DNA from: Candidatus Saccharimonadota bacterium
GTDB taxonomy: Bacteria; Patescibacteriota; Saccharimonadia; Saccharimonadales; UBA4665
Direction of reading: 5' to 3'
NCBI GenBank assembly: GCA_002952755.1
Contig: CP025011.1
Location: forward strand, 930,001-962,000
Length of the DNA: 32,000 nucleotides
In this document: positions 1-32,000 of the stretch, piece after piece
Numbering within the stretch: position 1 is the first letter of the stretch
How the letters are laid out: the number at the start of each line of letters is the position of its first letter
Made by a program: the position numbers and the translations under genes
The notes under the pieces: model-generated
What the model saw: the letters and a program-made list of their open reading frames with translations, nothing else
Database searches by the model: none
Told to the model about the DNA's origin: nothing

Positions 1-3
1 AGC

Positions 4-609
4 ATGTCCATTCTTCCGCCCGCGCTCACTGATGTTATTGAGGCGCTCGGCACGCTGCCCGGTGTTGGGCCGCGCACTGCCGAACGTTATGCGTATTATT
101 TGGTGCGCAACGACTCAACCAAAGCTCAAAAGTTAGCAAGCGCGCTCCAGGATATGCACGCAGGTGTAGGGTACTGCAAAAAGACCTACGCACTCGTGCC
201 GGCAGGACAGGAGTTGTCTGATCTATACACCGACCCCAGACGCGACAAAACGCTAGTGGCAGTGGTGGCAGAACCATTCGATATCGTCGCGCTTGAAAAA
301 ACGGCTAGCTTTAATGGCACCTACCATGTGCTGGGCGGCCTGGTTTCCCCCATTGATGGTGTGGGGCCGGAAAGCTTACGCATTGCCGAGCTCATCCAAC
401 GAATCGACGACGACGGGGTGCAGGAGATTATCCTCGCTACCAACGCCAGTGTAGAAGGCGAATCAACTGCGCTCTATATCCAAAAACAAATTGGCGACCG
501 GCCAGTGCAAGTCACTCGCCTAGCGCGTGGGCTACCGATAGGCGTCGACCTGGAATACGCTGACCAAATCACGCTCACCCGGGCACTCGAAGGACGCCAA
601 ACGCTCTAG
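4..609 (+). CDS. recR: Recombination protein RecR
   Basis: 201-aa ORF. HhH 'LPGVGPRTAERYAYYL', Toprim-like 'LVAVVAEPFDIVALEKT..YHVLGG..EIILATNASVEGESTALYI', C-terminal 'GLPIGVDLEYADQITL'. Only one of the four canonical Zn-finger Cys is present. Confidence 0.92.
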   Translation: MSILPPALTDVIEALGTLPGVGPRTAERYAYYLVRNDSTKAQKLASALQDMHAGVGYCKKTYALVPAGQELSDLYTDPRRDKTLVAVVAEPFDIVALEKTASFNGTYHVLGGLVSPIDGVGPESLRIAELIQRIDDDGVQEIILATNASVEGESTALYIQKQIGDRPVQVTRLARGLPIGVDLEYADQITLTRALEGRQTL

Positions 610-650
610 TCGTACCGAACCCGCGGGAACCCCGGCCAAAGACAGTCCGG

Positions 651-659
651 TGATATACT
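651..659 (+). promoter_or_regulatory. Extended -10 element TGaTATACT, 6 nt upstream of the helicase ATG (leaderless geometry)
   Basis: TG at 651-652, TATACT at 654-659, ATG at 666. Confidence 0.45.
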
Positions 660-665
660 GACTTT

Positions 666-3600
666 ATGGATCGCCCAAAGGCATTAAGGGCCGATACGAT
701 TCAACTTGCAGAAACAGTTCTGGGTCAACCATATTTTAGTGACCCACTATTAGAAACAGCTCTTCATGCTGACCCCTCTCAATTCCACGAAGATACGTAT
801 AATGCACGGCATCTAATACACACTGCAGTGTTACGGGGTTTAGCGAGCTTGCGCCACGCAGACCGGCTTGCGAGAAATGGTGACTTCGACCCCACGACCT
901 GGCAGCCTTCTGATGGCGACTTAGAGGCGCTGCGCACCCAGCTATCGCCCGCCATTGCACGAATTGCTATTCTCAATAACTTTGATGCTTGGATGGACAG
1001 AACTAAGTATGGCAGCGCCGCAGGCCTCTGGCCCCTGCAACAAGTGGCGATGAATGATACATGGAAAACACTCAAAGAGCTACCCAAAGATTCGCGTGAT
1101 CCAAATAGTAATTTTGGCGTTTCTACCCGCTTTGAACTAGCGACGGGCTTTGGCAAAACCATCCTTGCGTTAAAAACAGCACAGGCTGCGGGTGTCGGCC
1201 AAATTATTGGAGGTTCTGTGCCGGTGAAACCCCGGATGCTATATGTGACGTCCCGAAGGCACCTCATCCGGCAGCTCAAAGAGGACGCCGCGAAGCATAC
1301 TCCTGACATTCCCGTCAGCAAATTATATTGGGTAAATTCGCATGCACCCGACGGCATAGCAGCTACTACCTATCCGGCTCTTATAGAACGGCTCGAACGA
1401 GATGCAGACTTTCTTAATAATTACAGAGGGGGCATTGTTTGCCTTGATGAAGTCCACAACAGCCTAGGCCCCTTATTCCAAGAAAAGATTGAGGATGTAA
1501 AAAAGGACACCTTAGTATTAGCATATACAGCCACGCCCAGCTATGCCGATGGCCGAACTGTAAGAGACCTCTTTCCCCATCTGACATCAGAATACGATAT
1601 ACCTACCTGCATCCAGAATGGTGCAATACGCGGCGTACAGCTACTGGCCATCTCATCCGGCCATGAATTTACAATCGACACGAAAGATCTCAATGACGAT
1701 GACCTTGCTCTAGGAGATTTTAGAACTAGCGATCTATATGCACTTGTCGATAGCCACGATCGCAATACTCAGATTGCCGATATCGCACAAGCCTTCGTAG
1801 AGGGAGGCAGACCGGCTTATATTTCTTGTATACCGGGCAGAAAATGCCGCCACAGCCAATTACTAAAAGGAATATTGGACCAACGGCAGATTGTCGACGC
1901 CGTCACAGGTGAGACACGTCTACTGCGGGCCGAAATCGTCAATTCATACCTCCCCCGTGCTGAGGTAAAAAAGCACAAAGCTGCATTTGAAGCTGGCGAG
2001 CTAGACGTATTGCTTGACGTCGGATTACTAGGAGAAGGAAGCCACTTGAAAGGACTCCTTGCAATGGTTCTGACATCACCGACCACCTCCTCATTGCGGC
2101 ATGTGCAACGCTTTGGTCGTGGACTACATAAGGACGAAGCCCAACCGGCCGTTCCTTACACAGTAGTTGCAGAAATATTTGACAAGCTGACCTACATCGT
2201 AAACGAGTCTGAATTTGTTAAACGACTCCCTGCCCGCTATTTTACAAGTTGGGATATCTTCCAGGATACGGCATTCGAAAATGGTGTTATTTACGAAGCA
2301 ACGGGGAAAAGAACACCCCGGTCTCAGGGCGGAAATGAAGGTCAAATTGTTAAAGGAGTAAAGCTTCCTGCTCAAGTCGTACGCTCCATGCAACAATTCG
2401 ACCCCGAATTACTCCATGCAGCATTTTTTGTTCGGACATCAACAACCGAACTCGGCCCACCGCCTGAAGGGTTGGCGCCAATTGGCGATCTCATTAAAGC
2501 GGCGGGGCGTTACGGAGAAATGACTCCTGAATTTGCACGCAAAACCATTAAACGCAAGCTTGATATCGATAGCACGCTCTATATGGGCACACATCACCCT
2601 GTCTTTTGTGCCCCAAATACTAAGGAAGTCATAGAAATCCTAAAAGAATCACCTATATTAGATAAGCCTCCTGAGGGGTGGAAAAATGCCGCTACAATCG
2701 CAAAGAAGTATGGCCTGTCAGATAGAAAGGTCCGTAAGGCAATAGAGGATCTTGGTCCGACACTACAAAGTAAACCGTTTAGTTCAAAGGGTAGTCGAGA
2801 CAATGAAGGTATTGCGTTTTATCCGCCTGAGGATCAAGAACGCATCTATACGCGCGCCAAGCCACTCGAAGATCTTGCTCCGGGAGATCACACTGCCAAG
2901 AGCATAGCAGATGAATGCGGCACGAACCAAGAAGGAGTCAATGCCTTCTTTAAAAGCCGTGGGCATACTGGCGAACCTAAAAAAGGTTCTAAGGGTATAA
3001 GAACAGCAACGTATTCGGCCCAACAGCGCGCGGCATTCCGGGACTACTTCTACGGTAGAGAAGTACCACCCCGAGCGGCTTTTATCCAAGACCTCGTAGA
3101 GGCTACTGGCTTAACGAGGCATACGGTTGACTACCGACTTAAAGACCAACACCTGGGTGTATATGTGCACAAAGGTGGCGGCAACAATCGTTTTATTGAA
3201 GCAGAAATGGTTCCGAGTATCATCGGTCTGATAGATCCACGCTTTTCCGGGGTGATTGATTTAGATACATATGCCGAACACTACGATCTTGAACCACAAC
3301 AGGTAATGGCTATACTTAACACCTGTCAAGGGGGCAATGAGCATATCCTTGTAGTGGGTAGTGTAAGGCTCTTGAAGCCAGCCATCCTTCCCGAATTAAA
3401 CGAAGCTACTATGAGATATATAAAAGGCAAAGGGCGCTCCCTTGGCGCGAGCTTACAACGAGTAGCATCAGAGACGGTTAAGCAAGTACCAATACCTGCC
3501 GATGCTAAACTCGTACGTATCGAGGGCGCGCTTAGACAACTAGGCTGGTCGATTGAATCACTACTAACGCTCATGCGTGTGGCAAGAATTCCCCGTCAAG

Positions 3601-3911
3601 CTCTCGCCCGGGATCCCGCAACCAATGAACTAATAATGCATAATGAATTTATGCGACGCCTAATAAATCATACTGCACGCTTACAGGAGGCAACGAGCGA
3701 TGACTATACTCTAGCCGAGGCGGCAGAGAAGTTGCATATGAATACATCCGACCTATTTACCTTTGTCACTTCAGAGACCCCCAATCGTGAGATTTTACGT
3801 GTGCTGAGGAAGAACGCCAAGAGCAACTCCCCGCCTACCGCTATCGATGTATATTTATCCGCGCAGTCGATAGTACATGTGGCATATGCAAGGCAAAAAC
3901 CAGGCAACTGA
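666..3911 (+). CDS. SF2 (ResIII/DEAH-type) helicase with a C-terminal array of seven HTH-like modules
   Basis: 1081-aa ORF. Q-like 'LWPLQQ', motif I 'ATGFGKT', motif II 'CLDEVHN', motif III 'YTATPS', motif V 'LLGEGSHL', motif VI 'HVQRFGRGLH'. The C-terminal ~480 aa contains 7 repeats of the pattern h-xx-h-A-xxx-G-h-S/T-xxx-V-xxx-h. Confidence 0.85.
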   Translation: MDRPKALRADTIQLAETVLGQPYFSDPLLETALHADPSQFHEDTYNARHLIHTAVLRGLASLRHADRLARNGDFDPTTWQPSDGDLEALRTQLSPAIARIAILNNFDAWMDRTKYGSAAGLWPLQQVAMNDTWKTLKELPKDSRDPNSNFGVSTRFELATGFGKTILALKTAQAAGVGQIIGGSVPVKPRMLYVTSRRHLIRQLKEDAAKHTPDIPVSKLYWVNSHAPDGIAATTYPALIERLERDADFLNNYRGGIVCLDEVHNSLGPLFQEKIEDVKKDTLVLAYTATPSYADGRTVRDLFPHLTSEYDIPTCIQNGAIRGVQLLAISSGHEFTIDTKDLNDDDLALGDFRTSDLYALVDSHDRNTQIADIAQAFVEGGRPAYISCIPGRKCRHSQLLKGILDQRQIVDAVTGETRLLRAEIVNSYLPRAEVKKHKAAFEAGELDVLLDVGLLGEGSHLKGLLAMVLTSPTTSSLRHVQRFGRGLHKDEAQPAVPYTVVAEIFDKLTYIVNESEFVKRLPARYFTSWDIFQDTAFENGVIYEATGKRTPRSQGGNEGQIVKGVKLPAQVVRSMQQFDPELLHAAFFVRTSTTELGPPPEGLAPIGDLIKAAGRYGEMTPEFARKTIKRKLDIDSTLYMGTHHPVFCAPNTKEVIEILKESPILDKPPEGWKNAATIAKKYGLSDRKVRKAIEDLGPTLQSKPFSSKGSRDNEGIAFYPPEDQERIYTRAKPLEDLAPGDHTAKSIADECGTNQEGVNAFFKSRGHTGEPKKGSKGIRTATYSAQQRAAFRDYFYGREVPPRAAFIQDLVEATGLTRHTVDYRLKDQHLGVYVHKGGGNNRFIEAEMVPSIIGLIDPRFSGVIDLDTYAEHYDLEPQQVMAILNTCQGGNEHILVVGSVRLLKPAILPELNEATMRYIKGKGRSLGASLQRVASETVKQVPIPADAKLVRIEGALRQLGWSIESLLTLMRVARIPRQALARDPATNELIMHNEFMRRLINHTARLQEATSDDYTLAEAAEKLHMNTSDLFTFVTSETPNREILRVLRKNAKSNSPPTAIDVYLSAQSIVHVAYARQKPGN

Positions 3912-3963
3912 TCTTCATCTAACTCGGCCCTACCTGGAGCAAGTACGGTATTTACACTATCTT

Positions 3964-3972
3964 TGCTATACT
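3964..3972 (+). promoter_or_regulatory. Extended -10 element TGcTATACT upstream of the DHH phosphoesterase gene
   Basis: TG 3964-3965, TATACT 3967-3972; ATG at 4013 (about 34-nt leader). Confidence 0.35.
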
Positions 3973-4012
3973 TAAACATAGTAACAACCTGTCAAGATAC
4001 TGATAGAAAATA

Positions 4013-5056
4013 ATGTACCCTGAAGCTTCCGCCATTGCCGAGATAGTAAGCGATGCCCATCGCATCGTTATTCTGCAAGCAGACAATCCGGACGGCGACT
4101 CACTAGGGAGCGCCCTCGCCTTAGAGCAGATTTTGCACGAAATGGGCAAAGACCCCATTCTGTACTGCGGGGCCGATATCCCGTCCTACCTGTCGTATTT
4201 ACCCGGCTGGGACAGGGTAAGCAAAGACATACCGCACAATTTCGACGCCAGTATCATTGTCGATACCAGTGCCGATAGCCTATTCGAAAATTTAGCCAAG
4301 AGCGGACAAAAAGGCTGGATAGCCGCCAAGCGCCTCATTGTCATCGACCACCACCCGGTAGACAACACCATTACTTACGCCAATATTGTCTGCAACAAGC
4401 CGGCTGTCGCCACGGGAGAAATAATCTACGAGCTTGCTCAGCAGCTTGGTTGGCCGCTCAATAACACCGCTAAAGATATGATCGCCACCGCTATATTATC
4501 GGACAGTCTCGGACTCATGACCGACGCCACTACTGCCCGTAGCATTCACATCATCGCCGAGCTAGTAGAGGGCGGCGTGAGTCTACCCACATTGGAAAAT
4601 GCTCGGCGCGACCTCATGCGCAAAAGCCCACAGCTCGTTTCATACAAGGGGGAGCTGTTGCAACGTATCGAATACTGTGCAGACAACCGCATTGCCGCCA
4701 TCACTATTCCCTGGAGCGAAATTGAGCGCTACAGCCCCGAATACAATCCGTCTATGCTGGTGATCGACGACATGCGTAGCACCGTAGGTGTTCAGCTCGC
4801 CATTTCGTTCAAGCTCTATAACGATGGGCATGTAACCGCTAAAATCCGCGCCAACTTTGGGTACCCGGTAGCTGGCGAGCTAGCAAAGCACTTCGGCGGC
4901 GGCGGACATCCCTATGCCAGTGGGTTTAAGATTACCCAATCGCGCCCATTTAACGAAATAAAATCAGAGTGTATCAACGTTGCCGCCAGCCTCCTCGATC
5001 AACTTGAACAGGATAAAATCCATGAGCATGCAACTCTACAACACGCTGACGCATAG
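4013..5056 (+). CDS. nrnA: DHH/DHHA1 phosphoesterase (NrnA-like oligoribonuclease/pAp phosphatase)
   Basis: 347 aa. 'NPDGDSLGS', 'IIVDTS', 'VIDHHP' (DHH motif), DHHA1 'GGGGHPYASG'. Confidence 0.85.
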   Translation: MYPEASAIAEIVSDAHRIVILQADNPDGDSLGSALALEQILHEMGKDPILYCGADIPSYLSYLPGWDRVSKDIPHNFDASIIVDTSADSLFENLAKSGQKGWIAAKRLIVIDHHPVDNTITYANIVCNKPAVATGEIIYELAQQLGWPLNNTAKDMIATAILSDSLGLMTDATTARSIHIIAELVEGGVSLPTLENARRDLMRKSPQLVSYKGELLQRIEYCADNRIAAITIPWSEIERYSPEYNPSMLVIDDMRSTVGVQLAISFKLYNDGHVTAKIRANFGYPVAGELAKHFGGGGHPYASGFKITQSRPFNEIKSECINVAASLLDQLEQDKIHEHATLQHADA

Positions 5057-6428
5057 TCTCGAACCGTTTACGCCAATCGAAACGGGCCACGTACGTATGT
5101 ACTCTTGCGGCCCCACTGTCTACGATCACGCCCACATCGGTAATCTGAGCGCATACATTTTTGCCGATACGCTGCGTCGAACGCTCGCGGCTTCTGGATA
5201 TCGCATCACGCATGCCATGAACTACACCGATGTCGACGATAAAACAATTCGCCGAAGCCGCGAACGCTATCCGGATGAAGACCCTAACGTCGCTCTCCGC
5301 AAACTCACCGACGAGTACATTGCTATTTTCTTACATGACATGAGTCGAATTGGAAACGACATACACCGTCTTACTTTTTTGCGCGCGACCGACGAAATAG
5401 AGGGTATGCAAGCCCTCGTCACCACGCTACACCAGGATGGCTTTGCCTATATTGCAGACGACGGCGTGTACTTTTCGATTGCCGCTTACAAAGACAGTGG
5501 CAAGACATACGGGCAGCTGCTCGAGCTGCAAGAAAGCAACACCAGCGAAGCTCGCATCCAAAACGACGAATACGACAAAGAGTCAGTCCACGACTTTGCA
5601 CTCTGGAAGAAGCGCAAACAGGGCGAGCCATCCTGGGATTTTTCCCTGGACGGGCACGATCTACCTGGAAGACCAGGCTGGCACATTGAATGCTCAGTCA
5701 TGAGCCGCAAAGCGCTTGGGCAGCCGTTCGATGTCCATACCGGCGGTGTCGATTTAATTTTTCCCCATCACGAAAACGAAATAGCCCAGAGCACAGCAGG
5801 CGAAGCCAATCCAGTAATGTCGGCTTTTTTTGCCCACAATGAGCATATTCTGGTAGACGGTAAAAAAATGGCTAAGTCGGCCCAGAATTTCTATACGCTG
5901 ACAGATGTACAAGAACGGGGATACGATCCACTCGCTTTTAGGCTTATGATATTACAGGCCCACTACCGCAATCAGGTAAATTTTACCTGGGAAAGTTTGG
6001 AAGCGGCCCAGAATCGCTTGCAGAGATTCCGCAATCTCGCTGTTCAGCGGTTCCAGACGTCCGTAATGTCTAAGGAATCCAGCCACGTAGAGATCCCGAA
6101 AGAAAAAATTTTGGCTGCCCTGCAAAATGATCTCGACACACCGCGCGCACTCGCCCTCATCGAAAGCTATATCGACCAGATCGAGCAAACTCCGTCCAAC
6201 GACCCTTCGCGTATCGAAGACTTCATCACCTTCCTTGATGACTCATTTGGCCTCGATTTACTACAGCAACCCGATATATCTGGCGAGCAGAAGCAATACA
6301 TTGCCAAGCGTCAGCAAGCCCGAGACGCCAAAGATTGGAGTACGTCTGACGAAATGCGCGGGCAATTGGCAGCGCAAGGTATTGGTGTGCGTGACAGCCC
6401 GAGGGGGCCAGTCTGGTTCCGACAATAA
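5022..6428 (+). CDS. cysS: Cysteine--tRNA ligase
   Basis: HIGH-type 'AHIGN', KMSKS-type 'KMAKS', Zn ligand contexts 'CGPTVYD', 'PGWHIECS', 'FPHHENE'. N-terminus 'MSMQLYNTLT' matches typical CysS starts. The ORF-track start at 4980 is probably too far upstream. Confidence 0.93.
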   Translation: MSMQLYNTLTHSLEPFTPIETGHVRMYSCGPTVYDHAHIGNLSAYIFADTLRRTLAASGYRITHAMNYTDVDDKTIRRSRERYPDEDPNVALRKLTDEYIAIFLHDMSRIGNDIHRLTFLRATDEIEGMQALVTTLHQDGFAYIADDGVYFSIAAYKDSGKTYGQLLELQESNTSEARIQNDEYDKESVHDFALWKKRKQGEPSWDFSLDGHDLPGRPGWHIECSVMSRKALGQPFDVHTGGVDLIFPHHENEIAQSTAGEANPVMSAFFAHNEHILVDGKKMAKSAQNFYTLTDVQERGYDPLAFRLMILQAHYRNQVNFTWESLEAAQNRLQRFRNLAVQRFQTSVMSKESSHVEIPKEKILAALQNDLDTPRALALIESYIDQIEQTPSNDPSRIEDFITFLDDSFGLDLLQQPDISGEQKQYIAKRQQARDAKDWSTSDEMRGQLAAQGIGVRDSPRGPVWFRQ

Positions 6429-6469
6429 ACTGTCAAGGACCGCGCATTCTGCTATCATAAAGCATATAT

Positions 6470-6652
6470 ATGAGCAGTACGATCAAGCAACGTGGGCTAG
6501 CTGACGTCGGCCTTCTGGCGATCGTACTCGCGCTATGTGTCGTTATCGCAGCCGGAATGATGGTCATGATCCATGCCCAGGAAAAAACCGCCAGAAATAA
6601 CAGCAAAGCGCACGACTCGATTAAAAAGATAAATCCAGATTACGCTCCGTAA
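6470..6652 (+). CDS. Small single-pass membrane protein (hypothetical)
   Basis: 60-aa ORF with one hydrophobic helix 'VGLLAIVLALCVVIAAGMMVMI'. TGcTATCAT at 6450-6458 lies upstream. No homology recognised. Confidence 0.4.
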   Translation: MSSTIKQRGLADVGLLAIVLALCVVIAAGMMVMIHAQEKTARNNSKAHDSIKKINPDYAP

Positions 6653-6656
6653 AAAA

Positions 6657-7544
6657 CTAGCCAAGGGCTAGAACTACGATGCCCGCAATACCTACTACAG
6701 CACCTGCGAGAGGAATTGGGCGGATTACTTCATGCAGCTGCTTAATCGCCAAAAATACGGTGATAAGCGGATAGCAGGCTGATACGGCAACTACTACGGC
6801 CGCCAGACTAGCCGTCTGGCCGATGCCGACGCTCACTGCCAAAAATCCAACAAGCTGTAGCAGACTGGCACCAAGCAAAGATATATCCGTAAGCTGCGGC
6901 AAGCTGGGCCGCCACACGCTTTCTCGACGAGCAATGAGTGGCAATAATAATAAGAAAGTAACCGCGCTACTCATTACTTGTAACAGCATTGCAAATTGCC
7001 AACCGATCTTGCTGATTGCTTGCGCCAGTAGCGCGAAGGTCACGCCCCAACACAATGCTGCGCCCACGCCAAAGAAAGGCCCTATCCCCAGCATATCTTT
7101 TGTTCTCCGACGACCAACCATACCCGATGCCAGCGCCGCGCCGCCTATTACCAGGAGAATACCCACTCCTTGTATAAGACGCAGCGTATTACCAAACGCG
7201 AGTATGAGCAGCAGGACAGTAATAAGCGGGTACATGCTGCCAAGCGGGCTTACAATACTCACCGGACCAAGCTCTAGCCCTTTAAAAAACGAAGCCATGG
7301 CACAGGCGTAAGCAATACCAGCTGCCAACGCATATATAACTGCACTGGCTACGACCTGCGTATGCCCACGCATACATATCACATAGAGCAGGCCGTATAA
7401 CACAGCAGATACAGCATTTACGAAGAAGGCCGTACTTACACCGCCAAACTTTTTTGCAGCCCGCGCTCCCAAAAAATCGGACAACCCCCAAGATATGGAG
7501 GCCACCAACCCAAAAGAAACCGCCTGAAACGCTCCGCTACTCAT
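6657..7544 (-). CDS. EamA/DMT-family transporter
   Basis: 295 aa, about 10 hydrophobic segments arranged as two 5-TM halves, Gly/Ala-rich helices typical of the DMT superfamily. Confidence 0.75.
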   Translation of the reverse strand: MSSGAFQAVSFGLVASISWGLSDFLGARAAKKFGGVSTAFFVNAVSAVLYGLLYVICMRGHTQVVASAVIYALAAGIAYACAMASFFKGLELGPVSIVSPLGSMYPLITVLLLILAFGNTLRLIQGVGILLVIGGAALASGMVGRRRTKDMLGIGPFFGVGAALCWGVTFALLAQAISKIGWQFAMLLQVMSSAVTFLLLLPLIARRESVWRPSLPQLTDISLLGASLLQLVGFLAVSVGIGQTASLAAVVVAVSACYPLITVFLAIKQLHEVIRPIPLAGAVVGIAGIVVLALG

Positions 7545-7565
7545 GTCATCACCCGGAAGCGCTCT

Positions 7566-8714
7566 CTACGTACCAGCATGAGCGCCAGCATTGCCTGGCT
7601 TATCGTGTCTGGTAATAGCCTCATAGGTCGATTCTTCGATGATGCGCTTCGTGCGCAAGTAATCAAGCAGCGCAATACGCAAGCAGCCCATTAATGGAAT
7701 AGCCACCAAACCACCAAACAGGCCTCCAAAATTGACACCAATAATCACCGAGCTAAAGACAAGCAATGGAGACATATTGGTGGAGTTAGCCTGAATACGC
7801 GGCTGAATGATATAGTTCTCGATCTGCTGGTACAGAATGTAGTAAGCTAAAATGCTCGCGGCCGTCCATGGGGAATGGAACAACGCCACTGTCGTAACAA
7901 TCACTGCGCCAATAGTGTGTCCAATGAGCGGTATCAGGCCGCACACAAAGACGATTACAATCAGTGCTGCCGGGTAATTGATGCCCAAAATAAGCAATGC
8001 CGGCAATAGCATACACGAAGCAATGAAGGCGAGCGTTACCTGGCCATTCACATAGCCCTTTACCACCCGGTACATATCCCTCGCCAAACGATCAGCTCTG
8101 GCATGATGATTATCGGGAATAAGATCACGCGCAAAAGTTACCCACAGCGGCCCCTCAATCAACATCATAAATGTCAGTACCAAGATAGTAAGTACCGAGA
8201 AGATACTACTACCAATCTTAACCACGCTATTTACGGCAGTACCACCAATATTACCCGAGCGCTCTGAAAGTTGATGAGAGAGCTTGTCGACCTGGGTCTC
8301 CAGATGATAACGGGCAACGAAGTGCCCCAGCGACCCGTCTTGATCTCGCACTTGCTCGACAAGACCTGGAGCAGCGCTAATAAAATTACTGGTTTGGCGG
8401 ACCAGTGGCGGCACGATGCTCGCTAGAAAACTAAACAGGACAATAATAACGATGAAAAACGAGATAGCCGTAGCCAGCGCACGACTCCCGCGGCGCTTAC
8501 CCGGCAAACGCTGTGCAATCCAATGCACCGGGGCATTGAGGGCCAAGGACAAAAAGAAACCGGTAAAGAGAAGGATAACAGCATGGCGAGCCTGCTTGAG
8601 CGCCGCCACCATAATAATCGAGAGAATCACTACTCCCATGACGCGCACGACTGTTCTATTAGAGACGGTTATAGCGACACTGGGGACTTTTTCGGTAGAA
8701 TGAGATTCGGCCAT
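7566..8714 (-). CDS. AI-2E (PerM/YhhT) family transporter
   Basis: 382 aa polytopic protein. Family-typical 'YQQIENYIIQPRI' and 'GGLFGGLVAIPL' segments. Confidence 0.82.
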   Translation of the reverse strand: MAESHSTEKVPSVAITVSNRTVVRVMGVVILSIIMVAALKQARHAVILLFTGFFLSLALNAPVHWIAQRLPGKRRGSRALATAISFFIVIIVLFSFLASIVPPLVRQTSNFISAAPGLVEQVRDQDGSLGHFVARYHLETQVDKLSHQLSERSGNIGGTAVNSVVKIGSSIFSVLTILVLTFMMLIEGPLWVTFARDLIPDNHHARADRLARDMYRVVKGYVNGQVTLAFIASCMLLPALLILGINYPAALIVIVFVCGLIPLIGHTIGAVIVTTVALFHSPWTAASILAYYILYQQIENYIIQPRIQANSTNMSPLLVFSSVIIGVNFGGLFGGLVAIPLMGCLRIALLDYLRTKRIIEESTYEAITRHDKPGNAGAHAGT

Positions 8715-8760
8715 AACTTAATGATATTATGGCCCAGCCCCGATGCTTATGCAAGGCGAC

Positions 8761-9903
8761 TCATACCTTCTTCGAGCGTTTCGCGATTGCTTCTTCGTAA
8801 ACCTGCACCGTACGCTCGCCTATAGTTTGTACATCACATTCCCTTGCGTAGGCCTGCTGCCAGGTGCGGGCAACTTTCCGTGCGTTGTCGTCGTGCAACG
8901 CCTCAACGACCCGATTGGCGAAGGCGGTCGTATCACGCGGGTCAAATAACTGATCGACATGCGTGCCCATGACACTGGCATAGCCAGGATTATTGCCAGC
9001 AAGCACGATGCCGGTTGACGCAGCCATCGCCTCAAGTAGCACCACACCAAAGCTTTCACCCCCGGTACTGGGATAGACGACGACGTCCGCTGAAGCTAGA
9101 TACCTCGGTTTATCCGCTTCACTGATAAACCCCTCGAATGACACAATATCTTCGAGCTTACTGGCGGCCGCATACTGCTTAAGATCGGCCTCCAGCGGCC
9201 CGCCGCCGCAGAGCACGACACGTGCACCAACAGGCCAGCTACCATTTTTTACGGCGTACGCTACAGCCTGCAGCAAATAGCGGCAGCCTTTGCGCTCTAC
9301 AAAACGACCCAAATATACCACCGTTTGCCCATGATTAAACCGCTCAAACGGCTCCGCACCATACATATGCCCTAGGTCGACAGGCAAGGGCATGACGGTG
9401 CAGTGCAATCCAAACGTTTCCCGGGCAAAATCCGCCGCTGCCGGCGCGGCTACCATAGCATCAAAACGCCGCAAGCTCTTCGACACCCACAAGCCTAGTA
9501 AGCGATTGGCGGTACGCACCAAAAACGATTCACCAGCGACATGGAATGTTCCAACGACTGCAGTGTCGGATGCAGCAAGTCGGATAATCCGACCGGCCAA
9601 AAAAGGACTATACGGTGCTTGCACATGCAACACGTCGAAATGAACGCCAGACAACAGCTCTCGAATCGGCCCGCGCCGGGCAGGCAAGGGGATCGCCATC
9701 CGATTCTGGTTAAACCTCACGCTCATGTTATTGCTTAATGAATGAAGATTAGCGATATCCGTACGCTTGGTTTCACCGACCAAGTAATGTACCTCGTGAC
9801 CTTGCGTAATGAGCCAGCGGCTCAAGGTCAGTACATATTGTTGCACGCCATCCGGCTTATCTAAAGAATCGTCAAAAACAAAGCCGGTGGTGAGCTTAGC
9901 CAT
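8761..9903 (-). CDS. GT4-family glycosyltransferase
   Basis: 380 aa. 'GRFVERKG', 'PSTGGESFGVVLLEAMA' (EX7E-type retaining GT-B signature). Confidence 0.85.
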   Translation of the reverse strand: MAKLTTGFVFDDSLDKPDGVQQYVLTLSRWLITQGHEVHYLVGETKRTDIANLHSLSNNMSVRFNQNRMAIPLPARRGPIRELLSGVHFDVLHVQAPYSPFLAGRIIRLAASDTAVVGTFHVAGESFLVRTANRLLGLWVSKSLRRFDAMVAAPAAADFARETFGLHCTVMPLPVDLGHMYGAEPFERFNHGQTVVYLGRFVERKGCRYLLQAVAYAVKNGSWPVGARVVLCGGGPLEADLKQYAAASKLEDIVSFEGFISEADKPRYLASADVVVYPSTGGESFGVVLLEAMAASTGIVLAGNNPGYASVMGTHVDQLFDPRDTTAFANRVVEALHDDNARKVARTWQQAYARECDVQTIGERTVQVYEEAIAKRSKKV

Positions 9904-11026
9904 GCAACCGTTTACCGGCCCTCAAGGCTTTTGCGTACACTTCTTCGTACTGGGTAACGACATGTTCCCAGCTATACAATGTCATCTCTTTAGCGGCCCA
10001 TGCGCGCCACAAGACCCGTAGCTTGGGTTGATACAGCAACAAATCGAGTCTGCGGGCAAAATCGTCAATCTGCTTGGGGTCGACGAGCGATAGCGCACCC
10101 AAACCCTTCATAACACTCTCGTATCCTGGATTATCACCAGCCACCGTCACCAAACCGGAGGCCATCGCCTCCAGCAAAACAATACCGAAACTTTCGCCAA
10201 AAAGTGATGGAGCGCAAAACAGGTCGGACGAGCGCAGTAACTTAATCTTTTCTTCGTCACTAACATAACCCAAGAAACTAACGTTCTTGAGGTCGAGGTC
10301 TTCCGCCAAGGCTTCCATTTTTTCCCGATCCACGCCATGTCCGGCTAATATCAGAGAGACATCTGGCCTTGTCTTTTGCAGCACGCGAAAGGCATGGAGT
10401 AGGTATTTTACGCCTTTGCGTCCCTCAATACGACCCACGTACAAAATCGTCTTTTCCGGCCGGTTATCATTAAAGTGGGCCGGTGGTCGAAAACGATCGT
10501 CCACTGCGTTAGGAATTATCGCTACTGGCGCATCAGTCAGGCTACTGACATATTCGGCGGCGGCGTCCGATACAGCCGTGAAGGCGTCGATATATTTTAA
10601 TATCGGCTTCGTGTACGGGGTAATCACCTTCGCCATCGTACGGCTCATAACCGTTTCAGGAAGCTTGGCGTGAAACGTAGCAATATTAATCCCTTTGGAA
10701 CGGCTCAGGATCTGTGCGCTCAGCATAGGTATCCATGGTTCGTGAAAGTGTAATATATCGAACTCGTGCGTCGCTAGCATCCGCTCGATGCTCTCACTGA
10801 CACTCGCAGAAATCTGAATCGTGGTATGCGTAGGCGACTTAAAATCGGTGCTGCTGCCCACAAAAATAACGTGGTCTTCTGGCTCATCGCCATGCGATTG
10901 TGGACGAGGAGTAATAATATACACATCGTGCCCTCGCCGACGCAATTCCGCTTGCTGTGCTTTTATTACTTCTAGCACGCCACCATTTTTATTGACCCCA
11001 TACGGACAGACTAAGCCAATTTTCAT
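9896..11026 (-). CDS. GT4-family glycosyltransferase (second copy; 8-nt overlap with the downstream GT4)
   Basis: 376 aa. 'GRIEGRKGVKYLL', 'PSLFGESFGIVLLEAMASG'. On the minus strand TGaTACAAT (11037-11045) lies 10 nt upstream of the ATG. Confidence 0.85.
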   Translation of the reverse strand: MKIGLVCPYGVNKNGGVLEVIKAQQAELRRRGHDVYIITPRPQSHGDEPEDHVIFVGSSTDFKSPTHTTIQISASVSESIERMLATHEFDILHFHEPWIPMLSAQILSRSKGINIATFHAKLPETVMSRTMAKVITPYTKPILKYIDAFTAVSDAAAEYVSSLTDAPVAIIPNAVDDRFRPPAHFNDNRPEKTILYVGRIEGRKGVKYLLHAFRVLQKTRPDVSLILAGHGVDREKMEALAEDLDLKNVSFLGYVSDEEKIKLLRSSDLFCAPSLFGESFGIVLLEAMASGLVTVAGDNPGYESVMKGLGALSLVDPKQIDDFARRLDLLLYQPKLRVLWRAWAAKEMTLYSWEHVVTQYEEVYAKALRAGKRLHG

Positions 11027-11047
11027 AATTGCCCCTATTGTATCACG

Positions 11048-11998
11048 CTAATTATCTTGTTGATTAAACCAGCGCCGGACCTTCGGCGGGATAAAAGCAG
11101 CCGACTCCTTTTTGGTCGCTACCACGCTGGGGGCGTGTGTCTGTAGGTCTAATTCTGCACCCCGGAAATCGGAGTAAATAACCCGCAAGTGCTGCTCCAC
11201 TCGGTAGCTGTTGAAGTAATAATCGCCTTTGGTCGCAATATGCCACACCGGTATCTTGACTTGCTTTTTACAGTTATCCAAATGCAGGAACTCTTTAGTG
11301 GTAAACAGGTGCGTTCTAAGGTCGTTAATTTGCCACAGCTCCAGCTCGGTTTCCATAACAGCGTTGAACATATCAAGCCCGTCGGCGGCGGCGGCCTCGA
11401 ACTTATGACGGGCATTGTGCGTATGTGTGTAAGCATAGCGCAGCGTGAAAGAATTGAGGCCCACCAGCTTAAAGAGCCCGGTTATGCCAGGGATGAGCGC
11501 CATACTGACCGCCGTACGGTAGAACAACATGCGGCGCTTCGTAAAGGTGAAATCATCGCTATGGGCAAAGCCAATACAACTCACTACCACATCGACCTTC
11601 TTAGTAAGCTCCGGATATCGCTGCAGCATGCGCGTCACAATCACAAAACCGAAAGAAATGCCGGCAATGCGGATACGGCGCCGCTTGTAGCGCAACTTGA
11701 TAAACGCCGCCAGATAATCGGCCAAATTATCAATCGTCGGCTTTTTACCAATCTTATAAAAACTGTCCATACCGCCAAAACCGGGCAAGTCCGGCATTGT
11801 CACCGTGCCGAAGGCGTTAAAATTCTGGATAAGCCCCCACCAACGCTCCAGCTTGGCGTGATGGCCATATACAATCAGCACTTCACGCTTGTCGCCGACT
11901 TTTGCTGCCGGCAAGCGCAGCATGCGGCCGCGCAAGCCGTTCATATTGAGCGGCTCGATGTAAGGAGCGGGATCCGGATCTTTTGTTTGTTTTACCAT
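11048..11998 (-). CDS. Alpha/beta-fold hydrolase
   Basis: 'VLIVYGHH..', 'LPGFGG', nucleophile elbow 'GISFG'. I prefer the start at M21 (ATG 11998) because the first 20 codons of the ORF-track version are Cys-rich and atypical. Confidence 0.7.
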   Translation of the reverse strand: MVKQTKDPDPAPYIEPLNMNGLRGRMLRLPAAKVGDKREVLIVYGHHAKLERWWGLIQNFNAFGTVTMPDLPGFGGMDSFYKIGKKPTIDNLADYLAAFIKLRYKRRRIRIAGISFGFVIVTRMLQRYPELTKKVDVVVSCIGFAHSDDFTFTKRRMLFYRTAVSMALIPGITGLFKLVGLNSFTLRYAYTHTHNARHKFEAAAADGLDMFNAVMETELELWQINDLRTHLFTTKEFLHLDNCKKQVKIPVWHIATKGDYYFNSYRVEQHLRVIYSDFRGAELDLQTHAPSVVATKKESAAFIPPKVRRWFNQQDN

Positions 11999-12072
11999 GC
12001 TAGGTACCACTGTACGACAAGGTTTTGTATCTAGGCAAGAATAACATACAAATAACAACGAGTAGCAGAGTA

Positions 12073-12163
12073 ACTCCCTACTTCCCGAGGAGAGTCAGGC
12101 GTAGTGCAACCAGGCGAGCGTAAGCTGGCCTGGTTGCACCGCTCTAGTTGGGTAGGAGGGAGT
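12073..12163 (+). other. Extended imperfect hairpin (~30 bp) capped by a GNRA (GTAA) tetraloop; candidate structured-RNA element
   Basis: 12104-12115 GTGCAACCAGGC pairs perfectly with 12128-12139 GCCTGGTTGCAC. Apical AGC/GCT stem with GTAA loop at 12120-12123. Outer helices 12091-12094/12142-12145 and 12073-12079/12157-12163. Confidence 0.4.
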
Positions 12164-12506
12164 GGTATTCTTTTATCTGGCGAGCTTCTTATTCCCAGCC
12201 ATTACTAACCAGGCAGAGGCAGCAGTGCAGGATGTCACATCTGAACGAGATCCGGGCTACGATGCTTTCAATGCTCAATTTTCTCCGTAATGCCATCCTC
12301 ATACCGCTCAGTTTGCTATTGAGTGGGGTTGCGCAGCATTCTACCATTTTCAATGCTTACAGTAGGAACTCAGCGATTGGGCTAATATAACTTACCGTAT
12401 GGCTGGTCTCTGGACGCACCGCATTTTATCCGATATACAAAACTAAGGACACGCACCAGCAGACGTCTTGGATTACGACCGAAATCATATAGGGGGCCGG
12501 GAAGTT

Positions 12507-12534
12507 GTGGCCCTAGCCAGATGGCCGCTTTTTT
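12507..12534 (+). terminator. Candidate intrinsic terminator closing the upstream non-coding region
   Basis: GTGGCC (12507-12512) / GGCCGC (12523-12528), 10-nt loop, T6 run 12529-12534. A competing helix GGGCC (12494-12498) / GGCCC (12509-12513) is possible. Confidence 0.4.
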
Positions 12535-12542
12535 GGTATACT
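12534..12542 (+). promoter_or_regulatory. Extended -10 element TGgTATACT; probable tRNA-Gln promoter
   Basis: TG 12534-12535, TATACT 12537-12542, about 55 nt upstream of the mature tRNA 5' end. Confidence 0.45.
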
Positions 12543-12598
12543 TTCCCCGTTGAATTCCGAAAGCTGTCGCTAATAAAGATAGCCAAAAGACAACCTAT

Positions 12599-12673
12599 TG
12601 GGGGTTGGCCAAGTGGTAAGGCACCAGGTTTTGGTCCTGGCATTCGGGGGTTCGAATCCCTCACCCCCAGCCA
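12599..12673 (+). tRNA. tRNA-Gln (anticodon UUG), CCA encoded
   Basis: 75 nt. Acceptor TGGGGGT/ACCCCCA with U1-A72, D-arm GCCAAGTGGTAAGGC, anticodon stem CCAGG/CCTGG with loop TTTTGGT, T-arm GGGGG-TTCGAAT-CCCTC, G73-CCA. Closely resembles E. coli tRNA-Gln. Confidence 0.95.
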
Positions 12674-12690
12674 AGACAAGATTTTCAAAA

Positions 12691-12717
12691 CTACCCCTGT
12701 AAAACGGGGTGGTTTTT
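12691..12717 (+). terminator. Rho-independent terminator after tRNA-Gln
   Basis: CTACCCC (12691-12697) / GGGGTGG (12706-12712), 8-nt loop, TTTTT 12713-12717. Confidence 0.8.
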
Positions 12718-12766
12718 GGTTGAATTTGGGGTAGGCATATAGAACGCCAAAACTGCCTGTTTGACT

Positions 12767-12775
12767 TGATATACT
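12767..12775 (+). promoter_or_regulatory. Extended -10 element TGaTATACT, 6 nt upstream of the SDR ATG (leaderless geometry)
   Basis: TG 12767-12768, TATACT 12770-12775, ATG 12782. Confidence 0.45.
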
Positions 12776-12781
12776 TGATGC

Positions 12782-13468
12782 ATGGAATTTAGAGATAAGG
12801 TTATTGTCATTACTGGCGGCAGCAAAGGATTCGGTAAAGGTTTAGCAAGAGCCTTCGCAAGCAAAGGTGCAAAAGTAGTTATCTCAAGCGACGATACAGA
12901 TGTCCTTTTGGAAACGGCTCGTGAATTGCACATTGATTCTTTTCCTTCAGACGTTACCTCGTTTGATGAAGTTAAAGCGCTTGCTGATCATGTCATAGAA
13001 AAGTTCGACCGTATTGATATCTGGATCAATAATGCAGGCATCCAGATTGCTCCGAGCGGAGTTGAAGACGTCGATCTACAAAAACTCCATAGGCTGTTTG
13101 ATATCAATTTCTTTGGTTACTTTTATGGATGTAGGGCCGCGTTACCTATTATGCGCAAGCAACGCAAAGGCGTAGTCGTAAACATAAACTCTACAGCTGG
13201 GTTGGATGGCAAACCGGAGCTCTCGGCTTATGTATCTTCAAAGTTCGCCATCAAAGGCCTTACACAGAGCCTTCGCGAAGAACTGAGAGGTATAGATATT
13301 CAGGTTTACGGGGTTCATCCGGGCGGTATGCAGACGGAGATTTACAAGGAGCTTTATCCAGCAGACTTCGACCAGTACATGAGCGTGGATTATGCTATCG
13401 AAAAGGTCATGGACAACTTTGCAGCGGCGCAGCCTGAGTTAGACCTTATTATTCGTCGCCCAAAGTAG
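12782..13468 (+). CDS. Short-chain dehydrogenase/reductase (SDR) family oxidoreductase
   Basis: 228 aa. Cofactor motif 'ITGGSKGFG', 'NNAG', catalytic 'YVSSKFAIKG' (YxxxK). Confidence 0.9.
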   Translation: MEFRDKVIVITGGSKGFGKGLARAFASKGAKVVISSDDTDVLLETARELHIDSFPSDVTSFDEVKALADHVIEKFDRIDIWINNAGIQIAPSGVEDVDLQKLHRLFDINFFGYFYGCRAALPIMRKQRKGVVVNINSTAGLDGKPELSAYVSSKFAIKGLTQSLREELRGIDIQVYGVHPGGMQTEIYKELYPADFDQYMSVDYAIEKVMDNFAAAQPELDLIIRRPK

Positions 13469-13575
13469 ACACCTCGTCATCGACTTCTGTAAGTAGCTTA
13501 TTAATTTCATTCGCATTATTTTTTCACCCTCGCCCCTGTTAAAAGTTTTAACTAGGCACTCGATGCCTAGCCATA

Positions 13576-13611
13576 GAAAGAGCTCCAAATCAGAAGATCT
13601 AGAGCTTTTTC
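13576..13611. terminator. Hairpin with A-tract/T-tract arms (possible bidirectional terminator after the SDR gene)
   Basis: GAAAGAGCTC (13576-13585) pairs with GAGCTTTTTC (13602-13611), 16-nt loop. A second hairpin CTAGGCA/TGCCTAG lies at 13552-13570. Confidence 0.4.
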
Positions 13612-13685
13612 TATGTAGTCGGCATTTCTACCAAGTCTCAGTATGCTTTTTTATGTGGCATGGTTCGTTTTAGTTGCTCTATTTA

Positions 13686-13694
13686 TGGCATAAT
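13686..13694 (+). promoter_or_regulatory. Extended -10 element TGgCATAAT, 8 nt upstream of the metalloprotease ATG
   Basis: TG 13686-13687, CATAAT 13689-13694, ATG 13703. Confidence 0.4.
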
Positions 13695-13702
13695 AGTCCT
13701 TT

Positions 13703-14950
13703 ATGAGCGAGTCTACCGGAGAAACGCCCAATAATCGGTCACTGCCAAAGTATGCTATGGTAGGTCGCATCATGGCTGCTGCAGTCTTAGCCGGAGGAGT
13801 CGTTGGAACTGGGGAGATCATTGAGAAATGGCACGACTCTGCCAATGAACATGGATGTTCACCGGTTAGCCAGGATTCATTATTGGCTGCGCAGCAGCTT
13901 CTAGATAGTTCTCCTGGAGACGAAATCAACAATAAGGGTTTGGTAACAATTAGGGAACACGCAGCTCAATCGAATGGTCTTACGGCTTATAATCCTAACT
14001 TGTATGACCAAAGTCTCTTGAATGACCTGAATTCTGGAAATAGGACAAAGTCCTCTCTACCTTTTAGGGACTATTTCAGTGCGGCTAAAAGTTTTAGCGC
14101 AAAGTTTGGCATTGATGTACGTATTAGTAAATCAAGCGATAATCTTGATTACAAGGGACAAGTTCCTAAAAATGAAGACCTTGAAGATCCCATAGCAAAG
14201 AAAGATATGGTTAACCTTATCCAATCGCTTGGAGCGGTGCCGCTTGAATACATACAGATGATTGGCTTGAAAAATATTGTACTAGAGGCAAACGCGAAGT
14301 CATATGCGGCAGCTTATGCAAAAGTGGGCGGACCCCATGACACGATTGTCTTAAATATTAGTATGGATAATGAACCACGAGTATTGTGGCACGAAGAAGG
14401 GCATTTATTCGATGCGATTACCTGTCATGGACCACAAGGCATGAAAAATGACCATGGCTTTACGGCGCTGAATGGAAGGCAGAAATATAACTCTAGTTCA
14501 CATCCGATACCAGACTCGACGCACTATGAATTTGTGCAAGAGGCATCTGATGTGTTGGATGCTCATACTACTAAAAAGGATGGCCTGTGCGTTGCACTAG
14601 AAGAAATAAGGCATAAGGGACTCAACAATGTAGTTTTTACTGATGCATATGCCGGCACAAACCCCATGGAAGATAAGGCTCAACTCGCATCTTATTTTCC
14701 TGATAATATGGATAACGCTGATGTTTTTGACAACAACACACCGCTTTTGGAAAAAAAGTACGCCTATCTTTTCGCTAGATTATATGAACGTGACCCCAGG
14801 ATTGCCCGTTTTTTTAACACTGTAAGCCTGCATTCAGGAATGACTACTGACTTTTTTGATACAGAATGTTCATCAAACTCTACGGCACCATTGCTATCGC
14901 CATTCTCTGAACATACAACATCTTCAATGCCTACCGGCAAGCAATATTAA
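13703..14950 (+). CDS. Membrane-anchored/secreted putative zinc metalloprotease (HEXXH)
   Basis: 415 aa. N-terminal hydrophobic anchor 'IMAAAVLAGGVVGTG'. 'HEEGH' at nt 14390-14404 within 'TIVLNISMDNEPRVLWHEEGHLFD'. Downstream 'YAGTNPMEDKAQLASYF'. AT-richer than the flanks. Confidence 0.7.
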   Translation: MSESTGETPNNRSLPKYAMVGRIMAAAVLAGGVVGTGEIIEKWHDSANEHGCSPVSQDSLLAAQQLLDSSPGDEINNKGLVTIREHAAQSNGLTAYNPNLYDQSLLNDLNSGNRTKSSLPFRDYFSAAKSFSAKFGIDVRISKSSDNLDYKGQVPKNEDLEDPIAKKDMVNLIQSLGAVPLEYIQMIGLKNIVLEANAKSYAAAYAKVGGPHDTIVLNISMDNEPRVLWHEEGHLFDAITCHGPQGMKNDHGFTALNGRQKYNSSSHPIPDSTHYEFVQEASDVLDAHTTKKDGLCVALEEIRHKGLNNVVFTDAYAGTNPMEDKAQLASYFPDNMDNADVFDNNTPLLEKKYAYLFARLYERDPRIARFFNTVSLHSGMTTDFFDTECSSNSTAPLLSPFSEHTTSSMPTGKQY

Positions 14951-15105
14951 TACAACAGCATTATACCGTTCGACCACTTCTTTTGGCGAACGCTGAATAA
15001 TGGGCAATAGATGGGCGTCGTACTCTTTCCCAGCCAAACCTTATACTCGTTGCTTTTGGTCCCACTTACTTGGGTGTCTGGATTATTTTTTAACTCTAAA
15101 AAGCC

Positions 15106-15134
15106 TTGACGAGCTAGTACGGGTTTGGTAATTT
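15106..15134 (+). promoter_or_regulatory. Sigma70-type promoter TTGACG-N17-(TGg)TAATTT
   Basis: -35 at 15106-15111, 17-nt spacer, TG 15126-15127, -10 at 15129-15134. Confidence 0.55.
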
Positions 15135-15140
15135 GTCTGT

Positions 15141-15286
15141 GGAAGACATATGTGAAACAGCATTTTGTACTTCATATGTGGCCAGTCAAGTTAGTAAGTT
15201 CGACAGTTTGTTAGTTAGTAGGTCACATCTGTGGGTGCAAGTCTTCCTGAGTATAAAGAGGCACGATTCGTGCCTCTTTTCTTTTG
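15141..15286 (+). ncRNA. Candidate ~145-nt small RNA, or terminator-containing leader of rsgA
   Basis: Bounded by the 15106 promoter and the 15257 terminator. No ORF longer than 12 codons. Internal hairpin ACATATG (15147-15153) / CATATGT (15173-15179). TTAGT repeats at 15190-15215. Confidence 0.3.
15257..15286 (+). terminator. Rho-independent terminator
   Basis: AGAGGCACG (15257-15265) / CGTGCCTCT (15269-15277), loop ATT, followed by TTTCTTTTGG. Confidence 0.75.
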
Positions 15287-15360
15287 GTCCATGACCTAGC
15301 AAGTCTATCCACGAAGATTCAGTAGTGATCGCTTGAACAAAGCCAGTATTAGGATGAAAT

Positions 15361-16440
15361 GTGGCCCATTGCTGTCATACTAAGGGTATGGACCTGGCAT
15401 CGTTTGGCTGGACGGAAGAATTTCGTCAAAAATGGGAAGCACTACAATTGGTAGGCGCTCAGCCCGCTCGGGTAGTTGCGGACTTTGGCACGTCGCTCAA
15501 AATTGCAGCGCCCGAAGTTATGGCTGCCGAGTTATCCGGCAAGCTTGCTCACTATGCCGACCGCCAAGATGTCCCCAAGGTTGGCGACTGGGTTGCGGTG
15601 ATGCCCTCCGATACTGGCCCCGCTATCATAGAAGCGGTCATTCCTCGCCGCACCGAAATTGCTCGCAAAGTTGCTGGGAAGCGAGCCATAAAACAAATCA
15701 TCGCCGCCAATGTCGACATTGCCTTCGTGCTATTGGCGCTCGACAATGACTTCAATATTGAACGACTCAAACGATTTCTGTACCAATTGTCTATTGATGC
15801 TATTAGCCCGGTCATAGTGCTTAACAAAGCCGATAAAACAAATGACGTTGGCGGGTACATCGATAGCCTGCGCAACTTTAAACTACCGGTTATTGTGACA
15901 ACTGCCATCGAAGGTACAGGTATTGCCCAGATACACGCTCACATTCCGGCTGGTAAGACTGCGATTTTGCTAGGATCATCGGGAGTGGGCAAATCGACTC
16001 TCACTAACCAGCTGCTGGGTGTTGACGAGCAAGCCACCCAAGCAGTGCGTGAATCCGACTCTACTGGCGTGCACACTACCGTACATCGTGAACTGTTTGT
16101 ACTACCTGGCGGCGGTCTGCTCATAGACGCCCCGGGAGTACGCGAACTACAGCTCTGGGGTACCGAAGAAGACTTAGTCGAAAACTTTGATGATGTTGCC
16201 GAACTAGCTAGCCAATGCAAATACAGCAACTGCAAACACTTGCACGAAGAGGGCTGCGCCATACAGGCGGCCTTACTGGATGGAACGCTCAATCGTAGCC
16301 AGTACACCAGCTACCTCAAAATGAGACAAGAACTAGCCAGCCTCAAGGCCAAGCAAATCGTACGCAGCCAACGCAGCAACCAACGATCTAAAAAGAGCCT
16401 CCAGCGACGAAATCAAGACAGTATGAACGACGGTTGGTAG
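15361..16440 (+). CDS. rsgA: Ribosome small-subunit-dependent GTPase A (circularly permuted GTPase)
   Basis: G4 'LNKADK' precedes G1 'GSSGVGKSTL' and G3 'DAPG'. Zn knuckle 'CKYSNCKHLHEEGC' (Cx4CxHx5C). GTG 15361 has AGGA 6 nt upstream. ATG 15388 ('MDLASFGW') is an alternative start. Confidence 0.9.
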   Translation: MAHCCHTKGMDLASFGWTEEFRQKWEALQLVGAQPARVVADFGTSLKIAAPEVMAAELSGKLAHYADRQDVPKVGDWVAVMPSDTGPAIIEAVIPRRTEIARKVAGKRAIKQIIAANVDIAFVLLALDNDFNIERLKRFLYQLSIDAISPVIVLNKADKTNDVGGYIDSLRNFKLPVIVTTAIEGTGIAQIHAHIPAGKTAILLGSSGVGKSTLTNQLLGVDEQATQAVRESDSTGVHTTVHRELFVLPGGGLLIDAPGVRELQLWGTEEDLVENFDDVAELASQCKYSNCKHLHEEGCAIQAALLDGTLNRSQYTSYLKMRQELASLKAKQIVRSQRSNQRSKKSLQRRNQDSMNDGW

Positions 16441-16525
16441 TTGCATTACGTAGCGCCTCGGCCGCTAGGGACACCCCCTAAGTGCGGGCCTTTGTGACAC
16501 CGGTGGACTGCGAACTGTAATGCAA
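16441..16525 (+). other. 85-nt hairpin domain beginning immediately after the rsgA stop codon
   Basis: TTGCATTAC (16441-16449) pairs with GTAATGCAA (16517-16525), plus a G16450-T16516 wobble. Inner stem TAGCG/CGCTA at 16451-16455/16463-16467. Confidence 0.4.
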
Positions 16526-16762
16526 ACGAGATGCTGCGGGGGTATCTCTCTACAGAGTCGTTCTACTCATTCGATCTCTAGTGATAAGTGCTCCAAGTAT
16601 GGGACTAAGGACTACCGCACAGTATGTGAGATAGATCCAGGGGAACTGGCCAATATAGAAATCATGCGCACTTAAGGGATAAGGGGGGCAAGGAATCGAG
16701 CCCAGCCTTAGTAAGGCTGCGAACTACGCTCCGATGATCTTTTCCGTTTTATCGTTATGCAA

Positions 16763-17449
16763 TTACTTATCGCGTACTTTTAAAAAGTTGGCTTCGATGA
16801 CGTGACCATGGTCAATGACGCTGTCAACATCCAAATCAAAACCCAGTAGTGTCATCATTTTGCCGGTTGGGGTGCGCAATGCAGCAATCCTTTGTCGCTC
16901 TGTGCCACTCAGCGTACGGAGAGCTGGATCATTCATATGCTGGCGAAATAACATTGCATTCGTAGGATAGGATGGGTCATCGACCGTCCAATTAGACCGG
17001 AAGACTTCTACCGGATTGCCAACTTCATCCAAGTAATCGATCGTTTGCCTCATCTGCTCGGCTGGTCGGATGTCCGGATGTTTACGCGACGGCCAATCCC
17101 CTGGTGCGCGTGAGCGTATTATTGCCCGTAGCAAACCAGGTCGTTCTATATATGCGCTGAACATATACATCGGTAGCGGGTGCCCCACGCCAATGGTGTC
17201 CGGCGCCAATAGTGTGTAGTCAGCTATACTAACGCCCCTACCGGTTGTCTGCACCGTGAGCACGTTACCATTGAGAGTGCGCACACGCTCATGCATGTTC
17301 AAATGGAGTTCGGGAATAGCCAACTCATTAGGACGTCGATTTTCAAATTGTATTTCGTGCATGGCAACTGTTGTCTCAAATATATGCTTCTTGTCATTTG
17401 CTTTATCGAGATGCTTAAAGGTTTGGGGATGTTCACTGTCCCTAGCCAC
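16763..17449 (-). CDS. Hypothetical protein (no recognisable motif)
   Basis: 228-aa ORF with a GTG start at 17449. A TATAAT lies only 2 nt upstream of that GTG, so the true start may be the internal ATG at 17362. Confidence 0.55.
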   Translation of the reverse strand: MARDSEHPQTFKHLDKANDKKHIFETTVAMHEIQFENRRPNELAIPELHLNMHERVRTLNGNVLTVQTTGRGVSIADYTLLAPDTIGVGHPLPMYMFSAYIERPGLLRAIIRSRAPGDWPSRKHPDIRPAEQMRQTIDYLDEVGNPVEVFRSNWTVDDPSYPTNAMLFRQHMNDPALRTLSGTERQRIAALRTPTGKMMTLLGFDLDVDSVIDHGHVIEANFLKVRDK

Positions 17450-17817
17450 GCATTATAAACAGTCAGGAGCGGCTGTTTGTAAGTTCTAACCATTTCGGAC
17501 CTTTAGCTTGGGGTAGCTAATCTCAGAATACAACTTAACGAACGGGTCGCTAAAGCCATCTTGTTTTGATTAGACATCATTGCAGCAACAATCAGAGGGA
17601 AGCCATTTTCGCTATTGCTACTTCTTGCCGGTTATTCTATGTATTCTATAGCCTTCAGTCGTCCGGGCAAAAAGGCGAGGTGACGCCAATCTCTCAACCA
17701 AATCCACAGCCCAAACCTGCTGCCTATCCAGGGAGATGCTACACACATCGTACACAATTGCTACGCAAACCCGCCACCGTCTCACTGTAATCATCAGCTT
17801 GCAGTCGCCAGCTCCAG

Positions 17818-18921
17818 CTAAGCACTTCCCAGCTTCTGGACAAATTGACGGGGCAATCGAGCTCGCAGCTCTTCACGGGCAAACTTCCGCAGAGGTTCCT
17901 TTTTCACTAAATAGGTTTCCAGTTTAAGATACGTTTCGGTCAGCTTACTGACCTCAGTTTCTGAGAATGACGAATCAGGCCCTTTACGAACGGTAATCAT
18001 GCGAACTGGGTCCAAGAGAGGGTCAATTTCCTTTGGCGTAGAGACGAGTGCCGCCGCGTACAGCACAATGTCCAAGGGCCGGGCGTCCTCTGGCACAGTA
18101 CCGTATTGACTGCCGACAGTTTTGTACAGCTGACCCGAGCGCAAGAAGCAAATACTTGTAACAAAAAAGGGCGTCAAGACCAAGGCGTGCGTATTGTACC
18201 AGATCAGAATTGGTATATTCGGGCCTACGGTCTGTACCACAACCAGACTCACGAAAGCAAAAGATGCAACCCCGAGAGCAAAGACTAACCATGTCGTTGC
18301 CGGCTGATATGACGCACCAATCACCTTACGGATATTAGCCGCTACCAAAACCCCAGCCAGAGTGAATCCACCGCTCCATCCGAGCATGCCGAACAATAGG
18401 CTAATCAAAGCCCGATCACTCCCCACGCTTGCGGTTGTCGGCGCCATATAACCGCCTACATAAGCCGCCGTGCCCATAACGATCGCGAGGCCCAAGGCCA
18501 GCCATAGATTCCGCCATCCACCATCTACCTTAAGCAACCCGGCAAACTTCCGCACCGCGAAATACAGCATGACACTACCAACAGTCCAGGGCGCGATCAA
18601 TAAGAATTGTGCCAGGATAGGATTAATGGCGGGGAAGACGTGCAACAAAGCATACGTCACCGGTAGTTGCAGCTGCGATAACCCAAATAGCACCAGGCCT
18701 ACCGACAGAAAACCATACGCCACTTTGAGCCCACGCTGAAAGTTCTTTAGTGCTGTTAAGAAATACCACAGAGCGCCACTATGAACGACAAAAATACTGA
18801 ACATGGAAGCATCGGTTATCGCAAGTGCCCAGGTAGGGGTGTCCTTTGGCGCTCGCCATATCAAACATGCGATGCTAAGCACCAAACTAATAATAAGATA
18901 GGCTGCAAATTGTTTTTTCAT
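17818..18921 (-). CDS. 8-TM membrane protein with a C-terminal soluble domain (paralog A of the permuted pair)
   Basis: GGAG lies 7 nt upstream of ATG 18921. About 8 hydrophobic helices including 'GLSQLQLP' and 'AVRKFAG'. C-terminal ~90 aa: 'IDPLLDPVRMITVRKG..LETYLVKKEPLRKFAREEL'. Confidence 0.8.
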   Translation of the reverse strand: MKKQFAAYLIISLVLSIACLIWRAPKDTPTWALAITDASMFSIFVVHSGALWYFLTALKNFQRGLKVAYGFLSVGLVLFGLSQLQLPVTYALLHVFPAINPILAQFLLIAPWTVGSVMLYFAVRKFAGLLKVDGGWRNLWLALGLAIVMGTAAYVGGYMAPTTASVGSDRALISLLFGMLGWSGGFTLAGVLVAANIRKVIGASYQPATTWLVFALGVASFAFVSLVVVQTVGPNIPILIWYNTHALVLTPFFVTSICFLRSGQLYKTVGSQYGTVPEDARPLDIVLYAAALVSTPKEIDPLLDPVRMITVRKGPDSSFSETEVSKLTETYLKLETYLVKKEPLRKFAREELRARLPRQFVQKLGSA

Positions 18922-18973
18922 TTGCAACTCCGGTAAAGATCGCCCACCACGTTCCCCCTAAATTAATACTGCT

Positions 18974-18988
18974 TATGCTATAAGCATA
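18974..18988. promoter_or_regulatory. 6-3-6 palindrome TATGCT-ATA-AGCATA in the divergent intergenic region (possible operator)
   Basis: Perfect inverted repeat, about 55 nt upstream of the paralog A start. Confidence 0.25.
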
Positions 18989-19152
18989 GAACCTAATCAG
19001 CCCTCCCGTCAAACAAAAAACTCTGTAGCTTGATCGCAAGCGGCTCCCAGTGGCAAAAAGTTTAGAGCCGGCAGGGCAGCTCCTTCACGATACTGCTCGC
19101 GTAGTGATCGTCGTCACAGTCGTGCGGTTATCGTCTCGACTATACTTCGATC

Positions 19153-20535
19153 ATGGCAACCAATCTCCGCAAATATATCGTTGGACTTGATGCGTCAGTG
19201 CCAGTACGTGGCGGCATGCGGCCATATATCAACCTGGATAACGCAGCCAGCACACCTCCGTTCAGGAGCGTTTTAGAAGCAGTGGATCACTTCTCGCCGT
19301 GGTACTCTTCCGTACATCGTGGTAACGGCCTCAAAAGCCGCCTGAGCACCGAGGCCTACGAGGAAGCCCGTCAGATTGTGGCCGCATTTGTCAGCGCGAA
19401 TTCAGACGAGCGTGTGGTGATCTTCGGTAAAAATACAACTGAAGCGATCAATAAACTCTCGTATCGTCTACCCCTAAAGAAAACCGACATCGTGCTTATC
19501 TCGCATCTCGAGCACCACAGCAACGATCTGCCCTGGCGGGCACGGGCTACAGTAAAAAGGATCGGTTTAACGCCTGAAGGCGGCATTGACCGGGCAGATT
19601 TCGTGGCCCTACTGGATAAATATGGCGGACGCATTAAGCTGGTGGCGATTTCCGGCGCGTCCAATGTGACGGGGCACATTCCGGATATTCACTGGTTTGC
19701 CCGCAAAGCTCATGAAGCCGGTGCACAAATCCTCGTGGACTGCGCCCAGCTAGCAGCCCACCGGCCCATCCGCATAGGCAGCCTGGAAGATCCGGAGCAT
19801 CTGGACTACATAGCGATTTCCGGCCATAAAATGTACGCGCCGTTCGGCACAGGGGCGCTTATCGGGCGGCGGGATACCTTCATGCGCAGCGAGCCGGAGT
19901 ACCGGGGCGGCGGCACGGTCAACCTGGTAACTCCCACTATCGTTGACTGGGCTGCATCACCAGATATTGATGAAGCCGGTTCACCAAATGTGATTGGAGC
20001 CGTTGCGTTAGCCCGCGCCATTAAGACGCTTGAACAGATTGGTCTAAATACCATTGCCGAACACGAAGCTGCCCTGACACGCTATGCCCTCACGAAGCTA
20101 AAAGAAGTGCCTAATGTAACGGTATACGGCGAAATAGAGCCAAGCTATGCCACCGGCCGCTCGGGTGTCATTCCTTTTACTGTCGGAAATGTGCCGCCGC
20201 ATTTAGTGGCGGCAATACTTGGTTTCGAGTGGGGTATCGGTGTGCGTAGCGGCTGCTTCTGCGCACAACCCTATGTGATGAGCCTGCTCGGGATCGACCG
20301 TCAAACGCAGTATCGCATTCGTTACAATCTGCTGCATAGGCGGCGCGATCTTATGCCTGGCATGGTGCGGATTAGTTTCGGCCTCTATAACACACGCGAG
20401 GAGATTAACGTGCTTATCAAGGCTTTGGCGGCCATCTCCGAGGGCAAATACGGTGGATATGCGGTAGATAGAGCAAACGGCTCTTATACTCCCATTGACG
20501 ACACCGAAGACCTTTCAGCTTATTTCAAAATCTAA
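19153..20535 (+). CDS. Class-V aminotransferase-fold PLP enzyme (cysteine desulfurase/SufS-like)
   Basis: 460 aa. PLP-lysine context 'ISGHKMYAPFGTGALIG'. SufS-like C-terminal 'RSGCFCAQPY' (compare RxGHHCAQP). TATACT 19141-19146 lies 6 nt upstream of the ATG. Confidence 0.88.
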   Translation: MATNLRKYIVGLDASVPVRGGMRPYINLDNAASTPPFRSVLEAVDHFSPWYSSVHRGNGLKSRLSTEAYEEARQIVAAFVSANSDERVVIFGKNTTEAINKLSYRLPLKKTDIVLISHLEHHSNDLPWRARATVKRIGLTPEGGIDRADFVALLDKYGGRIKLVAISGASNVTGHIPDIHWFARKAHEAGAQILVDCAQLAAHRPIRIGSLEDPEHLDYIAISGHKMYAPFGTGALIGRRDTFMRSEPEYRGGGTVNLVTPTIVDWAASPDIDEAGSPNVIGAVALARAIKTLEQIGLNTIAEHEAALTRYALTKLKEVPNVTVYGEIEPSYATGRSGVIPFTVGNVPPHLVAAILGFEWGIGVRSGCFCAQPYVMSLLGIDRQTQYRIRYNLLHRRRDLMPGMVRISFGLYNTREEINVLIKALAAISEGKYGGYAVDRANGSYTPIDDTEDLSAYFKI

Positions 20536-20579
20536 AACCTATCTCTAAAGTCGGACTTTCAGTCACAAGGAGATGAAGG

Positions 20580-22163
20580 TCAAGCTTCTTCGCCAAGCAG
20601 TTTCTTAAGTTGACGCTCGCGGTCTGCAGGATCCTGAATCGCCTCAACTTTAGCAAGCAAATCTGCAAGTTCCACCTGACTTACCGTCTGCAAATCCGTA
20701 GCATTCACCTGTGCCTCGGTGCCGGCAAGTTTGACTACGGCCTCGTCTGTATACTCAGATGAACCACTAGCCTCAGCCCTAATGCGTCGATGTAATTCGA
20801 GTATTGGTCCATGGGTGTCGGTCATATCAGGAAGCTCCGGGGCGCTCAGGACTACACCGCCTTGTAAGGCGAACGAAACCAGCGTGTAGTAGATTGCATT
20901 ACGTCGGTACGCATTCGGCACCCGGTTAATATACGGTATGGCAGCGACAGGCCCTATATCTCGAAGCAAGTGCCGATAGGCAACCATCCTATGCTGCTGT
21001 TTCCCGCTGTCGAAGGCAAGGGCGTTGATGGCAGCTTGTGAGTCACCCCATTCAGCGCGATTTAGTTGGACGTTGAATGTGTCCGTTTCCTCGGCGACTG
21101 CCGATGTAAAACCCTTAAGATATTCGTCAAAACCCTGTCGCCCTATAAGGTGTGGCCAGGTATCTGCGAGGAGAGGTATGGTTTCATCCCACCAGCGGCC
21201 GTACTCGGGAGTGGGTTCCGGTGACTTCTTGGGTAATCCTCCACCCTCTAAGGCGTCGAGGCCTGCTTCGAATAGATCAAACGCCCAAGTTACTGGCGCC
21301 CAAATGCCATCCTGATGGAATCGATCCGCCGCAGCCTCTTTGGCTATTTCGGTACGCGTTTTCCATTGTTTTCCTGGCGGTTTTAGCTTTTCAGCCTGTG
21401 CATCCAAATATTTGCCATAACGAAGCGCAGTCGACTCGTCAGTGCTTTTGGCAAGCACTGCGGCCACGGCAATACAGACTGCCTGCCTTCCCTCTGCAGC
21501 ACCAAAAAGATCTTCTGCAGGCCGCCCCTTACTAAGGTCATGCCGAGCCAGTCTAGCGAGGAGATACGGCTCTACACCAAACGAATGCATTAAAGTACTT
21601 CGATAATCAGGATCATCGCTCGCACGGTACGCATCGAGTAGATTTTGGGCGTGCATAAAAGGGAACGACTCACTACTCCGCAGCAGAATATGTTTGGCCT
21701 CGTCAGGTCGACCACTTGCCAACATCCCCATACCAAGCTCATCTGATCGACCAGCTTGTCCTTCGGGCACTTTCTCGCCGGAAAGCAATTGATTGGCAAG
21801 GTCCTCATTACCAGCCATAAGTGCAAGACTGCCAGCCTCGATACAAATCTCCGCAACGACATCCCGCCATTTATCGTAGCCGCCCTCGTTGCTCTGGTTG
21901 ATTCGCGCAACCACTCCAAGATACTCATCCTGAGCTCGCGCAAGCCGGCGTCGGGCCCATCCCGGTAGCTCATCTTGATCTTGCGCCTCAACCTTTTGAG
22001 CCGAGCGTGGATAATGTGCCGCAAAGTACGCGTCAAATGTCGGAGGTACCTCATATCCCACCTGAAGATCTACTGTAGCTCGCCCCTCCCAGCTAGACAT
22101 CAGCTCTGCCGCAGGTCCAGGTCCCATTACTGGGCCTCCTAAACCAAATCGTTTGTCAGACAT
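20580..22163 (-). CDS. Large soluble orphan protein, predicted mainly alpha-helical
   Basis: 527 aa from ATG 22163 ('MSDKRFGLGG'), which has AAAGGA 6 nt upstream. No TM segment or catalytic motif recognised. Confidence 0.72.
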   Translation of the reverse strand: MSDKRFGLGGPVMGPGPAAELMSSWEGRATVDLQVGYEVPPTFDAYFAAHYPRSAQKVEAQDQDELPGWARRRLARAQDEYLGVVARINQSNEGGYDKWRDVVAEICIEAGSLALMAGNEDLANQLLSGEKVPEGQAGRSDELGMGMLASGRPDEAKHILLRSSESFPFMHAQNLLDAYRASDDPDYRSTLMHSFGVEPYLLARLARHDLSKGRPAEDLFGAAEGRQAVCIAVAAVLAKSTDESTALRYGKYLDAQAEKLKPPGKQWKTRTEIAKEAAADRFHQDGIWAPVTWAFDLFEAGLDALEGGGLPKKSPEPTPEYGRWWDETIPLLADTWPHLIGRQGFDEYLKGFTSAVAEETDTFNVQLNRAEWGDSQAAINALAFDSGKQQHRMVAYRHLLRDIGPVAAIPYINRVPNAYRRNAIYYTLVSFALQGGVVLSAPELPDMTDTHGPILELHRRIRAEASGSSEYTDEAVVKLAGTEAQVNATDLQTVSQVELADLLAKVEAIQDPADRERQLKKLLGEEA

Positions 22164-22341
22164 AGGTAGTCCTTTCACTTTATGCACGGTATCAGGATAT
22201 GATTATTAATAATTCACTAACTTACTACCCCGGTCAAGCTAAATCTACCCAATGATTCGGAATAATCCACAGAAAATATCCTGCGATTTATTTTTAGGAC
22301 TGGCGAGCGGCTGCCGATGCTCGCTATCAATTGAACAACCA

Positions 22342-22369
22342 TTGAATTATCTCGTGGCGTGGCTATAAT
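22342..22369 (+). promoter_or_regulatory. Sigma70-type promoter TTGAAT-N16-TATAAT
   Basis: -35 at 22342-22347, -10 at 22364-22369, about 24 nt upstream of ATG 22393. Confidence 0.55.
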
Positions 22370-22392
22370 ACCCATAGAGAAGACTAATAAAA

Positions 22393-22803
22393 ATGAACAA
22401 AAAACTCTCACGATATATAAACCTACAGACTCTTTTCTTCTTACATGGCGCAATAACCTTAGCGGCCGGCATTGTACTGGTCATCGACCCTAATCTCATA
22501 CCTGGTGTTGTGGGTATACGCTTGCCGTCCTCTGCCTATCTTGTGCCGTATCTTCTGGGAACCGCTGAGTTGTGCATTGCTGCGATATCATTCGGGGCCT
22601 GTAGGTTCGCAGATGGTCTCGCACTGCGCACAGTAGCTTGGTCATTCATCATCTTGCATGGATCAACGGCTCTCATCGAAATATACGCATATGCGCAGGG
22701 TCTGGACGCATTAATCTGGGGTAATGTTGTACTGCGTGTCATCGTAGTTGTACTCTTTGCCTATTTCGGGGTGTATCAACTAGCGGGCAAGACAACGAAG
22801 TAG
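22393..22803 (+). CDS. Small 4-TM membrane protein (hypothetical)
   Basis: 136 aa with four hydrophobic helices. A strong promoter lies upstream. Confidence 0.7.
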   Translation: MNKKLSRYINLQTLFFLHGAITLAAGIVLVIDPNLIPGVVGIRLPSSAYLVPYLLGTAELCIAAISFGACRFADGLALRTVAWSFIILHGSTALIEIYAYAQGLDALIWGNVVLRVIVVVLFAYFGVYQLAGKTTK

Positions 22804-22966
22804 GAGTGAATCGTGGACCGAAGCTCACATATGAGATTAAGGCCCCTCTTGCACAACTCACGCGTAAAACTAGCTAGAAGAACATTAATGAACTGCACTG
22901 ATTGATCCAAAGTATCTCGAGGTGATACGGGGCTTGAGCTAGAGCTTGGACACGTCTGCAGCAAGA

Positions 22967-24037
22967 CTAATATTCTGTTGCCCTTTTAAAAGAATAGCTC
23001 GTCCAAAGCCAGATCACATTTGAAACCATAAAAGGAATAGCAAGAATCCCAAACGTCGCTCCGAAAAGTGAGCCCTTGGCAAACAAAAAAACTAGAAAGA
23101 GCGTTAATCCTATAGCAGCAGTCATTTGCGAAGCGGCAAGCAAATGCATAGGCAGGGCGTAAATTTTAGTGCTTACCCCAGCGACCTTGCGAGTTAGCAT
23201 AGCGTTCAACACTAGCGTAAAAAGATTGGCGCTCATCACAGCCATCGAGAAATCAAAAAGCGCTTCGTTCTCAGGGCGTGAACTATGCGGAAGCACGACT
23301 GCCAGCGCTGCGATACCAATCCAAGCCGGCCCGATCACCTTGAGTGACATAAGAGGCGAGGAAGGTACGCCAACAATCTTGGCATAGCGACGTACTGCAA
23401 GGAACACGCATACAATCGCAATAAACGTCGGTGTGCTTACTCCACCATAGCGAAATAGCGGGGCCTGTTCTAGGTTCCAATAAGAAACGATTGGCAACTG
23501 TGTCTGGCTCAAACCCAGCACAAGCGAACTCACGCAGAGTAACGTATAGGCCGGCTGCAATTCCGGCTTAAAGTTGTGACGAGCCGTCCAATAAAATCCG
23601 ATTGCGCCCGCGCTCAAGGTCAAGAGAGCCAGCCATGAACCTAGCTGGCTGCGCTGCGATATATCGCCAATGCCAGGAATCGCCATCGCACCCACGAGTA
23701 TAACCACCATTACAGCAAGCACGCCATATAAGGCTCTACGTAGCTTGGAAAAATGCCCGGTAAGCATGTGCTCTCTTATCTTTTGCTCAAGTTCCTCCGG
23801 GGTAAAGACTCGAACAGGGTCATGGTGTATAAGATAGTCTTCAAGCTGCTGCTGCGTTTTCTGCAAAATTTTCAGATCTTGTTGTGTTGTCCCACTCCGA
23901 CTTGTCACGAGCCGTATAGCGTCAAGCATAGGATCAATCGCAGCCGTATTCGACGCCAAAGACGCTAGGTAAACCAACACTTCTATCTTAGACTCAAACA
24001 TGCTCGAACCTGAAGTAGGACCCTGCATTACACCCAT
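22967..24037 (-). CDS. 8-TM membrane protein with an N-terminal soluble domain (paralog B, domain order permuted relative to A)
   Basis: N-terminal 'IDPMLDAIRLVTSRSG..LEDYLIHHDPVRVFTPEEL' is followed by ~8 TM helices including 'GLSQTQLP' and 'AVRRYAK'. Confidence 0.8.
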   Translation of the reverse strand: MGVMQGPTSGSSMFESKIEVLVYLASLASNTAAIDPMLDAIRLVTSRSGTTQQDLKILQKTQQQLEDYLIHHDPVRVFTPEELEQKIREHMLTGHFSKLRRALYGVLAVMVVILVGAMAIPGIGDISQRSQLGSWLALLTLSAGAIGFYWTARHNFKPELQPAYTLLCVSSLVLGLSQTQLPIVSYWNLEQAPLFRYGGVSTPTFIAIVCVFLAVRRYAKIVGVPSSPLMSLKVIGPAWIGIAALAVVLPHSSRPENEALFDFSMAVMSANLFTLVLNAMLTRKVAGVSTKIYALPMHLLAASQMTAAIGLTLFLVFLFAKGSLFGATFGILAIPFMVSNVIWLWTSYSFKRATEY

Positions 24038-24333
24038 ACTATCAATTGTAAGCTCATCTGACTCGCCGGCAAAGGATTTAAAGGTCGCATCAAACGTGGC
24101 ACTTTTATGGCCGCCGGCTCGCCAGCGTGCATGCGTTTAGGCTTGTTCAAAAGCTTTAAGCAAGCCGTTAGGTAACCTTCCGCGATGAGTTTGTGTACCG
24201 GCTCTCTCACAATAAGGTAGTCTTCTAATGCAGATACGGATCGGTAGGCAGACTTATCGGCAGGCGAAAGTCCCCGTCCTGGCTCAAGTCGCACCGTCAT
24301 AATCCCACAAAGGGCTTCTCCATCCTTTGACAA
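24028..24333 (-). CDS. Small protein carrying only the distal half of the shared soluble domain (mini-paralog or gene remnant)
   Basis: 'IMTVRLEPGRG..ALEDYLIVREPVHKL' aligns to paralogs A and B. Its stop overlaps the start of B (ATGGGTGTAA). The ORF begins at TTG 24333, and an in-frame ATG lies at 24300. Confidence 0.45.
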   Translation of the reverse strand: MSKDGEALCGIMTVRLEPGRGLSPADKSAYRSVSALEDYLIVREPVHKLIAEGYLTACLKLLNKPKRMHAGEPAAIKVPRLMRPLNPLPASQMSLQLIVWV

Positions 24334-24382
24334 AATATTGCCAACTACTCCTATTGTGTTCTATATTAGGAAATACTAATTT

Positions 24383-25033
24383 ATGTCCTTACAACCTGAA
24401 AATTCAACTCCAGATGATGGCCTTCTAGTTAGTTTAGGTAATTGCGCTAACGTGCCGCCTCTTCACCCGGAGCCTTACGGTACAAATGACGAAGTACCAG
24501 TCGATGATGGATGGAACGAAACTATGGCTGAGATATTTGCCGATAAGTATTCATATATGTGCAATTATGTAGGTAGCTTGCTGCGTGGTTCGGCAATGGG
24601 TGGATCGAGTGCAGAAGATATCGCCAGCGACGCGATTGTGAATGTATATAAAACAAGAGGGCGGGGAGTAGGTATCCAAACCGCCAATGGGTATTTTAGA
24701 ACGACTGCGTACCATTGCGTGGTCAACGCAACGAGGAAACCTGATGCGCATACCCAGGCTATGCCGGAAGACTATGAGGAACACAGCCCCTCGTTTGAGC
24801 CTCGGGTCCTCAATAGCCAAGTCTTGCAGGAACTGCTGGCAGCCACAGAATTATCACCCCTGCACCTTGCCATCCTAGACTTAATGTACTTCCAAGGAAG
24901 AACCACTTCTGAGGCTGCGCGGGAGCTAAATATGCCAGTAGGTACCGTCAAATCAAGTAAATTTTACGCCCTAAAATGCATTCGTCGAACTGCAGAAAGA
25001 TTGGGACTGTCGGCAAGTGACTTTGGTGGCTAA
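24383..25033 (+). CDS. ECF-type sigma-70 family sigma factor
   Basis: 216 aa. Region 2-like 'AEDIASDAIVNVY..YFRTTAYHCVVNATRK'. Region 4 HTH 'YFQGRTTSEAARELNMPVGTVKSSKFYALKCIR'. About 45-aa N-terminal extension. AGGAA lies 10 nt upstream of the ATG. Confidence 0.85.
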   Translation: MSLQPENSTPDDGLLVSLGNCANVPPLHPEPYGTNDEVPVDDGWNETMAEIFADKYSYMCNYVGSLLRGSAMGGSSAEDIASDAIVNVYKTRGRGVGIQTANGYFRTTAYHCVVNATRKPDAHTQAMPEDYEEHSPSFEPRVLNSQVLQELLAATELSPLHLAILDLMYFQGRTTSEAARELNMPVGTVKSSKFYALKCIRRTAERLGLSASDFGG

Positions 25034-25276
25034 TGGCATCTTCATTAGATCACCGATTCGATCTGGAGACCCTCTTCTAGTGGCATCCAAGTGGGTCATT
25101 GCCCGCTATGCCTGCATAACAGGACCGCGGCTAGTAGCGGAGACAGGAACGGCTGGGTTGCTATCGCATAGAGGGATTGGCCATGCTAAAAAAAATTTGG
25201 CCAGAGGCAGCCAATCACTTAGATATGCCAGGGCTTGCTGTAACCCGCAGATGATTTGTTAACTTCGTAACCACAG

Positions 25277-25789
25277 TTAAGAGAGAATAAATTCTGTCGG
25301 CGAGATATATTGGTTGCCCAAACTAGTGCGACCAGCTACCAAAGTAAGCCTACCGTCCTTGACCAGAGCATCTTCCGGCCAACTCACACTAGGAGCGGAG
25401 AACTCGGCAAACGGTGAAAGTGACGGAGGCTCGGGACCATTGTGCGGATAGCTGTACAAGTGGCGCCTCAGCTTGGCCGTCCCGCTTTCGACTGGATCTT
25501 GGCCGCGCGGCATAATGCCGAGCTGATCTTGGTTGTGAGTAACAGCGGTAGGATTTATTACCTGTATCGCCAAGGGCAGTATGTCATCGAGTGGACAAAA
25601 CGAGGAAACTGCAAAGCGCGCCATACCGATTACGCCAATCGCAAGCGCCCGGCGCACCCGGCTACGATGCGCCGCGCTCTTAGCATCTTCTTTCGCCCGG
25701 TCTAATCGTCTGGCGATTGCATGGTTGTGTCCGCAATCCGGATGTCCGTGTCGATGCTCATGGTGTTCGCCCGCAAATGTCTCAGCCAT
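25277..25789 (-). CDS. His-rich single-pass membrane protein (hypothetical; anti-sigma-like topology)
   Basis: 170 aa. N-terminus 'EHHEHRHGHPDCGHNH', basic stretch, one hydrophobic helix 'ALAIGVIGMARFAV', ~100-aa C-terminal domain. Longest ORF in a region that is open in several frames. Confidence 0.5.
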   Translation of the reverse strand: MAETFAGEHHEHRHGHPDCGHNHAIARRLDRAKEDAKSAAHRSRVRRALAIGVIGMARFAVSSFCPLDDILPLAIQVINPTAVTHNQDQLGIMPRGQDPVESGTAKLRRHLYSYPHNGPEPPSLSPFAEFSAPSVSWPEDALVKDGRLTLVAGRTSLGNQYISPTEFILS

Positions 25790-25951
25790 ATCTTATGCCA
25801 TCATAGCTCGTATACACGCATCTTGCCAATGTGTCGCAATATATACTACAAGAAATAACCAACTTTGCTACACCAATCTCGTGTTATAGCTTGTGATTCA
25901 GGAGGCGCGTTTAATCTGTGCGTTTTTCACAAGTGATAAGTTAATCGCTTA

Positions 25952-25960
25952 TGCTATAAT
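25952..25960 (+). promoter_or_regulatory. Extended -10 element TGcTATAAT
   Basis: TG 25952-25953, TATAAT 25955-25960, upstream of the lipoprotein gene. Confidence 0.45.
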
Positions 25961-25997
25961 GGCGAACATAAAAAGTACAAATGAGAAAGGTGTAGTC

Positions 25998-26552
25998 ATG
26001 AGCGAACTACAGTCTATTACGAATGGGGCCATGGAATCTTCGGTAGGGGCGAATACGATGGCTGCTCAGCTGCACGGGCAAGACCCTGCCGCAAGGAAGA
26101 ACAGGCGTAGAACTACCCTAAAGGTCATAGCAGGCATAGCAATGGTAGCCGGCGCGGCCAGTTGTAGCACTAAAAGCACAAGCCACAAAAGTCACTCTGA
26201 GCGAGCAGGCGTAGTAAGCGTCCCGGCAACAACTATACATAGGACCCCGGTTCCCGGGTCCCTATCGCCGATAACCGAACCTCAATGCACACTTACCTTT
26301 GACACATCCTACGCTTATGGATATAAACAGGTTTCCGCCCACCCTCTTACACCAAATCCGAAAGATCCGATAACCAAAGCCACATACGATATCTATCCTC
26401 AAGGTTCCGATACCCCTAGAGAGGAGGTTAATCGAACTGTAAAGGACTATACTTACCCCCTGATATACCTTAATCAGGACGGTGACTTAGTTAGGCTCAC
26501 AATAGACTTCCAGAGTGGCGCCGAAGTATCTTGTCAGGATAGCGCGCCCTAA
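25998..26552 (+). CDS. Putative exported lipoprotein
   Basis: GAAAGG SD upstream of ATG 25998. Signal-like 'RKNRRRTTLKVIAGIAMVAGAASC' (Arg-rich n-region, Cys after an Ala/Ser box). An alternative start lies at 26058. Confidence 0.62.
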   Translation: MSELQSITNGAMESSVGANTMAAQLHGQDPAARKNRRRTTLKVIAGIAMVAGAASCSTKSTSHKSHSERAGVVSVPATTIHRTPVPGSLSPITEPQCTLTFDTSYAYGYKQVSAHPLTPNPKDPITKATYDIYPQGSDTPREEVNRTVKDYTYPLIYLNQDGDLVRLTIDFQSGAEVSCQDSAP

Positions 26553-26614
26553 AATGAGCCCGCGGACAGCTAAGATCTTACGCTGGCAACCAAGGACCCT
26601 AAACAACCCACTTT

Positions 26615-26641
26615 GACCCTCTTCGGAGGGTCTTGTATTTT
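26615..26641 (+). terminator. Rho-independent terminator (TTCG tetraloop)
   Basis: GACCCTC (26615-26621) TTCG GAGGGTC (26626-26632) followed by TTGTATTTT. Confidence 0.8.
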
Positions 26642-27039
26642 GATACAATGAGCCCCATAAAGACCGCGCCAAACTTCCAGACAGCTACATCATTCACTAT
26701 TTTGGCAAGCGCCGCACCCCAGGACACACGGACACACTTTGCAGATGAAATCGCAAGCAAATCAATGCATTGCAAACAAAAACGTATATGCTATACGGTA
26801 TACAGCGAAAAAGCATCAAACTTCTCCCGCATTGGTCGCACGCTGCCTGGATACTGTAAATAAGATTACAAACGCCAAGTCTATCGAAGTACCAGGCGCC
26901 CCTTTTGACAGTTCGGTAGTTGCAGTACTTAGGGAAAACAGGTAACTATTCGTCGGTTAGGGATTCATGCATTGGGGTCTAATAATACCGGCCCGACGAA
27001 CCCCCAACCTCCAGTTGAGCTACTAGGCGTTTACTTAAG

Positions 27040-27070
27040 AACGCGAGTAAGTACTAAACTCACTCGCGTT
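27040..27070. terminator. 9-bp hairpin downstream of the MFS gene (weak or bidirectional terminator candidate)
   Basis: AACGCGAGT (27040-27048) / ACTCGCGTT (27062-27070), 13-nt loop. The flanks are only modestly T-rich. Confidence 0.35.
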
Positions 27071-27101
27071 TCTCTAGCAGTTTCTATGCTGGCTATCAGA
27101 C

Positions 27102-28802
27102 CTATGCCATTTCGGCATAGGCTTCGGCACGGAACTTGCTTGGCAGGGCAAAACTCAAACTGCAGGTCAGCGCTAGTAGGCCTACGGCATAGACGATAGC
27201 CCAGCGGAAAGCGACATCGAAGTTTGCCGCGTTAGCCTTCAGCGCAACCGTTTTAAGTTGCTGGCCCAGTTGCTGGTCGGCGACACTGCCAGTTGTCATT
27301 TGTTTACAGCTCTCAGGGGTTACACTGGCATCTTTAGCGCGCGACTGATCAACGAAGCAATTCTTGACCCCATTTATGATGTCAGTCTGAGTAGCGGCAG
27401 GAACGTGCGCAGTTGAAAGCACGTGCTGCAGCTGCGGCTCCACTGTTGCAAAACTGTGGGGGGCGGCGCTACTAATCTGGCCAAAGAAGATAACACCAAC
27501 TACTGCCACACCGATGGCGCCACCAACCTGCTGCATAGCGTTGAGCAGACCGCTCGCCGAGCCGGCGTGTCGGGCGTCTACACCATTGAGTACGGCGGCG
27601 AACAGGGAACTAAAGACCATCCCCATTCCGACGCCCACCAGCAGCAACGGAGCAATCAGCTGCCATGAATGTAAACCATAGACGTAACGGTGGATTACCC
27701 CCAGTACAAGCAACAGGCCAGTGGCCATAACAATGGTGCCGAAAGTAAGTGCATAGCGACCAATCTTGGGGATAAGCTTCTCCCCAGCGATCGCCATAGT
27801 AAGCGCAATGCCGAAAGCTACTGGCAGACCAGTTAACGCAGAGTGTACCGCGCTAAAACCAAGACCAATTTGTAGTAGTAACGTAAAGGTCAGGAAGAAG
27901 CTGATCATAGCCATTTCAAAAATCAAGTTTACGCTTAAGCCTACACCAAACGAACGATTCTTAAAGAGTGAGGGCAGTACTAGAGCCGATTCATCAATCT
28001 GCTCTTTGCGCTTCTGCCACCAGGCAAATACTATAAATACCGGGATGCTGCCAGCCATCATAAGGAACGACCAGGCCGGCCAGCCGTAATCACGGCCCTG
28101 AATAAGCGGATACGTAAGCAAGAAAATGGCGCTAATGATAAGTGCCGTACCCGGGATGTCGAGCTTGAGCGGATGCGGCGATTTACCCTTAGGCAAATAA
28201 CGCGCGCCCATAAAGAGCGCGAACAGACCAATAGGCACGTTGATCAGGAAAATCGGCCGCCAATCCCAGCCAAATATATTCCATTTAATAAGCAAACCAC
28301 CAAGCACTGGACCAAGCGAAGCTGCCAGGCCGCCGAGCGCTCCAAACAGACCGTTTACGCCCCCGCGTTCCTCAGGCTTATACATCACCTGCATCATTGA
28401 TAGCACTTGCGGCACCATCAGTGCAGCCATGGCACCCTGCAACAAGCGGGCACCAATCAGCATACCGGGGTTGGCCGCCAGACCGCTGAGCAGGGAAGCG
28501 GCCGTAAAGCCGCTCACACCCCACAAAAAGACTTTTTTATACCCGTACACATCACCCATGCGCCCGCCGGTTATGAGCAAGGTGGCAAAGGTCAGCGCAT
28601 ACCCGGCAACCACCCATTGAATGGCGGCGTAGCCAGCAGTTAGGTTAGTACGGATAGCCGGTATGGCAACGTTCACAATGGTGTTGTCGAGCAGGTCCAT
28701 AACAAAGGCCAATGCCACGATAACAAGCGCAATCGCACGCTTTTTACTTGTAAACCCGGCGGCATGCTCCTGAGCTGAAATTGATGATTCTGCGGTACTC
28801 AT
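27102..28802 (-). CDS. MFS transporter, DHA2 (EmrB/QacA-like, 14-TM) drug:H+ antiporter family
   Basis: 566 aa, about 14 hydrophobic helices. 'LDNTIVNVAIP', 'GGRMGDVYGYKKVF' (motif A-like). Large hydrophilic loop before the last helix. Confidence 0.88.
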   Translation of the reverse strand: MSTAESSISAQEHAAGFTSKKRAIALVIVALAFVMDLLDNTIVNVAIPAIRTNLTAGYAAIQWVVAGYALTFATLLITGGRMGDVYGYKKVFLWGVSGFTAASLLSGLAANPGMLIGARLLQGAMAALMVPQVLSMMQVMYKPEERGGVNGLFGALGGLAASLGPVLGGLLIKWNIFGWDWRPIFLINVPIGLFALFMGARYLPKGKSPHPLKLDIPGTALIISAIFLLTYPLIQGRDYGWPAWSFLMMAGSIPVFIVFAWWQKRKEQIDESALVLPSLFKNRSFGVGLSVNLIFEMAMISFFLTFTLLLQIGLGFSAVHSALTGLPVAFGIALTMAIAGEKLIPKIGRYALTFGTIVMATGLLLVLGVIHRYVYGLHSWQLIAPLLLVGVGMGMVFSSLFAAVLNGVDARHAGSASGLLNAMQQVGGAIGVAVVGVIFFGQISSAAPHSFATVEPQLQHVLSTAHVPAATQTDIINGVKNCFVDQSRAKDASVTPESCKQMTTGSVADQQLGQQLKTVALKANAANFDVAFRWAIVYAVGLLALTCSLSFALPSKFRAEAYAEMA

Positions 28803-28832
28803 TGGTATATGTACTTCCTTCTTGCGGCTAGT

Positions 28833-30170
28833 TTAAGCCGGCTTAATATTAGTGTTTTGATTAAACAAATTCTCCGGATCGTAGGTCGCCTTGATGTGCT
28901 CAAGCCGATTACGATTGGTCTGATATGCTTCGTCGGTGCTGCGCTCGGAATTATCAGTATGCAAGCCTATGTACGCGCCATGTACGAACGGCCTCACAGG
29001 AGCCCAGAGACTATCAGCAAGGTGGTCCGCTTGCTCATCAGTTCTATCCTGCGGCAGCTTTGCATTCATAACGATCAGTGCCTCGTTGCCGCGATGTTCG
29101 AAGGCGGTCGCATCTGAAGCAATATGCGACATGGCGTCCCCAAGACTGCGGATTTGTAGCATGGGAGCGCCAGGCTTGCCAAAACTATTTGCAAGCGTAT
29201 CTATAAGCTCAGGTGTTATCTTACGGACGAAACCGTTACGGACACGTACTTTAAAGGCGCCGGTGTCCTTGGCTTCTTCCAGCATTTCCGCATATGACAT
29301 ACGCCGGACGTCGTCACGTATAATTGGGGCCAGATCGCGCAAAGGCTGCAAGGCTTTCTGAGCTGCTGCTTCATCTGTGGCCGCGTAACAGACGGCCATA
29401 ATCAGCTGGGATTTTGCATCGGGCCCAAAACCCGGTAAAAGCATTATAATCGAGGTAAGCTTCTCTGGAGCCGACCGCATATATGCCGCCCACTTGGAGA
29501 GGACCGTCTGCCGATCAGCTGCATCGAAAATTAGTTTACCACCTATAACACCGTCGCAAGGTACCGCACGAAATTCGAAAGCAGTCGCTACACCAAAGTT
29601 GCCACCGCCGCCACGCACCGCCCAGAATAGGTCGCTGTTTTGGCCTGCCGTAGCTCGTACTAATTCACCCTTTGCCGTAACAATCTCTACCGCCTCAAGC
29701 GCATCAATAGTCAAGCCATGCTCGCGAACCATCCAGCCAATGCCGCCACCCAGACTCAGACCACCAACACCAACATTCCCGGTGTCGCCAGAACTAATTG
29801 CCCACTTGTGTCCCTCAAGGTTCGTTGCCACCTCGGCCCATGTTGCGCCAGCACCTATCCGCACGAGCCGCTTATCTGCATCAATGACTTCTACCTGATT
29901 GAGCAAGCTAAGATCGATGACAATCCCGTCATCGTTAGTGGAGAGCCCGGCACCACTATGGCCACCGCTACGCACCGATAATGTTAGGTGGTTTCGGCGG
30001 GCAACATCGATGGCCGCCGAAACGTCCTCAGCTGACATGACTTGCACAATAGCGAGGGGCAGGGCAGTGTGATTAAACGGCACTTGCCGCAATTTCTCAT
30101 ATTGGGCATCACCTGACAGCACGACGTTACCGCTTATACGATCTTTGAGAACAGTAATTGCTTGCTCCAT
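28833..30170 (-). CDS. FAD-linked oxidase (PCMH-type FAD-binding domain with a BBE-like C-terminus)
   Basis: 445 aa. 'VRSGGHSGAGLS', 'GGGIGW', 'WAVRGGGGNFGV', C-terminal 'YDPENLFNQNTNIKP'. Confidence 0.88.
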   Translation of the reverse strand: MEQAITVLKDRISGNVVLSGDAQYEKLRQVPFNHTALPLAIVQVMSAEDVSAAIDVARRNHLTLSVRSGGHSGAGLSTNDDGIVIDLSLLNQVEVIDADKRLVRIGAGATWAEVATNLEGHKWAISSGDTGNVGVGGLSLGGGIGWMVREHGLTIDALEAVEIVTAKGELVRATAGQNSDLFWAVRGGGGNFGVATAFEFRAVPCDGVIGGKLIFDAADRQTVLSKWAAYMRSAPEKLTSIIMLLPGFGPDAKSQLIMAVCYAATDEAAAQKALQPLRDLAPIIRDDVRRMSYAEMLEEAKDTGAFKVRVRNGFVRKITPELIDTLANSFGKPGAPMLQIRSLGDAMSHIASDATAFEHRGNEALIVMNAKLPQDRTDEQADHLADSLWAPVRPFVHGAYIGLHTDNSERSTDEAYQTNRNRLEHIKATYDPENLFNQNTNIKPA

Positions 30171-30179
30171 GTTCCTTCC

Positions 30180-30707
30180 TTATTTTATACCCGCATGGAT
30201 AGCATCATCGCCATGCGCTTCCTTAGTGAGCGATCGAAAGCCCAATGACATATCAGTATGTTCCCACAACTTTTTTAATAGGCCGTGTAGCACTTCTCTC
30301 TCTTGGTTCGTTAGCGGTGCCAACATATCTGACTCTAACTGAGCACGAATTTTGTGCGTGCGTTTGGCAATCGACTCACCGTGAGCAGTAAGTTCCAGCT
30401 GATAGCCACGCCGATCAGCAGGATTTGGTATTCGCTGAATAAGGGTGAGTCGCTCCAGGGAGTCAATGACCGATACGAGATTTCGCGGATCGATACCCGT
30501 GAAATCGGCGACCTGCTTCTGTGAGACCGCTCCGTACTGCGCCAGCACACAAAGCGCAGTTATGACGTTCTGACCTTGCCAGCTCAAGCCGAGCTGTTCG
30601 ACTCCCTCGGTGAATCTACGGCGCGATTCCACTCCAAGCATCGCCAGCAAGAAACCATTACTTTTTACCAGTAATTCGTCGATAAGATTGCGCTTGGGCC
30701 GGTCCAT
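30180..30707 (-). CDS. MarR-family transcriptional regulator
   Basis: 175 aa. Winged HTH 'VSQKQVADFTGIDPRNLVSVIDSLERLTLIQRIPNPADRRGYQLELTAHG'. First gene of the marR-oxidase-MFS operon (gaps of 9 and 30 nt). Confidence 0.9.
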   Translation of the reverse strand: MDRPKRNLIDELLVKSNGFLLAMLGVESRRRFTEGVEQLGLSWQGQNVITALCVLAQYGAVSQKQVADFTGIDPRNLVSVIDSLERLTLIQRIPNPADRRGYQLELTAHGESIAKRTHKIRAQLESDMLAPLTNQEREVLHGLLKKLWEHTDMSLGFRSLTKEAHGDDAIHAGIK

Positions 30708-30714
30708 ATTTGGG

Positions 30715-30723
30715 ATAGTAGCA
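30715..30723 (-). promoter_or_regulatory. Extended -10 element TGcTACTAT (minus strand), 7 nt upstream of the marR ATG (leaderless geometry)
   Basis: The reverse complement of 30708-30723 reads TGCTACTATCCCAAAT and is followed by ATG (30707-30705). Confidence 0.4.
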
Positions 30724-30737
30724 TATAGTCATATAGT
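30722..30737. repeat. Tandem direct repeat CATATAGT x2
   Basis: 30722-30729 and 30730-30737 are identical. Lies in the marR/DUF1801 divergent region. Confidence 0.6.
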
Positions 30738-30743
30738 ATGTCC

Positions 30744-30758
30744 ATCATAAAATATGAT
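30744..30758. promoter_or_regulatory. Perfect 6-3-6 palindrome ATCATA-AAA-TATGAT (candidate MarR operator)
   Basis: An inverted repeat between two divergent promoters, as is typical for MarR autoregulation sites. Confidence 0.35.
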
Positions 30759-30823
30759 TCTCGTACGGCACGTAAGACCCCATCGAGTCATGGCGTAATA
30801 CCCGAAATAAAAATCATCTTACT

Positions 30824-30832
30824 TGTTATAAT
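30824..30832 (+). promoter_or_regulatory. Consensus extended -10 TGtTATAAT, 7 nt upstream of the DUF1801 ATG (leaderless geometry)
   Basis: TG 30824-30825, TATAAT 30827-30832, ATG 30840. Confidence 0.5.
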
Positions 30833-30839
30833 TGGTCTG

Positions 30840-31226
30840 ATGAACAAACCACATACCGACCCCCGGGTTGATCGCTTCTTGGGACCATTGCCCGGCTGGC
30901 AAAAAGAGCTATGTGAACAGATACGAAAATTGATCCACGAAGCTGAACCCGATATCGAGGAGACCATCAAGCGGGGGGATCGCCCCTATTTTATCTTGCA
31001 AGGCAATGTCTGCGCTCTTCAGGCTACCAAAGACCATATCAACGTCTTTATTTATGATCCAATCGCGCCCGACCCAGCCAAGATTATCAACCAGGGGCAG
31101 GGAAATGTAACTGCACGGTCGATACAGATCTTCGAAAATCAGCAATTGCCCGAATCGGCTTTTAAGAACCTTATCCGGGCGGTTGCTGACAATAATCGTA
31201 AAGGTGGGTGGCGTACCTTGCGTTAG
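30840..31226 (+). CDS. DUF1801 (YdhG-like) domain protein
   Basis: 128 aa from M35 of the ORF-track entry. 'WQKELCEQIRKLIHEAEPDIEETIKRGDRPYFILQGNVCALQATKDHINVFIYD' is typical of the DUF1801 family. Confidence 0.72.
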   Translation: MNKPHTDPRVDRFLGPLPGWQKELCEQIRKLIHEAEPDIEETIKRGDRPYFILQGNVCALQATKDHINVFIYDPIAPDPAKIINQGQGNVTARSIQIFENQQLPESAFKNLIRAVADNNRKGGWRTLR

Positions 31227-31242
31227 GGGCGCGCGCCTACCT

Positions 31243-32000
31243 TCAGGCTTCGAGCAACTTCTTGGTCTCGATTTTGTAAGACTCTACATTTGGCTGGTCA
31301 AAACTGTTGACATTCAGGAGCTGGCCGAGGTACATCATCTCTAGCATCTTAAACTGCAGGAAGGCACCAATGGTGCGCTCGTCGATTTTGGTAAGCGCCA
31401 CTTCCATAAACGGCAGCTCTGCTTTTTGGTAGGCAATCTTCACGCCACCTAAGATTGCTTCCATAATCGCCTGGGCGCTTTTGCCGTCGATCATTGGGAC
31501 GAGGCCAGGGAAGACGCGCTCGGTGGGCACGCTGATTTCGGCATTCTCGGTTGTATATACAAAAGTGGTGATTTTATCGAGCGGGCCGCCCAAGTACAGC
31601 TGACCCACAGAGTGCAGATCGGTTGAGCCTAGGCTCACGGTTGGCGTGATGCCAGCGTGTACTGTATTGCCGTCGAGCGAATCCGCCTTACCGACGCTCT
31701 CACCCATCAACTGGCGGTACCATTTACCCAGCGACTCAAGCTCGGGATGGAAGAAAAAATTATCGTTAATCGTTTTGCCTTGCTCATTGTAATAAGCGAG
31801 CAACGCTGCTGAAGTAGCGGCCAGATTTGCACCTTCCTCACTCAGTACTTCAGTACGCATCGCCGAAGCACCCTCGCGCAAGGCCACGATATCGATACCA
31901 ATGGTCGCGAGCGGAAATAGACCGACTGCCGAGAGCACTGAATAACGTCCGCCAACTGGCTTGGGCAGGCCTAAGCAAGCAATCTGCTGCTTGTTGGCCT
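31243..32000 (-). CDS. pgi: Glucose-6-phosphate isomerase, 5'-truncated by the window end
   Basis: The reading frame stays open to nt 32000. 'GGRYSVLSAVGLFPLA' spans 31896-31953; 'WYRQLMGESVGK' and 'GSTDLHSVGQLYLGG' are further PGI signatures. Confidence 0.9.
   Translation of the reverse strand, partial: ANKQQIACLGLPKPVGGRYSVLSAVGLFPLATIGIDIVALREGASAMRTEVLSEEGANLAATSAALLAYYNEQGKTINDNFFFHPELESLGKWYRQLMGESVGKADSLDGNTVHAGITPTVSLGSTDLHSVGQLYLGGPLDKITTFVYTTENAEISVPTERVFPGLVPMIDGKSAQAIMEAILGGVKIAYQKAELPFMEVALTKIDERTIGAFLQFKMLEMMYLGQLLNVNSFDQPNVESYKIETKKLLEA

Follow-up and report, generated by a model that had tools for sequence, protein, structure and literature searches.

What does a helicase do with seven small, helix-turn-helix-like modules strung behind its motor domain, and does its place among housekeeping genes make it a core gene? 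This question is raised by a gene, P0001, in a window of 32,000 nucleotides from the genome of a Candidatus Saccharimonadota bacterium. An earlier note, made from the letters of the window alone, had described the product as an SF2 helicase fused to a tandem series of HTH-like modules, and this architecture is borne out by a ResIII match, the helicase motifs and profile support for the modules. The protein is divided into four parts: an N-terminal domain, the helicase core, a connector and an array tail of 484 residues (Table 1). The N-terminal domain has no match in Pfam or NCBIfam and shares invariant columns with its counterparts in the orthologues P0003 and G015 (alignment A1).

Table 1. 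Parts of the P0001 gene and protein. Nucleotide positions are those of the window; hhalign values are probabilities against the repeat-family profile.
Feature	Residues	Nucleotides	Strand	Evidence
Whole gene P0001	1081 aa	666..3911	+	ORF listing and translation; full-length collinear alignment with orthologue P0003, E 2e-113
N-terminal domain	1-120	666..1025	+	Invariant columns of alignment A1 (orthologues P0003, G015)
SF2 ResIII-type helicase/translocase core	~121-510	1026..2195	+	Pfam, PHROG and PDB-profile matches, motif alignment
Connector, helicase to array	511-597	2196..2456	+	Alignments; partial conservation with P0003
Module 1 (PPPEG...IGDLIKAAG...)	598-667	2457..2666	+	hhalign 94.2%, E 1e-7, in register
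Module 2, canonical repeat (PPEGW...FYPPEDQERI)	668-736	2667..2873	+	HMM E 9e-16; hhalign 99.1%; AlphaFold2 pLDDT 86.8
Module 3	737-800	2874..3065	+	HMM E 3e-6; hhalign 98.5%; pLDDT about 70-77 (model 1)
Module 4	801-859	3066..3242	+	HMM marginal, E 0.39; hhalign 97.3%
Module 5 (domain ~865-920, then ~25-aa linker)	860-943	3243..3494	+	hhalign 93.2%, E 3e-7; low model confidence
Module 6, probable, highly diverged	944-1008	3495..3689	+	hhalign 2.8% (E 0.016), in register; pLDDT about 47-61
Module 7	1009-1081	3690..3908	+	hhalign 96.4%, E 1.4e-9

Within the helicase core, the Pfam model ResIII (PF04851) spans residues 123–292 and scores 40.7 bits against a cut-off of 22.5, and SWI2_SNF2, at 35.6 bits, is also above its cut-off. 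Motif I (TGFGKT, 160–165), motif II (DEVH, 261–264) and motif III (TATP, 288–291) align with those of relatives, and are followed by motif V (GEGSH, about 456–460) and motif VI (QRFGRGLH, 481–488). On the Pfam score and motifs I–III, the protein is assigned to the SF2 helicases with a ResIII/DEAD-like N-lobe. In addition, the helicase matches the DNA helicase family phrog_16 in PHROG (E 3.4e-28), and PDB profile matches of the core comprise HsdR, XPB and 7clg, which was deposited as a ‘Putative helicase’ and which we take to be the structure of the type IV enzyme SauUSI. When the A1 profile was used, 7clg (E 1.6e-13) and HsdR (E 6e-10) were the closest solved relatives of the core, and the PADLOC model mREase_IV also matches the motor (E 1.5e-8).

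The likeness to these enzymes ends with the motor. Unlike them, P0001 has no nuclease domain by Pfam or NCBIfam, no detected methyl-DNA reader and no HsdM or HsdS genes nearby, and no nuclease or methylase partner gene is conserved next to it or its orthologue. As the motor region alone matches, the protein was rejected as a type IV (SauUSI-like) or type I restriction enzyme.

The seven sequence cores quoted in the earlier note are all present, at residues 606, 675, 744, 807, 866, 952 and 1016, and the module starts claimed there fall on codon boundaries (Table 1). No two of the seven modules are significantly similar by BLASTP, the best pair being modules 1 and 2 (E 0.35), so that single-sequence repeat detection fails and profiles alone work. 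Here, the modules were found to belong to a tandem-repeat family, PEGW...YSPE, with repeats of ~65–72 residues, a period of 63–76 residues and the consensus APEGW-L.A..LG-vs..Tv.kai..L-wing-YSPE..e.I. An HMM of this family was built without P0001 and then run on it, and separately each module, represented by columns from P0001, P0003 and the G015 orthologue, was compared with the family profile by hhalign. The HMM finds modules 2 and 3 and, marginally, module 4, and hhalign gives high probabilities for modules 1–5 and 7 (Table 1), the maximum for 16 control windows of 70 residues from the helicase part being 8.3%. Module 1 also aligns with a P0003 module that the HMM detects, and module 7 with the last module of that protein, likewise HMM-positive. 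By these profile comparisons, the six modules 1–5 and 7 are homologous to the repeat family with statistical support, and the internal repeat signal that the earlier note had called for is significant by profile methods, not by pairwise BLASTP.

The claim of a seventh repeat fared less well, as module 6 reaches only 2.8% in hhalign; it was left out of alignment A6 after MAFFT had misplaced it in A5. The AlphaFold2 model of the whole tail, built from a 7-row alignment, has a pLDDT of 51.6 and a pTM of 0.26, and is usable for the secondary-structure pattern only. This pattern, strand-helix-helix-(hairpin)-helix, occurs seven times, with good confidence for modules 2 and 3 only, and in module 6 it reads strand-helix-helix-strand-helix. 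By its position and this low-confidence secondary structure, module 6 is a probable, diverged seventh module.

The fold of the modules was approached through module 2. Its model has a strand (10–11), two helices (12–19 and 23–36), two further strands (40–42 and 53–56) and a last helix (58–68), a predicted b1-a1-a2-b2-b3-a3 topology which is that of a MerR/excisionase-type winged HTH (wHTH), in which a2 is the recognition helix, b2 and b3 form the wing and a helix follows. Most of its top Foldseek matches, in both the PDB and BFVD, belong to the MerR superfamily or are excisionase domains. In the PDB these are RacA, the excisionase 2kvv, HiNmlR, pSK1 Par (TM 0.70, rmsd 2.5), TnrA, BldC (6amk/6ama), Pukovnik Xis (4j2n) and RdfS (8dgl), and in BFVD they are phage MerR-type, Excise, AlpA and PrtN proteins. 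Foldseek probabilities are 0.9–1.0 and TM-scores 0.5–0.7, with best E-values of 0.055 (PDB) and 0.006 (BFVD), none of them significant at 0.001. The initial guess of an excisionase/MerR-type wHTH thus fits the predicted topology and the structural matches of module 2, the latter with E-values that are not significant. By sequence profile, neither Pfam nor NCBIfam places P0001 in this class at gathering score; no Pfam HTH model reaches that score, and HTH_29 and HTH_36 appear only at 13–15 bits. Clean members of the repeat family come to 24–25 bits with HTH_17, against a cut-off of 27, and to 15 bits with the NCBIfam model ‘excise’.

The repeat family is rare, with 49 proteins among 1.84 billion representatives, each carrying 3–12 copies. 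The copies of Pfam and NCBIfam that were searched have no model for it, no description of the repeat or of the helicase-plus-array architecture was found in the literature, and such proteins are currently labelled “helicase”, “MarR-family regulator” or not at all. The fusion of a helicase to the array is not unique to P0001, as the family has several architectures and this is one of them. The arrays are fused to ResIII helicases with a type IV restriction-like motor (P0004, PADLOC mREase_IV 3e-59), to SNF2 plus a methyltransferase (P0044, locus L007) and, in P0002, to a homing-endonuclease-like domain (phrog_3339, 7e-9). PDB sequence searches with two partner domains (the P0010 N-terminus and the P0002 C-terminus) gave no match. 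Word-index homologue searches with the whole protein and with alignments A1 and A2 returned the query itself and P0023 only, as the index does not reach the family. The search for related loci gave one locus among genome contigs (L009, a duplicate of L002) and three among metagenome contigs, which have the helicase only.

Taken as a whole, P0001 is best explained, with a confidence that is rather better than even, as an accessory, stand-alone, anchored DNA translocase, in which a ResIII-type SF2 core is joined to seven diverged MerR/excisionase-type wHTH modules. Four observations point to DNA as the candidate ligand of the array. These are the fusions to DNA-acting domains; the pI of the P0001 tail, which is 9.0 as compared to 6.4 for the helicase; the positions of lysine and arginine, which in the family are concentrated on helix 2 (columns 23–24) and the wing (columns 37, 39 and 42); and the pattern of variation, as repeats within one protein differ most on the HTH and wing tip, with helix 3 and the PEGW linker fixed. 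The module tail probably acts as a clamp that holds the motor on DNA over a long stretch. Here, the modules, joined covalently head to tail, would form a filament that follows the DNA duplex, each module presenting a recognition helix and a wing, so that the protein may grip roughly 60–80 bp. Anchored in this way, the helicase core would use ATP to translocate on, or to remodel, the flanking DNA.

There is precedent for such chains, as BldC assembles head to tail into multimers on direct repeats (PMC5859096) and RdfS forms helical filaments (PMC11963761). The proposed arrangement resembles that of BldC, Xis and RdfS in that the fold class is the same by Foldseek matches, whose E-values are not significant, and in that small domains, identical ones in the case of these proteins (PMC5859096, PMC11963761), would be chained along DNA. 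In contrast to these free-standing domains, which associate non-covalently, the P0001 chain is covalent, with 7 modules (3–12 in the family) that differ from one another and are fused to an ATP-driven motor, and its sequence similarity to the HTH_17 and MerR models is below the Pfam cut-offs. A further comparison is with TraN of the Enterococcus plasmid pIP501 (4pm3), a protein with two tandem excisionase/MerR-like wHTH domains in one chain that bind dsDNA. TraN is among the local Foldseek matches of the whole-tail model, none of which is significant (for TraN, E 0.5 and probability 0.33–0.38), and it differs from P0001 in having two domains only and no motor. The modules of the helicase Lhr are canonical winged helices and are not known to be of the MerR/Xis type. 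The layout of Lhr is similar, with several winged-helix modules in succession behind an SF2 helicase; its C-terminal domain has five such modules and reportedly nucleates the tetramer (PMC8053096). P0001 has no sequence match to Lhr in Pfam, NCBIfam or the PDB profile search, and its helicase core is like that of ResIII, HsdR and SauUSI.

The role of the Lhr modules leads to a different reading, in which the array is a scaffold for oligomerisation or protein docking, or an RNA binder, and not a reader of DNA. Winged helices that bind RNA or helicases are known from LOTUS domains and SelB, and with the A1 profile the tail weakly matches MARF1 (6fdl, E 7.5e-4), which we take to be a LOTUS-domain protein. 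Moreover, the repeats of the family are close to neutral on the whole (mean net charge –0.5), the commonest fusion partner, in 25 of the 49 proteins, is a domain of ~280 residues without a link to DNA, and in Lhr the tandem winged-helix modules reportedly serve quaternary structure (PMC8053096). We nonetheless consider a scaffold or RNA binder unlikely, as DNA-bound MerR/Xis-type domains dominate the structural matches, the fusions that can be identified are to DNA motors, to a methyltransferase and to a homing-endonuclease-like domain, and the basic residues lie on the recognition helix and wing.

A comparably low probability is given to the view that P0001 itself is a decaying or neo-functionalised relic with a crippled ATPase and eroding repeats, at most a passive DNA binder or a gene nearing loss. 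In motif V, EGxD has become EGSH, with His460 at the otherwise invariant Asp, and in motif VI, GRxLR has become GRGLH, with His488 in place of the last Arg; in both, P0001 is unlike all 11 aligned relatives. As a result of these two replacements, the ATPase may be weak or lost. In addition, Helicase_C (PF00271) scores 15.6 bits in P0001, below the cut-off of 23.5, as compared to 32.8 and 31.6 bits in orthologues, most modules have lost their PEGW and YSPE signatures, which are better preserved in P0003 and the G015 orthologue, and the protein is a singleton at 90% identity. Decay is argued against by the frame of 1081 codons, which is unbroken by stops or frameshifts, by motifs I, II and III, which are canonical, and by the seven modules, which are still collinear with those of P0003. 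Furthermore, histidine can sometimes replace the motif residue functionally.

The gene is preceded by recR and followed by a DHH (nrnA-like) gene and cysS, from which a core function had been suggested. This part of the earlier note did not hold. In 10 relatives from across the order, the DHH gene comes immediately after recR, with cysS next where the locus extends, and within the genus the recR–DHH gap is a variable spot that holds different accessory genes. An orthologue of P0001 was present in only 1 of 22 same-genus genomes, in another context and with 29% identity, as compared to 80% for RecR, and elsewhere in the phylum the repeat was found in 8 of 400 genomes. Next to the G015 orthologue are genes for an EamA transporter, a sensor kinase, response regulators and a histidine phosphatase, which suggest no shared operon. 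The gene is accessory and patchily distributed, and is not one that is present and syntenic in most related genomes. That it encodes a core, housekeeping helicase of the lineage is accordingly very improbable, even with such neighbours and with no direct or inverted flanking repeats or mobile-element ends found around it. Instead, the role of the protein is most likely in the handling of foreign or mobile DNA or in local DNA remodelling.

A bolder extension of DNA binding, which we regard as decidedly speculative and improbable, is that the arrays are modular, quasi-programmable DNA readers of ultra-small (Patescibacteria-type) bacteria, a winged-helix counterpart of TALE arrays. Each excisionase-like module would then read a few base pairs through hypervariable positions of its recognition helix and wing, and sets of 3–12 different modules would bring motors, methylases and homing-type nucleases to specific sites of considerable length.

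For the host genome, the idea of a core function for this gene is corrected. More broadly, the MerR/Xis-type fold is known from non-covalent, head-to-tail filaments on DNA, and here it apparently occurs as hard-wired chains of 3–12 non-identical copies, joined to DNA motors, to a methyltransferase or to a homing-endonuclease-like domain. If these chains bind DNA, they would represent a new way to recognise long stretches of DNA, and would provide a handle on unstudied accessory genes of Saccharibacteria/Patescibacteria-type genomes (roughly 2% of sampled genomes).

P0001, the 1081-aa protein encoded between recR and a DHH/nrnA-like gene in the window, is a ResIII motor carrying six or seven modules of MerR/Xis type. 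In other proteins, the repeat family of these modules is joined to DNA motors, to a methyltransferase and to a homing-endonuclease-like domain. P0001 is read from one long open reading frame (see the table), over which the G+C content is slightly lower than in the flanks (0.47–0.49 versus 0.53–0.55). Pfam recognizes the ResIII N-lobe at 40.7 bits against a cut-off of 22.5; the score is 35.6 bits for the related SWI2_SNF2 model and 15.6 bits, below the cut-off, for Helicase_C. The last 484 residues have no Pfam match other than sub-threshold HTH_29 and HTH_36 at aa 670–696, and NCBIfam adds no further domain to the protein. The N-terminal helical domain, which has no family match, is common to P0001, its collinear orthologue P0003 and the orthologue in the same-genus genome G015, with conserved motifs such as W79.P81 and N104-N105.

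Features of the P0001 gene, its product and its neighbours (window positions; residues of P0001)
Feature	Window position	Strand	Residues	Remark
recR	4..609			upstream neighbour
P0001 ORF	666..3911	+	1–1081	one long ORF
N-terminal helical domain	666–1025		1–120	
ResIII N-lobe			123–292	Pfam
Motif I			160–165	TGFGKT
Motif II			261–264	DEVH
Motif III			288–291	TATP
Motif V, His460	2043–2045		460	EGxD to EGSH
Motif VI			481–488	
Motif VI, His488	2127–2129		488	GR.LR to GRGLH
Module array M1–M7			598–1081	
DHH/nrnA-like gene	4013..5056			downstream neighbour, then cysS

The earlier note had read the tail as seven tandem modules (M1–M7). All seven of its cores are found where it placed them, and each module begins at a codon boundary. 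Compared mutually, M1–M7 show no significant similarity, the best pair being M1 and M2 (E 0.35, in register). A phmmer search with aa 588–1081 against 1.84 billion representative proteins returned 49 proteins at E <= 1e-3, many of which show 4–12 matched stretches. The tandem repeat is obvious in these 49. An HMM of the repeat was built iteratively from 293 units, with P0001 excluded; its consensus is APEGWLSASGLAKELGVSRKTVKKAIEELGEEGGEYKYKFGRVTTGYSPEQQELIREELE, and family proteins carry 3–12 copies with a period of 63–76 aa. Applied to P0001, this HMM finds M2 (aa 669–731, E 9e-16) and M3 (aa 743–794, E 3e-6), with M4 marginal at E 0.39. P0003 (1070 aa) and P0001 align over their full lengths (E 2e-113, 29% identity), all seven modules are collinear, and the HMM detects modules 1–4 and 7 of P0003.

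Profile–profile comparison used the P0001/P0003/G015 alignment columns for each module and a family profile lacking P0001 and P0003. The probability was 94.2% for M1, 99.1% for M2, 98.5% for M3, 97.3% for M4, 93.2% for M5 and 96.4% for M7, and the six alignments cover 53–62 of 62 columns, in register. The highest value among 16 control windows taken from the helicase part was 8.3%. On this sequence evidence, M1–M5 and M7 are homologous to the repeat family, because their 93–99% stands against <= 8.3% in the controls. M6 reached only 2.8% (E 0.016) and, unproven by sequence, is probably the seventh module. The signal for the repeat lies in its relatives and not in direct comparison between the modules.

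Neither Pfam nor NCBIfam holds a model of this repeat, and clean family members give many partial matches to generic HTH families on their helix-turn-helix part. Source annotations read “superfamily II DNA or RNA helicase”, “MarR family regulator”, “UbiE methylase” or nothing. The commonest partner, in 25 of the 49 proteins, is an N-terminal domain of ~280 aa preceding the array; it lacks any Pfam or PDB sequence match, is conserved (P0005, P0010–P0018 and others) and contains ...VLVCDEVGN.TFVFD.... A ResIII helicase precedes the array in eight (P0001, P0003, P0004, P0007, P0008, P0022, P0037, P0040). In seven others (P0002, P0009, P0030, P0034, P0036, P0038, P0049) the array is followed by a C-terminal domain of ~170 aa with the conserved motif EIDLFI...GIEYDG..WH; it has no Pfam or PDB match, that of P0002 matches phrog_3339 “homing endonuclease” in PHROGs (E 7e-9), and the domain is possibly a nuclease with the array as its addressing part. 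P0044 runs from an N-terminal array through SNF2 to a C-terminal methyltransferase domain, and a protein of genome G038 (locus L007) has the same array–SNF2 order within the extent of its locus. The SNF2 parts of both resemble the defence helicases ZorD, DpdE and DrmD in PADLOC. The remaining family proteins are array only. On L013, an 8.5-kb Logan contig (SRR22388048), four consecutive array-only genes at 1571–8153 encode 6, 10, 5 and 7 repeats, or 28 modules in 6.6 kb, an arrangement suggestive of local expansion of this PEGW...YSPE family into a multigene cluster.

The AlphaFold2 model built for the full tail from a thin 7-row alignment was poor overall (pLDDT 51.6, pTM 0.26), with pLDDT of 70–86 in M2 and M3 and 47–61 in M6; a strand-helix-helix-(hairpin)-helix pattern occurs in it seven times, and its local Foldseek matches include RacA, TraN, HiNmlR and RdfS. 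M2 modeled alone, on a thin alignment of 38 repeat units from L013, locus L009 and the window, gave pLDDT 86.8 and pTM 0.70, with the topology b1 10–11, a1 12–19, a2 23–36, b2 40–42, b3 53–56, a3 58–68. Against the PDB, Foldseek gave this model no significant E-value (best 0.055); the top of the list consists mainly of winged HTH domains of the MerR superfamily, interspersed with a few winged helices of MarR type, and includes RacA on DNA (probability 0.99), the putative excisionase 2kvv (TM 0.58), the pSK1 Par DNA-binding domain (TM 0.70, rmsd 2.5 Å), HiNmlR, TnrA, BldC, Pukovnik Xis, MtaN, CarH and RdfS. Against BFVD, the best were phage MerR-type HTH, Excise, AlpA and PrtN proteins (best E 0.006). 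The excisionase/MerR-type winged HTH suggested in the earlier note is therefore well supported as a predicted fold, but not as formal membership of a sequence family.

The closest solved relatives of the helicase, searched with a three-orthologue profile, are 7clg “Putative helicase” (E 1.6e-13), which we take to be the type IV enzyme SauUSI, the HsdR motor of EcoR124I (E 6e-10), and ATPases of the Hef/XPB type. PHROGs assigns phrog_16 “DNA helicase” (E 3.4e-28), PADLOC gives only weak mREase_IV matches to the motor, and no nuclease domain is detectable in P0001. In an alignment with 11 relatives, only P0001 carries histidine where motif V has its invariant Asp and where motif VI has its last Arg, and because of these two changes its ATPase may be weakened. 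P0001 is a diverged member of the repeat family, and a rival reading takes it for a decaying copy.

The genome is a single contig of 1.45 Mb. An orthologue sharing the N-terminal domain occurs in only one of 22 same-genus genomes (G015; E 2e-64, 29% identity), on a different contig, beside a transporter, a sensor kinase, response regulators and a phosphatase. More distant helicases occur in a few others of the genus, and that of G005 (locus L004) has two detectable repeats; among 400 further genomes drawn from across the phylum, 8 match the repeat profile. All 25 genomes searched contain RecR (79–88% identity within the genus). In 10 genomes across the order, the DHH gene follows recR after 6–100 nt, with cysS next wherever those loci reach far enough, and in other families of the order recR and the nrnA-like DHH gene are adjacent. 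Within the genus, the recR–DHH gap ranges from ~0.1 kb to >1.5 kb and holds unrelated genes in different genomes (window 610–4012 against L015–L037), which by eye from translations are NUDIX-like or putative secreted or membrane proteins. This spot is a variable insertion site in the genus, and no flanking repeats were found around the P0001 insertion. The gene is accessory, and the core function earlier read from its recR, nrnA and cysS neighbours is not supported, given the single orthologue located elsewhere and the adjacency of recR and DHH in relatives.

The component folds of P0001 are already known, as are helicases with runs of winged helices, such as Lhr (PMC8053096). No description of the repeat family and its architectures was found in Pfam, NCBIfam, PHROGs, PADLOC or the literature searched.

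Where repeats within a protein are still alike, variation between them is highest on the HTH face (columns 8–9, 13–14, 18–20, 23–24, 27), with a second peak at the wing tip (columns 42–45); the PEGW linker, the hydrophobic core and helix 3 (YSPE..I) are fixed. K/R is enriched at columns 23–24, 37, 39 and 42, and the P0001 tail has a pI of 9.0 versus 6.4 for the helicase part. Among proteins of this fold, BldC binds direct repeats in variable number and distorts DNA (PMC5859096), and RdfS, which forms helical filaments, reads large regions indirectly (PMC11963761). These are free-standing proteins whose head-to-tail oligomers are non-covalent, whereas the P0001 array is covalent and made of unlike modules. 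By analogy, the array would bind duplex DNA along its own length; a rival is that it forms a protein or RNA scaffold. As a DNA-binding covalent filament, it would anchor or address the ATP-driven translocase, in a way comparable to the anchoring of HsdR motors by the methylase core. The process served is possibly foreign-DNA handling or remodelling, or the protein is possibly the relic of a mobile element.

Follow-up and report, generated by a model that had tools for sequence, protein, structure and literature searches.

Genes A and B of the window (the whole stretch of DNA analysed, 32,000 nucleotides) encode two homologous membrane proteins built from the same two parts in opposite linear order. 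Each combines a core of 8 transmembrane (TM) helices with a four-helix domain of about 80 residues, which follows the core in A and precedes it in B, at the C-terminus and the N-terminus respectively. They are probably ancient paralogs of an unannotated family of 8-TM proteins with a cytoplasmic four-helix domain, most likely acting as non-enzymatic sensors or adaptors. Both reading frames are as given in the preliminary description of this DNA, and every peptide string quoted there was found. The positions of the genes, of their parts and of an incomplete third copy of the domain are as follows.

17818..18921, minus strand: gene A (A-type), 367 aa from the ATG at 18921 (P0001), an 8-TM core followed by a C-terminal, predicted cytoplasmic four-helix domain; based on the ORF, an identical public protein, matches to the TM and soluble-domain (sol) HMMs and an AF2 model.
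18103..18921, minus strand: 8-TM core of A, aa 1-273.
17824..18078, minus strand: C-terminal soluble four-helix domain of A, aa ~282-366, from BLASTP to the N-terminus of B and the sol HMM.
22967..24001, minus strand: gene B (B-type), 344 aa from the Met at 24001 (P0004), an N-terminal four-helix domain followed by an 8-TM core; based on the ORF, the public gene call and an AF2 model.
23762..24001, minus strand: N-terminal soluble four-helix domain of B, aa 1-80, from BLASTP, AF2 and HMM.
22973..23755, minus strand: 8-TM core of B, aa 83-343, from BLASTP, MAFFT, AF2 and HMM.
24184..24300, minus strand: partial third copy of the soluble domain, inside the ORF 24028-24333 (minus strand), just upstream of B.

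A longer ORF exists for gene A (17818-18927, minus strand, 369 aa from a TTG), and that of gene B can be extended to an ATG at 24037 (22967-24037, 356 aa); public gene calls for B begin at the Met at 24001.

Both parts of the two proteins are homologous. BLASTP of A against B aligns the soluble domains over A285-363 and B18-92 (32% identity, E=1e-13) and the TM cores over A41-134 and B134-224 (32% identity, E=5e-8), and all eight TM segments are collinear in a MAFFT alignment. The profile-profile comparisons made with hhalign matched the TM cores of 131 A-type and 18 B-type sequences over 253 columns (probability 100%, E=4e-55), and the soluble domains of 132 A-type and 19 B-type sequences over 78 columns (probability 99.95%, E=1.5e-37). 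The pairwise and profile alignments that the preliminary description had proposed as a check are thus significant for domain and core alike, and its view of A and B as paralogs with a homologous 8-TM core and a common domain at opposite termini is borne out. In agreement with this, each protein scores more than 185 bits with the TM HMM of the family, and the sol HMM finds its match at the C-terminus of A (103.9 bits) and at the N-terminus of B (81.5 bits). A and B share the cytoplasmic loop motif NF(K/Q)xxL(K/R)xAY, the near-invariant residues F61, Y69 and Y205 of A (F144, Y152 and Y281 of B), and the soluble-domain signature DxVxYxAxLxSxPxxID...LExYLxxxEPLR, present in one copy at one terminus. 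One pairing made by eye in the preliminary description, that of IRKVIGAS with TRKVAGVS, needs a small correction: the family alignments shift by about 3 residues nearby, which brings the near-invariant tyrosine (Y205 in A, Y281 in B) into register.

The swapped order extends well beyond this pair. An exhaustive HMM search yielded 754 clusters at E<=1e-3 and 388 at E<=1e-30. Among 152 family sequences classified by architecture, each representing a 50%-identity cluster, 133 are A-type (TM core then domain) and 19 are B-type (domain then TM core), and none is intermediate or carries the domain at both ends; the domain-level permutation claimed for A and B therefore holds across the family. The N-terminal domain of B could instead be an artefact of one genome, either a fusion created by assembly or annotation or a recent local rearrangement or pseudogene. 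The degraded half-copy of the domain directly upstream of B points to local rearrangement, and the B-type ortholog in another genome (P0005, locus L001) is split into 260 and 88 aa. The probability of such an origin is nevertheless close to nil: the domain-then-TM order is found as uninterrupted ORFs in 19 distinct 50%-identity clusters, including sequences from NCBI genomes (L006, which also holds an ortholog of B, and L024), a Logan run (L014) independently yielded the identical B protein, and AF2 folds B as a single unit (pLDDT 93.9, pTM 0.87). The census and the model together refute the artefact, and the recurrence of the B-type marks B as a member of an established subfamily.

How coherent this subfamily is was judged from trees of the TM cores, the soluble domain being too short to resolve. 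In a neighbour-joining (NJ) tree based on BLOSUM62, all 18 B-type cores fall in one clade and 17 of them have another B-type as nearest neighbour. With Kimura distances, by contrast, a pure clade holds only 15 of the 18, the exact split has a bootstrap of 6/100, and three divergent B-types move about between trees. Strict B-type monophyly depends on the method and was dropped. On these trees the B-types mostly cluster and appear as a smaller, largely coherent subfamily, which would most likely have arisen once or a few times following gene duplication.

Circular permutations are known from proton-translocating transhydrogenase, swaposins and DNA methyltransferases, and are generally explained by a duplication or fusion with subsequent loss. 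As in these proteins, identical modules occur in another linear order in homologs, but in A and B a whole 8-TM core has changed places with a soluble domain, and the two orders are linked paralogs in one genome. They offer a clean natural case in which core and domain swap order while topology is kept, and the family is a good test case for the origin of domain permutation in membrane proteins.

No annotated relative of the family emerged. Pfam gave no match to A or B searched singly at E<=0.1 and no recurrent family among 80 members at E<=1 (the best, ATP-synt_J, matched 5 members at E=0.03 and is noise); NCBIfam gave no match to the family, and a PDB sequence profile search returned nothing significant, its sole match being CryoR2 at E=2.3. 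The statement that neither the TM core nor the soluble domain belongs to an annotated family agrees with these searches, by which the family is a large unannotated one with no relative in Pfam, NCBIfam or PDB. When A, B and a 150-sequence alignment were used as queries in word-indexed protein searches, each returned just 2-6 proteins, their candidate lists appearing to be flooded by transmembrane words, and a metagenome pattern scan found 3 loci only; the family was revealed only by the exhaustive HMM search. Saccharibacteria MAGs account for four of the five GTDB species-representative matches, and the family so far occurs mainly in Saccharibacteria (Patescibacteria), a taxonomic range drawn from five GTDB loci. 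Saccharibacteria and other CPR bacteria have tiny genomes, live attached to host bacteria and possess a membrane proteome that is mostly unannotated, to which is added here a newly defined family of at least 750 sequence clusters whose fold is predicted with confidence (the B-type protein reaches pLDDT 94). Should these proteins be merely structural, the value of the work would be smaller, namely a new family definition for annotation.

The AF2 model of A (pLDDT 72.6, pTM 0.71) and that of B both contain 8 long TM helices and a four-helix soluble domain, with domain helix boundaries that agree between the two. In A, the TM helices (DSSP of the AF2 model) span residues 2-22, 28-60, 63-82, 101-129, 136-159, 167-200, 206-235 and 245-273, and the domain helices 282-293, 296-312, 321-341 and 349-355. 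In B, the domain helices span 2-15, 19-34, 40-60 and 68-80, the last passing nearly straight into TM1, and those of the core 83-107, 114-143, 149-174, 189-210, 220-236, 246-276, 279-309 and 315-343. Among 149 family TM cores, columns rich in K/R are confined to loops 2-3, 4-5 and 6-7 and to the two flanks of the core, ahead of TM1 and behind TM8. This alternate-loop pattern implies that both termini are inside, and the four-helix domain is accordingly predicted to be cytoplasmic in both arrangements. The earlier count of 8 helices apiece, with the domain on one membrane face, fits both the models and the K/R columns, which identify that face as the cytoplasm. An inner-membrane core with an even helix number would allow the domain to be attached at either end and still be cytoplasmic.

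The most highly conserved residues (F61, Y69, R124, Y205, W211 and F/Y266 in A numbering) gather at the cytoplasmic ends of the helices. TM7 and TM8 hold the conserved residues P251, A/S262, G263 and F/Y266, and the helix ends on the periplasmic side carry conserved Gln, Pro and His ('GLSQLQLP', 'LPH'). Few polar residues are conserved within the membrane, and no catalytic-type polar set is conserved in the family TM cores. About seven of the helices would pack like a rhodopsin/GPCR-type bundle, and the four-helix domain is proposed to bind to the conserved face on the cytoplasmic side or to signal from it.

The resemblance to rhodopsins raises the question of whether the core descends from a microbial rhodopsin that lost its lysine, diverged strongly and acquired one more helix at the N-terminus together with a cytoplasmic domain. 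Type-1 rhodopsins are the top PDB matches of both models in Foldseek, and nearly all top matches belong to them, with target-normalised TM-scores of 0.5-0.63; type-1 rhodopsins are encoded by some Saccharibacteria (PMC9296517), and in locus L018 a B-type gene is followed, after 37 bp, by the C-terminal fragment of a heliorhodopsin (PF18761). However, the Foldseek matches are not significant (E=0.02-0.5, none at E<=1e-3; rmsd 5.4-7.6 Å, 10-16% identity), unrelated up-down helical bundles attain TM-scores of 0.4-0.6, and the adjacency in L018 is a single case. The 4-TM protein of the window bears no similarity to that fragment. None of 80 members matches the Bac_rhodopsin or Heliorhodopsin profiles of Pfam even at E<=1, RYxDW and DxxxK-type motifs are absent, and TM7 and TM8 have neither a K/R-rich column nor a conserved Lys that could be the Schiff-base lysine. 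Type-1 rhodopsins and the 7-TM receptor fold remain the best structural analogue of the core, as up-down helical bundles, but they have seven helices instead of eight, and A and B are devoid of retinal lysine and motifs and possess an additional cytoplasmic four-helix domain. Opsin descent is consequently improbable. Membership of the rhodopsins was rejected for want of the lysine and of any profile match, the leftover fold resemblance not being significant.

A transporter or channel, in which the 8-TM core would be a permease for a lipid or small solute, with the four-helix domain as a cytoplasmic regulatory or gating cap, is a possible but unlikely alternative. The core is polytopic, its nearest structural analogues are ion-pumping rhodopsins, the Gln, Pro and His at its periplasmic helix ends are conserved, ABC and MFS genes are often nearby, and opsins are reported in a preprint to act as lipid scramblases without retinal (10.1101/2025.08.17.670764). 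On the other hand, similarity to transporter families was absent in Pfam, NCBIfam and PDB, no internal repeat or inverted-topology pseudo-symmetry was noticed on informal inspection, conserved polar residues inside the membrane are few, and ABC and MFS genes are common genes found here at variable positions.

A role as non-enzymatic sensors or adaptors, the reading favoured here, has parallels among known systems. In 7TMR-DISM, MASE1 and 5TMR-LYT proteins a multi-helix membrane core is joined to a cytoplasmic output domain. A and B resemble them in this architecture, in a non-catalytic membrane part and in occasional two-component neighbours, but they match none of them in Pfam, and their domain is small and helical, not a kinase, GGDEF or HD domain, and may be at either terminus.

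Gene neighbourhoods add two observations. First, an A-type gene lies 0.5-4 kb from the B-type gene in four of ten independent informative B-type loci, with gaps of 4.0 kb in the window, 2.8 kb in L008, 2.5 kb in L019 and 0.5 kb in L024; for a genome size of roughly 1-1.5 Mb, the chance expectation of such closeness is about 1-3% at each locus. This linkage, whose recurrence is absent from the preliminary description, could be synteny handed down from an old tandem duplication instead of a sign of functional coupling. Second, two-component genes are adjacent in three loci (L003, L017 and L019), two of which also have type IV pilus genes. Directly upstream in L003 are genes for a histidine kinase and a receiver, and downstream come further kinase, receiver and PilB/PilC genes. 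In L017 a string of receiver, receiver, PilB and PilC genes is led by one B-type gene, and another stands at the far end of the pilin cluster; in L019 the A-type and B-type genes flank a response regulator and a histidine kinase. Three loci in about 15 is barely above expectation, and most loci have unrelated neighbours.

The conserved residues at the cytoplasmic ends, the lack of a catalytic set, the linkage, and the two-component and pilus neighbours make a sensor or adaptor role the most likely one. A-type and B-type proteins may cooperate, possibly as a heteromer; the best guess at function, drawn with low confidence from weak context, is a paired membrane sensor or adaptor. A bolder version, which must be considered doubtful, is that they are obligate partners of an unrecognised two-subunit, 7-TM-like receptor of Saccharibacteria/CPR, with domains pairing in the heterodimer and the complex passing an envelope or host-contact signal to receivers that control type IV pili. 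Owing to the swapped order, the two cytoplasmic four-helix domains would come towards each other from different sides of the heterodimer. Such a complex would replace a sensor kinase, as the B-type gene of L017 stands upstream of the receiver-receiver-PilB-PilC string where L003 has a histidine kinase. The two proteins are a candidate sensor pair for cultivable strains, whose biology revolves around type IV pili and host contact.

The remaining neighbours of A and B in the window include two genes with recognizable homologs.

19153..20535, plus strand: SufS-like class-V aminotransferase (PLP enzyme), between A and B; Pfam Aminotran_5, E=3e-81.
24383-25033, beside B and divergent from it: ECF-like sigma gene (sigma-70 family).

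The preliminary description suggests that A, B, the PLP enzyme, an orphan (535 aa), a 4-TM protein and the sigma factor may form one envelope-sensing or transport module. In such a module B could be the membrane-bound, anti-sigma-like partner of the sigma factor. B resembles membrane-anchored anti-sigma factors of ECF sigma factors in that a cytoplasmic helical domain of comparable size (about 80 aa) precedes its membrane helices, and in its position beside an ECF-like sigma gene. The SufS-like gene, which matches the TIGR01979 sufS profile below its cut-off, is moreover found near B-type genes in three loci besides the window (L006, L018 and L021; with the window, 4 of 10 loci). It is the sole window neighbour recurring near B-type genes elsewhere, and with intervening genes that differ its proximity looks like residual synteny. 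The other evidence speaks against the module: an A ortholog with 78% identity has wholly different neighbours, the orphan and the 4-TM protein have no counterparts in 14 other loci, and a sigma gene is adjacent to the B-type gene in none of nine other loci (L001, L006, L008, L016-L019, L021 and L024). The only other sigma homolog lies 8 kb from an A-type gene in L003. Conservation of the ECF-sigma neighbourhood, which had been proposed as a check, was thus not observed, and the transcription of B diverges from that of the sigma gene; B is neither located downstream of it nor co-transcribed with it.

The protein itself also argues against an anti-sigma factor. ECF anti-sigma factors have one TM helix, and B has eight. 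Cys is absent from the soluble domain and His is not conserved in it, so that the HxxxCxxC zinc motif of ZAS-type domains is missing; neither A, B nor 80 members match RskA or zf-HC2 in Pfam, and the domain is C-terminal in 133 of the 152 classified members, which is not an anti-sigma architecture. The module with B as anti-sigma partner is thus very improbable. An anti-sigma identity was rejected on the helix number, the missing zinc motif and the unconserved sigma neighbour, and a conserved six-gene module was ruled out by synteny. Judged by these comparisons, the orphan, the 4-TM protein and the ECF-like sigma factor are not part of any conserved system. Promoter and terminator scans stayed at background level, and tRNA and Rfam scans returned tRNA-Gln only.

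The partial third copy of the soluble domain had been missed in the preliminary description. It comprises the second half only (positions 32-71 of 84 of the sol HMM), matches A in BLASTP at E=0.001, and scores 21.2 bits (E=8e-6) with the family sol HMM among all 764 six-frame ORFs of the window, the runner-up having E=1.1. Its scores with the A-type (19.1 bits) and B-type (19.3 bits) HMMs are alike. It is probably what is left of a family member that decayed, or of a duplication that was only partial, and in L014 it is called as a gene of 90 aa.

Two minus-strand genes of the window, A and B, encode paralogous membrane proteins in which an 8-TM core and a soluble domain occur in opposite order. 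Each has two possible starts:

17818-18927, minus strand: A, 369 aa from a TTG start in the ORF listing
ATG at 18921, minus strand: shorter start of A, giving 367 aa, the public protein P0001
22967-24037, minus strand: B, 356 aa in the ORF listing
Met at 24001, minus strand: start of B in the public gene call, giving 344 aa, the public protein P0004

BLASTP of A against B returned two significant segments in swapped order, the soluble domain (A285-363 vs B18-92, 32% identity, E=1e-13) and the membrane core (A41-134 vs B134-224, 32% identity, E=5e-8). When A, B, and three relatives were aligned with MAFFT, the eight hydrophobic segments were collinear and the soluble domain was left unpaired at opposite ends. 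The preliminary description of order-swapped paralogs is thus confirmed, both shared segments being significant in pairwise as well as in profile-profile alignments.

In each of the AF2 models of A (pLDDT 72.6, pTM 0.71, 5-sequence alignment) and B (pLDDT 93.9, pTM 0.87, 51-sequence alignment), eight long helices span the membrane and four more make up the soluble domain, whose helix boundaries match under the BLAST alignment:

A aa 282-293, 296-312, 321-341, 349-355: predicted domain helices
B aa 2-15, 19-34, 40-60, 68-80: predicted domain helices

In an alignment of 149 cores, the K/R-rich columns are confined to loops 2-3, 4-5, and 6-7 and to the stretches preceding TM1 and following TM8. 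The positive-inside rule thus puts both termini, and with them the domain in either arrangement, in the cytoplasm. The models and these columns bear out the earlier count of eight helices in each protein, with the domain kept on one membrane face. In this family the cytoplasmic four-helix domain is attached to one or the other of the core's two cytoplasmic ends. In the B model the final domain helix continues almost straight into TM1; in the A model a low-confidence linker of about 10 residues separates TM8 from the first domain helix.

Word-indexed searches returned few relatives, among them a second A-type (core-then-domain) protein, P0003 (28% identity), and a B-type (domain-then-core) ortholog, P0005 (39% identity), whose gene in locus L001 likewise stops directly after the last helix. 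In this Logan assembly a stop or frameshift breaks P0005, the closest B-type ortholog, into pieces of 260 and 88 aa (L001 5553-6335 and 6355-6621), the sign of a pseudogene or else of an assembly fault. A profile HMM built so that both modules hold the diversity of both types was searched exhaustively against 1.84 billion cluster representatives and yielded 754 proteins at E<=1e-3 (388 at E<=1e-30); the database-wide search proposed earlier thereby recovered both orders. Among the 152 sequences classified with separate core and domain HMMs (the best 150 listed, P0001, and P0003), 133 were A-type, 19 were B-type, and none had two domains, one at each end. When profiles of the two types were compared, the cores aligned over 253 collinear columns (probability 100%, E=4e-55) and the domains over 78 (probability 99.95%, E=1.5e-37); these values are supporting rather than independent, because the sequence sets were picked by HMMs built from both types, whereas the pairwise BLAST of A against B is independent of that selection. 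That B's architecture is an artefact, an idea to which the broken P0005 gene might lend itself, is extremely improbable beside 19 family members of the same order. Five loci came from scanning GTDB at one genome per species: four hold A-type genes in Saccharibacteria/Saccharimonadia MAGs, and the fifth a B-type gene from a MAG that carries a Bacillota label.

Neighbour joining with BLOSUM62 groups all 18 B-type cores in one clade, and for 17 of them the nearest neighbour is another B-type core. Under Kimura distances the pure clade shrinks to 15 of the 18, leaving three divergent cores outside; bootstrap support for the exact split between the types is poor, and the short soluble domain gives no resolution of the swap's origins. 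Our reading of these sequences is that the swap most likely arose once or a few times. The A-type, seven times commoner, is probably ancestral, which falls short of proof because the core tree is unrooted. A-type and B-type are old, linked paralog types. We consider this structural and evolutionary description very probably correct. Natural domain permutation is an event already known, as are 7-TM-like membrane proteins with cytoplasmic domains.

Like the first reading, which recognised neither core nor domain, our searches tied the family to no annotated one: A and B had no Pfam match at E<=0.1, 80 members shared no recurrent Pfam family at E<=1, NCBIfam gave no match, and a family-profile search of the PDB found no sequence relative. 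For the two models independently, the PDB structures that Foldseek matched were mostly microbial type-1 rhodopsins (target-normalised TM-scores 0.5-0.63, rmsd 5.4-7.6 Å, identity 10-16%, E 0.02-0.5), a weak resemblance in packing, with no match reaching E 1e-3. The family alignment has neither a conserved lysine in TM7 or TM8 nor rhodopsin motifs, so a rhodopsin-like packing is the most that can be claimed for the core, and it is not a rhodopsin. Descent from an opsin that lost its lysine is unlikely. Conservation in the core peaks at F61, Y69, and Y205, each shared by 93% or more of the sequences; A68, R124, W211, F/Y266, and G75 are conserved too. They lie mostly at cytoplasmic helix ends; a few periplasmic-end residues are also conserved ('GLSQLQLP', 'LPH', 'WY'), and no catalytic-looking set was found among the conserved positions. 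A transporter or scramblase, to which an 8-TM core might be suited, is one reading of this pattern, though we give it only a minor share. A non-enzymatic sensor or adaptor, whose conserved cytoplasmic face could act as a docking or signalling surface, is our own low-confidence proposal; the explanation as a whole, covering structure, evolution, and function together, is one we moderately favour.

The genes around A and B had been read, together with both, as possibly one envelope sensing or transport module:

19153-20535, plus strand: SufS-like class-V aminotransferase
20580-22187, minus strand: 535-aa soluble orphan between A and B, no Pfam/NCBIfam match
22393-22803, plus strand: 136-aa 4-TM protein between A and B, no Pfam/NCBIfam match
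24383-25033, plus strand: sigma-70 family protein with a clear region 4

The last is a divergent ECF-like sigma factor. It has an N-terminal extension of about 45 aa, its ECF-type profile matches are all well under cut-off, and no obvious anti-sigma gene lies downstream. The six-gene module is not conserved. P0002, the 78% ortholog of A (L010-L013), has wholly different neighbours (flavodoxin-like, AHSA1, HxlR, MFS, and TetR genes), with no upstream gene matching the window. In an all-against-all BLAST of ORFs from 15 loci, the orphan and the 4-TM protein had no counterpart in the 14 others, so both seem lineage-specific, and the single other sigma homolog lay 8 kb from an A-type gene. A sigma-linked module, suggested by adjacency in the window, is thus quite improbable.

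What does recur is the pairing of the two types, at 4 of the 10 B-type loci with usable flanks:

Window: A/B gap 4.0 kb
L008 (1-4730): A/B gap 2.8 kb
L019 (182-4898): A/B gap 2.5 kb
L024 (156-2894): A/B gap 0.5 kb, divergent

These loci differ in orientation and intervening genes; the latter three belong to further, distant genomes. Without linkage, and with genomes of some 1-1.5 Mb, the two would be expected together at about 1-3% per locus, so 4 of 10 is very unlikely by chance (roughly 1e-4, an estimate). The domain-order swap is genuine and holds at the level of the whole unannotated family, whose two forms are recurrently paired, and A and B might cooperate.

At four loci a B-type gene has a SufS-like aminotransferase gene within 3-5 kb: the window, L006 (13941-15458; 65% identical to the window's), L021 (4544-5632), and L018 (5147-5416). 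VKOR, DsbA, Crp-family, and GreA genes are frequent neighbours as well. The varying order and spacing suggest residual synteny, and the neighbourhood looks like a loose conserved block in the lineage. At L003, a histidine kinase and receiver gene directly precede the A-type gene, and more kinase, receiver, PilB, and PilC genes follow it, in a cluster (6727-20924) homologous to that of L017. There, two B-type genes 8 kb apart (7111-8184, plus strand; 16453-17751, minus strand) bracket a type IV pilus cluster of pilins, PilC, PilB, and two single-domain receiver genes. The 432-aa B-type gene heads the receiver-receiver-PilB-PilC string, where L003 has its histidine kinase, and the other lies beyond the pilins. 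L019 has a response regulator and kinase between its A-type and B-type genes. This adjacency, at 3 of about 15 loci, is suggestive only.

A third, half-length copy of the domain adjoins B on its upstream side, within the 346 bp that separate B from the divergent sigma gene:

24028-24333, minus strand: ORF with the partial domain copy (match core 24184-24300)

It corresponds to the second half of the domain ('MTVRLEPGRGLSPADKSAYRSVSALEDYLIVREPVHKLI') and is annotated as a 90-aa gene in one public assembly. It matches A at E=0.001 (BLASTP), and the family HMM scores it at 21.2 bits (E=8e-6) among 764 six-frame ORFs of the window, the next best having E=1.1. The A-type and B-type models score it alike. 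A promoter-like site for B falls within its 3' end, in a promoter scan at background level. The simplest view is that it is the remnant of a family member that decayed or of a partial duplication. The locus has thus undergone rearrangement, but the copy is too recent to preserve a trace of the original permutation.

Two further loci deserve mention. At L018, a called 147-aa gene with a Pfam Heliorhodopsin match (1943-2386, plus strand) starts 37 bp downstream of a B-type gene (803-1906). Only its last ~75 residues are heliorhodopsin-like ('...LLRLLAKSALAWQVFAGTL'); the gene is apparently a shortened remnant next to a protein with a weakly rhodopsin-like core, a single adjacency that is possibly coincidental. 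In two Saccharibacteria MAGs (L004 81-3196; L005 3222-12703), the A-type gene is flanked by two genes homologous across the loci, the downstream one, judged by eye, a candidate F-type ATPase beta subunit, and L005 carries an insertion of about 8 kb there.
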